This document shows, one piece after another, positions 1 through 64,000 of a DNA stretch of 64,000 nt. A program made the translations under genes and the position numbers. Source of the stretch: a virus. The notes beneath the pieces are model-generated. The model was not told the origin of the DNA. It did not search any database and saw only the letters and a program-made list of their open reading frames with translations. The DNA lies in the IMG/VR virus record IMGVR_UViG_3300036770_006434, positions 96,001 through 160,000 of that record, one strand, 5' to 3'. Position 1 is the stretch's first letter. Every line of letters begins with the position of its first letter.

Positions 1-9230: not shown

Positions 9231-9418
9231 TTGGTCTTCTTGGGGGTCAAATACTCTACCTGCATGGGTGCAAATACGGAGAGGCACGGGAACATGATAC
9301 CACCCGAGTGAGGTGGACAACAGTGCTTACCGCTCTTGTTGACGTAGGGGGCCTCCCTACCGTGGGTGTTGCACCACCATATACCATCCGGCTCTTGATA
9401 CTTGGATAGCGTGGTCAT
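9227..9418 (-). CDS. Small Cys/His-containing hypothetical protein
   Basis: MTTLSKYQEPDGIWWCNTHG...HCCPPH; translationally coupled at both ends. Confidence 0.5.
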   Translation of the reverse strand: MTTLSKYQEPDGIWWCNTHGREAPYVNKSGKHCCPPHSGGIMFPCLSVFAPMQVEYLTPKKTK

Positions 9419-9419
9419 A

Positions 9420-9509
9420 TCAAGCAATAGGCAACCCATGCTTCATCACCAGATTCTCCGAGGATGGGTCCGAGGACATTGACGTAAGAAAAAGTCGTGG
9501 TTCTGGCAT
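9420..9509 (-). pseudogene. 29-codon remnant duplicating the N-terminus of the GT at 8358-9230
   Basis: MPEPRLFLTSMSSDPSSENLV versus MSAPRLFLTSMSSDASAENPV, 16 of 21 residues identical; preceded by AGGGGA. Confidence 0.7.
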
Positions 9510-9548
9510 ATTTCCCCTAGTCTCTAAGTTTTACGTCCAGAGTCAAGT

Positions 9549-10379
9549 CTATTCCCGCCAAGACGGCAGGTTATGCCTGTATTTCGGCATGGCCAGCAAA
9601 TCTTCCATCGTCTTCGCGGCTTCCGAAGAATGCTTGTCGCGGTTATCCCAGACCGGCCGCCAGAACTCGGAGCGTTTAAGCCTCTGTTCCAGATTGAGAT
9701 ATCCGAGATGGTAGACAAAGGGGATTTCTCCACCCTCCATTTGGCCGACCAGCAAAAAAGACGGCAGAGCGGTGTTCATGATGGCGGCGGCGTTGACCAA
9801 TTCTCGGGTCTCTTTGTGAATCGCATCACAGGTGTCGCTTTTCGTCTTGTCGATGGACCCATCCTCTCGGTAAGCCCACTTCACTACTCCTCGGGTGATG
9901 TGCGGCAGATTCTTGTGGAGATACCATTTTAGACCGGTCTTGGCGTATCTGTCCTCTCTTTCAATCAGGTCAACGACAGGAATCAGAAATGCTTCATACT
10001 GACTGTGTTCCAGTTCTTGCGCCAGACGCTCCCAAAACCGACGCTGGCGTGGGATCAGGACTTCATCCAAGTCCAAGAGGATGCAGAATTTCTCCGTGCA
10101 TTTCTCCAAGGCAGCGGCCTTCCCTCGACCATCAAATTCCGGGTCAGTGTAGGGGATATCAATGTCTACCACCTCGGTCTTAGTCTGGCTCCACGGGTTC
10201 TGGAACTTCCACTGCTTAAAGAAATCCCGCAGGACCTTCGCGGTGTCGTCCTCAGATTTGTTCACGGCGATCACGATTTGGCCGGACCCGCGCAGGAAGG
10301 ATAGCCAGTTTGTAAGGACAGGCTTCCAATCGAAACCAGCGGAAATAATGTTAAAGGAGCTGTTGTAAATGCTGAACAT
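9549..10379 (-). CDS. GT2-like glycosyltransferase
   Basis: 'QIVIAVNKSEDDT...AAALEKCTEKFCILLDLDEVL' (DxD); 'FVYHLGYL'. Confidence 0.75.
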   Translation of the reverse strand: MFSIYNSSFNIISAGFDWKPVLTNWLSFLRGSGQIVIAVNKSEDDTAKVLRDFFKQWKFQNPWSQTKTEVVDIDIPYTDPEFDGRGKAAALEKCTEKFCILLDLDEVLIPRQRRFWERLAQELEHSQYEAFLIPVVDLIEREDRYAKTGLKWYLHKNLPHITRGVVKWAYREDGSIDKTKSDTCDAIHKETRELVNAAAIMNTALPSFLLVGQMEGGEIPFVYHLGYLNLEQRLKRSEFWRPVWDNRDKHSSEAAKTMEDLLAMPKYRHNLPSWRE

Positions 10380-10387
10380 AGAATGAT

Positions 10388-10720
10388 TTATACGTTGTAA
10401 TCCGACAGTTTGTCGTATTCTTTCTTGGCGGGCAACAATTCTATGAGTCTCTTGATACGGTTATACTCCGCTTCACTCAAACTCCAACCCCAACTTCTAC
10501 GCTCAATCCACCCGCTAAAAGGAGGGGTTTCGCGAGGGTCTCGTTGACAAATGTTCTCTAAAAACCCACCGAAAATCTCAATCGGAACGTCCGTGACCAC
10601 GCCTTGCGGCCAAGTGTCCGATTTTTTCTCGTCCACCTCATCTTTGTGCGGAATAGCGATAAGGGCGGAAAACCATTGGGTCCCGGTATCTGTCACAAGG
10701 TAATGGCGTGTTTTGGACAT
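10388..10720 (-). CDS. Hypothetical protein
   Basis: 110-aa ORF filling the operon gap. Confidence 0.65.
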   Translation of the reverse strand: MSKTRHYLVTDTGTQWFSALIAIPHKDEVDEKKSDTWPQGVVTDVPIEIFGGFLENICQRDPRETPPFSGWIERRSWGWSLSEAEYNRIKRLIELLPAKKEYDKLSDYNV

Positions 10721-10726
10721 GGCGTT

Positions 10727-11554
10727 TTAGTTCCAGACGTGGAATGAATCTTTTTTTTCGTTTTCAGGAATCTCGCCCGGCGGCCAAGATTGGGTGCCGA
10801 GAACGTATTCCCACTCCCTGTCCGAGAACTTGGGGTAAACGTATCTCTCTTTGACCGGCCCATTAATCAACCAGAGTTGTTTGGTATCCGGGTAATGCAT
10901 CCATTTTGATCCATCCGGGTTCTCACGAACCGCTGTTCGCCCGTTGTCTACGACCATTCGCGGCCATGCCGTGAAATGAAGGTAGTCGTAATCCGAGTAG
11001 TATTTCTGAATCTGTTCTTCCCGCCAAATGACATGGTGGAACGGTCCCGCGCCCCCGTAAGTCAGCGGCAGGTTGTGTTCCATCTTCCTATAAAAATCGG
11101 TCCGCATAATATATGCCCTCTCCGAATAGATATGACGCTCTTCCTGAGTGTCGCAGACCGGCCCGGCTAGGCTGATGGACTTTACCACATATCCATCGCG
11201 GTCCATCTGATCCAACAGGTCCTTTAGGTCTTCAAACTCGTTTTGCCCCAAATCGCGGCCAAAGAACTGGTCATTCTGCAAGTAAATGACGAATGGACTG
11301 AAGACTGCCGCCATAAGGTCGCGCGTGCCAAGCCCGAGGCCACCATTGGTTCGGGGCATGATAAGGGTGTCGATCAGCCCCTCTTTCAGGTAGATTGTCG
11401 GGTAATCTGCCATCCCGTTGTGGAGATACACGACTTTGGTCGGAATCTTGACATGCTTCTTTATGGATTCGAGGCATGGTCTAGCGGCTTCCGGTTTTTG
11501 GAAGTCCAATACGGCGATGGTCAGTTCGGGTTCGGTGTAAGTGGGGAGATTCAT
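10727..11554 (-). CDS. GT2-like glycosyltransferase
   Basis: 'LTIAVLDFQKPEAARPCLESI...NGGLGLG...FVIYLQNDQFF'. Start trimmed to ATG 11554. Confidence 0.7.
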   Translation of the reverse strand: MNLPTYTEPELTIAVLDFQKPEAARPCLESIKKHVKIPTKVVYLHNGMADYPTIYLKEGLIDTLIMPRTNGGLGLGTRDLMAAVFSPFVIYLQNDQFFGRDLGQNEFEDLKDLLDQMDRDGYVVKSISLAGPVCDTQEERHIYSERAYIMRTDFYRKMEHNLPLTYGGAGPFHHVIWREEQIQKYYSDYDYLHFTAWPRMVVDNGRTAVRENPDGSKWMHYPDTKQLWLINGPVKERYVYPKFSDREWEYVLGTQSWPPGEIPENEKKDSFHVWN

Positions 11555-11558
11555 GTTT

Positions 11559-11780
11559 TTAGGTCCAGATTTCCATTTTGGGCGTTCCACGCCAGAGCGG
11601 TTCCCGATATTCAAGGGTCGCATAGTCTGGAACGTCCATCCAACAGCACGAGCATACTGGATGATCTACATGTGACTGCATCCATTTGCCGCCATACGCG
11701 CGGCGATACCAAGAGTATTCAGACATAAAGGCTGAAACGATGGTTGACCTAAAAACGGATTTTGAAAGTTTGATAATCAT
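11559..11780 (-). CDS. Small hypothetical protein
   Basis: 73-aa ORF coupled to the upstream GT4 by an ATGA overlap. Confidence 0.5.
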   Translation of the reverse strand: MIIKLSKSVFRSTIVSAFMSEYSWYRRAYGGKWMQSHVDHPVCSCCWMDVPDYATLEYREPLWRGTPKMEIWT

Positions 11781-12688
11781 GTGATACTGTTGTAAACCGA
11801 TTCAATCCTGCGGGCCACCCCGGCAGGTGACACCTTCTCTTTGAGGTTCAGGTTAAAATGGGATCGCAGCCGCAGCTTCATCTCCCTCATCCTGTCCCCG
11901 GACTCCTCGTTTACGAAATGCGAGATAAAGGCGGCGATTGACCGGGGGGTCGGATGGACATCCTCGTATTCAGGGAATAGGTCGGTGGGGAAGAGTTCCT
12001 CGCGAGTGGTCAGATCGTTACAGATAATGGGAATAGCGCCCGCCGCCGCGCTCTCCAACGGCGTCAATGAAAGTCCTTCAATTTTTCCCAAGCAGAAAAC
12101 GAAGTCCACCGAGTTATACACGATATTCAGGTTCTCGTCATTCAGAACCCCAAGATAGTCACCCCAACCGGGCTCGTTCCCGACAAGGCATAGGTCATTT
12201 TGCGTATACCCAAGGGTGTTGAGTGCCAGAGCGCCGAGGTTAAACCGTTTATTGGCATCCTGCCGGCGGCCCACATGGGCGAAGCGGTAGAACGGCTTGC
12301 GCGTCAAGTCCGGTCTGTGGGCGGCGGGCTTGATGGGCTGGTAGATAACCGTGGACTCAATCCCCAGATACTCTTTCAGCTGCCATTGCCCATACTCGGA
12401 AATGGCGCAAACCGCATCGGCGGCGACCAGTTGATCCCTAAGTCCACCCATATCGAAATTCGGCAAAAGGTGTATCGGGACATCCAAGCAGGTCAAAATC
12501 ACCTTGGCTCCCGGCTTAATCGTGCCATTGGACTTGTCTTTGACCACCTGTTCGTGCGAATTGTTGGAATACACCAAGTCCGCTTCGGTGATATACTCCG
12601 TTACCTCCCACCCGATTTCACGGAATCCATCCGCGATTCGCGGCACTTGCCCGGCAAAGTGAGTCGCGCCGTTTAGCCAGACCTTCAT
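11777..12688 (-). CDS. GT4-family glycosyltransferase (GT-B)
   Basis: 'YNSVDFVFCLGKIEGLSLTPLESAAAGAIPI' matches the E-x7-E motif of GT4. Confidence 0.8.
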   Translation of the reverse strand: MKVWLNGATHFAGQVPRIADGFREIGWEVTEYITEADLVYSNNSHEQVVKDKSNGTIKPGAKVILTCLDVPIHLLPNFDMGGLRDQLVAADAVCAISEYGQWQLKEYLGIESTVIYQPIKPAAHRPDLTRKPFYRFAHVGRRQDANKRFNLGALALNTLGYTQNDLCLVGNEPGWGDYLGVLNDENLNIVYNSVDFVFCLGKIEGLSLTPLESAAAGAIPIICNDLTTREELFPTDLFPEYEDVHPTPRSIAAFISHFVNEESGDRMREMKLRLRSHFNLNLKEKVSPAGVARRIESVYNSIT

Positions 12689-12951
12689 GCCTCGTCCTCT
12701 TTTTCCGCAATGGACAGGTATTCGTCCTGCGGCACTAGCTCGGACAGGATTTGGGAATCCACCCCGCCGTTAGTCCCCAAATACCCGCGAAGTGCAGCCA
12801 GAGCCGTGTCCAAATCGTCAAAAGTGCCGACCGGCGCACCGTCCACCCCGACATACCAGATGCGGACATACTCGTTGTCAGTGGGTTTTCCTGTTTTTTC
12901 CTTGAAGGCCGCTGCCGAGGAAGCGGGGGACGTGTGTTTGGAGTGAGACAT
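12685..12951 (-). CDS. Hypothetical protein, first gene of the leftward block
   Basis: ATG 12951 (MSHSKH...). The upstream extension in the ORF track reads like non-coding sequence. Confidence 0.55.
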   Translation of the reverse strand: MSHSKHTSPASSAAAFKEKTGKPTDNEYVRIWYVGVDGAPVGTFDDLDTALAALRGYLGTNGGVDSQILSELVPQDEYLSIAEKEDEA

Positions 12952-12986
12952 GGGATTTATGCGATATTGAATGGCGGCAGTTTCCA

Positions 12987-13014
12987 ATGATAAGGATACT
13001 GGTAAGTGAGTCAA
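12987..13014 (-). promoter_or_regulatory. Putative sigma70-type promoter driving the leftward GT/MT block
   Basis: TTGACT-N16-TATCAT on the minus strand, 36 nt before ATG 12951. Confidence 0.5.
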
Positions 13015-13165
13015 GTCAAAAAGGTAAACCAGTATCAAGAGATAGATTCTAACGTAAACAACCACAACTACCACACAGTTCCACTTCCCCCAGTTCACCC
13101 TAATATATGTCCTGTTCTTTTTTGTTGGGCCAAAACCTGTGTTACGGAAATGTGTCGTAAATCGG

Positions 13166-13187
13166 ACAGTTTGAACGGCCAAACTGT
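13166..13187. repeat. Perfect 8-bp inverted repeat
   Basis: ACAGTTTG-aacggc-CAAACTGT between the divergent promoters. Confidence 0.7.
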
Positions 13188-13242
13188 TTGTGGGCTAAAC
13201 CATTGACGATAGATGAGTTATGAAAATAATGCGACTTTATGC

Positions 13243-13270
13243 TTGACATATCGCACAACTGTTGTATAAT
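13243..13270 (+). promoter_or_regulatory. Consensus sigma70-type promoter with a palindrome in the spacer
   Basis: TTGACA-N16-TATAAT; ACAAC-T-GTTGT at 13255-13265. A weaker TTGACG-N16-AATAAT lies at 13203-13230. Confidence 0.75.
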
Positions 13271-13582
13271 CTGAGGAGGCTCGGCGACGAAGATTATGCT
13301 AACCAAGCGAGCCTTAAGCGAGCGCGCATCGTGAGGACAACGTCCGAACGATATAGTTCGGGGCGGTGAACTGGCGGGCGTGAATCTGGTTCATTCGACA
13401 GACGGCGTTCAAGGGGACACATTCTCGCCGCAATGGGCGCGGACGCAAGTCAAAACGGTAACGCGGCCAACAGGGCGATCCTTGCCTTCCAATACTTTCG
13501 ATGTGCTCCAAGCAGCCCATCGAGCGCCTAGCGGCGCACCGACTGCGGGTAATACACTTCGTTAATAAAAAAAACGTATTGA

Positions 13583-13650
13583 AACCGAGGCTTGCCGAGG
13601 TTAGCCGAGCCTGCGAGGCTTAACGGGGGTGGCAGGGGGTCGCCCCCGCC
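13583..13650. other. Cluster of GAG...CGA-type imperfect hairpins followed by a G/C-run hairpin
   Basis: AACC-GAG-GCTTGC-CGA-GGTT, AGCC-GAG-CCTG-CGA-GGCT, GGGGGTGGCAGGGGGTCGCCCCCGCC. Confidence 0.6.
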
Positions 13651-13724
13651 GTAAAACGTAGGACAGATACGCGATTAACCCTTTAACGGTAAACAAGGAC
13701 TCACGGCTGCCGCTACCCCACGCT

Positions 13725-13846
13725 TTGCGCTTCACGACAGGCTGGGCTAGCGCCAAATGAAGGGTGTTTAGCGCTTATGGCGGCAAGCGGGAAAAGCGTT
13801 CAACGTTTTACGGTGTCTTGCGCTTCACGACGAATGGGCTGGCGCC
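13725..13846 (+). repeat. Two-copy direct repeat, 93-nt period
   Basis: TTGCGCTTCACGAC at 13725-13738 and 13818-13831, each followed by TGGGCTnGCGCC. Confidence 0.8.
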
Positions 13847-13978
13847 TGTAACGGGTGGGCGCTTAATAGGGGTCGAATACCCTTAATGAGATATATTCTC
13901 AATTATTTGCTTGCCTACTTTTGCATACTTGCCATTATAGTATGCCATAGACAGACATACACCTACTCTTTTACCTCT

Positions 13979-14386
13979 ATGACCCTTTTGGATATCCAGA
14001 ATCAGATAGTAAACCACTTCTCCAGTAGCTCCTCGTCTTTCTCCCTTGCCGCGAATCTGGCGGCAATCAAGGTGCCGGCCACCTTTTCGGAGCACAAAGC
14101 GGCCATGGTAAAAGCAGTCATGGCGGAATTGGAGAAAATGGGTATGGTCAAACCTCTGGACGCCGAAACTTGGATTCTGACCTCCCCGCTGGGCAGCAAT
14201 GGGCAGCAAATCGAGATTTCCTACGCCCTTTCCAACGCGATTGCCGAGGAAATCAAGGCTTACGCCGATGCCAACGACTTGGAATGGACGGTTGACCCGC
14301 TCAACCTCCATGAGGGCAACTTCCTCATGCTTTTAGCCATTATCAATGACCTTCGGTCGGATGACCCGGAAGGCGACGAAAGCTGA
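13979..14386 (+). CDS. Hypothetical protein
   Basis: MTLLDIQNQ...; start trimmed to ATG 13979 because the upstream extension is low-complexity AT-rich sequence. Confidence 0.7.
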   Translation: MTLLDIQNQIVNHFSSSSSSFSLAANLAAIKVPATFSEHKAAMVKAVMAELEKMGMVKPLDAETWILTSPLGSNGQQIEISYALSNAIAEEIKAYADANDLEWTVDPLNLHEGNFLMLLAIINDLRSDDPEGDES

Positions 14387-14399
14387 ACCATTTTTTACT

Positions 14400-14690
14400 A
14401 TGACCACCTTCACCGGACCACTCGAAACCACTATCTTAGCTGCCCTCAGTCTGTGGGCGGTTTTTTACCTGATCAATTACGCGGACATCCTGAATAAACC
14501 ACGGGACTTCTTCAAGAAATTCTCCCCGAACTGGCTGAAATACCTGCTTTCCTGCGCGCTGTGCTTCTCGTTCTGGGCGCTGACCGCTATCTCGCTATTC
14601 GTCGGGTTTACCCCGCTGATCCTGTGGACACCGGTCGTGACGCTGTTTGTGGAACTGGGGTTCCGAAAACTGGCGGGAAAAGACAAGTAA
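14400..14690 (+). CDS. Small membrane protein, DUF1360-like
   Basis: Hydrophobic segments and 'LLSCALCFSFW' (CxxCxSxW). Confidence 0.55.
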   Translation: MTTFTGPLETTILAALSLWAVFYLINYADILNKPRDFFKKFSPNWLKYLLSCALCFSFWALTAISLFVGFTPLILWTPVVTLFVELGFRKLAGKDK

Positions 14691-14691
14691 A

Positions 14692-15168
14692 ATGAACAAT
14701 TATCCATTCAAGTTTCGGGTATGGAGCGAAACCGCCAAGCAGTGGATGAACCATGTTGCCGTGATAAACTGCCAAGGAGAGGTTTTTAGCCATTTCGTGG
14801 AGGTAAACGAAGAAAAACGCGAGGCGCGCGACCGTCTTGTCAATCTTGCTCGTCACCAGCCCGTGGTTGAACGGTGGACCGGTCTTGTAGATATCAACGG
14901 CAAAGAAGTGTATGAAGGGGATATTTGCCGCGAGAGTTGGACCGCGCCTTGCGGCCAAATGGAGTCGATTTATGTGGTGCGTTTTGGAGCGTATAAAGAT
15001 GGCGAGGGTTTTCCAAACGTCGGATTTTATACAGATAGCGACCTCAGCGACGAAACACTCGTTAATCCCGGCGGAAACTTATACCCAAACAACGACCGAT
15101 GGTATGTTGTTGGGAACATCCATGAAAACCCTCGTCTTTTAACTCATTCGTCCACATCTATTCCATGA
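14692..15168 (+). CDS. YopX-family protein
   Basis: 'FKFRVW...WTGLVDINGKEVYEGDI...YVVGNIHENPRLL'. Confidence 0.85.
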   Translation: MNNYPFKFRVWSETAKQWMNHVAVINCQGEVFSHFVEVNEEKREARDRLVNLARHQPVVERWTGLVDINGKEVYEGDICRESWTAPCGQMESIYVVRFGAYKDGEGFPNVGFYTDSDLSDETLVNPGGNLYPNNDRWYVVGNIHENPRLLTHSSTSIP

Positions 15169-16307
15169 TTGAAAAACTCAATGTCCGCGTAGCCTGCAAC
15201 AGCCTAAGTCTTGGACAGGTCGGCTTTAATATCGTCCGCGAACTGTATAAGCGCAGAATCAAGTGTTCCATCTTCCCGTATGGTGGCGTTGACTTGTCTG
15301 CCTACAAAGTGGACCCCCAATTCGGGGCTTGGCTCACCAAATCGGTGAACGAGCGGTATACGTCCCTAGATAGGAAAATTCCCACCCTGAATTGCTGGCA
15401 CCTGCGGGATTCCGAACTCCGGCTGAGTGACAAACAGGTTACGCTTTCGTTTCACGAAACGGACCAGCCGACGAATGAAGAGGTCAATATCGTAAACCAG
15501 CAGGATTACACATTTTTCTCCTCCTCTTGGTCGGTGGACAACTTCCTGACATTTGGCGCGAAAAACGTGGGCTTCGTCCACCTTGGGCTGGACCCCGATT
15601 TCGTGCCGGCCGCCGGTTCGATGTTCCCGCCGGAAGTGACCCATTGGATTTGTGTCGGCAAATGGGAGGACCTGCGCAAGATGACTGGGCAGAAAATCGC
15701 GACTTGGATCAAGAGGTATGGCGGGAATCAGAGCCATCAATTGACCATTTGCGTGAACAACCCGTTCTATCAGAAGCGCCGGCTTCCCGACGGTCGGGTG
15801 GAGGGGTTTGACATGAATGACGTGTATGCGCGGCTGTTCGGCAGCGCGGACTGGCCGCGAGCCAAGCCGTCCAACGTTAATGTCCTGCCGCACCTGAAGA
15901 CAAACGCGGAAATGGCCAGTCTCTACCAATCAGCCGACATTGATCTGTCCGGCATCTCCCGCGCGGAGGGGTATAACCTCCCCGCCTTTACGGCGACCGC
16001 TTTCGGCAAGTGGAGTATTGTCACCAACTGTTCTGCCCACAAAGATTGGGCGACAGCCGAAAACAGTATCCTTATCGAGCCGACGGGCAGCGTCAAAGCG
16101 GTGGACGGGTTCTTCTTCCGTGAAGGCGACCAGTTCAGCTCCGGCAATATGTTCGACTTTGCGCCTGATGCCATTGAGGAAGCCATGATTAGGGCGGAAA
16201 AACTGGCGAAGACCCCGAATCCAGCCGGTCTGGAACTCGGTAAAACACTGACTTACAAGCATACGGTTGACCGTATTCTGGATAAAATCGAAGAGATTTC
16301 GGTGTAA
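15165..16307 (+). CDS. GT4-like glycosyltransferase
   Basis: 'CVGKWEDLRK...LYQSADIDLSGISRAEGYNLPAF...IVTNCSAHKDW'. Confidence 0.75.
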   Translation: MIEKLNVRVACNSLSLGQVGFNIVRELYKRRIKCSIFPYGGVDLSAYKVDPQFGAWLTKSVNERYTSLDRKIPTLNCWHLRDSELRLSDKQVTLSFHETDQPTNEEVNIVNQQDYTFFSSSWSVDNFLTFGAKNVGFVHLGLDPDFVPAAGSMFPPEVTHWICVGKWEDLRKMTGQKIATWIKRYGGNQSHQLTICVNNPFYQKRRLPDGRVEGFDMNDVYARLFGSADWPRAKPSNVNVLPHLKTNAEMASLYQSADIDLSGISRAEGYNLPAFTATAFGKWSIVTNCSAHKDWATAENSILIEPTGSVKAVDGFFFREGDQFSSGNMFDFAPDAIEEAMIRAEKLAKTPNPAGLELGKTLTYKHTVDRILDKIEEISV

Positions 16308-16308
16308 C
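16302..16308 (+). promoter_or_regulatory. Putative late promoter -10 element GTGTAAC
   Basis: AAA ends 14 nt upstream; 24 nt before ATG 16333. Confidence 0.6.
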
Positions 16309-16332
16309 CAACTGAATAGACCAATTACTACC

Positions 16333-17052
16333 ATGCCATTTGATCTTTGCGCCATTGCCGGAGTCACATACGAAGACCAGTCTCTTCTCAAAACCGTCCG
16401 AAAGGAAGCTGACAAAAAGTTCTCGAAAGACTCTTATACCAAAAACCTCTGGGTCCTTCGCGAATACAAGAAGCGCGGCGGCAAGGTGAAGTATGAGGGG
16501 CGGAAACCGGCACGAAAGGAAATCAAGAAGCAAGTAACCGCTTCCATTGATTTCGAGATGGAGGCCGTTCGTCTAAGCATTCCCGCCGAAATCGAAGCCG
16601 CCAACGCTTCGGCAGACTCGGATATCCGCGATTTGGTGGAAGACCTTCAGACTTACGCCTATTGTGTGGAGGCTGATGAGGATGATACGGACGGATTCAT
16701 GCAGGACTTTGTGGAAGAGGCGGCGAAAAAGAAGAAGAATGTGAAGCTGAACAAACCGTTCCGCACTCCGGGTGGCCCGAAGAAATTCGCGGTATACGTG
16801 AAGAATGAGAAGGGCAATATCGTGATGGTTAGGTTTGGCGATCCTTCGTCCGAGATAAAGCGCGATGACCCCGAACGGCGTAAGAATTTCCGCGCTCGTC
16901 ATAACTGTGATAATCCCGGCCCAAAAACGAGGGCCAAATTCTGGTCTTGCCGGCTGTGGGCTCGTAAGCCCGTTTCCGACATCGTCGGCAGCGAAAACGA
17001 AAGTGCATTGAAAGAGATTTTTGGCGAAGTAGAGGTAGAAGAGTCAGAATGA
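16333..17052 (+). CDS. Conserved phage two-domain protein (ChaB/DUF5872-like N-terminus, 'RFGDP...RRKNFRARHxC...FWSC' C-terminus)
   Basis: 'SYTKNLWVLREYKKRGG' and 'KLNKPFRTPGGPKKFAVYV...RFGDP...RRKNFRARHNCD...KFWSCRLW' are recurrent motifs in phage proteins; preceded by the late motif. Confidence 0.6.
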   Translation: MPFDLCAIAGVTYEDQSLLKTVRKEADKKFSKDSYTKNLWVLREYKKRGGKVKYEGRKPARKEIKKQVTASIDFEMEAVRLSIPAEIEAANASADSDIRDLVEDLQTYAYCVEADEDDTDGFMQDFVEEAAKKKKNVKLNKPFRTPGGPKKFAVYVKNEKGNIVMVRFGDPSSEIKRDDPERRKNFRARHNCDNPGPKTRAKFWSCRLWARKPVSDIVGSENESALKEIFGEVEVEESE

Positions 17053-17837
17053 AGTATTACGTATACGTTATTTTAGACCCATTTACGGGTCCATATGATT
17101 GTTTTGAACACCATCCTATCTACATCGGAAAGGGAACTGGAAACCGTTGCGAAATGCACCTAAAACTCGGATTTGAAGAAGACTCAAACAGGGTAAAAAG
17201 TTCTAGAATAAAGAAAATAATGTCAAAAGGTAAAAAACCTGTGATTTTGAAGGTTTTTCATACGGATGACGAGACCGAAGCATACGAACACGAGGAGTCT
17301 TTGATAGCAAAATATGGAGTTTTTGGTGATGGTATTTTGACAAATCTAACCCCAAGTTGTAGACCACCAAGCAGAAAAGGCGCGATTATATCACAGGAAC
17401 AAAGAGATATTGTTGGAAAAGCCGCCAGAAAAAGACTTTTAGGTAAGACATATGAAGAATTATACGGAGACCGTGCCGAAGAAGTAAAAAAGAAGATTGG
17501 GGCCGCAACCAGAAGACGGGCAAAAGACATTAAAACGGAAACTCGCGAAAAACTGAGCAAATCAAACGTTAGATCATACGTGGAAATATATGGATCAGTA
17601 GAAGAGGCGGAAAGACATAAAAAAATACGATCAGAAGCAAGAAAAGGGAAGAAAAGAACTCCAGAGCAAAGAGCGAGAATGGCAGAGTTAAATAGAAAAA
17701 CAAGAGAAAAATTTGGAAACGACAAAAGCAAAACTTGGAATGGAGTTAGGTATAATACTACCAAAGAAGCAATAAAAGCGTCAGGTCTTTCCTCGGGAAG
17801 ATTTTACAAATTCTTACATAGCACACAAACGAATTAA
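17049..17837 (+). CDS. Free-standing GIY-YIG-like homing endonuclease with NUMOD3-like repeats
   Basis: 'YYVYVILDP...PIYIGKGTGNR...EAYEHEESLIAKYG...LTNL'; 'KGKKRTPEQRARMAE'; strongly A-rich. Confidence 0.8.
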   Translation: MKYYVYVILDPFTGPYDCFEHHPIYIGKGTGNRCEMHLKLGFEEDSNRVKSSRIKKIMSKGKKPVILKVFHTDDETEAYEHEESLIAKYGVFGDGILTNLTPSCRPPSRKGAIISQEQRDIVGKAARKRLLGKTYEELYGDRAEEVKKKIGAATRRRAKDIKTETREKLSKSNVRSYVEIYGSVEEAERHKKIRSEARKGKKRTPEQRARMAELNRKTREKFGNDKSKTWNGVRYNTTKEAIKASGLSSGRFYKFLHSTQTN

Positions 17838-17846
17838 CCTCACTCT

Positions 17847-18266
17847 ATGCCCGCTTACGATTTTGAGAATCCAGAAACCGGAGAAGTCATTTCCGCCTAT
17901 ATCCCTTTGACTGCGCCTGACTCTGCGCGCCAGTTCCAAGTGATTGACGGCAAGACCTATAAGCGTGTCTACTCCTCGCCGCTGGCCGCCGTGGACCTAG
18001 CCACCCGTCAAGGAGATGGAACAAAGAATGACTTTTATCGCGTTACCACGGGTAAACGCGGCATGAAAGTCGGAGACCTTTGGGAAATCTCACAGTCCAT
18101 GAGCGATAAACGTAAAAACCTTATGGGCACGGACCCGGTCCACGAGGAATACTACCGCAATTACGAGAAGGAAAACGGCGAACGCCACTCAGACCTTGTC
18201 AAAAGGGAAAAAGCGGAAAAACTGAATGCCCGGCTGGCGGACATGGGGATCAAGATTAAAACCTGA
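17847..18266 (+). CDS. FmdB-like (Cys-less zinc-ribbon-like) phage protein
   Basis: N-terminus 'MPAYDFENPETGEV'. Confidence 0.5.
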   Translation: MPAYDFENPETGEVISAYIPLTAPDSARQFQVIDGKTYKRVYSSPLAAVDLATRQGDGTKNDFYRVTTGKRGMKVGDLWEISQSMSDKRKNLMGTDPVHEEYYRNYEKENGERHSDLVKREKAEKLNARLADMGIKIKT

Positions 18267-18267
18267 C

Positions 18268-18483
18268 TTAGCCGGGGTAAGCGCCCCTAGACTTCATGTC
18301 GGACACCCATTTTTTGCGATGCCCAGCTATATCCCAGTCCCACTTGGCGGTTTCATAACCCACATCGTAGCCAGCTTTTTCCGACATATACCATTTGTGC
18401 TCAAGGATAGCCTGTTTTTCCATCAACCAAGCCGTGTAAAGATTGGACCTTTCAATCGGGAACATCTCTCCGGTAGCGTTCAT
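18268..18483 (-). CDS. DUF4032-like small protein of the PVC-bacterial type
   Basis: 'SNLYTAWLMEKQAILEHKWYMSEKAGYDVGYETAKWDW...HRKKW' resembles recalled verrucomicrobial 'LYxEFLAEREEILRHKWIESEKAGHDIGFExALLDW...HR' proteins. Confidence 0.65.
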   Translation of the reverse strand: MNATGEMFPIERSNLYTAWLMEKQAILEHKWYMSEKAGYDVGYETAKWDWDIAGHRKKWVSDMKSRGAYPG

Positions 18484-18494
18484 TGTCAACAGTA

Positions 18495-18501
18495 GTTACA
18501 C
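18495..18501 (-). promoter_or_regulatory. Putative late promoter -10 element GTGTAAC
   Basis: GAAAA upstream at 18515-18519; 11 nt before ATG 18483. Confidence 0.55.
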
Positions 18502-18521
18502 TTGTCGCAACGGGTTTTCTC

Positions 18522-18549
18522 TTGACTACCTGACAAATACCTCCATAAT
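18522..18549 (+). promoter_or_regulatory. Putative sigma70-type promoter for the SSB gene
   Basis: TTGACT-N16-CATAAT. Confidence 0.6.
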
Positions 18550-18637
18550 AGACTTTTGCTGAAATCCGTGTCGGTCACAAGCCACTCGGGTCTAGGCAGA
18601 TACCAAACAAAAACCAAACACAAAACCAAATACTACC

Positions 18638-19387
18638 ATGGCACTTAGCAATGGATCAGGCACAAACAACTCCGGGCCGCTCGTCTTTTTGAGCGCCCGT
18701 TCAAAGATCAAGGGCTCAGATGGAAAAGACGTGGAACTCGCCAAGCCCTATTTCGAGATTTCCCGCGTAAACGACGAGGGTCAGATCGTAAAAACCGACG
18801 AGACCGCGACCCGAGTGGAAGGAGACCTTGTAGCTATCAAACTCAAGGTCCGTGAATACAACGGCAAAAAGACCCCTCATGTAGTCCTTTACGTTCAGGA
18901 CAATAACCCGGAAGCTGAAAAGAAGGAAACCTACTCTCTGGATTTGACGCACCGCATCTCGACCCGATCCCTGTTCAACGCCATCCTCTCGCTGGAGAGC
19001 CCGAAGAATATCGCGATCAGTATCTACAAGTCGAAAAAGGGTTACGAATCCTTTGGGCTGGATCAGGACGGCGAAAAAGTGAAGTGGAAGTATGAAATTG
19101 CCGATCTTCCCGCCGCCGAAGTAATCAAGGACAAGAGGGGCGAAGTCATCAAAACGGATCACAGCGATGTTGACGCCTTTTTCGAGACCGAACTCAAGGT
19201 GTTGGCCGAAAAGTTCGGGTTCAACACCGGGAATAAGTCGGACAACAAGCCGGCCACGGATGAGACCCCGACTCCTGCCGCGACTCCCGCTGCCAAGCCT
19301 GCTGCAAAGTCCACTGGCAAACCGGCCGCCAAAGCCGCCGCCAAGCCGGAGCCCGAACAGAACGACGACGATAGCGTGCCGTTCTAA
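18638..19387 (+). CDS. Putative single-stranded DNA-binding protein
   Basis: Beta-rich N-terminal domain, Pro/Ala/Lys-rich linker and an acidic-aromatic tail 'NDDDSVPF' like the SSB C-terminal DDDIPF tip. Confidence 0.65.
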   Translation: MALSNGSGTNNSGPLVFLSARSKIKGSDGKDVELAKPYFEISRVNDEGQIVKTDETATRVEGDLVAIKLKVREYNGKKTPHVVLYVQDNNPEAEKKETYSLDLTHRISTRSLFNAILSLESPKNIAISIYKSKKGYESFGLDQDGEKVKWKYEIADLPAAEVIKDKRGEVIKTDHSDVDAFFETELKVLAEKFGFNTGNKSDNKPATDETPTPAATPAAKPAAKSTGKPAAKAAAKPEPEQNDDDSVPF

Positions 19388-19413
19388 TCGGGACTGAAAT
19401 AAGACCCCACTCG

Positions 19414-19448
19414 CCCCGTTCGCCGGATTCTCTGGCAACGGGGTTTTT
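19414..19448 (+). terminator. Intrinsic terminator after SSB
   Basis: CCCCGTT...AACGGGG stem followed by TTTTT. Confidence 0.65.
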
Positions 19449-19466
19449 GGGTAAGGAACGGTAACT

Positions 19467-19673
19467 ATGGACGCTACACAATTTACATATTGGCTCAAAG
19501 GGTATACGGAACTCGGGGGAGACTGCCCGACTCCGGCGCAGTGGGAAGTAATCAAGGAGCATTTGGATTTGGTGTTTAACAAGGTAACGACGAAGACGGT
19601 GACATCTCCAAGTCCTACCCCTACATACTGCACGAATGCTGCGGTAAATTACACCAATTTAGACCTAAGCTAG
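19467..19673 (+). CDS. Small conserved phage hypothetical protein
   Basis: 'QFTYWLKGYTEL...QWEVIKEHLDLVFNKVT' is a common phage small-ORF pattern. Confidence 0.7.
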   Translation: MDATQFTYWLKGYTELGGDCPTPAQWEVIKEHLDLVFNKVTTKTVTSPSPTPTYCTNAAVNYTNLDLS

Positions 19674-19709
19674 AATAAGTCAAACCCCATCATTCGCTGT
19701 TAACTTTCT

Positions 19710-22700
19710 ATGTCCCGCAAAAAGAAAATCGTTCTTTCCACCAACCCGCCTTGGCTCCACACCGGACTGGCGGAAAACGGTCGCTTTCTGGCACAATGGT
19801 TGTATAAGACCGGAAAATATGACCTCTCCTATTACTGCTCCCAGTCCAGTGTGGCGGACCCCAATCACGGGCGGCAACCTTGGAAGAGTCGCGGCTGTAT
19901 CCCGAACGACCCCAACATTATCCAACAGCTGAATCAGGACCAGAACCGCGCCAGAATGGCATCATACGGCGGGCTGCTCATCGGACAAGTGGTAAAAGAG
20001 GAACAACCGGACATCCTGTGGTGTTCGGACGACGCTTGGGCGTTCCCCGGAAACGAGTTTTTCAACGCCCCTTGGTGGAATAAAATCAATCCGATTCTCC
20101 ACATCACGGTAGACTCTCTCCCCATTCTGGAACAGGCGTATGATCAGGCGAAAGTGACGCCCAATTTTTTTACGTGGGCCAAATTCGGGTCCACCGAAAT
20201 GCGGAAACGTGGCCCGGAATGGGCGCATACCAAGCAGATTTACGGCGCGACGAATGTAAACAATTTCTCTCCGGTTTCAGCGAACGAGAAAGCGGAGTTG
20301 CGGCGACGGTTCGGTATCGGGCAGAACACACTGGTATTCGGATTCACGTTCCGTAACCAGTTGCGAAAAGAAGCGCTTTCCGTCCTTCGCGCGTTCCAAG
20401 AGTTTACGAAACTCCACAAAACGGTTGACGCAAAACTCCACCTGCACACGAGTTGGAGTGAAACCGCGAACGGATGGGACATCCCGAAGTTCATCAAACT
20501 CTTCGGTGTAAATCCCGAAAGCGTGCTCTGCACTTACGTTTGCAAAAACTGCGGGAACTGGCACATCTCCCCGTATCGCGGCGAGGATCAGAACTGCCCG
20601 TATTGCGGGGCGCAGAAGTCCATGGTAACCGCCAATATCAATCACGGTGTTCCGGATGAGGAAATGAAATATGTCTACGGCATCCGTGACGCGACAGTTT
20701 CCGCTTTCACCTCCGGTGGTCTGGAATTCGAGAACGTGAATACCCTCCTTTGCGGACTCCCGCTGGCCAGCACCAATTACTCGTGCGGTCAGGATTTCTG
20801 CGAGCAACCGTTTGTGACTCCTATCGACTGGCATTTCCGCAATGAGGCTGGCACCTCTTTCATCAAGGCCACCAACGATATCGGCTCCATCCGGAAGTTC
20901 ATGGAAAAGATTTCTGCCATGTCTCTTGCGAAACGTCAGGAAATCGGAGAAATCGGGCGGGATTGGGCGAAGAACACGTTTTCCATCGAGTCTATTGGGC
21001 CGCAGTGGGAGCAAGTTTTCGACGCTTTGCCGCCAAAAGATTGGTCCTCCATCTCCCTTACGCCGCCGCGCAAGAACGAGACTTATCCTATTCCCCAGAT
21101 TCAGGATGATCAAGCATGGGTGACGGCGCTGTATAACAATATCCTTGTCTGTCAGCCCGACCCCGATGGGCTCAAACACTGGATGTCCCAGCTGAAATCG
21201 GGAATCACGCGAGACGCGATCTATCAGTTTTTCCTCAAGATTGCCCGCGAGGACAACGCCAAGCTGGAGCCGCCGAAAGACTTCTCATCCCTGTTTGACG
21301 CAAATGATAGGAAGAAAATCCTCTTCGTAATGAAGGAGTCCGGCGGGGACCTGTTTATTGCCAGTGCCCTGTTCAAGGGACTGAAGGCTCTATACCCCGG
21401 AGCAGACCTATACGTTGGGTGCGAACCCAAATTCGCGGAAATCATTGCTGGAAATCCCTATGTTCACAAAATCCTGAGCTACCACCCGGCCATGGAGCAG
21501 GAACTGGTCATGCGCAACTACGTTGACCATTACTACTTCCCGGCGGTCCAGACGCAAAGACAACTCGGGTATCTGACCCGCAAGTTGACGCTGGCCCAGA
21601 CCTACGCGCACGCATCCGGCGTTGAGTTGGACAAACCTTGGATTCTGTCCACGTTTTTCCCGCTGGATCATCCGGTCGAAAAATCTATTCTGATCCACGC
21701 CTTTGCCGGGGCCACGGTAAACCAAAACGGGCAAATCCACGCCACGTTTCCGGCCAAAATCTACGATCACTTCAATGACGTGGTCCAGCTCCTGAAACCA
21801 ATCGCGGAATCTCTCGGCTACAAACTGTATCAGATCGGCGGACCCGGCGAACCCGGCTTGAAGGGAATAGAGTCTCTGGTCGGAAAAACGAGCATGCACC
21901 AATGCGCGTATCTGGTCAAAAACTGCGCGCTCCTTATCGGGAATGACTCCATGTGGGCTCATATCCGAGGGGGCGAAATGAAGCCACAGGTCCATATCTA
22001 TGGCTCAACTTCATCCCCTCATTTCCCACACTGGCGCGACCCCGAAAAGTCGTTTTTGATCGAGTCCCATCGCGGCGGCAAGAAACCCAGTTACGCGGCT
22101 GTAGAAACCCCCAAGACGATCAACTGGATCACGCCGGAAGAGATCGTGAATACGTCCCTCAAAGCGATTGGAGCTGAACGGCGCGTGACCCAGAAATCCA
22201 TTCTGTTCGGCGATGCCTACCATGTGGCAGCGGTCGAGCTTGTGCCCAACTGTATTGTCGGTCCACAAGTTCAGATGCCGGGACCTCTGGTGGTCAGAAT
22301 GGATTATGTGTCGGACGCAAAGGCGGCAGAGCCCCATCTCCTCTCCAATCTACAGATCAGGCCGTGCCTGATTATCACGGACAAGGAATTGGACCTGAAC
22401 CTTTTGCGACAGGCCAAGCCGAGGATCACAGCGTTGCGCGTAGAGGTTGACAAAGTAAGTCCCGAATGGGTCAAGCAGGTCAAAAAGATCGGTATCCCGA
22501 CGGCGTTTTTCTCATCGGAACAGGACCCCGAAAAACTCGCCAAGCTACGGTTGGACTATTACGATACCTGCGTTTTCGACCATTTTCAACCGCCTAAGAA
22601 AGAGGAGTTTGAAAAACTTGCGGCAACATACCTGAACAAATCTCTTGACGCAGGTGGCATACCTGCTAACCTAAGGTTTGCTACAAATAAATTCCTTTTA

Positions 22701-22841
22701 TCCGAAGGAAAGGTCTATCTGTCAAAGGCTCACTGGAAACTCGGCAAACACGCCGACAGCACAGAAAAAAATACCGATGACGTGATAGATTCTCCGGATT
22801 TCTGGGAAGAGTTTTCACACTTCTACATATACCAAAAATGA
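19710..22841 (+). CDS. Multidomain glycosyltransferase: GT4 (with Zn-ribbon insert) + DUF4214-like + GT9-like + C-terminal unknown domain
   Basis: 'GFTFRNQLRKE', 'CKNC...CPYC', 'FTSGGLEFENVNTLLCGLP'; 'WVTALYNNIL...PDPDGLKHW'; 'GGDLFIASALFKGLKALYP', 'LLIGNDSMWAHI'. Confidence 0.75.
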   Translation: MSRKKKIVLSTNPPWLHTGLAENGRFLAQWLYKTGKYDLSYYCSQSSVADPNHGRQPWKSRGCIPNDPNIIQQLNQDQNRARMASYGGLLIGQVVKEEQPDILWCSDDAWAFPGNEFFNAPWWNKINPILHITVDSLPILEQAYDQAKVTPNFFTWAKFGSTEMRKRGPEWAHTKQIYGATNVNNFSPVSANEKAELRRRFGIGQNTLVFGFTFRNQLRKEALSVLRAFQEFTKLHKTVDAKLHLHTSWSETANGWDIPKFIKLFGVNPESVLCTYVCKNCGNWHISPYRGEDQNCPYCGAQKSMVTANINHGVPDEEMKYVYGIRDATVSAFTSGGLEFENVNTLLCGLPLASTNYSCGQDFCEQPFVTPIDWHFRNEAGTSFIKATNDIGSIRKFMEKISAMSLAKRQEIGEIGRDWAKNTFSIESIGPQWEQVFDALPPKDWSSISLTPPRKNETYPIPQIQDDQAWVTALYNNILVCQPDPDGLKHWMSQLKSGITRDAIYQFFLKIAREDNAKLEPPKDFSSLFDANDRKKILFVMKESGGDLFIASALFKGLKALYPGADLYVGCEPKFAEIIAGNPYVHKILSYHPAMEQELVMRNYVDHYYFPAVQTQRQLGYLTRKLTLAQTYAHASGVELDKPWILSTFFPLDHPVEKSILIHAFAGATVNQNGQIHATFPAKIYDHFNDVVQLLKPIAESLGYKLYQIGGPGEPGLKGIESLVGKTSMHQCAYLVKNCALLIGNDSMWAHIRGGEMKPQVHIYGSTSSPHFPHWRDPEKSFLIESHRGGKKPSYAAVETPKTINWITPEEIVNTSLKAIGAERRVTQKSILFGDAYHVAAVELVPNCIVGPQVQMPGPLVVRMDYVSDAKAAEPHLLSNLQIRPCLIITDKELDLNLLRQAKPRITALRVEVDKVSPEWVKQVKKIGIPTAFFSSEQDPEKLAKLRLDYYDTCVFDHFQPPKKEEFEKLAATYLNKSLDAGGIPANLRFATNKFLLSEGKVYLSKAHWKLGKHADSTEKNTDDVIDSPDFWEEFSHFYIYQK
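22645..22672 (+). promoter_or_regulatory. Possible intragenic sigma70-type promoter for the downstream recombinase-like gene
   Basis: TTGACG-N16-TAACCT, overlapped by the inverted repeat GCAGGT-N5-ACCTGC. Confidence 0.35.
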
Positions 22842-23821
22842 CCCAACAAACATACTCCGTCGGAAACGAAAACATGCCTGTCACCTTCTGGGGTCCGGCG
22901 TTCGTTGAGGCGAAAGCCAAACCTGAATGGCCGCGCAAACCGGACGGTTCCGTCAATTGGCGCGCTCTTGTCCGCCCCGAACACCTTTATGTTAAACGGG
23001 AGTTCGAGCCGAAGGTAGCGGAAATGCTGGGTAAGAAATCGACCGATATCGCCAACCTCTTGCCAGAGGATATCGCCAAGGTCCCGGACAGGTATCTTGT
23101 CATCCGAAAGGCCGGTATTCTGGAACTGGCGCGACTGCGCGGCTACTCTTCCGCTGTCCCGGATGTTAAACATGCTGCCCGCGATTACGTGGTGGTTCAG
23201 ACTCTTGTCTCTTGGCTTCCGTTTGAGGGGCAGCCCGTAAAGACGAACGGCGGAGTAGGTGAAGCCCACCACGAGAATACCAGCCGACTCGGCGCATTCT
23301 ATCTTGCCGCAATGGCGGAAAACCGAGCCTTCGCCCGAGCCGTCCGCCAGTTCCTTGAAATCGACATCGTTTCCAGCGACGAACTCGGTGCGGGCATCGA
23401 GCCGGAGCAGAACCCGTCCGCTGTCCAGACCGCTACGTCAAACATCAATGACATGTTACCGACCGGCGCCTTGGCCAAAGCGGCGCATGAAGGCGGTTTC
23501 TCCTTTGAGCAGATCAAGAAGGCGGCCCTTTCCCGGTGGCAGGAGGACTCCATCAATGTCGCTAAAGACGCCAACTTCAAGCGCCGAATCGAGAATGACC
23601 CCACCGCTTGGCAGGACTTCAAGGATATCCCGGCCCGCGACTGCATGTCTCTGATTACACTGATCAAGGCCGCGAAAGCCGCGCGGGAGACCAGTAAAAA
23701 AGAAATGGAAGCCGAAAAGGTAAGTCAAACAACTCCGGTTGCCGAAACCGAGTCAGCTACCAAGCGCCGTGGACGACCGCCAAAGACTTCGCCTGCTCCG
23801 CAAGATCAGGCATCTGCATAG
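22838..23821 (+). CDS. Putative ssDNA-annealing protein (Rad52/Sak-like superfamily)
   Basis: 'KAGILELA...GVGEAHHENT...YLAAMAENRAFARAVRQFLEI...SSDEL' resembles the MAETRAxxRAxR motif of phage annealing proteins. Confidence 0.45.
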   Translation: MTQQTYSVGNENMPVTFWGPAFVEAKAKPEWPRKPDGSVNWRALVRPEHLYVKREFEPKVAEMLGKKSTDIANLLPEDIAKVPDRYLVIRKAGILELARLRGYSSAVPDVKHAARDYVVVQTLVSWLPFEGQPVKTNGGVGEAHHENTSRLGAFYLAAMAENRAFARAVRQFLEIDIVSSDELGAGIEPEQNPSAVQTATSNINDMLPTGALAKAAHEGGFSFEQIKKAALSRWQEDSINVAKDANFKRRIENDPTAWQDFKDIPARDCMSLITLIKAAKAARETSKKEMEAEKVSQTTPVAETESATKRRGRPPKTSPAPQDQASA

Positions 23822-23853
23822 GAACGGTAGGATAAAAGGACAGGAAACCCCAC

Positions 23854-23880
23854 GCCCGAGGCTAAACCCTCGGGCTTTTT
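23854..23880 (+). terminator. Intrinsic terminator
   Basis: GCCCGAGG-ctaaac-CCTCGGGC-TTTTT. Confidence 0.75.
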
Positions 23881-23881
23881 C

Positions 23882-23888
23882 GTGTAAC
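23882..23888 (+). promoter_or_regulatory. Putative late promoter -10 element GTGTAAC
   Basis: AAA ends 15 nt upstream; 10 nt before ATG 23899. Confidence 0.65.
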
Positions 23889-23898
23889 CTACTCGGAA

Positions 23899-24351
23899 AT
23901 GTCGTCTCTAATATCCGACTCCGAAAAGGCTTTGCTCCTGACTGATTTTCAGCAGGTCGTGGACACGTTCCTGCGCCCGTTGGTCGTTTATCAGGAAGCG
24001 CAAAGAACAGTGATAGTCTCAAATCCAGATTATAACCCATTTTCCGACTGGAATCAGAACAATACGGACATCCAGAATACGCCGGTTTACACGACCATCA
24101 GCGGGCGAATCCTGTGGGACAAGCAGCAGGAATGGAAGTATGTCCGGCCGCCGGATAGCCCCCAGATCAAAACGAAGGATGCCACCAATCGCTCGGTTCG
24201 CCTCAAGGTGGACCCATCTGGATACAATCTGTTGAAGGACGCGAAAAAGGTAGAGATCGACGGCGTTCTTCTGGATATCGAAAGTCAGGCTAGACCCCAC
24301 GGGCTTTTCGATACCAATTACTACACCTTCTATTTTGTCCGTTCCATGTAA
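23899..24351 (+). CDS. Putative head-closure/neck protein
   Basis: Beta-rich 150-aa protein, first gene of the neck/tail block. Confidence 0.5.
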   Translation: MSSLISDSEKALLLTDFQQVVDTFLRPLVVYQEAQRTVIVSNPDYNPFSDWNQNNTDIQNTPVYTTISGRILWDKQQEWKYVRPPDSPQIKTKDATNRSVRLKVDPSGYNLLKDAKKVEIDGVLLDIESQARPHGLFDTNYYTFYFVRSM

Positions 24352-24366
24352 CGGAAAAGGCTCATT

Positions 24367-25029
24367 ATGGCCAAAATGAACATGGCAGCCATAAAGGTGA
24401 CGGTAGCCCAAGATAAGAACGGGGTTATGAAAAAAGCTGCGCAAACCCGTGCGGAACAGGTATTTGAGGACGCTGTAATCGGTATGCAGATGGAGTTTGA
24501 GAATCACTCTGTCACAAAAGAGGTGGCCCAAGGAATTGGAGCCTCGAATATCAGCAAGACGCTTGGCGGCAAAGCGGCACCCAAAAACCTTTACTCATTT
24601 ATCGGGTTTGAGGCCAGTGAAAATGACCAGACGGGACCTATTCGAGACGCTCTTTCGCCAGACGACCCGGCGGGACCCAAGCTGAGGTATGGCGGTAAAG
24701 AAGTGATGTCTAATCAGAATGCCAGATTCAAATTCGAGATATCGGCACCCGACAAGCAGAGAATCTACAAAAACACCCCGATGCCTTGGGCTTCCGGCTG
24801 GAGCTGGGCGCAGAAGATAGAGACAAAAATCCCCGGATTCTCGCGGTTTCTCGCCGAGTTCATGGGCGACCCGTCGCGTTCAGGCGGCGGCGTTCAGATC
24901 AAAGGCCATGACATTAGAAGCGAAGAATACACCCCGCCAGACGAGGGGTATTTAACGACCATATTCCAGAACTTCTTGAACCGTGTCCGCCAGTATAATC
25001 GCGGCGGGTTCAGACGGAGATTCAAATGA
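24367..25029 (+). CDS. Putative neck/tail-completion protein
   Basis: Position between the head-closure-like and terminator-like genes; ATGTAAC variant at 24346. Confidence 0.4.
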   Translation: MAKMNMAAIKVTVAQDKNGVMKKAAQTRAEQVFEDAVIGMQMEFENHSVTKEVAQGIGASNISKTLGGKAAPKNLYSFIGFEASENDQTGPIRDALSPDDPAGPKLRYGGKEVMSNQNARFKFEISAPDKQRIYKNTPMPWASGWSWAQKIETKIPGFSRFLAEFMGDPSRSGGGVQIKGHDIRSEEYTPPDEGYLTTIFQNFLNRVRQYNRGGFRRRFK

Positions 25030-26162
25030 TAACGACCTCTTTTTCCAAGTCTGCTCTTTTGTCGTTTTTCGCTTGGTTGGACCATCAGCTCCTTCAGGAA
25101 GGACAGATGTATACCAATGCCAATACCCAGCTTTACAAGCAGACGAGCACGGACCCGGTTCTTGGAAACCAGTATACCACCTATTCGTCTCCTTTTCGGT
25201 CTCTGGTCTGGGATCAATCCGTGAGTGGCGCAAATCGGTTTAACGCCATTTCCGGCTACGTTTTCAACTCCTCTCAGTTCACCTCCAGCGGAGGCGACCA
25301 ACTGTATTCAAGCGTCATTTTTCCGCAAATCCCTGCCACCGGATATGGCGGCGCGTCTTTGCAGATGGACCTCAGTTTTCCAGCCTATATAACGGCCCCG
25401 ACCGGGACGGTGATATTGAGCGGAAACAGCGTCTTTTTCCCCGACAACCTGACGCAGACCACGGCAATCCGCTTTTCTGGTGCAAACTCGGGGGATTACT
25501 CGGACCTGATTGTATCCATCACGGGAACGGCCACCGTCATTTCCGGGGGCCAATATGGGATGCAAATGGACTTCCAAAACGGAAGAGTTATTGTCCCGAT
25601 AGACACTTTTCCCGCAACCTCTATTTTTTCAGGCTCTTACGCGATAAAGGACTTCAATCTGTATTTTGCCAATGGCGGCGCTGACCGCATGGTATTTACG
25701 AACAAACCCTATCTGAACAGTAGGTTTAACCGGGCAATGACCGGAATGCCTCCGCCCCATCAAAGAGTGACTCCAGCCATCTTCATCTCCACCCAAACCC
25801 TCAAGAATGAGCCAAAATCGCTGGGTGGCGGCTATATGTATGATACCGAAATAAAGGTAAAACTGGATGTTTGGGCGGAAACAGCGGGACAGCTGGAAAA
25901 CGCTCTATCCCTATTGGTAGACTCAAAAGACCTGTGTTTCCCCGAGATTTCGGAGTCACAGTGGCCGTTGGCCCCTACCGGCGACCTCAAATCTACGCCA
26001 TACAACTACGAAACGCTTTTTGACAGCCTATATACTCCATCAAACCTGTATAGCATCACAAAAGTCAGGTCTTCAAAATACGGGGACTCGGTTCCGATAG
26101 ATCAGTCAATTTTTGGCGGCAAGGTGGAATTAACCCTGCAAAGGACCCGCAGACTCAGGTAG
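25026..26162 (+). CDS. Virion neck/tail-terminator-like protein, paralog 1 (with an SG/TG-rich insertion)
   Basis: Aligns with 26185-27051 ('YLNSRFNR...TP.IF', 'WPL.P.GD.KS.YNY'). Confidence 0.55.
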   Translation: MITTSFSKSALLSFFAWLDHQLLQEGQMYTNANTQLYKQTSTDPVLGNQYTTYSSPFRSLVWDQSVSGANRFNAISGYVFNSSQFTSSGGDQLYSSVIFPQIPATGYGGASLQMDLSFPAYITAPTGTVILSGNSVFFPDNLTQTTAIRFSGANSGDYSDLIVSITGTATVISGGQYGMQMDFQNGRVIVPIDTFPATSIFSGSYAIKDFNLYFANGGADRMVFTNKPYLNSRFNRAMTGMPPPHQRVTPAIFISTQTLKNEPKSLGGGYMYDTEIKVKLDVWAETAGQLENALSLLVDSKDLCFPEISESQWPLAPTGDLKSTPYNYETLFDSLYTPSNLYSITKVRSSKYGDSVPIDQSIFGGKVELTLQRTRRLR

Positions 26163-26168
26163 CTCTCA

Positions 26169-26175
26169 GTGTAAC
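26169..26175 (+). promoter_or_regulatory. Putative late promoter -10 element GTGTAAC
   Basis: 9 nt before ATG 26185; no upstream AAA. Confidence 0.5.
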
Positions 26176-26184
26176 TGAAAACGT

Positions 26185-27051
26185 ATGGCGAACACATCAT
26201 TCTCAACGATTACGCTGCTCTCCTTTGCTCAGTGGTTTACAAACAGATTGCAACAGGACGGTCAGGCGTATTTCAACACGACCAGCCGGCTCTACTATCA
26301 GCCGGATACCCGGTTGCCTGCGGGATATATCGCATACTCATCTCCTTTCAGGTCATGGGTTTATGATTCTGGTGTATCTGGCGCTGCGGTTTTGGACAGA
26401 ATCAGCGGCTCTCTAGGAGTCGGTGGGACAGGCTTCGTTTTGCGCGGCCAGTCCGGGCTACAGATAGACTACACAAATGGGCGGGTAATTTTCCCCTCTT
26501 CCGTTGGAACAAATGCCGTAATATCAGGGACTTACGCGGTTTCAGAGTTGAACACTTATTTCGCCAACCAAAGCGCGGAAAAGATGGTGTTTACCAACAA
26601 GTATTACCTGAACAGTCGGTTTAACAGGCCAATTACCGGTATTCCTCCGGCCAACGACATGGTCACGCCCTGCGTTTTTGTAACAAATCTTGGCGGCGAG
26701 AATGAGGGCCGAGCATTTGGCGGCCTCTACAACACCATGATGGATGTAAGACTCATAGTCATGGCTGAGACCATTAACCAACTGGAGGGAACACTATCTT
26801 TGGCTACCGACGCTACCGACGCCAATTTTCCGCAGTTGCCGCCATACCTGTGGCCCCTTGGACCGCTTGGAGATGTAAAATCCGGCTACAACTACCAAAC
26901 CATCAAAGAGGAGTATGGCCAGCCGCGCAACCTGTATACCATAAACGAGGTGACAGCGACAAAGGTCGGTGACAATCTGAAGATAGACGAGTCCGTTTTT
27001 GTCGGCCTGATAGACCTTAAAATAGAGCGGCCTCGTTCGATCCATGGATAA
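26185..27051 (+). CDS. Virion neck/tail-terminator-like protein, paralog 2
   Basis: Paralog of 25026-26162; located immediately upstream of the tube genes. Confidence 0.55.
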   Translation: MANTSFSTITLLSFAQWFTNRLQQDGQAYFNTTSRLYYQPDTRLPAGYIAYSSPFRSWVYDSGVSGAAVLDRISGSLGVGGTGFVLRGQSGLQIDYTNGRVIFPSSVGTNAVISGTYAVSELNTYFANQSAEKMVFTNKYYLNSRFNRPITGIPPANDMVTPCVFVTNLGGENEGRAFGGLYNTMMDVRLIVMAETINQLEGTLSLATDATDANFPQLPPYLWPLGPLGDVKSGYNYQTIKEEYGQPRNLYTINEVTATKVGDNLKIDESVFVGLIDLKIERPRSIHG

Positions 27052-27076
27052 TTCACGAGAAAACCATCGGGAATAC

Positions 27077-27083
27077 GTGTAAC
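27077..27083 (+). promoter_or_regulatory. Putative late promoter -10 element GTGTAAC
   Basis: GAAAA upstream; precedes ATG 27117. Confidence 0.6.
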
Positions 27084-27116
27084 CAATATCGCCAAACCAC
27101 GGGAAAGGTATAATTT

Positions 27117-28073
27117 ATGCCGCAATATCAGGCAGGTCAAGTTCGACTGGAGTCCGGAGTTCTGTATTCTTCAACGATGCAGCCGGTTCCGCGCGTCTCA
27201 AACGTGAGGATAGACTACAACGTTCCGCGCGCCAATGTTGGTGTATTGAACCGTGGGAAACCTCTTGAAGGCAGGCCGGTAATCAACTATACTCCCGTAG
27301 ACGCATCGGTTGAGTTCTACAAAAGCGACTCTTCCATTGAGCAGATGCTGGGACTGGTCAATGGAACCAGCGTCGTCTCGAATATTACAGAGACAAAGGC
27401 CGCCAATGCTACCTACGGAATCCGTTCCATGCAGGTTGCCTTTGCGCCGACCTCGTCTACCAACTACAACGGTCTTTATGATCTAAAGAGCGGCGTTCTA
27501 ACGAGTTACACCCTTCAGGGCGGAGTCGGCGACCCGGTTCGCGGCTCTTTCGGTCTGCAATTCTTGGATTGCTCTGGCTCCATCAATACAACCACCAGAG
27601 ACTCTTCAAACACTGCCGCAAATCTGGTAAAACCGGAAAACGTCTCTCTTACCGGCATTCAGTTTACCGGTTACGGGCTTACCGGCGTCACCATTCAATC
27701 CTTTTCCTTCAGTCTTGGTTTTGGCCGCGCCTCTGTCCAACAGCTTGGCACAAAATTCCCCACAGAGCGCCCGCTAACCGATGTGAATGCGTCTTTTCAG
27801 TGTCAGGGCTGGTTCGAGGGGATCAATAATTCGGTGACCGGCCTATCGCAATACGATTGCGGTGCGCCATCTGTCGGGGTCGTTGGCCTGACCATGCAGC
27901 CCTCCTGCGGCGGCGGGTCTCCCAGCACGATTACCATGAGGAATCCCTACATTGACAGCTTCTCCATTGATTCTCAAGTCGGAGGCTTTTCAACAGTGGC
28001 AATTTCTCTTTCCCTGCCTATTGGACCGAATCCAAACGAGACGAGCGACGGGTCTGTGGTCATATTCAATTGA
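27117..28073 (+). CDS. Tail-tube-like protein (paralog)
   Basis: 'RVSNVRIDYNVPRANVGVLN' and 'IQSFSFSLGFGRASVQQLG' repeats resemble 28162-29298. Confidence 0.6.
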   Translation: MPQYQAGQVRLESGVLYSSTMQPVPRVSNVRIDYNVPRANVGVLNRGKPLEGRPVINYTPVDASVEFYKSDSSIEQMLGLVNGTSVVSNITETKAANATYGIRSMQVAFAPTSSTNYNGLYDLKSGVLTSYTLQGGVGDPVRGSFGLQFLDCSGSINTTTRDSSNTAANLVKPENVSLTGIQFTGYGLTGVTIQSFSFSLGFGRASVQQLGTKFPTERPLTDVNASFQCQGWFEGINNSVTGLSQYDCGAPSVGVVGLTMQPSCGGGSPSTITMRNPYIDSFSIDSQVGGFSTVAISLSLPIGPNPNETSDGSVVIFN

Positions 28074-28111
28074 GTTTTCTCAATATTTAGACGGAAATCC
28101 ATCCGTTTCTT

Positions 28112-28118
28112 GTGTAAC
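28112..28118 (+). promoter_or_regulatory. Putative late promoter -10 element GTGTAAC
   Basis: GAAA-N14; precedes ATG 28162. Confidence 0.65.
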
Positions 28119-28161
28119 CCAAAGAGGGACCAGCATTTCCCGGTAAAACCTTTTACACACC

Positions 28162-29298
28162 ATGCCCGCATCCACTCCTCGCACTCGTCTTATCTTCCAG
28201 AACGTCAACGCGTTTGTCGGCCCTGCGGCCGGTTCTGGAACCACGGCTACTGGCGCTCACTATACCAGCGGCAATGTTCCCATTGGAAATCTTGTCGCTG
28301 AAATCGCCAATGTGACCTCGGCCACGCTGAATGTCGGTATCAACCGACAGGACATCAATGTCTTCGGCGTTCTTAACCGCGTTGATCAGATCATCATCGC
28401 TCCTCCGAGTATTACGATGGACCTGTCTTGGAACGTTACGGACGGTTACAATGAGTCGATTGTTGGTCTCAACGCTCTTGGAGGTTCTTTTATCTCTGGG
28501 CTTTTGACGAAGGTTTCGGATTCAAAGAATTACTTCTTAGCTATTTCGCAACAAGGCATTGATGATGACGGTGTGACCAACCCCAATCAGCGCGACGTTC
28601 TCGCCGTTGGCAATGGGTTTATATCAAATTATACGTTCAATGCCGCGGTCGGTCAAGTTGCTACGGCCTCAATTTCGATTGACGCCATGAACGTTGTGGG
28701 CTACACGGGCGCGAGCGGAAATAACATTCCAGCCATCAACCCTGAAACCAGCAGCCGAGTCACGACTTGGAACTTCCAGCTTCCGACTGCTACTACTATT
28801 ACGGGTGGCAACAACGTTTTCGCCCTTCGCCCCGGTGATATTACGCTTTCTTTCCCGACCAACGCCGGATTCCTTTCGCCACTGAGCGGTCAAAACGCGA
28901 TCAACGTTCAATCGGTCAGCATGTCTGTTCCGATCAGCCGTGTGACGCTTGACCGTTTGAACTCAACTTTTGGATATAGCCGAGAAATTCAGTTCCCGGT
29001 CAACTGTTCGCTGGCGATCCGCGCTCTGGCCACAGAAGTAAACCCGACCTCGTTTGATTCGCTTTACTGCAATGACCAAGCCTATAATTTGACGCTTACC
29101 CAGCGCCAGCCTAGCTGCAACGGAACAGGACTTAACGCTTTGATCATCGGATTTAACGAAGCCAAAATTGCAAGCTGGTCGCAGGGAATTACGGTCGGCG
29201 GAGACAGCACAATTGATATAAATGCGGTAGCACAGATCGCTGGCGCTACAGCTACTGACGGTATCACGTTCTCCGGTTACGGAGCGGTTCGGATTTAA
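28162..29298 (+). CDS. Major tail tube protein (tandem two-domain, T5 pb6-like architecture)
   Basis: Internal repeat 'VTSATLNVGINRQDINVFG...PPSITMDL' / 'VQSVSMSVPISRVTLDRLN...FPVNCSLAI'; own promoter and a strong terminator; upstream of the TAC and TMP genes. Confidence 0.7.
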   Translation: MPASTPRTRLIFQNVNAFVGPAAGSGTTATGAHYTSGNVPIGNLVAEIANVTSATLNVGINRQDINVFGVLNRVDQIIIAPPSITMDLSWNVTDGYNESIVGLNALGGSFISGLLTKVSDSKNYFLAISQQGIDDDGVTNPNQRDVLAVGNGFISNYTFNAAVGQVATASISIDAMNVVGYTGASGNNIPAINPETSSRVTTWNFQLPTATTITGGNNVFALRPGDITLSFPTNAGFLSPLSGQNAINVQSVSMSVPISRVTLDRLNSTFGYSREIQFPVNCSLAIRALATEVNPTSFDSLYCNDQAYNLTLTQRQPSCNGTGLNALIIGFNEAKIASWSQGITVGGDSTIDINAVAQIAGATATDGITFSGYGAVRI

Positions 29299-29323
29299 CT
29301 CAAAACACACTTCAAACCCCTAG

Positions 29324-29359
29324 ACCCGCAGACTAAAATCTGCGGGTTTTTCTTTTTTC
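29324..29359 (+). terminator. Intrinsic terminator after the major tail gene
   Basis: ACCCGCAGA-ctaaaa-TCTGCGGGT followed by a T-tract. Confidence 0.85.
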
Positions 29360-29379
29360 TGAAACTCCACCATTTTCCT

Positions 29380-29386
29380 GTGTAAC
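29380..29386 (+). promoter_or_regulatory. Putative late promoter -10 element GTGTAAC
   Basis: GAAA-N15; restarts transcription directly after the terminator. Confidence 0.65.
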
Positions 29387-29451
29387 CCCACTTTGCAGGC
29401 TTCTGTCAAAGGTCGCCGGCAGGAACGGAAGAGTAATACGAAACATTTCAC

Positions 29452-29769
29452 ATGAACGGAACGGAGCATTTTAGTCCGCACATTGTCGTGCCGGACCCCA
29501 CCGAACTGCTGAAGACCAAGGTTACCTTGGCTATCAACAGGATTATGGCGAACTATCTGACAAATCTGGAGCAGCTGGCAGATGAACACGATGAAGCCAT
29601 GGGTAAATTGATAGATACCCTGCCGCCGGAGTATAAGGCCAATGTCCATCTCGCTGACATCTATGGAGATACGAGATTTGAGGCTATCCGTAAGTTCGTT
29701 CTGAAGAGCGGGAATGACGGTAGGAGAGAGATTGAGGAAATGATTGATTTTCTCAAAGGAACAAAATGA
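29452..29769 (+). CDS. Hypothetical helical protein
   Basis: 105-aa ORF in the tail operon. Confidence 0.65.
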   Translation: MNGTEHFSPHIVVPDPTELLKTKVTLAINRIMANYLTNLEQLADEHDEAMGKLIDTLPPEYKANVHLADIYGDTRFEAIRKFVLKSGNDGRREIEEMIDFLKGTK

Positions 29770-29978
29770 AAGACGGGGCGATAAAGTTGGTGATAAAATC
29801 CGACGGACTCTCTACAAACACCCACTTGTGTTTATCCAATGGAGAAAAACTTGAACAGGTTGAATCGGTGCATTGGAGCATAAAGGTCGGAGAGGCGGCA
29901 AAATGCGTTTTAACTATGGCGGCAATACCCGTAGAGCTGGAGACAGACATGGAATCAGTTGAAATTTCAAGAAACTAA
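29766..29978 (+). CDS. Small hypothetical protein
   Basis: 70-aa ORF with an ATGA overlap to the upstream gene. Confidence 0.55.
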   Translation: MKDGAIKLVIKSDGLSTNTHLCLSNGEKLEQVESVHWSIKVGEAAKCVLTMAAIPVELETDMESVEISRN

Positions 29979-29997
29979 CAAAGAGCAAATCAGAAAA

Positions 29998-30843
29998 ATG
30001 AGCACCACAAACACGAGCACGGACATCAAAATTCTCCACCAGTGGGAAGTAACGGTCACCAAAGAGGTGGACGAAACGACGGCGGAAACGGTCAACGGTC
30101 AGGTCGTCAATGTGACGAGAAAGGTCTCGAAACCGGTAGTCACCAAGATGGCGCTGAAACGCCCGACCCGGCGCGAACTGCGCGCGGCCGAACTGTTCTA
30201 CGGCAAGGAGTTCAATAAATTCGTCCAAATGGGGTTCCTGCCCGAGTCCATCATGCGAAACAAGATGATCGACATCTCCGGCGGGGTCATTTCCGAGAAA
30301 GAGCGGGACCGCGCCGAGAAGTTGACCCACAAACTGGTCGCTTTGGAGATGGATTTGGCGCGGCTCGCCACGAAAAGCGGCGACGTAGAAGAGGAGAAAA
30401 AGGACATCCAATCCCAAATGGTGGCTATCCGCACGGAACTCATCAACCTGAACGCCGTCAAGGAAGCGGCCTTTTCCCAAAGCGCAGAGGCCCGTGCCAA
30501 CAGCCAGTTGCAGAGCTGGTTCTCGTTCTTCCTTGTGTATATCGACAAAAATGGGAAGTGGGTCCCCTACTTTGAAGGTGAATCCTTCGATAACAAAGAG
30601 GAGTTTATGTGGAAGCTGGAAGAAGATGATGACAAATTCTATTCTATCGCTTCTTCCAAGATAGCTACCTACGTGGGGTGGTTCAGTCACGGTGCCGATA
30701 GCCCCGAGGCGTTCAAGGCGATTGACGAGGAGATGGCCAAGCAGCTGAATGCGGACAAGGTCAAGGAAGACGACGTGAAAGGTGAGCCCCTCGCCACGGA
30801 AGCCGAAGAGCCTGCCAAGCAGCCGGAAGCCCCGGCGGCTTAA
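29998..30843 (+). CDS. Putative tail assembly chaperone 1
   Basis: Acidic, helical protein between the tube gene and TMP. Confidence 0.5.
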   Translation: MSTTNTSTDIKILHQWEVTVTKEVDETTAETVNGQVVNVTRKVSKPVVTKMALKRPTRRELRAAELFYGKEFNKFVQMGFLPESIMRNKMIDISGGVISEKERDRAEKLTHKLVALEMDLARLATKSGDVEEEKKDIQSQMVAIRTELINLNAVKEAAFSQSAEARANSQLQSWFSFFLVYIDKNGKWVPYFEGESFDNKEEFMWKLEEDDDKFYSIASSKIATYVGWFSHGADSPEAFKAIDEEMAKQLNADKVKEDDVKGEPLATEAEEPAKQPEAPAA

Positions 30844-31809
30844 TTGCCCCGTGTGGACTCGCTGCGAAGAGCATTCCGCGACATATCCGCTGGCTACACT
30901 CGCGGGACCATACTGGGCCGCCCGGCAGTCATAAAACACCTCTCGCACTCGGACCAGATTGATCTGGACGACAAGCGAGAGGAGTTCTATGAATTTGCGC
31001 GCTCTAACGGAGCAAAAACCGACGAAGAGCGGTTGAAGGAGGCTATCAAATCCGGCCAATGGTCCGGTGAAAAAGAGCGGGAACTTGCCCGCGCCAAGAC
31101 GTATATAGAGGAGCTGTATGAGGGTAAGAAAAAGAATGTGAACAACCCGTCCATGGTCAAGGCGTATATGGACAAAATTGAACAGGCCAAAAAGGAGTAT
31201 GAACAGAAACAGATGGATAAGCGCATGGTTTTGGGTCGGACCTGCGAGGTATACGCGGAAGAAGAGATAAACGACTACTATATTCTATACAATCTGTTTA
31301 AGGATATAGACTTACGGATTCCACTATTCAGGGTGGAGGACTTGGATTACGTGCCGGAAAAGGACATGTCCCAAATCTCCAACGACTACCGGAAAGCTAT
31401 GGAACCGTGTTCCGACAAGGGGGTCAAAAAGCTGGCGATGCAGGGCTTTTTCCAACGTTATTTCCAGATTTGCCAAGACGATTTTACCTCCTTTTTTGGT
31501 GTTCCAATCTGCCGGCTGACCTTCAATCAGGTAGACCTTATCCGTTGGGGCTCCCATTTTAAGGGACTCTACTCCAAGCACGACGTATCGAAGTGGCCGA
31601 AAAACGTATTGGATGATCCGGATTTGATGATAGAATACGCTTCTTCCGTGGATGAAAAAAGGCGGGAACTGGAGGAAAAGGGCGCAAATGACGCGGACAC
31701 AATGGTAATTGGCATGAAAGATGAGGACGCCAAAGTAACGGGAGTAAAGTCCCATAACCCTATCCAGAAGATAGCCAATATGGGAATGGACTTCTTTGGC
31801 AAGAAATAG
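30844..31809 (+). CDS. Putative tail assembly chaperone 2
   Basis: Immediately upstream of TMP; TTG or GTG (30853) start in the same frame as the previous gene. Confidence 0.5.
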   Translation: MPRVDSLRRAFRDISAGYTRGTILGRPAVIKHLSHSDQIDLDDKREEFYEFARSNGAKTDEERLKEAIKSGQWSGEKERELARAKTYIEELYEGKKKNVNNPSMVKAYMDKIEQAKKEYEQKQMDKRMVLGRTCEVYAEEEINDYYILYNLFKDIDLRIPLFRVEDLDYVPEKDMSQISNDYRKAMEPCSDKGVKKLAMQGFFQRYFQICQDDFTSFFGVPICRLTFNQVDLIRWGSHFKGLYSKHDVSKWPKNVLDDPDLMIEYASSVDEKRRELEEKGANDADTMVIGMKDEDAKVTGVKSHNPIQKIANMGMDFFGKK

Positions 31810-31820
31810 TCCCTGATTCC

Positions 31821-31827
31821 GTGTAAC
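31821..31827 (+). promoter_or_regulatory. Putative late promoter -10 element GTGTAAC
   Basis: GAAA-N14; precedes the TMP start. Confidence 0.6.
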
Positions 31828-31886
31828 AATACGGGAGAGAACTCTGTCACCGGAGTTCCCAAGGAATCCAAAGACCTTTTACCGGA

Positions 31887-34800
31887 ATGGCCGACCAAAC
31901 CTCAGTCACGTTCAACTACGATCTCGCCCCGTCGGCGCAGGTGCAGTCCAAGCTGCAACGGCAGTTCAACGAGTTTGAGAAACGGCTGATCTTTAAGGGG
32001 CCGTTCGGTCAAATGAACCGAGAGGTGCGGACGTTCCAGTCCGAAATGGAACGCGCGAATCAGCGAGTAATCACGCTGGGGGCCTCTTTTGCCGTCCTGT
32101 CTTCTTCGATCAGAATCCTGAAGGACATTGTTAGGTCCACGATTGAGGTAGAAAAGTCCCTCACCGATATCAATGCCGTTTTCGGGCTTTCCGCCCAGAA
32201 TCTGGACAAATTCTCCAAAGACCTGTTCAATGTGGCGCGGAACACCAGCCAATCCTTTGACAAGGCCGCAGAAGCCGCAAAAGAGTTCTCCCGCCAAGGT
32301 CTGTCGGCAGAAGAGACGTTAAAGAGAACGAGGGACGCCCTGATTCTCACGCGTCTCGCCAATCTGGACGTGTCCAAGTCCGTAGACGTTCTTACGGCCT
32401 CCATCAACGGGTTCCAGAAGAGCGCGCTGAACTCCACGGAGATCATTAACAAGCTGGCCACGGTTGACGCCAAATTCGCGGTGTCATCCTCGGACCTTGC
32501 GGAAGCCCTCTCGCGTGCAGGTGCCGCCGCCTCGGACGCTGGCGTGTCCTTTGACCAATTGCTCGGTATCGTTACATCGGTCCAACAGACTACGGCGCGA
32601 GGCGGTTCCGTCATCGGTAACGCGCTGAAAACGATCTTCACCCGTGTCGAGCGCCGGGATACGATTGAGGCTTTTCGGTCTCTCGGCGTTGCAGTGGAAG
32701 ACTCCAGCGGCCAAATCCTCGGGGCCATCCCGCTTTTGCAGAATTTCGCTAGGTCCTATGACAAACTGTCGGACTCAACCAAAAAGCAGGCGGCGGAACT
32801 GGTCGGCGGCGTTTACCAGATCAACATCCTGAAAGCGGCTTTGGGCGACTTGGCCCGCGCCAACGGTATCGCGGCTCAGGCCACCAGAACGGCGGCAGGA
32901 GCCACGGACGAGGCCATCGAACGTAACGAGGTCCTGAACAAGACTCTGGACGCGACTCTGACCCGCTTGGGAACGAGTTTCAAACAGATCGGCTCCAATA
33001 TCGGCAGCCTGTCCTTTGCGAATCCGCTCAAAGACTTGTTGAACACCATTCAGGGTGGCGGCATCATGAAGGCTCTGGAAGACGCTTCCGGCGGGGCTGA
33101 GACTGCCGGTGGAAAAGTCGCGCAAATGTTTCTGTCCGGATTTGGTGCGGCCATAACCTACGGACTTGCGCCCCTTCTGGCTTTTGGCGTCGGCAGAATC
33201 GTAACGGGAACATTCAAAAATCTATTCAAGGACGCAAAAGAAATCACGTTTCTAAACAAGGAGGCGTCCACTCAGGCCCAGATACAAAACCAGCTGGTCG
33301 GTCTTTATCGCGCTGGCGGAGCAGCACTACAGCAACAGCTCTCCACCATGTCTACCATGACGGAGAAGGCCGCTTACCTGAACACGCTCATGCGGAGCAG
33401 TTCTGCGGCGGTAGTTTCCCCAAGGAGAATGGCGCAGTTCATGGCTAAGGGCGTCCCGCGCTCGGCTGGCGGCTACATTCCCATGGGAGAAGAATCCGCC
33501 GCCATTGCTGCGGGGGTCGGCGGTGCGCCGGCAGGAGCCAGACCCGTTTATCTGCCGTCCTTCAATCGCGGCGGCGGTCAACGCGGGATTGTAGCGAATA
33601 CCAGTGAGTTTATCGTGCCCGGTGCGGCGGGCGGTGCAATTTTCAATCGGGAAATGATCCAGAAATATGGGCTTCCGCCCGGCAGCACTCCGGTGGCGGC
33701 GGGTGGGTATATTCCGAATGCCGCAGAAGGAGTTATCAAAACACATGTCGATTACTCTAGCTTTAGATCATCGCGTGGAACATTTGTTAGCAAAGAATCA
33801 ATCGCCCAAATTGATGATTTGCTCAAGGCAATAACCAAAGCGGGTAGCGGACAAGAAGCTCGCCAACTTGGCAAAGGCGTAATTGATCTAGCGGAAGGTC
33901 TGAACAGAATGTCAAAAGGAAAAGTTTGGGAAGAACTTGGGCGTATTTACACTTTGTTTGATCGAGGATACTATGGCGGAACTCCTGCCGGTCCCGGCCA
34001 GTTGCCCGACATGCCAAGCTCGCCAAGAGGAACCGGGGTGGGAGCACCGTTTACAGCCATTCCATATATGCCTCAAGTATATGCAGAAAAATATTTTAAG
34101 AAAAATTTTTCATCTCTTCGATTAAAGGATTTGTCTTATGCTTCTGGACTATTTGATCTTACTTCCGATTCTGGAGATAGGTTTCTGGCCGAGCAGATCG
34201 GAAGACGATCTTCCAATTTTAACGCATTAAATAAAAATGGAAATATTCAAGGTCTAGCCTTGGCGGACGCCATTACGGCATCCCGTGGCTTGGCATATGG
34301 AACCACGTTAACGGATCAATTCAATCAGACGGTTCAAGCATCAATCCAATCTGGAAAAGGAATTTTAACCGCCTATAGAGAAGCGATTCAACAACTAACC
34401 ACCGAAACAACGAATCGAAAACAAATAAATTCAATTATTCGCAAATCAATTCCGACAAATGTCGCTTTTGAAAAGGAGCGCGGAGAATCGTTGGCACTTG
34501 CAAGGCTTGAAAACAAATCCATAAAAGGTTCTATTTCTAGGCAGGCCATTTTGAACGCAGCGGTCCAAAGAGTCGAAGGCGGCGCAAGGCTTTCCGATTT
34601 GACCCCTCAGCAAAGAGGGCTATTTATTTCCGGCCTGCGCCAAAAGGCCGCGAATGACCTCGGGTTTGGCGGCCAAGACATTTCCACCGTTTTAAGAGAC
34701 AAAGACGCCAGATCGCAGATCAACCAAATTGTTTCAAGGGAAATGGCGGTCATAAACTCACAGCCAAGAGAGATTCCGCCCCTTCTTTCTGGTCGTGGCA

Positions 34801-37800
34801 AGACCTCGTCTTTCCTTCAAAGAGCCATGGGCAGACTCAATTCTCCCTCGGGTTCTCTGGCCTTGGCTCTTGGGCCGTCATTTGCGGCGGGACTAATACC
34901 CGAAGGCAGTGGTGGAACCACGTCTGGAATGGGATTTGGTGCCCTTAAAGGTGGTCTGAGTGGAGCGGGAGTCGGTGCCGGTATAGGCTCTTTCATCCCC
35001 GGAATCGGAACCGCCGCTGGCGCTGGTATCGGTGGTGCCATCGGCTCTGCTTATGGCTTCCTGTCTAAATTCAGAGAATCTTTTGAAGAACTGTCCACAA
35101 GACTGGAAGAGTCTACGAAAGAAGTGACGCAGGAATTTGACAATACCGCCAAAATCATCAGGCTGAGAGGGGAGGCTAGCCGCGCCCGCGCCGAAGGAAG
35201 AGAAAGAGACGCTTATGCAGCGGAAAACGAGGCTGCCGATCTTGTCCGAGGGACTAGAAACCAGAAATACATGGACTTTTTGGGGAAGAATCGTTTTAAC
35301 CCCAATTTGGAATCTGATTTTGCAGAGTTTGGCGGCGCAGAAGTTGAATCCAATTTCTTGCGCAAACAGATGCTTTATGCGGGAAAACTGGGGGAAAAGC
35401 CCCTAATACCTTTTGAATCTATGCTTTCAAAAGGCGGCCTTGGAATGGCGTTAGGCTCTATTATCCCCGGAATAGGACCGTCTCTTGGTGCTGGAATAGG
35501 CGGTATGGTTGGATCGGGTTATATTGATAAGTTTCTGCCAAAAGAATATACAAAACAGCCATTTGAGGAGTCTGCCGCAGAAGAAGCGTCCAAAGGATTG
35601 CGACAAATCGTAAAACAGCTACCCAACATTGTTTTGGCGAATCTTCAGACCAAAGCGGCATCTGACCCGTTAGGCGCTATGGCCCTCATCGCTGGGATGA
35701 GCGGCATGCAGGGTTCGGAGGTCAAAGCACTGATGTCAAATGTGAACCCCGATTTCGCCAGAAGCGCGGTAATTGGAGCCACATCTCAGGCCATCCGTGG
35801 TAACCTGAACGTCCAACAAAATGCCACCCCCAATCAGGCATATAGAGATTTGAACCAAGCTCAGATTACCGAAATGGTGATATCCCGCAAAATGAGGGCT
35901 TCACTATCCGATCTTTCGTTCTCTTCTGGCAACCAAATCGAGCAAAACAGACAGAGACTTTTGCTTGGCAAAGAATACCTCTCCGATTCGGACAGATTGA
36001 CGATGGAGAGAAATTACGGTCAAGCCAACATAGAGAGAGAAACCGCGCAAAAACGCAAGACTCTTGTCACGGGTGGAATTGCGGACCTATTTTCGCAACT
36101 TGGACAACAAAACGTTCTTGATCCAAAGGTTTTTTCAAGAATTGGGTCAATAGAGAGGTCAAGAGACCCGTTGAATGAATTGCTGAAACTACAGTCGGTT
36201 CTTTCAAATTCTCAAAAACCGTCTGATTTAGCTGGGGTATACACCAAAGAATTCATGAACCAACTCGGCGAAATGATTCAAAGCATCAAAGTTTTGAATG
36301 AAACCGAAAAACTGAACATCAAAGTCAATAACGAAACCAACGCTTTGATGCAGAAAGATTTGGCGGAGAAAAAGACGTTTGAATACGCGGTTCAAATGGG
36401 CAGAAAGCGCGGCGATGACGCTAGGGAAGCAGTTGCCTTGGCGATGAGGCAGGGAGAGCTTAGCTCCGTTATTGAAAACAATATATTGAATGAGGACGAG
36501 ACAGAATACCGCAACTCTCTAAGGGAGGGCAAATCTGGCTTTAGCGAATCTGGGCTATTCTCTTTGTTGGCGTCCAACTCGAAAAGGAGAAGCATTCTGT
36601 CGTCAAGAGAGTCCGATAGCGCCATAATCAATGCGTATAAAGAAAACCCAAGTCTTTTCTCTGGGTCCGAAATCGGTTCGTCCATTTTTGGCGACGCAAA
36701 GGAAAGGGGCAGACTTGGCAAAACTCAAGGCTCCTTCCTCGGCGGCTTCCGTTCCGTCATAGAAGGTGCCAAACGCGACCTTCTGGACTTCTCGGAAATC
36801 GGTGCCCAAGTCGCGAATTCCCTGCAATCCAATCTGACCAGTTTTTGGACCGATTTCGCGACCGGCGCTATCAGCGGAAAAAACGCCTTCCGCAGTTTCG
36901 CGGCTTCAGTTCTGACGGACGCCTCCCGGATGCTGGCCTCCAAAGCGTTTTCGGCGGTTCTGTCATCTATCCCCGGGTTCGGTCTCTCTTCCGGCGGTCG
37001 CGTCGGCTTTGCGGCTGGCGGCATGGTCCCGGCAATGCTGACCGGCGGCGAATACGTGTTCGGCCCCAAAGCGGTTCAACAGATTGGGCCGGAAACCCTC
37101 CGCCGCCTGAATGGCTACGCGAACGGCGGCATGGTGCGCGGCGGTTCCGGCGTGCGTGATGACGTGCCGGCGGACTTGCCGACGGGTTCTTTTGTCATCA
37201 AAAAGAGTTCGGCCCAACGCCTTGGCAGCGGTTACCTGAACGCTTTGGCGGAGGGTAAGGTCCAAAACAGGTTCTTGGGCGGCCTCATGAGCACGGCTCT
37301 TGGCGGTGCCTTGACTGGCGGCGTCCTTGGCGGCGGTCTCGGCTATCTGGTCGGCGGCAAGAAGGGGGCAATCGGCGGCGCTCTACTTGGCGCAATCGGC
37401 GGCGGCTTATATGGGTATAACAGCGGCCAAATGTCAGCCGGAATGCAGGCGTATGGGCTGCAAAACGAAGTGGCTGGACTCAGCGTAGGGACTAAGGCGA
37501 TGCTGGGTATCGGCGCTTCCGCAGGTCTCGGTCTCCTTGCCGGCGGTATCTCGTCAAAGGGACTAAAGAAGGAGTCCTCTTACATTTCCGAAGATCAGGT
37601 CCCGGCCCTTCGCGCGCAACTGGAGCAGAACCAGCTGGCGGGGCGGAAAGCTGGCCAACAAGTTTTCCTGCAAATCAACCCGCAGGGCGGCTACTCTCTG
37701 GCCGGATTTGACAGTGCCCCCGCTACCCGGCGCTGGGCAAATGGCGGGGGAGTCGATCTCCCGATGTCATCCGGCCCAAGTTCCCCGATGTTCCAAGGTT

Positions 37801-38075
37801 TTTCCGAGGGTGGCGAGGTCGGCATTCCGATGTCCGTCGGATCATCTTCCCCCTCTGTTTCCAGCTCCCCTTCCGTAGACCAGCAAGTCTACGTCAAAAT
37901 CGAGATCAACAACCAAGGCGGCGTGTCTTCTTCTTCCAAGTCCGGCGGCGGCGGCATGGACTCCCAAGCGGCGGGCAGACTGGAGAAGTTGGTCCGTGGA
38001 TGGACACAGGACGAGCTGGTCCGCCAGAGCCGCTCGGACGGGTTCTTTACCCAACGCTCCAGATATATACAGTAA
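31887..38075 (+). CDS. Tail tape measure protein (2062 aa)
   Basis: N-terminal TP901-type TMP domain ('DKLATVDAKFAVSSSDLAEALSRAG...IGNALKTIFTR'-like segment), glycine-zipper segments, C-terminal 'AMLTGGEYVF...GGSGVRDDVPA' motifs; located before the M-L-K-I-J genes. Confidence 0.92.
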   Translation: MADQTSVTFNYDLAPSAQVQSKLQRQFNEFEKRLIFKGPFGQMNREVRTFQSEMERANQRVITLGASFAVLSSSIRILKDIVRSTIEVEKSLTDINAVFGLSAQNLDKFSKDLFNVARNTSQSFDKAAEAAKEFSRQGLSAEETLKRTRDALILTRLANLDVSKSVDVLTASINGFQKSALNSTEIINKLATVDAKFAVSSSDLAEALSRAGAAASDAGVSFDQLLGIVTSVQQTTARGGSVIGNALKTIFTRVERRDTIEAFRSLGVAVEDSSGQILGAIPLLQNFARSYDKLSDSTKKQAAELVGGVYQINILKAALGDLARANGIAAQATRTAAGATDEAIERNEVLNKTLDATLTRLGTSFKQIGSNIGSLSFANPLKDLLNTIQGGGIMKALEDASGGAETAGGKVAQMFLSGFGAAITYGLAPLLAFGVGRIVTGTFKNLFKDAKEITFLNKEASTQAQIQNQLVGLYRAGGAALQQQLSTMSTMTEKAAYLNTLMRSSSAAVVSPRRMAQFMAKGVPRSAGGYIPMGEESAAIAAGVGGAPAGARPVYLPSFNRGGGQRGIVANTSEFIVPGAAGGAIFNREMIQKYGLPPGSTPVAAGGYIPNAAEGVIKTHVDYSSFRSSRGTFVSKESIAQIDDLLKAITKAGSGQEARQLGKGVIDLAEGLNRMSKGKVWEELGRIYTLFDRGYYGGTPAGPGQLPDMPSSPRGTGVGAPFTAIPYMPQVYAEKYFKKNFSSLRLKDLSYASGLFDLTSDSGDRFLAEQIGRRSSNFNALNKNGNIQGLALADAITASRGLAYGTTLTDQFNQTVQASIQSGKGILTAYREAIQQLTTETTNRKQINSIIRKSIPTNVAFEKERGESLALARLENKSIKGSISRQAILNAAVQRVEGGARLSDLTPQQRGLFISGLRQKAANDLGFGGQDISTVLRDKDARSQINQIVSREMAVINSQPREIPPLLSGRGKTSSFLQRAMGRLNSPSGSLALALGPSFAAGLIPEGSGGTTSGMGFGALKGGLSGAGVGAGIGSFIPGIGTAAGAGIGGAIGSAYGFLSKFRESFEELSTRLEESTKEVTQEFDNTAKIIRLRGEASRARAEGRERDAYAAENEAADLVRGTRNQKYMDFLGKNRFNPNLESDFAEFGGAEVESNFLRKQMLYAGKLGEKPLIPFESMLSKGGLGMALGSIIPGIGPSLGAGIGGMVGSGYIDKFLPKEYTKQPFEESAAEEASKGLRQIVKQLPNIVLANLQTKAASDPLGAMALIAGMSGMQGSEVKALMSNVNPDFARSAVIGATSQAIRGNLNVQQNATPNQAYRDLNQAQITEMVISRKMRASLSDLSFSSGNQIEQNRQRLLLGKEYLSDSDRLTMERNYGQANIERETAQKRKTLVTGGIADLFSQLGQQNVLDPKVFSRIGSIERSRDPLNELLKLQSVLSNSQKPSDLAGVYTKEFMNQLGEMIQSIKVLNETEKLNIKVNNETNALMQKDLAEKKTFEYAVQMGRKRGDDAREAVALAMRQGELSSVIENNILNEDETEYRNSLREGKSGFSESGLFSLLASNSKRRSILSSRESDSAIINAYKENPSLFSGSEIGSSIFGDAKERGRLGKTQGSFLGGFRSVIEGAKRDLLDFSEIGAQVANSLQSNLTSFWTDFATGAISGKNAFRSFAASVLTDASRMLASKAFSAVLSSIPGFGLSSGGRVGFAAGGMVPAMLTGGEYVFGPKAVQQIGPETLRRLNGYANGGMVRGGSGVRDDVPADLPTGSFVIKKSSAQRLGSGYLNALAEGKVQNRFLGGLMSTALGGALTGGVLGGGLGYLVGGKKGAIGGALLGAIGGGLYGYNSGQMSAGMQAYGLQNEVAGLSVGTKAMLGIGASAGLGLLAGGISSKGLKKESSYISEDQVPALRAQLEQNQLAGRKAGQQVFLQINPQGGYSLAGFDSAPATRRWANGGGVDLPMSSGPSSPMFQGFSEGGEVGIPMSVGSSSPSVSSSPSVDQQVYVKIEINNQGGVSSSSKSGGGGMDSQAAGRLEKLVRGWTQDELVRQSRSDGFFTQRSRYIQ

Positions 38076-38081
38076 ATCCAC

Positions 38082-38834
38082 ATGTCTGTTCAATATTCCA
38101 TCGCCCCTTTCAACTCTACCCTGACGTATAAGAAATACGACGTGGTGTATGGCATATACATAGGGTCCACCATCCATTCTTCGCCTTATTTCTATGCCAC
38201 ATCCGACGTGGCGGCAGGCTACAGCCCGTCCGGCGTATACAACTACCCGATCACGCAATTCTCGCGCTCAGAGGATGTTACAACTCTGACATACTCCCAC
38301 ACCGGCGGCCCGGCCTTCGGGGTGGGTTCCATCATCAAGGTGACCGGCATGGCGAATACCACCGTCAATTTTACCGGTATGGTGATGCAGGGCGGTTCCG
38401 GCACCATTTCCTTTGTAAATCCCGGATGGCCGGAAACGACAGCTACCAGTATCGGGGCCATCAACTGCCTGTCGCCCGCTTGGACGACTGGGTTCATGCA
38501 TATCCCGGACTACACAACAAATGTAGACACCGAAAATCCCACGATTGTGTCGCAAATGGGAGGAGGCTACTCCCAACGAATTTCGCAGGGAATCAACACC
38601 TTCAATCAAGGCATCAATCTGGTTTTCCGCAATATCGGACCCCAGCAGACGAAGGCCATCAATAACTTCATCCAAGACAAACAGGGGGTCTACCCCTTTG
38701 ATATCCTATTAAACGACCAGTTTCTGAATAATCAACCGAACCAGAAGTATGTGGGCTCCAATGTGAAGATTGAGCCAGCGTCCTTCAAGTTATACAACGT
38801 GTCGGTTCAGGTGAACCGCGTGTTTGACCTCTAA
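38082..38834 (+). CDS. Distal tail protein, lambda gpM-like C-terminal domain
   Basis: 'MGGGYSQRISQGIN...LVF...INNFIQDKQGVYPF...VQVNRVFDL'; follows TMP. Confidence 0.75.
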   Translation: MSVQYSIAPFNSTLTYKKYDVVYGIYIGSTIHSSPYFYATSDVAAGYSPSGVYNYPITQFSRSEDVTTLTYSHTGGPAFGVGSIIKVTGMANTTVNFTGMVMQGGSGTISFVNPGWPETTATSIGAINCLSPAWTTGFMHIPDYTTNVDTENPTIVSQMGGGYSQRISQGINTFNQGINLVFRNIGPQQTKAINNFIQDKQGVYPFDILLNDQFLNNQPNQKYVGSNVKIEPASFKLYNVSVQVNRVFDL

Positions 38835-38839
38835 TCTAT

Positions 38840-39766
38840 ATGCTGTCAATAGGACAAAAGTTTTCAGAAGAAAATAAACCAAATTCAACACACAAAAGCC
38901 CCGCTATTTACATAGCAACAAACTCTGTAAATGGTAAAATATACGTTGGTAGCACAAAGAGTTTCGAGAGAAGATTCGCGGGTCATAGATGCATAATGAG
39001 AAGGCCGCATGACGCGTCCACCGCTTTTGAATATGCGATTGTAAAATATGGGTTTTCTGCTTTTGTTTTTGAGATAGTCGAAATTCCGGTTGAGGAAAAA
39101 AGGTTTGAAAGAGAGCAGTTTTGGATTGATAAAATGCAGCCTTTTAGAGAAAAAGGATACAATTTATTAAAAACTACAAAATACATACCCAATAATTGCA
39201 AAAAACCAATGTCAGAAGAGGCCCGTAAAAAAATGATAGAAACGAGCAGAAGGACTGGCCTAAAATATGCCGAAGAAACCAGAAAAAGAACAAGCAAGCC
39301 AGTTTATCAAATAGACCCCGAAACCAAGTTGATAATTAGCGAATACCCTTCAGCAATAGCGGCAGACATTGCAATCGGATCACCCACTTCTTCCGTTAAC
39401 AACGCGTGTAGAAAGGGACGTAAAGTAAAGGGTTTTTTTTGGGTTTACAAAAAAGATTACGACTCAGGAAACTATTCAATCCGACCAAAAAGAAAGATAA
39501 ATCTTTGCGCCTCTTTTTACAAAAGCATAAAACCAATTGTAATGATGGACATGGATGGTAATGAAATAGCCTATTGGGATTCAGCCCAAGACATTTTGGA
39601 GGTAATGGGATTTGTTCAAAGCCCTATTTTAAAATGTTGCCGTGGAGAGAGGAATAAAAGCTATGGATATACATGGAAATTTGTCCAAGATCAAGCGGCT
39701 ATAGATTCGATAAAAAAGAAAAGAAAAACGGTATACGAAAGAAACAAGTTTGAAATTTTAGAATAA
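38840..39766 (+). CDS. Free-standing GIY-YIG homing endonuclease with NUMOD3 and two NUMOD1-like repeats
   Basis: 'AIYIATNSVNGKIYVGST...RRFAGH...REQFWID...GYNL'; 'KPVYQID...EYPSA', 'KPIVMMDMDGNEIAYWDSA...CCRG...SYGYTWKF'; AT-rich. Confidence 0.9.
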   Translation: MLSIGQKFSEENKPNSTHKSPAIYIATNSVNGKIYVGSTKSFERRFAGHRCIMRRPHDASTAFEYAIVKYGFSAFVFEIVEIPVEEKRFEREQFWIDKMQPFREKGYNLLKTTKYIPNNCKKPMSEEARKKMIETSRRTGLKYAEETRKRTSKPVYQIDPETKLIISEYPSAIAADIAIGSPTSSVNNACRKGRKVKGFFWVYKKDYDSGNYSIRPKRKINLCASFYKSIKPIVMMDMDGNEIAYWDSAQDILEVMGFVQSPILKCCRGERNKSYGYTWKFVQDQAAIDSIKKKRKTVYERNKFEILE

Positions 39767-39767
39767 A

Positions 39768-40688
39768 ATGCCACAAGAAAAAATATTAGCAGAGTCATAT
39801 TCTTTTACGCCAAGCGCTCTGATTGAGCTGTTTGAGTTAAATGGCACAAGCGTCGGGCTATCAACTATTTATAGATTTGTAAATTCAAGTTCCAGCAGTT
39901 TTCAATCTGTTGTTTTTGATGGCGAAACATATATGCCTTTTCCCATAATGATGGAAAATGTCGATAGCGATTCCAAGGGAAGTCTGCCACGTCCGCGTCT
40001 CTCGGTATCCAACATCAACGGATTCGTTTCCAATCTCCTTTTACTGAATACCAATTCCTTGGACGGCGCGACGGTTACCAGAAGGCGAGTCTTCGCCCGT
40101 TTTCTGGATGCGTCCAACTACCCGACACCAACCCCGATCTGGGTCACACCCGATACGACCGCCGCCTTCCCGGACGAACCGTTTATCATCAACCGAAAGG
40201 TCCTTGAAAACCCGCAGGTAGTCCAGTGGGAGTTGGCCAGTCCGTTGGAGGCGAATAATGCGAGATTGCCCAGACGCCAACTGATTGCAAATGTCTGCAC
40301 TTGGAAATACCGCCAAAGCGGGACCTGTAACTACTCTGGTGCTCCGGTGTCGGATGTCGCAAATAGAGCGTTTGAAGGAACGTTTTACAATATGACGTTT
40401 GCTCCGACAAATGATAAAGGGGAATATGATTCCGCAACCACTTACGACCGAGGCGATTACGTGTATACGACATCCAATTTGCCGCAATTCAGCGGCATCC
40501 AAGTCTATTGGGTCTGTCTAGTGGACGGAACCAACGGCGTAGCCCCCGCCACGAATAGCCCCAACTGGCAGGCGGACCAGTGCTCCAAGTCCTCGGCGGC
40601 CTGTAAGCTGAGGTTCACCGATACCCCTCTCAGGACCTCGGCCATGCCCGGCGTCTCGCGCGCGGATTGGATTTTGCAGCGTCGGTAA
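39768..40688 (+). CDS. Minor tail protein, lambda gpL-like
   Basis: 'IELFEL...LPRPRLSVSN...VTRRRVFARFLD...WELASPLE...LPRRQ...CTWKYR...C.YSG...DQCSKSSAACKLRF' with the conserved Cys set. Confidence 0.9.
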   Translation: MPQEKILAESYSFTPSALIELFELNGTSVGLSTIYRFVNSSSSSFQSVVFDGETYMPFPIMMENVDSDSKGSLPRPRLSVSNINGFVSNLLLLNTNSLDGATVTRRRVFARFLDASNYPTPTPIWVTPDTTAAFPDEPFIINRKVLENPQVVQWELASPLEANNARLPRRQLIANVCTWKYRQSGTCNYSGAPVSDVANRAFEGTFYNMTFAPTNDKGEYDSATTYDRGDYVYTTSNLPQFSGIQVYWVCLVDGTNGVAPATNSPNWQADQCSKSSAACKLRFTDTPLRTSAMPGVSRADWILQRR

Positions 40689-40689
40689 T

Positions 40690-41388
40690 ATGCACCCCAA
40701 GATAAAGGCGGACATCATTGGGTTGGCCAAGGCGGAGCCAGACCGCGAGGTGTGCGGATTCATATATGTGGACGCTCAAAACGAGGCGGCCATTCTGCCG
40801 TGCGCCAATATTGCCGCGAATCCGACAGAAGAGTTCCTTATATCTGACGAAGACCACATGCGGGCGATGGGATACAAAAGAATCCTCGGCGTTTACCACT
40901 CTCACCCCAATTCCCCGGGGTTCTCGCCGGAAGATTTGGGGTGTGCCGAAGCCATGGGCGTGCCTTTCTACCTGTATTGCGTCAAATCAGAGACTTGGCA
41001 ATCGTATCTGCCGGAATCCTACGATCCCCCGCTGGCCGGAAGACAATTTGTCGTGGGATTCGAGGACTGCTACGAGTTGGTTCGGTTGTATTTCCGGCAA
41101 AAAGGCCACCACATGAACGATTATGACAGGGACCGGACCTTAAACCTGAAGGACCTGATACTGGACAGGTTTCAGGTAGAGGGATTTACGGAAATCCCTG
41201 TGAATCAAGCCACTTATGGAGACGTATTCATGTTCAAGTCAGATCGGGTTTTGTCCAATCACTTCGGCATTCTGATAGGTCCGTCCAAGATGTTGCACCA
41301 CCCTATTGGCGGCCTATCCTGCGAAGAAATGGTGACGGACCGCTGGCTTTCCAGACTTACCCACGTTTTCCGACTAAAACAGGGCTGA
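40690..41388 (+). CDS. Tail tip protein, lambda gpK-like (JAB/MPN + NlpC/P60)
   Basis: 'EVCG...VYHSHP...SPED' JAB motif; 'DCYELVRLYF...HFGI...MLHH' NlpC/P60 motif. Confidence 0.9.
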   Translation: MHPKIKADIIGLAKAEPDREVCGFIYVDAQNEAAILPCANIAANPTEEFLISDEDHMRAMGYKRILGVYHSHPNSPGFSPEDLGCAEAMGVPFYLYCVKSETWQSYLPESYDPPLAGRQFVVGFEDCYELVRLYFRQKGHHMNDYDRDRTLNLKDLILDRFQVEGFTEIPVNQATYGDVFMFKSDRVLSNHFGILIGPSKMLHHPIGGLSCEEMVTDRWLSRLTHVFRLKQG

Positions 41389-41393
41389 TTTTT

Positions 41394-41400
41394 GTGTAAC
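41394..41400 (+). promoter_or_regulatory. Putative late promoter -10 element GTGTAAC
   Basis: TAAAA-N14; precedes ATG 41440. Confidence 0.6.
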
Positions 41401-41439
41401 CCCAAGGGTCGGCACCAAATCGGTTCCGACGGAGCGGAA

Positions 41440-42162
41440 ATGCAAAAGGAAGCGCAAATTGTCAAAATCATTCTGGGTGGGGCTCTTGGCCGGAAATTCG
41501 GCAAAGAGTGGAATCTGCGCGTGGGGTCTGTGGCGGAAGCCGTTCAAGCGATTGATGTGAATACGGGCGGCAAATTCAGGGGACACCTCTACAAAGAGGG
41601 TAACAAAAAATTCTACAAAATCGCGCTTGGCAGGAAGGATAATCTATTGGACAAAGAGGAGCTGTGCAATCCCAGCGGCAAGAACGATATATACATTTTG
41701 CCGGTAATCAAGGGTAGGGAAAAGGGGCTGACCAAGATACTGGCGGCAGTAGCGATTGCGGCAGTTACATATTTTACTTTTGGTGCTGGTGGATTTTTCG
41801 CAAACGCGGCGCTTGCAACAGCGGGATATAGCGCAGCCGCTTCATTGGCTATCGGTGGCATCGTCCAGCTCCTCACCCCAGTCCCGAACTTCAACCAGTC
41901 CCCGAGCCAAGACAGTTCCAGAGGTTCCAATATTTTTGCCGGCAACGCCGCTTCCGCCTCCCAAGGGGAAGGTGTGGCGCTGGTATATGGCCGCGCTTTG
42001 GTGGCCCCGACCCCAGTCTGTTTGTCGTTCTCTGCCGTGGATCAGCTAAACGTCGGCTCAGACAGTTACGCCACTCAGGAATACGATATAGAATACGGTG
42101 ACGGCGGAGTGGTCAACTACATCCCGCGCGCCCCGAATCCGGACGATAACGTTCCAAGCTAA
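41440..42162 (+). CDS. Tail assembly protein, lambda gpI-like
   Basis: 'IILGGALGRKFGK...SVAEAVQAI...ILPVIKG' ubiquitin-like N-terminus, Gly/Ala hydrophobic segment, 'QGEGVALVYGR'. Confidence 0.85.
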   Translation: MQKEAQIVKIILGGALGRKFGKEWNLRVGSVAEAVQAIDVNTGGKFRGHLYKEGNKKFYKIALGRKDNLLDKEELCNPSGKNDIYILPVIKGREKGLTKILAAVAIAAVTYFTFGAGGFFANAALATAGYSAAASLAIGGIVQLLTPVPNFNQSPSQDSSRGSNIFAGNAASASQGEGVALVYGRALVAPTPVCLSFSAVDQLNVGSDSYATQEYDIEYGDGGVVNYIPRAPNPDDNVPS

Positions 42163-45100
42163 TGGCCAACCAAGAAGCCCCGAATACCCTTCTGTCCAAT
42201 GGGACCCTGAAGATACTGGACCTTATCTGTGAAGGGCCTATTTCCGGCTTTGTCACCAAAAACGGTGTCTACGGATCGGACCCGTTGGTATCCACGTATT
42301 ACGATGATGTTCAGGTCAGGAATCTTGACGGCTCTTACAACTATAACGTCACAGGCGCAGGGTATTCCTTCAATTATACCCGTGGATACAGTTCCCAGAC
42401 CGGAATAGAAGGCTTCCAAAAGGTGGAGGCCGTCCTCCCGCTTTCTTCCAATACCCGTATTGCCAACCCGCCGGATGGAGCGGGTCCCTTTAAGCCCGTC
42501 ATCGTAGCGTTCAATTCCAATATGTTCCCGGATTCTGACTCTATTCGAGTTACGGTCCGGGTCCCGGCACTCATGGCGCAGGACGACGACAACAACACGA
42601 ATCCATTCGAGATTTTCTACGCTGTCGATATCTCCATAAATAACGGGGCTTTTGTCACGGTTGGAAACGAGTTCGTGCGCGGAAAATGCACGTCCGCATA
42701 CCAGAAGAGCACGCAATACCAGCTGCCTAAGACCACTCCGCCAAGCACTTTCTACGATTGGAAAGTCCGAGTTCGCCGCGTTTCCCAGAATATTCTGTCC
42801 ATCAGGACGCAAAACGAGATTTTCGTAGACTCAATCTCCGTAATCTCCACCAGTTTATACGCTTACCCGAACAGCGCGCTGGTCGGGACAGAAATCAACG
42901 CGGACCAGTTTTCTTCCATCCCCAGCCGCGCCTACGAGATAGCTGGCCTTCTGGTTAGCGTCCCTTCCGGATATACGCCGACCCAATATGGATACGACAC
43001 AACTCCATTCGAGCGAATCTGTGAATTTGACCAAAACAATCCCAATATAGGTTTGACGACGCAGTCCGAGTCTGAAATGGCCGGAATAGTCGATGGCATA
43101 ACGATTACAGGTTCCGGTATCCCCCCAAACACCACAGTCATAGATGTCAGCCAAGAGGCACCATGGGCCTTTGCCATAGACACACTTCCGCTAGAAACGG
43201 GACGGGAAATTCCCATCACTTTCTTCCCCACGGAAACCGTCCAGACAATAACCCCGGCCAGTTACCCGGCGGTTTGGGACGGAACCTTTGTGACCGGGGT
43301 ATGGACCGATAACCCAGCTTGGATTTACTACGACATTCTGACGAACCCCGTCCACGGGCTGGGAGACTATATCCAGTCTTCATATGTTGACAAATGGTCT
43401 CTCTACAAGATCGCCCAATACTGCGATGCCATGGTGGATGACGGAGCCGGTGGCCTCGAACCACGGTTTACCTGCAACACGGTAATCAAAGACCCGCAGG
43501 ACGCTTATACGGTCCTTCTCAATCTGGCCTCCACCTTCCGGGGAATGTTGTATTACACGAATGGTGGCATTCATGCATCCCAGAATCAGGACGAGCCGCC
43601 GGTTTACGCGTTCAACAACGCGAACGTGATAGACGGCGTGTTCAGCTACTCGGATACCGCGCGCGACGCCCGCGCGACCGTGGCCAAGGTCAAGTGGGTC
43701 GATCCCGACAACGGATACCGCGAAAACATCGAATACATCGAAGACATAGACGGAATCCTGCGTTACGGCTATCAGGAGAAGGAAATGACTGCCTTTGCCT
43801 GCACCAGCCGTGGACAGGCTTACAGACTTGGGTCTTGGACCCTTCAAACCGAGAGACTTCTCACCGAAACGGTCACATTCCAGACCAGCCTTGAAGGCGT
43901 GGCAGTGCGACCCGGCGACAATTTCGCGGTCTACGATAACTTCCGCAACAATCGGGCGCAGGCCGGTCGTATCACATCCTTCTCTCCCTCTCGCTCTTTG
44001 GTCTATCTGGACAGGTCCGTGGCCATAGAGCCCGACCAAGTGTATAGCCTGTCCTGTATTGTGCCGAAATACCAGCTGGACGGGTCAGGAGATGTCACGG
44101 GCTCCAGCCAAATCCAGTTTATCCGCCAGAGTCAGGTCGAGTCCTTCGCGGTTACCACGTCCGCTACCTCCGGCACCGATTTTCTGGTCATTGCCGGTTC
44201 ATTCTCGACCGGACTCTATCCCGGTAGCCCGTTCATTCTGGCTGCCTCCGGGACCGGTGCCAGTATCCTGAATCGGGCTACATTCTACACCTGTCTGGCC
44301 ACCGCCGAGGTGGAAGCAGGCAAGATAGAAGTCCTTGGCCTAAAGGCGGATACCGGAATCCAGTTCTCCATCCAAACGGGTTATACTGTGGTCGATTGGC
44401 CGGAAAACCCCGGCGACATTGATACGTCCATCCTTCCGCCGAGCAACCTTTTTGTAACCGGCGTCACTGGCGCAGACCTTAACAACGTCTTTTACTCCGC
44501 AATTCAGCTGACTTGGGTGAATACGCCCAGTGCGAATCTCGGCTACTACATAGTGTCCGGCAAGGAGTGGGACACGTCTTACGAAAGGTTCACGGTATCA
44601 AATACGGGATTCAATTTTACCCGTGGAGATTCTGGTTTTTACAACTTTAGAGTGGCAGCAGTCAGTTTTGGAGGCGTGGAATCTGATTTTATTACGGGCG
44701 GTTTTCTGGTATCTTCCCAAAACCCCATCGGCACTCTTCGCGCGCTTTCGGGGGTTAGGATACAGGACAATCCCGACCCGCTTTATGTCAATTCTGTCAC
44801 GGGATACACCGGTTACATCGGAATCAATCCCGGATTCCAGTGGGCTTCCGAAGAAGCGTCCAACGGACTGCCGATAGTCGATTACCAGTTTATCTCCGGT
44901 TATCGGGTTTCCGCCAAGAGTTTTGACGGTGCCACAACATATTACACGACCGATGTAAGCGGAAGGAGCAACACCTCTTTCCAGTTTACCGGAAACCTGT
45001 TGCGCGAATTTGCCGGTTCTCCCCGTGGCTTTGACTTCAGAGTCCAAACGATTGATTTATACGGCAATGTGGCGGACGGAGCCAACATCAAGGTAGACAA

Positions 45101-47066
45101 CCCGCCGATGAAGCCGCCGGTAGCCTCGGGCTTTGTCGGATACAATGGCGGCGTCATATACAGTATAACCCCAAGCGTTCAGTATGACACTTCCGGCGTA
45201 TATCTTTGGGTCGATACAAGCCCGTCTTTCACGCCGTCTTTCTCGAATTTCGATTACGTTTCCACCAATCTGGCGGGCAACGCGGAGATAGCGCCACAAC
45301 AGGGAACGTTTTACACATGGTTCTCTCTGGTGGACACGTTTTCCACGGCCGGCAATGCGATTTATGGACCGATTTCCGGTAATGCCGAGGGGATGTTTCC
45401 CACGACATTTAGGGATATATCAACGGAAATCGCGGCAGCAGACGCTGCTGTATCGGGTGCCTTCAATCTGATTACGGGACAGATTACGGATTATATCAGA
45501 ATCATTTCCGGGGATGCCTTGCTCGCCATTGATTCGGTAAACGCCCTTAGCGGCCAAGTCACAGGACTTCCGGGTGTCGTAAATACCGCCCTCAACGTTC
45601 GGGTTGACAGTATCGTGGTTACGGCCAGCGGCTCTCTGTCCGAACAAATTGATGCGGTCCGCGCTATTACGGAGCTGACCGGACAACAGTTGACGGCGCA
45701 GGTTTCGACCGTTTCTACGGCCCTAACAAATAGCGGCGTTGCCCTTGGAACCAGAGTGGACACCGTTCAGGCGAACGTGAACAGTCTTTCGGGATACACC
45801 AACGCGAGAGTGGATACAGTCACAACCGCCCTCGCCACGACGGGCGGGTCTCTTGCATCTCAAATCACAGAGCTAAGCGCTTATACTACCGGTCAGAGTG
45901 CCTCTATCAAAATAGCCGCCGAAGCCTTTGTGACAGGAGACGTAAACGGTCTCGGCGGCGCGGCCAAAGCGTCTTGGGGTTTTGAGCTGAACGCCAACGG
46001 CAAGGTCACGAGCATGGTTGCGACCTCGTCCGATACCTATGGTCAACCGTCCAGCTTCGGCACCATCGCTTTTGGTAACGCGGACCTTGAGTCAAACGAT
46101 TATGATCCGGGCGTTACCGGGTGGCAGATCAGATATGATGGCTCAACTGAATTTAACGATATCCAAGCTCGCGGGACATTACAGTCCTATTCGTTTACCG
46201 CTGGGTCTGCCGGGTGGAGAGTTCAGTCCAATGGCAACGCGGAATTCAATGATATATCGGCCCGAGGAGCGTTTACGGGAGGAGCTAGCGCAAATCAAAC
46301 CGCTATTGACGGAAGAGGTTTGACGGTAGGAACGTCAAGCTATTTTACACAATTGGGTGGAGGAGATGGATTTTTGCGTTTGGCGACACCAATTGCAAAT
46401 ACGATTACATTAAGCACCATCAATAATGGAGGGGTATACGCAGGAGATATATCCCTTTACAGTGAGTCAAGTCCATCAACACCAACAATAAACCTAAACG
46501 GCTTTAACGGAACAATATTTGGCCAAAAGTTGACAATTGAATCAGGTTCCAACAACGGTTCAATTCCACAAAACTACTTAGCCAAGATAATCCACAAAAG
46601 CAATTCCACTAACCGTTACGGTCTTGCTGTAGCCACCAATTGGCAGGCTGCTGAAAATAAAATCTTTGTCGCTGGATCGTGCGATGCGTCGGCTGGCAAT
46701 TTCCTAGAACGTTTCACCATCTACGGTGAAGGCACCGTTACCAACTCCGGCACCATCAACGCCGCCTCATTCAATACCACCTCCTCAATCCGATACAAGG
46801 AAAATGTTCAAGATTTCGATAACGCTTTGGGCGTTGTGGAATCCCTCCGCGGCGTCACCTTCGATTGGAAAACTGGACACGTCACAACCGGCCACGACTT
46901 CGGGCTAATCGCCGAAGAGGTCGCCGCAGTGCTGCCAACCGCCGTTAGCCGCGACCCCGGCGGTCTAATCCGAGGCGTAGACTATGGCAGACTCAGCGCG
47001 GTTTTGATCGAGGCAGTTAAAGAACTCCATCATGAAGTGAAAGAACTTAGAAAAATAAAGGGGTAG
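42162..47066 (+). CDS. Central tail fibre/tail-tip protein, lambda gpJ-like, with a C-terminal peptidase S74 chaperone domain
   Basis: 'WDGTF...WTDNPAWIYYDILTN...DKWSLYKIAQYCD...EPRFTCN', 'FACTSRGQAYRLG', a fibronectin-like region, coiled-coil repeats, and 'SSIRYKENV...GLIAEEV...VDYGRL...EAVKEL'. Confidence 0.92.
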   Translation: MANQEAPNTLLSNGTLKILDLICEGPISGFVTKNGVYGSDPLVSTYYDDVQVRNLDGSYNYNVTGAGYSFNYTRGYSSQTGIEGFQKVEAVLPLSSNTRIANPPDGAGPFKPVIVAFNSNMFPDSDSIRVTVRVPALMAQDDDNNTNPFEIFYAVDISINNGAFVTVGNEFVRGKCTSAYQKSTQYQLPKTTPPSTFYDWKVRVRRVSQNILSIRTQNEIFVDSISVISTSLYAYPNSALVGTEINADQFSSIPSRAYEIAGLLVSVPSGYTPTQYGYDTTPFERICEFDQNNPNIGLTTQSESEMAGIVDGITITGSGIPPNTTVIDVSQEAPWAFAIDTLPLETGREIPITFFPTETVQTITPASYPAVWDGTFVTGVWTDNPAWIYYDILTNPVHGLGDYIQSSYVDKWSLYKIAQYCDAMVDDGAGGLEPRFTCNTVIKDPQDAYTVLLNLASTFRGMLYYTNGGIHASQNQDEPPVYAFNNANVIDGVFSYSDTARDARATVAKVKWVDPDNGYRENIEYIEDIDGILRYGYQEKEMTAFACTSRGQAYRLGSWTLQTERLLTETVTFQTSLEGVAVRPGDNFAVYDNFRNNRAQAGRITSFSPSRSLVYLDRSVAIEPDQVYSLSCIVPKYQLDGSGDVTGSSQIQFIRQSQVESFAVTTSATSGTDFLVIAGSFSTGLYPGSPFILAASGTGASILNRATFYTCLATAEVEAGKIEVLGLKADTGIQFSIQTGYTVVDWPENPGDIDTSILPPSNLFVTGVTGADLNNVFYSAIQLTWVNTPSANLGYYIVSGKEWDTSYERFTVSNTGFNFTRGDSGFYNFRVAAVSFGGVESDFITGGFLVSSQNPIGTLRALSGVRIQDNPDPLYVNSVTGYTGYIGINPGFQWASEEASNGLPIVDYQFISGYRVSAKSFDGATTYYTTDVSGRSNTSFQFTGNLLREFAGSPRGFDFRVQTIDLYGNVADGANIKVDNPPMKPPVASGFVGYNGGVIYSITPSVQYDTSGVYLWVDTSPSFTPSFSNFDYVSTNLAGNAEIAPQQGTFYTWFSLVDTFSTAGNAIYGPISGNAEGMFPTTFRDISTEIAAADAAVSGAFNLITGQITDYIRIISGDALLAIDSVNALSGQVTGLPGVVNTALNVRVDSIVVTASGSLSEQIDAVRAITELTGQQLTAQVSTVSTALTNSGVALGTRVDTVQANVNSLSGYTNARVDTVTTALATTGGSLASQITELSAYTTGQSASIKIAAEAFVTGDVNGLGGAAKASWGFELNANGKVTSMVATSSDTYGQPSSFGTIAFGNADLESNDYDPGVTGWQIRYDGSTEFNDIQARGTLQSYSFTAGSAGWRVQSNGNAEFNDISARGAFTGGASANQTAIDGRGLTVGTSSYFTQLGGGDGFLRLATPIANTITLSTINNGGVYAGDISLYSESSPSTPTINLNGFNGTIFGQKLTIESGSNNGSIPQNYLAKIIHKSNSTNRYGLAVATNWQAAENKIFVAGSCDASAGNFLERFTIYGEGTVTNSGTINAASFNTTSSIRYKENVQDFDNALGVVESLRGVTFDWKTGHVTTGHDFGLIAEEVAAVLPTAVSRDPGGLIRGVDYGRLSAVLIEAVKELHHEVKELRKIKG

Positions 47067-47072
47067 CAAGCC

Positions 47073-47591
47073 ATGGCGTCAAACCTAAAATACAACGGGA
47101 CAGACCTTGACGACCTTTTTAAGCCAATCGGGGACTTTCCCGAAAGTTCGGATACCAATTACAAGGTCGGTGGAACGGACATATTGAGTCGATACGCCCC
47201 GAGCCAAGTCGATAATGACAGGCTTCTTTACAATGTAGGTTTCAAGGTAAACGGAACCGATTTGTCGGACCTGTTTCGGGATTTCAACTGTCCAAACGTT
47301 ACCTTGGTCGGCCCCGATAGCGTCACAGCCGGCTCTTTCAACGGAGAATTTTGGTATTTTACAGGAGGGTCTCCGACCACGATTACGGGAGTTCGTTTTT
47401 ACATTGAAAATCATGGTCTAGGAAACTGGACATCCGTTTCGACCAACAGTTATTCCGGCGACGTTTTTTGGGTTGACCCTCTGGGCAATCCCTCCATCTC
47501 TAATACGCCGGGAAGTTATACCTATATTTTTGAAGCAATGGATTCAAACCATTTGGTCGGACACGACGAGATACAAGTATCCGTTTCTTAG
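47073..47591 (+). CDS. Tail-fibre-associated small protein
   Basis: Three repeats of the form '[YF]K[YV]xGTD[LI]xxx[FY]'; directly after J. Confidence 0.55.
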   Translation: MASNLKYNGTDLDDLFKPIGDFPESSDTNYKVGGTDILSRYAPSQVDNDRLLYNVGFKVNGTDLSDLFRDFNCPNVTLVGPDSVTAGSFNGEFWYFTGGSPTTITGVRFYIENHGLGNWTSVSTNSYSGDVFWVDPLGNPSISNTPGSYTYIFEAMDSNHLVGHDEIQVSVS

Positions 47592-47601
47592 CTAAAATTT
47601 T

Positions 47602-47829
47602 ATGAATCTAGACAAAAACACTCTTCAATCCAATCTCGACCGCCTTTCCCAAGACTTCGCATCCCTCCAAGCCGCAGTAAACGACCGCCAGAAGGAATTG
47701 GAGCAAATAGAAAAGCGCAAATCCCAGCTGATCGAAGAGATTATGCGGAACCAAGGCGCAATGGCCTATAACCGCGTTTTCGCGGAAAGCCTCGCCAAGG
47801 AGATGGACAAGGCGGTGCCAGCCCTTTGA
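47602..47829 (+). CDS. Small coiled-coil protein
   Basis: Heptad pattern; last rightward gene. Confidence 0.6.
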   Translation: MNLDKNTLQSNLDRLSQDFASLQAAVNDRQKELEQIEKRKSQLIEEIMRNQGAMAYNRVFAESLAKEMDKAVPAL

Positions 47830-49107
47830 TCAGGCGATTGTCACTGTCAGGTCCTGAGTGTCGGAACCGTCTGCGGCGATAATTCTGACCACCACGGTGC
47901 CAGCCGCATCCGTAACATAGACGTTATTGGCCGCCAAGAATGCGGGGCCGCTCAGAATTACCAGATAGCACGCTTGGTTCAGATCAAAGGTCAGCGGCGA
48001 AGAGCCGGATACATAGTCTACCTGCGGGAAAACGATAGAGGTATAGGACACCTGCTCCGAGAGAATGTAGAAATTCGGGTCAGCCACGCCCACTCGCGCA
48101 ATATCATTTATTTTCAACGACCAGCTGAATGACGCTTGAGCCACGCCTCCGCCGACGCCAATTCTGAACGAGGAACTGTCCAATTTGGCACCCCTGAATA
48201 GGAACGCGAAATCGTCCAGTCCGGCGCACCCGGATTTGAATCCCAACCTGAATGCATACCCGCTGTCCGGGCAATTCACACGGGTCAAAGCATCGTATTG
48301 AAACTGGGTTAACCGTCCCTCCGCCCGTATATTCACGTTTACGGGCCACTGGATCGGCCTTTCGTCGGGATAGGCCCACCCCAAATCCTTAACCTCGGCT
48401 CTCGGCAAATCCACCGTAAAGCCAAATGACTCTATGGGGCACGAGTTATTGCCGCTCAAAAGAGCGCCTACCGCGCTACCGGTGTCAAAAGTGAGCTGAA
48501 TAGCAGAGGGCGCGGCCTCAAAGTAGTTTGTGACAGATTGAGATGGAACCGGCAATGCGTATACCCCTGTTACGCCTATGCCGCTCTGTTTGTAGACAGC
48601 GGGAAGCACTTGGCCGCTCCCGCTGGGTTGTATAAGCAGGTTTAGACCGTCCAACGAGACGGATATAGCGCTGGGCTGCCCGACTGCGGCGCTAAAGTCG
48701 TAACGCGTAATCACCGCATTGCCGACCGCCATTACGCGGCAATCCGGGTCTATGTAACCCGCCGAATCCCGGCCATTCTGGTTTATCAGCAGGTAGTAGT
48801 TTCTCTCCTGATTAAGTCCTGCAATAGCGGAAACGGTGCCGGACGGAGACGATACAAAGCCTATGCTTGTTTCATTTACCCCTGACCCGAATATCCAAGA
48901 CAAATCCACGGTGGCCCGGGGTCTTTGGATCATCTGGCGGTCCCCGCCGCCGTCCCAGTAAAAATTATCCTCCCTAGGATAGATCAGAGCCACATCCGCG
49001 TTGGTCACCCCCTGCAACGTCTGCGTCGCCAACTCCTCAAATGCGGGCGAGTAAGGGCTGGTCGAACCGACCAAAGCGGAAACGACGTTGAATTGGAAGG
49101 CGCTCAC
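47830..49107 (-). CDS. Third tail-tube paralog, located at the end of the head operon
   Basis: 'VDLSWIF...RNYYLLINQNGRD...VMAVGNAVITRYDFSAAVGQP' versus 28162's 'MDLSWNV...KNYFLAISQQGID...VLAVGNGFISNYTFNAAVGQV'. Confidence 0.75.
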   Translation of the reverse strand: MSAFQFNVVSALVGSTSPYSPAFEELATQTLQGVTNADVALIYPREDNFYWDGGGDRQMIQRPRATVDLSWIFGSGVNETSIGFVSSPSGTVSAIAGLNQERNYYLLINQNGRDSAGYIDPDCRVMAVGNAVITRYDFSAAVGQPSAISVSLDGLNLLIQPSGSGQVLPAVYKQSGIGVTGVYALPVPSQSVTNYFEAAPSAIQLTFDTGSAVGALLSGNNSCPIESFGFTVDLPRAEVKDLGWAYPDERPIQWPVNVNIRAEGRLTQFQYDALTRVNCPDSGYAFRLGFKSGCAGLDDFAFLFRGAKLDSSSFRIGVGGGVAQASFSWSLKINDIARVGVADPNFYILSEQVSYTSIVFPQVDYVSGSSPLTFDLNQACYLVILSGPAFLAANNVYVTDAAGTVVVRIIAADGSDTQDLTVTIA

Positions 49108-49110
49108 GAA

Positions 49111-49581
49111 TTAGGGGCTGGGCCAAGCGGGGAGGCTGGCGGCGTCCACCGAAACAGTGAGAGTGTGTCCCAGCTTCCAATTCGCGATGGCGATGTGCAT
49201 CTCTTCCTCGGCCCCTTTGTGAAGATTCATATAAGCCTTGGAAATATCGGCTGGATTGGCGCGAGTAACCTTACTGTCCCCTTCACTCATAGAAACCCAG
49301 AGTAACCCGCCACCAGCCAATACCTGCTGCGCTTGCTTTCGATAGTATTCTTTTTGATACAGGAGCCCGTAAATAGCAGCCTCAGAATCCCCGAAGCCAC
49401 CGCTGATACACCCGCCGCTGTAAAAGAAGTCTGTGGTCAACTTGTTGTTTAAGTCTCCCAAAGAAGTGCTAGATGTAATCCACCCAGAGATGAACGCCAC
49501 CGAAAGACTGGTCGGAGAATTGATGTCGTCATATATCCCGGAAGCCAGCGCGAGAATGTCGTTTGTGCAGTAAGCGGACAT
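49111..49581 (-). CDS. Putative head-tail adaptor
   Basis: Helical 156-aa protein with 'WVSMSEGDSKVTR' (adaptor-like); downstream of the capsid genes. Confidence 0.5.
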   Translation of the reverse strand: MSAYCTNDILALASGIYDDINSPTSLSVAFISGWITSSTSLGDLNNKLTTDFFYSGGCISGGFGDSEAAIYGLLYQKEYYRKQAQQVLAGGGLLWVSMSEGDSKVTRANPADISKAYMNLHKGAEEEMHIAIANWKLGHTLTVSVDAASLPAWPSP

Positions 49582-49643
49582 GGTAAGAATATGAAATAAA
49601 AGGTTTTGGGTATCTGGCCCGAAAGGCAGACTATACCCTGTAA

Positions 49644-49650
49644 GTTACAC
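49644..49650 (-). promoter_or_regulatory. Putative late promoter -10 element GTGTAAC
   Basis: TAA 15 nt upstream; 62 nt before ATG 49581. Confidence 0.5.
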
Positions 49651-49677
49651 TGGATTCGCGGCTGGTTAGCCGCAAAA

Positions 49678-50049
49678 TCACCGGCCCCTCTGCATAATCA
49701 GAGCCGCGCGCTCCTCTACCGAGAGGTCTCCCTCGTCCTTTTTGCCTTCATCCCGAGCTTTGAGATAGGCGTCCCGTTCATGGGGATTCTCTTGCAGGAA
49801 CTTTCTCTCAAGCCGATCAATCATGATATCCTTGGTCGCGCCGGCCGGCACGCCGATTGTAAATCCATGGTCATGAAGTTCCAACAGATTCATGGACCTG
49901 ATCTTGCTCTGGTAGGCGGCGAATGTTTTTTCCCAGTAGGATACATTCTTGATTCCGGCCAACTCGTAAACCGAGCGAAACGGTTTCAAGGACCCGTCAG
50001 CCACAGTGGCGGACCCAATGTCGATAGTTTTCTTAGATTTCCGTGCCAT
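49678..50049 (-). CDS. Hypothetical late protein
   Basis: MARKSKK...; preceded by the variant AAA-N15-GTGTAAT at 50096-50102. Confidence 0.65.
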   Translation of the reverse strand: MARKSKKTIDIGSATVADGSLKPFRSVYELAGIKNVSYWEKTFAAYQSKIRSMNLLELHDHGFTIGVPAGATKDIMIDRLERKFLQENPHERDAYLKARDEGKKDEGDLSVEERAALIMQRGR

Positions 50050-50136
50050 ATTGTAATGCTTGTTTTCCGCCGGACGATTTGTGCCGGCAAAGGGCATTAC
50101 ACAGGAAATGGGAGAAGTTTTGGATAAATATGAAAT

Positions 50137-51084
50137 TTATGCCGCCTTTAACCTGTAGCATCTTGGAGAAAGGTCTCTTTCTGGATGGATAATGTTGCCA
50201 TTTTGGTCAAATTTAAGCAAAAACTCATCCTTGAACACTTCTGGCCTGATATCTTTTTTGCGCTTTACGTTTTTCAGTATCTCTTCATTTTCCCATTTTC
50301 TCTTGAACTTTGGGGTTGGAAGCGACTTGAAGAAGTCGAACATATGGACGCAACGATTGCCCGTTACCATATAAGACCAACATTCCTTGTCTTTTATCTT
50401 TACAACATTGGCCTTAAATGGATTTTTTTCTGATCCAAAATGCGCGTCAACAAACGATTTGATCCACTCTAAAATTTCTTTAGACGCAGAAGATATGCTT
50501 ATAGACGAACTTTTTTCGGTAAAAGATATAGAGCCATCTCCATCAAGATAGCCCAAGATAAAACACGCCTTCAACAAATCTCTATCAAGATTTGGTGGCG
50601 CAATCCTGTAGGTTTTTTGAGGAAACAGATTGAAGTTTTTATACATATCCTGATTCCATTTTTCAGCTGAATTTATCTGCAACTGGACGATGTCTCCGCC
50701 ACCAAATAGACTATGTTGTTTGTATATTCTTGTTTCACCTGTAAATTCACAATGTTTTATAAAATTATCAATTTCTTTTTTATCTTTATGATTAAGCGTT
50801 ATTGCGATAAAATTGTTTTCCCAATTAACCGTTCCATCAGCGGCCCAAAGACCCGCATAGTAGCTGTTGATAGGATTTGGAACTGCCCAAAAATCTTCGT
50901 TTTTGGAGTATTTCCTTAGTTCAAATTGCGATTTCAAACCTAGTCTACCAGCCTGAAGGCAAACGGAGTCCCTGCTTCGCCCCAAAATCATTCCAATAAT
51001 AGCGAAAGTTGCAAAGCCCTCTTTGAGCAATGCTTCTAGCGTGATAATCTCTTCAATAGTCCACTTTTTTCTTTTGTGTCCCAT
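50137..51084 (-). CDS. Free-standing double-motif LAGLIDADG homing endonuclease
   Basis: 'SYYAGLWAADGTV' and 'CFILGYLDGDGSI'; strongly AT-rich; inserted after the MCP terminator. Confidence 0.88.
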   Translation of the reverse strand: MGHKRKKWTIEEIITLEALLKEGFATFAIIGMILGRSRDSVCLQAGRLGLKSQFELRKYSKNEDFWAVPNPINSYYAGLWAADGTVNWENNFIAITLNHKDKKEIDNFIKHCEFTGETRIYKQHSLFGGGDIVQLQINSAEKWNQDMYKNFNLFPQKTYRIAPPNLDRDLLKACFILGYLDGDGSISFTEKSSSISISSASKEILEWIKSFVDAHFGSEKNPFKANVVKIKDKECWSYMVTGNRCVHMFDFFKSLPTPKFKRKWENEEILKNVKRKKDIRPEVFKDEFLLKFDQNGNIIHPERDLSPRCYRLKAA

Positions 51085-51114
51085 AGTGTATATAATAGTA
51101 ATGTGTTAAATCAT

Positions 51115-51143
51115 AAAATAAAAGCCACCCCGAAGGGTGGCTT
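51115..51143 (-). terminator. Intrinsic terminator after the major capsid gene
   Basis: AAGCCACCC-TTCG-GGGTGGCTT followed by a T-rich tail (UUCG tetraloop). Confidence 0.9.
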
Positions 51144-51161
51144 GAACTTGTTTAAGTGGAC

Positions 51162-52280
51162 TTACCAGACTAGGGCGCAAAGACCCTTGCCATCAATGCC
51201 CACGCGACCTTCGCGCTTTTTAGCGTAGAAGCCGATTTCCTCGGCGCGGTTGCTGAACTGGTTATCTGCAAGGACGCGCATTTGTGAGCCATCGTCCGGA
51301 TTGCTCTCGGACAGAACGGCCAGACTCTTGACGCGCTTGTTGACCGCATACACGACCTGCTCGGAGCCGGGCGAGAAAGCGACCGCAGTGCCGTTATTGT
51401 AACCGGCATACGTGCGGGCACCAGCCGCGCTGGCGAACAGGATGTTATACGTTTCGTTGATACCCATGTTATACACGGTGACCAACTCCATGCCGTAGAT
51501 CGAGGGGTTCGGAGCGGCGTAGATGTCGTCACGGAACTTGTCCGAACCCGGGATGCGGGTAACGGTGTTGCCAACCGTATTCAGGGGCTCGAACGCCATG
51601 TTGCGGATTTGCTCACCGAACTCCGGCGAACCGACCAGCGTGGTGATCGAACGCGAGGCACCGGCAGGCGTGCCGCCAACCCACGAGGAGTTGATGCGAG
51701 CCATGATGCGCTCAAGAGCGCTGATGTCCTGAGGGACAACCGTGCCCTGCGTTTTCGAGCGATACACCTGATAGGTGTCCGTGCCACGCAGCTTGTAGGT
51801 CGTCTGGGCGGTCATGGTCGAGAGGATCGCGGCAGAGTTGACTTCCGTCTTGACGAGGAAGTTCTGGGCGAGATGCTCAAGATAGGCGGCCAGAACGTCC
51901 ACGCGAGCGGCGCGGATGAAGTTCAGGGGCAGAGCGACGGCACCTTCGATGCCATAGGTCATGACCGGCATCTCGGACACGTCAACGTTCGTGGAGGTCG
52001 CGAGACCACCCGGACGGGACTGCGCCCAAGTGCGGACGAAACCGGCGTCTTTGATGTCAAACAGCGGGGCCAGCGGGATCGTGCTCGGCGTGCCGTAGTC
52101 GTAGGTATAAGGGGTGAAGAGCTGCTGGAGAACCGGCGCGCTTTCAATCACCTGAAGGATGGGCTCGGTGATGTAGGCCGCGAAAGCGTTGCGCGCTTTG
52201 ATGGCTTCCATGATGTCATCCGACGCCATGGCGCGGAGAAGCGCCGCATTCTTTTTGGTCTTCTGGATTTCGATATTCAT
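51162..52280 (-). CDS. Major capsid protein
   Basis: 372 aa, strong codon bias, position after the protease/scaffold and decoration genes, strong terminator, AGAAAGGAA upstream. Confidence 0.8.
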   Translation of the reverse strand: MNIEIQKTKKNAALLRAMASDDIMEAIKARNAFAAYITEPILQVIESAPVLQQLFTPYTYDYGTPSTIPLAPLFDIKDAGFVRTWAQSRPGGLATSTNVDVSEMPVMTYGIEGAVALPLNFIRAARVDVLAAYLEHLAQNFLVKTEVNSAAILSTMTAQTTYKLRGTDTYQVYRSKTQGTVVPQDISALERIMARINSSWVGGTPAGASRSITTLVGSPEFGEQIRNMAFEPLNTVGNTVTRIPGSDKFRDDIYAAPNPSIYGMELVTVYNMGINETYNILFASAAGARTYAGYNNGTAVAFSPGSEQVVYAVNKRVKSLAVLSESNPDDGSQMRVLADNQFSNRAEEIGFYAKKREGRVGIDGKGLCALVW

Positions 52281-52316
52281 TGTAGAGTATTTCCTTTCTT
52301 AGGGTAGAGGTTAGAG

Positions 52317-52994
52317 TTAGGCTTGGGGGCTGAACTCGAAGAACGCGTAACCGCCCTGAGCCGAGAACTCGTTAGCAACACCCGTGTTGGTGGAAGTCGG
52401 GAGGGACGACAGCCACTTGCCAACCACGCTGTTAGGCGTGTAGATGGACGTGAGAGTCGGGACTCCGGAAGCGCTGAAGAGCGTGCTGGTCGGTGCGATA
52501 GCGCCGAGCGTGCCGTTACCCGAGCGCGAGATAACCACGAGGTGGCCGGGCTGAGGAGCACCGAGCGACGTGTCGATGTAGTTACCCCAAACGCCGAGGA
52601 TGGTGGCCTTGTTGATGATCGGCACGGTCTCGCCGGAAACCACGGCACCAATCTGCTTGGCGCGTTCCGGCATATACTTCAGGGGCATGCCGTTTTCGTC
52701 GTATTCCAGCGTCGAGAGTTTCGTGATACCGAGAGCGTTGAAGCGGGTATCGCCCGAAGCGGTCGGGGTAACCTTCCAAAGGGTCTCGTAGCGGAAGCTC
52801 TGGGCACCGTTGTAGTTGACACCAACCGGCGAAGAGCCGAACGCGTCAGTCTGGGTAGACTGCGGATTGGCCGTGCCGGTAACGATTTTGACGAGCTGGC
52901 CGGCGAGACCGGTGCCGTCCAACGAATAGAGCGACACTTGATCGTGCTCGCTGTAATCGTGGTAGGGGTGGAGGCGATTGCGAATAGTAGGCAT
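52317..52994 (-). CDS. Putative capsid decoration/cement protein
   Basis: Beta-rich 225-aa protein with high codon bias between scaffold and MCP; CAGGAG RBS. Confidence 0.6.
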   Translation of the reverse strand: MPTIRNRLHPYHDYSEHDQVSLYSLDGTGLAGQLVKIVTGTANPQSTQTDAFGSSPVGVNYNGAQSFRYETLWKVTPTASGDTRFNALGITKLSTLEYDENGMPLKYMPERAKQIGAVVSGETVPIINKATILGVWGNYIDTSLGAPQPGHLVVISRSGNGTLGAIAPTSTLFSASGVPTLTSIYTPNSVVGKWLSSLPTSTNTGVANEFSAQGGYAFFEFSPQA

Positions 52995-53038
52995 GTTTTA
53001 TTTCTCCTGAAGAGATGGTTGTTCTTTGTTAAGAGGGA

Positions 53039-53719
53039 TTATTCTTGGGGTTCTTTGGCGGCCTTATCAGCGCGGCGGTCCTTGACGGAACGCCCACCAA
53101 CCTTAATCGTGCCGTCAAACGCTTCGGCGAGGGCGGTCTTCAAATCGACCGCGACCTGAGCTTGACCGACCGGAATCTGGGTCTGGCCCGGGATTTCCGT
53201 GACGGAGGCGATGGCCTCGGCGACCGGGACTTCCTGCTTGGCGGCCATAGCGGGCTTGACCGGGGCTACGGGAGCCATGGCTTTGCCCTTTTTCTTGCCG
53301 CACATGAGTTTGCCCATTTTCTTCTGATAAGCGGCGAACGCTTCATCATCGGGCAGGCTCTGGAGGTCGGAAGCCAGCATTTGGCGGTCTTCGTCATCCA
53401 GATCGAACTCTTCGTCAAAAGCGGCCATGCGCTCTTGGAATTTTTGGGTGGCTTCGGCGGCGGCCTGAGACGACTTCAGGTCCTCAACCTCTTTCTTGAC
53501 GCCGTCAAGCGAGGCTTGCAGTTCGCTCGCGCGCTGCTCGGCTTCGGCCTTGGCTTTTTCGAGATTTTGGACGATGTTCTTTTCGGCCGCGAGTTTTTGC
53601 TCCCAATCGGAAGTGCCTTTTTGAATGGCGTTGACAAAGTCTTCCACAGCGGCGACGGATTCCATTTTGCGGAGTTCCGGCCAGAGGGACTTGAGTTGAT
53701 CCAGTGATTCGATCTTCAT
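53039..53719 (-). CDS. Putative nested, separately expressed scaffold protein (in-frame internal start)
   Basis: In-frame ATG 53719 (MKIESL...) 16 nt downstream of an intragenic GTGTAAC (53736-53742); the product is a pure coiled coil. Confidence 0.55.
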   Translation of the reverse strand: MKIESLDQLKSLWPELRKMESVAAVEDFVNAIQKGTSDWEQKLAAEKNIVQNLEKAKAEAEQRASELQASLDGVKKEVEDLKSSQAAAEATQKFQERMAAFDEEFDLDDEDRQMLASDLQSLPDDEAFAAYQKKMGKLMCGKKKGKAMAPVAPVKPAMAAKQEVPVAEAIASVTEIPGQTQIPVGQAQVAVDLKTALAEAFDGTIKVGGRSVKDRRADKAAKEPQE

Positions 53720-54760
53720 AGTGGCGGTATTGAGGGTTACACAGGTTTTCTGTTCGGTTATGATTTTTTCTTCTACTTTTTCAGCAGAGGCATTTGACTC
53801 TTGACTGTTTTTTGGCGCGATTTGTGCGTTTGATTCGGATGCAGCGGCAGCGGTTTCAGAGGGGGTTGAGGCATCGGATTTTTCCTTGATTTCTTCGTTT
53901 TCATCGTCTTCTTCATCCTCCATTTCTTCCTCGTGATTTTTGTCTTTGCACTGACAATTTTCGCACTTGCAATCGGGGCAGCATTTTTCCGTTTCTTCTT
54001 CCGCCTTAACGAGTTGGGTAACTGGCAAAATTCCTTTGACGGGAGCGGCGGGATTTTGCACAATGGAATAACCCAAAATAATTGCGTCTCCTTCGATGAT
54101 GCGGAAAACTTCTTCGCCCTCTGTCGTCTTGCCGTTGCCGCCATTGCAGCGGAGTCTCTTCTCGTAATCACGGAACTCGGCGTCAGATTCCGTGTAAATC
54201 TTTGCGTCCCAAAGATTTTTGGAGCCAACTCCAATGGAATATTCATTGAAGGCGATCTCCCAAGACATGGACAACGCATCTGTATCCAGAGAGTCGCCGG
54301 TTTTCGTAATATACTTGGCGAGCAGCGGTTGAACCGCTTTCCACAGGACTCCCGCGAAAGACATATTGAAGGGCTCCTGTAGATTGGCCGCCTCTTCATT
54401 GGTCAGTATCCGATGATCATCCAAGGTTGTCAGGGCCGGGAAAAGGACTACGCCCACGACCTTGGCTTTGTCATGGTCCGTCGAGATATACTTGTGCTTG
54501 GCTGTAGCATGAATCTCTATCGCCTTCTTGGCGGTAATACCGTCGCCGTTCTTGTTGATAAGGCCGCCGACCGCGCCGTCTGACGAGATGTAGAGGAGGT
54601 CCGGGTCATTCTCCGGGTTCACGTCCGGCGGCAAAATCCCCTTGAGAGGAGCTAGCGACGCTTTGGCCACGAATCTGTCGGTATCCGTGATGGCCGCGAC
54701 CTTCGCGGTAGACGTAAAAACAGACGTGTAACGGTAAGAATTGGTCTTGGAACTTGGCAT
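53039..54760 (-). CDS. Prohead protease / scaffold fusion
   Basis: 'INKNGDGI...STDHDK...VVG...LSMSWEI' protease motifs, then an acidic linker and a coiled coil. Confidence 0.8.
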   Translation of the reverse strand: MPSSKTNSYRYTSVFTSTAKVAAITDTDRFVAKASLAPLKGILPPDVNPENDPDLLYISSDGAVGGLINKNGDGITAKKAIEIHATAKHKYISTDHDKAKVVGVVLFPALTTLDDHRILTNEEAANLQEPFNMSFAGVLWKAVQPLLAKYITKTGDSLDTDALSMSWEIAFNEYSIGVGSKNLWDAKIYTESDAEFRDYEKRLRCNGGNGKTTEGEEVFRIIEGDAIILGYSIVQNPAAPVKGILPVTQLVKAEEETEKCCPDCKCENCQCKDKNHEEEMEDEEDDENEEIKEKSDASTPSETAAAASESNAQIAPKNSQESNASAEKVEEKIITEQKTCVTLNTATMKIESLDQLKSLWPELRKMESVAAVEDFVNAIQKGTSDWEQKLAAEKNIVQNLEKAKAEAEQRASELQASLDGVKKEVEDLKSSQAAAEATQKFQERMAAFDEEFDLDDEDRQMLASDLQSLPDDEAFAAYQKKMGKLMCGKKKGKAMAPVAPVKPAMAAKQEVPVAEAIASVTEIPGQTQIPVGQAQVAVDLKTALAEAFDGTIKVGGRSVKDRRADKAAKEPQE

Positions 54761-54770
54761 GCCTAATCGG

Positions 54771-54777
54771 GTTACAC
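54771..54777 (-). promoter_or_regulatory. Putative late promoter -10 element GTGTAAC
   Basis: GAAA-N15; 10 nt before ATG 54760. Confidence 0.65.
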
Positions 54778-54794
54778 GTAAAATAGACCTGATT

Positions 54795-55082
54795 TCACAG
54801 GAGTCTGAGAACTTCCTGATAGTTGAAAGCGGTCAGTTTTGCGCTGTTGGTCCCGGCTATTTCAACGGTTAACACACCCATTTCCTCTGGGGTAACTATA
54901 TCGTCCACAAAATCCCAGATACCGTAGCGGCGGAACCAGACCGAGTAATGGTCCCGCATATCCTCCGGGCTTATCGCCAAAACATCGTATTTCCTAAACG
55001 TCTTGGAGAATAGGCAGACATCCCGAAATATAGTCGGGCTGGACGGAGGGGCCGACAATTCGGCGGCGATGCCGAGGATCAT
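54795..55082 (-). CDS. Small hypothetical protein
   Basis: 95-aa ORF filling the operon gap. Confidence 0.6.
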   Translation of the reverse strand: MILGIAAELSAPPSSPTIFRDVCLFSKTFRKYDVLAISPEDMRDHYSVWFRRYGIWDFVDDIVTPEEMGVLTVEIAGTNSAKLTAFNYQEVLRLL

Positions 55083-55096
55083 GTTTTGTCCAGATT

Positions 55097-57217
55097 TTAC
55101 TGGTCTTCTCGGGTGTTGAGAGAAATGGAAACGAAGTTAGCGGTAGAGGAGGCCGTTCTTGCGGCGGCCGTTACCCATTCTCCGGGCTGTAAATCAAACC
55201 CCAGCTCGTTGATGTCGATAGACTCTTGGCCCAATTCGGCAATGGATATGGAGAACAAGAGCTGAGAATTGTCCCTGATAGTCGCCGTGGTCGCAGAGTT
55301 GTCGTATAAAGCACAGGAGTTTGTCGAGTATTGCGAAAAATTGGGGTTTCCCGCAAGATCGGCGTTTTTAAGCAGATAAATTGTAACCGGCTGAGTATGT
55401 TTGACGCTGGCGTTAAGGTTGATCAGATTGATGACGCACTGATTTGTTTTACCCTTGAAAGTGAGGGAGTTTTTGATTGTAAACAGCGCCCTAAAGGCGG
55501 ACGCAGTGACCGCCGAAGATGATTCTTGATATGTGAATGGGGGTCCATTCAGCTTTTTCTGCCCTTCGATAAATCCGGCGAAAGACGCTGTGGATAACTC
55601 CAGATTGGTCGTGCTTCCGTAGGAATAGGCAGATGCCGTAAAGGGGAACGACGGATTCCTGAAGTTTGGAGCCGTATTATTGTTGGGATACCTTACCGTG
55701 TGGACGCTGACCCAATCGGCGTTGTTCCCATTTGCGGCAGACTCAATCTGAAAATTCAAGATACCGTAACCCAGAAACTGATAGCCGATTTGATATACGT
55801 TACCCTTTGTGGTATCGAGGGTTACGGCACTATACCCGGTGCCGTTCATGGTGTCGCCATTCCATTGCGATTGAGGCGTCCAGTTTTCTATGGCCAAAAC
55901 TCCCGAGCGCGTTTCCGAGAAAGTGCCGGCGGCATTTGTAGATAGACCGCTGAACAGGAACGGGGCATTTTGGGGACCTGCGGCACCAGCCAAAAACACC
56001 ACGCCGGACCCAACGGACTGCGCGGTCCAACCAGTGTAGATTCCGGTCGAAATCTCGTATGCAGTTCTGAGGGTATTGGCAGAATTGCTGAGTTGAATCG
56101 TGTGCGGGACGTTGTTCAACACAATCGTGGCGTTGCCGGCCACCGTTGCAGAAGCCGAAAGAGTGAGGGTTTGGACTTCCCGCACACCCGCTCGGGCATG
56201 AAGAATACCGAAGTTTTGACCGCTATATCCGAAATAGATTCCATCTTCCGCGTGACCTATGCCGGCGACTTGGAACGAGTTAGCCACACCCGATGTGAAT
56301 TTCGCTGTAAACCGCGCGACTGCACCCTGACCGGGTCGGTAACGAAGTCTCTTTCTGGACTGAAGGGTAGCGTTGCCGCCAACGGACGTGTTTGTCCTCA
56401 TGACAAACTGTGCGTTTTCCTCGACTATCACGCCGCCAAGTCCGGTGGTTGCCCTGACCAAAATATCGTTTATTCCATAAACCGCATCGACTTGGAATAT
56501 GGGCAAAAGATTCTCTGTATGGACCGAGCCAAAGGGGTTGATAGGACCATGGATGGCCGCCTCCAAATGCCCCTCATTTGTAACGGGCACATTCACGTAT
56601 GAACCGTTTTCCACGCTACCCATCAGAACGCTTCTGGTAACCGTGGCGTCTGCGTCGGGCTGGACGCGGCTATTCAGCGTAGATGTAAGGATATTTTGAG
56701 AGCCAAAAAGAGTGGTAAGTCTCAGATAACCTTGATCATTTGAACCATTTGTATACACGGTTCGGTAGTATGGACGCGTGATAGACAGGCGATGGACCTC
56801 GTTGACGCCCGATTCTACTGTAAAACTCAGGGAACTGTCCCAGTTCACAGCATCCGGCGAGAACTGCATGTGCAATGTCCCGTCCGCATCCGATTTCGCC
56901 GCCACAATGACAGAAGAGTATTTCGATATGCTCTCGGATTCCCCGGTCCAAGCCTGATTGGACAAAAGCGCTCCGGTCGTATTGTTGAAAGACGAAACTG
57001 TGTTTACAGGAACTCCGGCCCCGCTTATCGCGAGGCTTAGCCCCTCCACGCCGACATCGCTGATTCTAAGCGGTCGAAACGCTCCGGTAGACGTGTTGCC
57101 GGCGGCGTTCTCCCAGACCAGACCGGTGTCATGAACATATTGTATTCCCGGCGCGATTCGCTGGAATCCTATAACGCTCTGGAAAAAGGGGAGTTCAGGG
57201 CTGGATATATTGGACAT
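55097..57217 (-). CDS. Putative virion structural protein (beta-rich, lectin/jelly-roll-like)
   Basis: S/T/G/N-rich; 'LQSRKRLRYRPGQG...RFTAKF...GIGHAEDGIYFGY' pattern recalled from phage minor structural proteins; between portal and protease. Confidence 0.5.
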   Translation of the reverse strand: MSNISSPELPFFQSVIGFQRIAPGIQYVHDTGLVWENAAGNTSTGAFRPLRISDVGVEGLSLAISGAGVPVNTVSSFNNTTGALLSNQAWTGESESISKYSSVIVAAKSDADGTLHMQFSPDAVNWDSSLSFTVESGVNEVHRLSITRPYYRTVYTNGSNDQGYLRLTTLFGSQNILTSTLNSRVQPDADATVTRSVLMGSVENGSYVNVPVTNEGHLEAAIHGPINPFGSVHTENLLPIFQVDAVYGINDILVRATTGLGGVIVEENAQFVMRTNTSVGGNATLQSRKRLRYRPGQGAVARFTAKFTSGVANSFQVAGIGHAEDGIYFGYSGQNFGILHARAGVREVQTLTLSASATVAGNATIVLNNVPHTIQLSNSANTLRTAYEISTGIYTGWTAQSVGSGVVFLAGAAGPQNAPFLFSGLSTNAAGTFSETRSGVLAIENWTPQSQWNGDTMNGTGYSAVTLDTTKGNVYQIGYQFLGYGILNFQIESAANGNNADWVSVHTVRYPNNNTAPNFRNPSFPFTASAYSYGSTTNLELSTASFAGFIEGQKKLNGPPFTYQESSSAVTASAFRALFTIKNSLTFKGKTNQCVINLINLNASVKHTQPVTIYLLKNADLAGNPNFSQYSTNSCALYDNSATTATIRDNSQLLFSISIAELGQESIDINELGFDLQPGEWVTAAARTASSTANFVSISLNTREDQ

Positions 57218-57231
57218 AAAATGAAAGCCTC

Positions 57232-59247
57232 TTACTTAGGCGCTTCCGTCCTACAGTGCCGCAGGATAGCGGCGTCCACGAAATCCACCTGATAAGACTC
57301 GGCGATCTCATCAATCTCCCGACCGATTTCCAACGAGATGGCGGGCGGATTTTCTACGGCAGACGCTACGGATTCTCTCCATTTCGCCGGAGGAACGGTA
57401 GCTATGATATTGTTGACCAATAACTTGCAGGCGTTGCTCTGGACTTCGTTCAATCCACCCTTGACCTTGAAACGCTTTTTCAAAGCACCGGCAACCGACT
57501 CGGATAAATTGCCGTATTCCTTGAGAAATACGGTATAGTTTTTGAGCGAGAAAGCATCCGAAGCCCGGCTTGTCCCGATGGGTGACGCCTTTCTGGTGCC
57601 GGACTGCTTGATTCCGCTCGTGCCAGCGGGGCGACCATTCGCGGCAGGACCGCCGCCGCCCTCTTCGTCGTCTTGTTTCCCGCCAATCAAAGGATTGTAA
57701 TACCCGTCTTCGCGCGCTTTTTTGTATTCCTTCTGGCCATTGCGCATTTCATTTACGTTCGGAAGGACCTGAGTTTGAATGGCTTCAACCACCTGTTCGG
57801 CGGTAAGGATGCCGAGCTGACCGAGCTGTGTATAAATCCGGGACATCACCGCTTCATCCTGCAAGTCAATGGGTTGGAACCCGATTTCTGGAACTGTCCT
57901 AAAATTCATAGTCTCGCAGATTTTCTTGATTTCCGGCATGAGGAAATCGTTCAGGAATCTGTTCTGCCCCTCCTCCAGTCGTTGGATGAAGATTTTAGCC
58001 TTCATCTGGGCATTGGCGAATTTATCGTTACCAGAGAGGATGGATTGCAGCCCTTCTCGGATATCATTGTCCACGACCTGATACTTTTCAGGTCCAAGAA
58101 TCTCTTGGATCGGGGGGACCAGCCACTGGCCCTTGACCGTATAGTCAGCTACCAGCACACGGCCAACCGTCTGGTTATTCATCAGCGACTGGACGCGCGC
58201 GATATTGTTCTGATTGATGCCGTTGCCGCCGTTATACTGATTCGGCGCTTCACCCATCGTGATCAGAAGGATGGCGTGCTCAATGGTCCGCGCCAGAGCC
58301 TTGTCCATCTTGGTTAAAGTCAGTTTCCACTCCACATCCGGGAGAACCGGCCAGACCATTGGAACTGCCAGCGGCTCATAGTCCTGTTTTTTGTAGAAAA
58401 AGAACCGCAGTCTCTTGGGGTCCATTTGCAGGTATACGCCCATAGGATTGGTGGCACCGTATTTGATCTGTTCTTTGGCTTCGGGCGGCAAATCCTTGTA
58501 AACCTGCTTGTCCTGCTCCGTCACAGGATTGCGCAGGCGCTCGCATTCATACGTGGAAAGGAGCCGCACATAGGTATACGGGAAACTCAGACCGGATGGA
58601 ACGAAGACGTTTGACGGGTTTAGCAGTTCATATCGGATTGGAACCCGATTCGCTTTTGCGCCATACGTGGCCCTAAAATTGTCGTAATAAGCAGGGCCGA
58701 ATTGACCGTCAAAACGGTAAAGGAACACGTTCCCGGAGCGGTAATATTCGCGCAGAGCCTGTTCCGTTAACTTGTTCATCTGCACGGCCTTAAACCACTC
58801 TTGGAAGAAGGTTTTGACCGTCTGGTTCTCGGACTTGACGAAAAGCGGCTGGGTGCTGAACTCCACTGCCACCTCTATGGCGTTCCTGATGATCGCGATG
58901 CCTGCCCAAGCCTTGGCACAAAGGTTGATAGCGTCCGTGGCCCCGGCATATTCCCTGCCGCCCGTGAACCCGATATACGGAGACGGCATGGCGTTGATGT
59001 TTTGGAATGCCCCCGCGTCGGAAATGGAGCTGTTAAGCTGGCGGCCACGATAGACCGTCTGAGAAGCGCCCCCAGAGGAGTCTGCGGCAAGCGCCACTTC
59101 ACCGCCGTAGTTGATTTCAGGAAAAGGCGTGGGATTCACCGAAGCACTGGACTGGGCAACGGGATGGTTGATATTGAAAACCGGCGGCTGAGCGGCGATT
59201 TTCCGAGCATCCCAATACGAAGAGGACTTGGTGTATTTTCTTGGCAT
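57232..59247 (-). CDS. Portal protein
   Basis: Directly after TerL; 'IIRNAIEVAVEFS...EYYRSGNVFLY' helical portal pattern; 671 aa. Confidence 0.8.
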   Translation of the reverse strand: MPRKYTKSSSYWDARKIAAQPPVFNINHPVAQSSASVNPTPFPEINYGGEVALAADSSGGASQTVYRGRQLNSSISDAGAFQNINAMPSPYIGFTGGREYAGATDAINLCAKAWAGIAIIRNAIEVAVEFSTQPLFVKSENQTVKTFFQEWFKAVQMNKLTEQALREYYRSGNVFLYRFDGQFGPAYYDNFRATYGAKANRVPIRYELLNPSNVFVPSGLSFPYTYVRLLSTYECERLRNPVTEQDKQVYKDLPPEAKEQIKYGATNPMGVYLQMDPKRLRFFFYKKQDYEPLAVPMVWPVLPDVEWKLTLTKMDKALARTIEHAILLITMGEAPNQYNGGNGINQNNIARVQSLMNNQTVGRVLVADYTVKGQWLVPPIQEILGPEKYQVVDNDIREGLQSILSGNDKFANAQMKAKIFIQRLEEGQNRFLNDFLMPEIKKICETMNFRTVPEIGFQPIDLQDEAVMSRIYTQLGQLGILTAEQVVEAIQTQVLPNVNEMRNGQKEYKKAREDGYYNPLIGGKQDDEEGGGGPAANGRPAGTSGIKQSGTRKASPIGTSRASDAFSLKNYTVFLKEYGNLSESVAGALKKRFKVKGGLNEVQSNACKLLVNNIIATVPPAKWRESVASAVENPPAISLEIGREIDEIAESYQVDFVDAAILRHCRTEAPK

Positions 59248-59260
59248 TCTACTTTGGTGG

Positions 59261-59267
59261 GTTACAC
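59261..59267 (-). promoter_or_regulatory. Putative late promoter -10 element GTGTAAC
   Basis: GAAAA-N14; 13 nt before ATG 59247. Confidence 0.65.
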
Positions 59268-59310
59268 GAAATACAGAGGTGTTTTCCGGTAAAAGTGGAA
59301 TATTTGACTT

Positions 59311-61206
59311 TTACCCGACGAAAGCGTATGGGAACTCTACCGGGCCGGTTTTGATCTCCATGGCCATGGCTTCGGTATACATTTTGACACACCAGTTGGC
59401 GATCAGCAAAGCGCTGTAACTGTCTTTGCGGACGCGAGTTGGGCCAGTGGTCCGGCGCAGGTTTTGCGGCAGCTCAAACCCCATGGTGCCAAGGGTCGAT
59501 ATCTTCACCTGAATCAGAGCGCACTCCTTCTTTGTCAAATCCACGAGAAAGTCCTGATTCGATATAAACTCCGATGCAGTAGTTTCCTTAAAGTCTTCAT
59601 GACCAGATAGGATGGACAAGTCCAGACTCATAGCCCGACTGACGGACGAGCCATGGGCAGCTATCTTGCCGCCGAACAGGATGTTTTTGTGGTCAAAACA
59701 GGACTGGAGGTATTCATTGGAGGACCTCTGCCACTCAGAAGAGAACGGCTGCTTTTGGACTATCTTGCCGGCGGTCTTGTTGTAGCCCCGGCGAATCTCG
59801 GTAACCACCTCATTGAAGGTGTGCTTCTTGAAATCGGCTCCTATGTCCAATAGCTTTATATCACTGTCCTGAAACAGTTTAGACTGGTTGCAGGAATTGA
59901 TAAACTCCAACTCATCGCCGCCCGACGCGTCTACCCCAATATACACGATATTGAAATTTTTCATCAGGTAAAAGAGATACAGCATGTGGTCCTTCAGATT
60001 GCCGCCGGCCACCGCGTAAGAGTGGACGACCATGCCGATTTTTTTGCCATCCGTCGCGCGCGTGACCACTTTCATCAGGCACATGGCGAAATGGTCTGAA
60101 GACTCTGATCCAGAAAGACTTTGGTCAATGCCAAGGACGTATTCAGCCTTCTCTTCTCCGGTCAATTCCAGACACGGCGCTTCCCCATCCGGTATAGTGC
60201 ATTCTTGCATCTTTGAAGCGCGGTAAAACCCGTCCGAGTCATTGGTAAATTGAGCGCCATACTCACGATTGAACATGGACTCGGAAGTCTCGCGCTTGGC
60301 AGCCATGATTTCCTCCATGTCCAGAAGTCCGGCAGGCGCGGCCTCCCAAGATAGTCGCGAAACGAAGTAGCCGCGACCGGCGGCCTTGAATTCATCGTAT
60401 TTCACCTTGTCTCTGACCGGGTCCAGCATGAGGATGTCGGTCCAGCTCTTGTATTGGCGGTATAGATGCTCAAACTGGTAAGACGCGGAGGACAGGAAGA
60501 TGACCTTTTTGCGGTCATCCACGATGGTCCTATCCTTCTCGCTCATAAGTCCTTGCGCGATCATCTCGCTTTCCCTTTCGTCCACCTGTCTCTGTTCCGT
60601 GATCTTGTTTTTGGACGCAAGGAACGGCCTTAGAATCTCGGCGATGATGTTTTCCGGCAGGAACGCGAACTCGTCCACGATCAGAACGTCAGCGCGAACG
60701 CCACGGATGGACCGACCGTCGCCAAGGGGCAGACATCGGATGACCGCGCCGTTGGGGACCTGCAAAATGTATTCATCCGTCTTGGTCCTGAGATCGTCCG
60801 GGAAGCAGGCTCGCAAAAGCCCGGCGCTTTCCTGCTTGATCAGTTTGGCGCACAATTCCAGAATCGCGCGGCTTTGGCGAAACGAGTAAGAGGCTATTAC
60901 TATACGGGCGTTTGGATTGAATATGGCCCAATACAGGGCGAAGGTGCTGACGGAATAGCTTTTTGAAAGTCCGCGTCCCCAAACCCCGAGATTATAATCA
61001 TTTCTGGCCCAGCCTTTTATGATGATTTCTTGGAACGGGAAGAGTTTGATTCCGCCCAGAATGTCCATCAAAAACGCGGGGTTGTGATACAGGAACTCCG
61101 CCAATGTTGCCTTAGCTTCCTCGTCACTAAGGTCGCCTTCCAGAGCAGAAAATTCAGCAAAGACATTTTTTATAGGACGAACGTTATTGATGCCAAGTTC
61201 TATCAT
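59311..61206 (-). CDS. terL: Terminase large subunit
   Basis: Walker A-like 'WGRGLSKS', Walker B 'VLIVDEFA', 'LSSA' motif III, RNase H-like 'VLGIDQS...SDHFA' and 'RKDSYSAL'. Confidence 0.92.
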   Translation of the reverse strand: MIELGINNVRPIKNVFAEFSALEGDLSDEEAKATLAEFLYHNPAFLMDILGGIKLFPFQEIIIKGWARNDYNLGVWGRGLSKSYSVSTFALYWAIFNPNARIVIASYSFRQSRAILELCAKLIKQESAGLLRACFPDDLRTKTDEYILQVPNGAVIRCLPLGDGRSIRGVRADVLIVDEFAFLPENIIAEILRPFLASKNKITEQRQVDERESEMIAQGLMSEKDRTIVDDRKKVIFLSSASYQFEHLYRQYKSWTDILMLDPVRDKVKYDEFKAAGRGYFVSRLSWEAAPAGLLDMEEIMAAKRETSESMFNREYGAQFTNDSDGFYRASKMQECTIPDGEAPCLELTGEEKAEYVLGIDQSLSGSESSDHFAMCLMKVVTRATDGKKIGMVVHSYAVAGGNLKDHMLYLFYLMKNFNIVYIGVDASGGDELEFINSCNQSKLFQDSDIKLLDIGADFKKHTFNEVVTEIRRGYNKTAGKIVQKQPFSSEWQRSSNEYLQSCFDHKNILFGGKIAAHGSSVSRAMSLDLSILSGHEDFKETTASEFISNQDFLVDLTKKECALIQVKISTLGTMGFELPQNLRRTTGPTRVRKDSYSALLIANWCVKMYTEAMAMEIKTGPVEFPYAFVG

Positions 61207-62189
61207 AGGGAAACTGGGTCAGGTCTTTCAAAGGACAGTCTCTTCAAATCGTATTCACCCTGCAAATCCACGGACTTCACTGCGTCTCCTGCCGCGAGCA
61301 GTTTGACCACAGCCATAGATGATTCATCCCTGTTTTTCACGAACAGCGCCTGAAAGGAGGTCGGGAAACGGTGGAGCAAATCGCGCAGATTGTGAAAGAT
61401 GTGTTCTGGCGTGACACGGATGTGTCCGAATTGCCGCTTCAGGTATGGGATAGAGTTGTAGGCGAGCGCGTCGGACAGCGGTTGTTCTACCAACATGATT
61501 ATGTAGGCACCGGTTTCCTGCGCCCGCTCCAGCTCGCGAACGAAGCGGGACAGATTGGAGTCGCCGGCCCGGGTCTCTCTGTCCGACAAGGTGCCTAAAA
61601 AATCCGACAGGTTCTTTCTTTCGATGTAGATGCCGATATCACGGTCCGGGGGCAGCCCGTAGTCGCCGCAGACCAGTCTTTCCGATACAGTGGGGACTGG
61701 CAAATCCAGCGGTTTCTGTTCCCGCGTGTCCATAATGACCTTGGCGGGCATAGCACCGCTTTCCGGCAAGCCACCGCCAAACAGCGGGGTATATCCAAGA
61801 GACTTGCAGATGGCACCGTATCCTTCCGGGAAGGCGGCCTCATAATAGGCGAGGCTGGGACACAGAAGGGAACGTAGCTCGACTTGGGTAGGCGAATAAA
61901 CCAACCCCTTCTCCTCTTTTCTTTTACGCAACCAGTCCAAAGCCCATTTTTTGCCCTCTTCCGGGCACGTTTTCAACCACTTCTTCAGCCCGTTTTTATT
62001 CAGGAACTCCCGCTTCACATACTCGGCGGCGGGAGCCTTGAACGGGATTTTCTCACCTGTCCCCTTGTCAAAAACCGGCGCGTGTTCCGTATAGTAGACC
62101 TCCTGAGTGATCTTGAGTTTCCTCAGATGCTTGTGAAGGGTATCCAGATTCTCGTGCTCTGTTCCGTCTATGGCGCAAATGATGGGCAT
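61203..62189 (-). CDS. ERCC4 (XPF/Mus81-type) nuclease-domain protein
   Basis: 'VIMDTREQ...GDYGL...IERKNLSDF...RFVRELER' matches the ERCC4 V-D-x-R-E / GD / ERK-x3-D catalytic signature. Confidence 0.85.
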   Translation of the reverse strand: MPIICAIDGTEHENLDTLHKHLRKLKITQEVYYTEHAPVFDKGTGEKIPFKAPAAEYVKREFLNKNGLKKWLKTCPEEGKKWALDWLRKRKEEKGLVYSPTQVELRSLLCPSLAYYEAAFPEGYGAICKSLGYTPLFGGGLPESGAMPAKVIMDTREQKPLDLPVPTVSERLVCGDYGLPPDRDIGIYIERKNLSDFLGTLSDRETRAGDSNLSRFVRELERAQETGAYIIMLVEQPLSDALAYNSIPYLKRQFGHIRVTPEHIFHNLRDLLHRFPTSFQALFVKNRDESSMAVVKLLAAGDAVKSVDLQGEYDLKRLSFERPDPVSL

Positions 62190-63280
62190 CAGTGAATGAT
62201 GGTATTCGGGTCAATTCCCCACAGCTCGCCGCGAAGACTGTCCATGGTGCTAAAACGCTCAACCTCCTGTTTAAGGGCGGTCTGCTGCTTTTTCTCGACC
62301 AGTTTGATGATTCGGTTCCTGTCCTCTTTCCTCTTCCAAGCCTGCACCAACGGATGCATGGACGAGGAGCCGGCAATTCTTTCATTGATCATCTTGAATC
62401 GCTCCCCGGTCAGGGTCTTGATAAGGGAGTTGATCTGCTTCAAGTGTTCAGTGGCCTTCTCCTTGGTGGCGTTAAGGGCATCCACTTCCGGCTTGCTCAG
62501 TTTCTTCGTATCATCTTCCAGACTGATGGTGAAACGCTCGTCCAGTTTTCTCACGAGTCTGTCGGCAATGTTTCTTTGCGAGGTAAGACTGGCCAATTGG
62601 ATGTATTGGATCACATGCTCGGCCGAAAGGTCCGGCTTGTCCCAACAGGTGGAGATAAAGACCGACTCAAACACTTCTCGGTCCAGCCTTTTCACGAACT
62701 TGTCCGCTTCCACCTTGAATACAGGCAGCTGCATATAGGACATGAGAGCGTCAAGTCCCTTCTTTTCTTCGGCCGACAATTCTCCGTCATGGAACAACTT
62801 CTTCCCATCCGCTCGCGCCTGAATCTTGTATTCGTTCAACCTGCCGGCCAGAGCCACGATGCTGCGAGGCGGCGCATACTCTTCGGCCAAATCATCTTCC
62901 TTGCGATACCCCGGCTCTATCTGGCGGATATGCGACAAAACGAGCTGGGACTCAAAGCTGGCACCGTTCAGGCGCGGGTTTGAAAACAGAATTCTCGCTA
63001 TTTCCGTAGGGTTGGAACTCTTATACGCGTTTCCGATAAACTCCTTCTGCTCATCGGTCAAGCTGGCGGTTTCCGGCAGCGGCGGAGGTGCCTTCTGTTT
63101 GCCGTTCATTTCAGCTATATACAGGCGGATGGCCTTCCATTCAACGGACCGCTGGTCAAGCGACTCTTTATCGGGGAAGACCATGCCCAAAAGGGTGTTG
63201 GGGTCCAGTCGGAAATTCTGTTCTATCAGTTCCTTCTGGGCTTCGTCCAGTTTTGGGAGGGGTTTCGCTACTTTTGGCAT
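62189..63280 (-). CDS. Hypothetical protein, candidate terminase small subunit
   Basis: HTH-like 'SNPTEIARILF' plus long coiled coils; two genes upstream of TerL. Confidence 0.4.
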   Translation of the reverse strand: MPKVAKPLPKLDEAQKELIEQNFRLDPNTLLGMVFPDKESLDQRSVEWKAIRLYIAEMNGKQKAPPPLPETASLTDEQKEFIGNAYKSSNPTEIARILFSNPRLNGASFESQLVLSHIRQIEPGYRKEDDLAEEYAPPRSIVALAGRLNEYKIQARADGKKLFHDGELSAEEKKGLDALMSYMQLPVFKVEADKFVKRLDREVFESVFISTCWDKPDLSAEHVIQYIQLASLTSQRNIADRLVRKLDERFTISLEDDTKKLSKPEVDALNATKEKATEHLKQINSLIKTLTGERFKMINERIAGSSSMHPLVQAWKRKEDRNRIIKLVEKKQQTALKQEVERFSTMDSLRGELWGIDPNTIIH

Positions 63281-63286
63281 ATTGTG

Positions 63287-64000
63287 TTACAGTTCTTGGA
63301 CCAGACCCTCTTCTTCTATAATCTCTTTGGCCATAAGCACAAACTTTTTCTTGGCCGTCAGGATAATCTGATATCCGGGGTAGAGGTTCTTTTTGCCGGT
63401 CTTCTTCTTTTTGAAGCCCATAGCCTTGGCCACTTCCCGCTCGGACAATCCCTTTATGATAAGCAGTTTATACATCTTCCATTCTGCGCGACCCAGCTTA
63501 CCCTTCATCTTTTTGTCTATCACGCTCTTTTTCTCCTCTATATTCACGAAATCGCCCTGCATATTCTGGGCTTCCGCCGCGTGCTTGGGCGTATCCAAGG
63601 ACAGAGTCATTTTGATGGCGTGCAAATCCTTCTTCTTCTCTTCCCAGTTCTTGTATGCCGGGCATTCCGAGCACTGAAAGCCAGAAGGGGTCTTGCTGCA
63701 CTGGTCATTGCCCATGTTGAAAACGCAGCCGCCGTTACCCGTGATGCAGGGGCGGGAAAAACTGCTGAGATTGTCACGCCAGATATTGCGAAGAGCGTAA
63801 GTGATGACCTTATTCACCCACCTGCGGAACTCGACGGGTTTGCCGCCGATCACTTTGAGCGGGTCAAACATGTGATACTTGTTGTTTACGTGGATAACCA
63901 CTTTTTGGCGGATATCCTCCCACTCCAAAGTGGCCAGATCGAAGTTCCTGCGTCTCTTATCTATCCAGTAAACGATTTCTTCGTATCTTTGCTCAAAGGA
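63287..64000 (-). CDS. Phage RNA polymerase sigma factor (ECF-like sigma2+sigma4) with a Cys-rich insertion; 5' end lies beyond the window
   Basis: The frame is open to 64000 (SFEQRYEEIVYWIDKRRRNFDLATL-EWEDIRQKV...). 'EDIRQ...FRRWVNKVITYALRNIWRDN' is region 2; 'YKLLIIKGLSEREVAKAMG' is the region 4 HTH. Confidence 0.8.
   Translation of the reverse strand, partial: SFEQRYEEIVYWIDKRRRNFDLATLEWEDIRQKVVIHVNNKYHMFDPLKVIGGKPVEFRRWVNKVITYALRNIWRDNLSSFSRPCITGNGGCVFNMGNDQCSKTPSGFQCSECPAYKNWEEKKKDLHAIKMTLSLDTPKHAAEAQNMQGDFVNIEEKKSVIDKKMKGKLGRAEWKMYKLLIIKGLSEREVAKAMGFKKKKTGKKNLYPGYQIILTAKKKFVLMAKEIIEEEGLVQEL

Follow-up and report, generated by a model that had tools for sequence, protein, structure and literature searches.

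Why should the outward-projecting part of a phage tail fibre be so rich in Ser-Gly and Thr-Gly pairs ([ST]G), and could these pairs be, as the initial annotation of the locus proposed, acceptor sites for sugars attached by the phage's own glycosyltransferases (GTs)? The question is raised by a 64,000-nucleotide stretch of viral DNA (the window; positions 96,001 to 160,000 of IMG/VR record IMGVR_UViG_3300036770_006434), belonging to a 190-kb phage from a group of siphophages of ~140-220 kb which counts at least 593 TerL relatives in IMG/VR. The fibre protein, gpJ, and its parts are listed below in window coordinates, with the observed and expected numbers of [ST]G pairs where these were compared.

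42162..47066, plus strand: gpJ-type central tail fibre or tip attachment protein, 1634 aa (Pfam domains, tblastn)
42162..44078, plus strand: J hub part, aa 1-639, without [ST]G excess (8 observed, 7.5 expected)
44079..44414, plus strand: beta-rich segment of ~110 aa, aa 640-751 (8 observed, 3.2 expected)
44415..45395, plus strand: three tandem FN3 domains, aa 752-1078 (15 observed, 7.2 expected)
45396..45947, plus strand: stalk of tandem 15-19-aa units, aa 1079-1262 (12 observed, 3.7 expected)
45948..47066, plus strand: C-terminal part with S74 intramolecular chaperone (PF13884), without excess (6 observed, 9.3 expected; 11 G[ST])

Both the hub domains and the gene order, with gpJ encoded after M/L/K/I-like genes, point to a tip attachment protein of the lambda J type. 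The Pfam matches are Phage-tail_3 (residues 444-605, E 2.6e-25) and FNIII-A_GpJ (124-228, E 3.7e-20) in the hub and Peptidase_S74 (1541-1595) near the C-terminus; the N-terminal half has tblastn matches to J proteins in 2161 phage records, and in relatives Phage_min_tail, Phage_tail_L and NLPC_P60/JAB genes lie upstream of J. Residues 752-1078 are predicted to adopt the FN3 fold, a seven-strand beta-sandwich: the AF2 model reaches a pLDDT of ~90 over residues 750-1075, and its best Foldseek matches are fibronectin Fn7B8, the titin FnIII tandem and the T5 tail-tip chains 7zhj_b/7zn2_f, with a probability of 1.00 against the fibronectin, titin and contactin FN3 tandems; Pfam fn3-family models, searched against five gpJ sub-segments, gave no match even at E up to 10. 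The AF2 model of residues 640-751 is of low confidence, as is the monomer model of the stalk, which was left out of the argument; the helical character of the stalk is suggested instead by the spacing of 3-4 between hydrophobic residues, as read from its units.

The dipeptide counts made by hand in the initial annotation hold up on recounting: the whole of gpJ contains 49 [ST]G and 30 G[ST] pairs, with 30.6 [ST]G expected, and the 620-residue stretch that had been singled out (residues 640-1259; 44079-45938 in frame) contains 35 and 12, respectively, with 14.4 [ST]G expected, so that the projecting part carries the motif ~2.4 times as often as chance would give. No other dipeptide of this stretch is as over-represented as TG and SG, the usual context being hydrophobic-[S/T]-G, and the excess is found separately in the beta-rich segment, in the FN3 tandem and in the stalk. 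The recurrence every 16-19 residues that had been noticed in the putative coiled coil is real as well; indeed, when the stalk is segmented into its units of 15-19 aa, every one of them closes with [ST]G. NG and DG, the classical turn pairs, show no enrichment and are often under-represented, which indicates that the hydroxyl residue matters and that turn propensity alone is insufficient. A search for related loci with the [ST]G stretch alone as query found nothing.

Chance, amino-acid composition or a bias at the DNA level has a negligible probability as the source of these counts. The stretch is certainly rich in the residues concerned (S+T 22%, G 10.6%), and a mild preference for [ST]G over G[ST] (O/E 1.1-1.3) is seen genome-wide and in control phages; yet none of 20,000 composition-preserving shuffles reached 35 pairs (z ~6.5), the gpJ sites are encoded by 19 different codon pairs, and genomes spanning 35-53% GC show the excess alike. 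Given this codon diversity, the signal lies at the level of the protein; a DNA-level motif was rejected on the same grounds, and shuffles, codon diversity and the comparison of 60 homologues described below effectively refute this whole class of explanations.

All of these 60 homologues (36-72% identity to gpJ) have 2-2.5 times the expected number of pairs in the aligned stretch and no excess in the rest of J, the hub having an O/E of 0.91, and the sites themselves are conserved in ~75 relatives of J with identities as low as 30%. In particular, sites 646, 696 and 731 of the beta-rich segment are at least 98% conserved and sites 769, 799, 863, 883, 912, 989 and 1011 of the FN3 domains 95-100%, while at many positions either Ser or Thr is specifically fixed (T in 59/60, S in 58/60). 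Across these homologues ~29 fixed sites hold the entire gpJ excess, and elsewhere the O/E is 1.09, equal to background, which argues against selection for motif density or turnover of sites as in glycan shields; a floating density of sequons in J was accordingly rejected. The fixed sites fall at the ends or starts of strands, in equivalent places across the FN3 repeats, and at periodic breaks of the helix.

This geometry brings in the possibility, to which we assign an appreciable but clearly minor probability, that hydrophobic-[S/T]-Gly is a structural element of strand edges, beta-bulges or helix caps, in which the Ser/Thr side chain provides the cap and Gly a residue with positive phi, fixed early in the units from which this lineage builds its fibres and then multiplied by duplication of domains and repeats; the GT genes of the phage would then serve another purpose, e.g., modification of DNA or of the host envelope. 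Confinement of the excess to fixed sites above a background remainder is consistent with this, as is the residue-specific conservation, which is expected of packing or capping residues; the gpJ counts are not independent of one another, because corresponding sites recur from one FN3 repeat to the next (V-[TS]-G in strand A and xSG following strand C) and each tandemly repeated unit of the stalk contributes a single site. Many gpJ sites occupy the edge of a strand or a break in the helix, and for these a structural function is just as plausible. Against it speaks the absence of co-enrichment of NG and DG.

A comparison with more distant J proteins shows how far the excess extends. In representatives of the relatives down to 30% identity, the FN3 region has an O/E of 2.09 and S/T precedes 41% of Gly, whereas in eight outgroup representatives (at most 29% identity) the corresponding values are 1.05 and 17%. 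In seven characterised J proteins (lambda, Morganella, CUB19, Silvergun, Cyrano, L338C and RHph_Y2_11), two of them from Rhizobium phages, [ST]G is about as frequent as G[ST] and as expected, even where they align to residues 640-1099; the homologous columns for the most part lack the motif, the Gly, where kept, being preceded by S/T in some and otherwise by A, D, V or P. A generic property of FN3 domains or of J proteins was therefore rejected. By its own account, the initial annotation would be refuted by a like enrichment in homologues of phages that lack GTs; neither the seven characterised nor the eight outgroup J proteins show any excess, an outcome in favour of its reading, the assessment of GT presence being restricted to contigs other than the short ones (P0077, P0078 and P0079 in the outgroup, P0074 within the clade).

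The stalks of prophage and Cyrano J proteins illustrate the point. They are homologous to J residues 1085-1290 at 24-31% identity and share the same segment rhythm, but theirs are highly charged (E/R/D/A) and have D-G, D-S or D-T at the breaks, while in gpJ the stalk is S/T-rich and uncharged, and each of its breaks has [ST]G. The observation can be read in two ways: D-G, D-S and D-T are also capping residues, as a structural role of the breaks would have it, but the homologous FN3 tandems and stalks of outgroup phages manage without [ST]G.

The excess is apparently not tied to J. GT9-bearing relatives which lack J possess distal tail proteins with an even larger excess than gpJ (observed/expected): an 818-aa tail protein of G005 (60/20.1), four distal tail proteins of G010 (48/17.2, 40/14.3, 31/11.0 and 38/16.9), a tail protein of G011 (46/13.2), and three of G013 (103/40.8, 37/14.3 and 55/30.5). 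The 910-aa fibre of G008 (57/29.8) and a protein of L108 (27/9.3) also show an excess. Most of these proteins are BLAST-unrelated to one another and to J; the G008 fibre is built from the stalk repeat of gpJ, as would suit a structural element spread by duplication. That explanation is weakened by the fact that at least eight BLAST-unrelated proteins of the group share an excess which the fibrous proteins of T4, T5 and lambda lack: no protein in the T4 (75-125 kb), T5 (65-115 kb), lambda, Morganella and prophage loci exceeds z>3 over its whole length. Lambda J and T5 pb3-pb4 are otherwise close in architecture to gpJ, sharing the hub domains Phage-tail_3 and FNIII-A_GpJ, after which come FN3 domains and a distal fibre, but lambda J has no excess and T5 pb4, made of FN3 domains and a spike, is only mildly high (19 against 10.2 expected), a point again in favour of structure; we know of no glycosylation of pb4. 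Windows of 300 aa at z>=5 are found in 10 of 373 proteins of the group and in 1 of 116 among controls, the single control protein coming from a contig (L267) too short to judge GT presence. This contig is that of the unenriched outgroup J P0077, and its 1024-aa protein (25 against 6.8 in one 300-aa window) disqualifies it as a clean control. The pattern is best explained if [ST]G pairs are under selection in those parts of distal tail proteins which project outward, within one large group of ~140-220-kb aquatic siphophages.

Which enzymes might recognise such a feature is suggested by a gene beside the tail genes in the window.

19710..22841, plus strand: 1043-aa fusion of a GT4-like/DUF4214 protein and a GT9-like protein, candidate enzyme (Pfam GT9, DUF4214)
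21579..22841, plus strand: GT9-like part, aa 624-1043 (AF2, Foldseek, profile search)

In relatives the fused gene is represented by two separate genes. PF01075 (GT9) matches the 1043-aa protein at 32.4 bits against a cut-off of 22, limited to aa 722-782, and NCBIfam heptosyltransferase equivalog models score far below their cut-offs; for the N-terminal part, PF00534 is found in 26-50% of the members of its Atlas neighbours. The GT9-like part (AF2 pLDDT 94) retrieves in Foldseek the GT9 structure 3tov, RfaF 1psw, TibC 4rb4 and WaaC, all over one Rossmann lobe, and a profile search of PDB sequences gives 1psw at E 3e-10. Only the donor-binding lobe is matched (query ~79-182, ~150-210 aligned columns), the rest being a different alpha/beta domain. 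TibC appears at ranks 4-9 (E ~1e-4), after 3tov and 1psw, and the PDB sequence search did not find it; the predicted likeness to GT9, confined to this lobe, thus does not separate the protein-modifying TibC from LPS heptosyltransferases. There are 108 standalone GT9-like homologues of ~400-438 aa, most of which carry PF01075. The GT4-like gene and the other GT-like genes of the phage are weak matches or fall under threshold, the upstream glycosyltransferases mostly missing the Pfam cut-offs; two FkbM methyltransferases are firm matches.

The GT4+GT9-like pair is present in 20 of 20 assessable relatives (G001, G002, L023, L026, G005, G008, G009, G010, G011, G013 and ten further contigs assigned by their equal length), the GT9-like gene lying at the head of, or within, the tail gene block, and no relative without the pair was found among those assessable; a 219-kb contig carries GT9 in the IMG/VR scan, though it is absent from the metagenome scan listing. 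G012 is without GT9, but its contig breaks at the tube gene and for this reason it does not count as a control. The pair belongs to the core genes of the group as a whole, so that its joint presence with the [ST]G excess represents a single evolutionary event and not independent evidence. It comprises the only conserved enzyme genes found embedded among the tail genes.

Since the excess is common to unrelated outer tail proteins of relatives that keep the pair, [ST]G may be a site of sugar attachment. We put forward tentatively, and with slightly less than an even chance, that the pairs are O-glycosylation acceptor sites and the GT4-like and GT9-like proteins the candidate enzyme. The cytoplasmic pair would act on protein, reading [ST]G and adding the first sugar or sugars to exposed Ser/Thr of gpJ, at the edges of FN3 strands and at the breaks between the helical stalk units, and glycan genes lying upstream might then lengthen the chain; in line with this, the gpJ excess avoids both the buried hub and the receptor-binding/chaperone end. 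The acceptor-site reading of the initial annotation is thus upheld in part: the unenriched outgroup J proteins and the invariable presence of the pair agree with it, and the restriction of the excess to ~29 fixed sites does not. Somewhat more doubtful is the generalisation that large aquatic siphophages use a dedicated GT4+GT9-like pair to O-glycosylate hydrophobic-[S/T]-Gly on outward-facing distal tail proteins, whichever of these each lineage carries. A limited literature search found no minimal [ST]G sequon.

Restriction to the lineage and recurrence across proteins would fit equally well a lineage-specific function other than glycosylation, e.g., phosphorylation, recognition by a shared fibre-assembly chaperone, or binding of host polysaccharides by ridges of hydroxyls and Gly. 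The S74 chaperone domain of J and the many unannotated tail genes of the group leave room for it, but no candidate kinase or chaperone was identified, and the GT pair is the enzyme that does lie among the tail genes; we consider this alternative improbable.

Glycosylation of the tail as proposed here would be a sequon-directed, phage-encoded system whose dedicated enzymes are encoded with the tail genes. If it is true, a short acceptor motif makes phage glycoproteins predictable from sequence, a specific enzyme pair can be named as candidate, and the finding bears on the ways in which phage host-recognition organelles are shielded or tuned; should the motif be structural instead, it represents a lineage-specific building rule for fibre domains, useful in modelling. 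To our knowledge, virion glycosylation by phage enzymes has been chemically shown so far only in mycobacteriophages, at the C-termini of capsid and tube proteins.

A related bacterial system is that of TibC/AAH, GT9-related cytoplasmic enzymes which glycosylate numerous Ser residues in AIDA-I/TibA, a surface protein rich in repeats and beta structure (PMC4358343). TibC is among the best structural matches of the phage GT9-like part, but the match covers one lobe (~150 aa, 20% identity), and LPS heptosyltransferases match at least as well; moreover, the phage protein has an extra C-terminal domain of ~230 aa and a GT4-like partner. As for mycobacteriophages, the work of Freeman et al. 2023, as summarised in PMC12619734, proposes that their GTs modify the phages' own structural proteins in the cytoplasm, and places the glycans, by chemical evidence, at the C-termini of the subunits of capsid and tail tube. 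The phage described here likewise encodes GT genes, the GT9-like one above threshold, but differs in that its host is probably aquatic, its sites are predicted from sequence, and the signal lies at ~29 fixed internal positions of the central fibre; capsid and tube show none, the major capsid protein (MCP) having 0 [ST]G and the major tube protein 10 against 6.9 expected.

The last point bears on the glycan-coated head and tail imagined in the initial annotation. Its counts for the other proteins are exact (13 in p25026, 10 in the major tube, 12 in p47830, 7 in the decoration protein, 15 in the 706-aa protein; 0 in MCP, 6 in TerL, 7 in the portal, 6 in the 1043-aa GT), but an enrichment across exposed virion proteins does not survive correction for composition: the non-J virion proteins together have 130 pairs against 117 expected (O/E 1.11), equal to the genome background without J (589/536, ~1.1), and a general virion-protein enrichment was rejected. 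The decoration protein (7 against 5.0) and the 706-aa protein (15 against 12.9) are as unremarkable as the tube, and the zero of MCP, against 3.9 expected, falls short of significance when taken alone. That the most abundant exposed proteins (MCP, decoration protein, major tube) lack an excess leaves the coat unsupported and counts against the glycosylation reading. Pfam, PHROGs and NCBIfam gave no match for p25026, p47830, MCP, the decoration protein or the G005 tail proteins. Among non-J virion proteins, a modest excess is seen only in the following two.

25026..26162, plus strand: p25026, 378-aa tail protein (13 observed, 6.3 expected)
47830..49107, minus strand: p47830, 425-aa tube paralogue (12 observed, 6.1 expected)

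The excess of p47830 recurs in a relative (12 against 6.9), and the C-terminus of p47830 is related to an insert in p25026, itself a paralogue of the product of 26185-27051.

The abundance of Ser-Gly and Thr-Gly pairs ([ST]G) in the tail protein gpJ, from which the initial annotation had proposed an O-glycosylation sequon, survives a recount in which all the earlier hand counts proved exact. Residues 640-1259 contain 35 [ST]G and 12 pairs in the reverse order (G[ST]), where composition predicts 14.4; a count of 35 was not reached in any of 20,000 shuffles, and chance is judged an extremely improbable origin. No other dipeptide of this stretch is as over-represented as TG and SG; in it Ser or Thr precedes 53% of Gly residues and a hydrophobic residue precedes the motif in 57% of cases versus a background of 33%; the gpJ sites are encoded by 19 different codon pairs. 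The excess is absent both from the hub (8 [ST]G versus 7.5 expected) and from the C-terminal part (6 versus 9.3), and is distributed as follows:

42162-47066: gpJ, 1634 aa, with the lambda-J hub domains Phage-tail_3 and FNIII-A_GpJ and a C-terminal S74 chaperone domain
gpJ aa 640-751: 8 [ST]G versus 3.2 expected
gpJ aa 752-1078: 15 [ST]G versus 7.2 expected
gpJ aa 1079-1262: 12 [ST]G versus 3.7 expected

The N-terminal half of gpJ aligns with other J proteins at about 30% identity. In an AlphaFold model based on 39 homologues, of low confidence on both flanks, aa 750-1075 form three confident FN3 domains, whose top structural matches are the FN3 tandems of fibronectin and titin and the tail-tip proteins of T5; here the [ST]G sites lie at the starts or ends of strands, in partly equivalent places across the three repeats. 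The stalk (about aa 1136-1260) is composed of tandem units of 15-19 residues, each closed by an [ST]G, and since the hydrophobic spacing, read by eye from the listed units, is 3-4, the sequence suggests a segmented helical stalk. The stalks of prophage J proteins and of the phage Cyrano J are homologous to it; theirs are charged repeats, with D-G, D-S or D-T at the breaks corresponding to the [ST]G of gpJ.

In all 60 J homologues examined (36-72% identity), a 2-2.5-fold [ST]G excess is limited to the aligned stretch of J; about a dozen gpJ sites are 95-100% conserved, S or T being often specifically fixed. Because the stretch falls to an observed/expected ratio (O/E) of 1.09, equal to background, once the 29 column pairs at which half or more of the family has the motif are masked, the J signal lies in fixed sites rather than in a floating density. 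That the excess in J falls wholly on fixed, often residue-specific sites, that these occupy the edges of strands and the breaks in helices, natural places for a capping role, and that repeats inflate the counts all speak for a purely structural motif, an explanation to which we give a serious but minority weight.

A generic property of FN3 domains or of J proteins is unsupported as the cause, since the excess is absent from the outgroup and characterised J proteins and from remote relatives of the FN3 tandem. In the J proteins of lambda, Morganella, CUB19, Silvergun, Cyrano and two Rhizobium phages, [ST]G, G[ST] and expectation are about equal (counts including the portions aligning to gpJ residues 640-1099); at the columns homologous to the gpJ sites the motif is mostly missing and, where Gly is retained, S or T precedes it only in some, the others having A, D, V or P. 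Relatives of the FN3 tandem numbered just 31 in an exhaustive search, made without profiles, of 1.8 billion representatives. The excess persists in the relatives with at least 30% identity (pooled O/E 2.09; S/T before 41% of Gly) and is absent from those with 29% or less (1.05; 17%).

Four relatives (G005, G010, G011 and G013) share with this phage TerL (37-46%), portal, MCP, tube, TMP and the GT pair, that is, a GT4/DUF4214 protein and a GT9-like protein. J is missing from them; their distal tail module differs from that of this phage, and its proteins show a directional excess even larger than that of gpJ. These are listed together with proteins of two further relatives, G008 and L108 ([ST]G observed versus expected):

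G005, 818 aa: 60 versus 20.1
G005, 527 aa: 24 versus 9.9
G010, four proteins: 48 versus 17.2, 40 versus 14.3, 31 versus 11.0, 38 versus 16.9
G011, 702 aa: 46 versus 13.2
G013, three proteins: 103 versus 40.8, 37 versus 14.3, 55 versus 30.5
G008, 63148-65880 (+), 910-aa fibre: 57 versus 29.8
L108, 524 aa: 27 versus 9.3

Most of these enriched tail proteins are unrelated by BLAST to each other and to J; the G008 fibre is built almost wholly of the [ST]G-terminated stalk repeat of J 1136-1260, and NG and DG are enriched in none of the tabulated excess proteins. No protein of T4 (75-125 kb, gp5-gp12 and fibritin), T5 (65-115 kb, pb1-pb5), lambda, Morganella or several prophage loci exceeds a whole-protein z of 3, and 300-aa windows at z of at least 5 occur in 10 of 373 proteins of the group versus 1 of 116 control proteins. 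The one control protein, of 1024 aa, lies on L267 (15295-18369, -) and reaches 25 [ST]G in a single window of 300 aa, where 6.8 are expected; L267, a contig too short to judge the GT pair, is that of the outgroup J protein P0077, which itself has no [ST]G excess.

The enrichment had also been claimed for exposed virion proteins in general, and this does not hold: the tube, the decoration protein and the 706-aa protein fit their own composition, and the pooled non-J virion proteins (130 [ST]G versus 117 expected) match the genome background of about 1.10, a modest excess being found only in p25026 and in the tube paralogue p47830.

25026-26162 (+): p25026, 44-49% identical to its paralogue p26185, absent from the relative L023; its insert (aa 94-166) and the last 70 aa of p47830 are related
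26185-27051 (+): p26185
47830-49107 (-): p47830, 30% identical to the major tube p28162
51162-52280 (-): MCP, 0 [ST]G and 9 G[ST] (3.9 expected of each; not significant alone)

The MCP asymmetry, opposite to that of the tail proteins, is 2 [ST]G to 7 G[ST] in a relative's homologue.

The tail-linked GT pair would be the obvious agent reading [ST]G. In this phage it is fused:

19710-22841: 1043-aa protein, GT9 match above the Pfam cut-off plus DUF4214
21579-22841 (+): its GT9-like part
2813-3526 (-) and 4382-4927 (-): two methyltransferases firmly assigned to the FkbM type (Pfam E about 1e-13), in an upstream island

The C-terminal 420 aa of the fusion have a confident fold (pLDDT 94) resembling the GT9 enzymes 3tov, RfaF, TibC and WaaC in the donor-binding lobe only. 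The build is unusual: this Rossmann lobe stands at the N-terminus of the GT9-like part (about its aa 30-190), and behind it comes an alpha/beta domain, also confidently modelled, that spans about 230 aa and has no clear PDB match. For the N-terminal 623 aa, the nearest Atlas clusters are viral proteins, often with PF00534 (GT4-type) and DUF4214. The genes near the FkbM ones, initially termed glycosyltransferases, have sub-threshold or no Pfam matches. In relatives the halves are separate neighbouring genes; of the phages examined, this one alone has them fused. The pair sits at the head of or within the tail-gene block. The pair, or at least its GT9 part, is present in 20 of 20 assessable relatives (G001, G002, L023, L026, G005, G008, G009, G010, G011, G013 and ten further contigs paired by equal length between the J and GT9 match lists); as it is a core gene, its co-occurrence with the excess counts as one event.

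Several features argue for lineage-specific selection on hydroxyl-Gly pairs: the excess is confined to one phage group, recurs in distal tail proteins unrelated to one another, has a direction, comes with no NG/DG enrichment and spares the buried and the receptor-binding regions. The partial GT9 likeness and the head without signal count against glycosylation. That the sites are O-glycosylation acceptors is, from these sequence comparisons, a candidate reading of nearly even standing, and a lineage-specific function other than glycosylation is rather improbable. Phage-encoded virion glycosylation is described for mycobacteriophages, on capsid and tube C-termini (as cited in PMC12619734), and GT9-related heptosyltransferases hyperglycosylate repetitive autotransporters (PMC4358343); unlike the mycobacteriophage sites, the candidate ones are fixed internal [ST]G on distal tail proteins, and their reading by a GT4 plus GT9-like pair would be new relative to known cases.

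Genes for homing endonucleases (GIY-YIG, endonuclease/D5-like, LAGLIDADG) are scattered in the structural modules of this phage and of relatives; one of them, in L026, separates the halves of the GT pair:

17049-17837 (+) and 50137-51084 (-), window
L026 1154-2125
L024 6849-7682

Outside the window, the glycan island of G000 encodes a second large protein (55191-58316, -; 1041 aa), without BLAST similarity to the 1043-aa fusion, which corresponds to two adjacent genes in G005 (587 and 392 aa) and may be another fused enzyme pair. The source record has 190,671 bp and direct terminal repeats, the window being its bases 96001-160000; TerL identity to every record of the phage collection is at most 29%, and cultured phages are only distant kin. 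At least 593 TerL relatives, mostly at 38-41% identity, occur in IMG/VR, which makes the group an abundant one in samples from the environment; two distinct members, 204.6 and 169.9 kb long, are contained in a single NCBI assembly (GCA_040384425.1).
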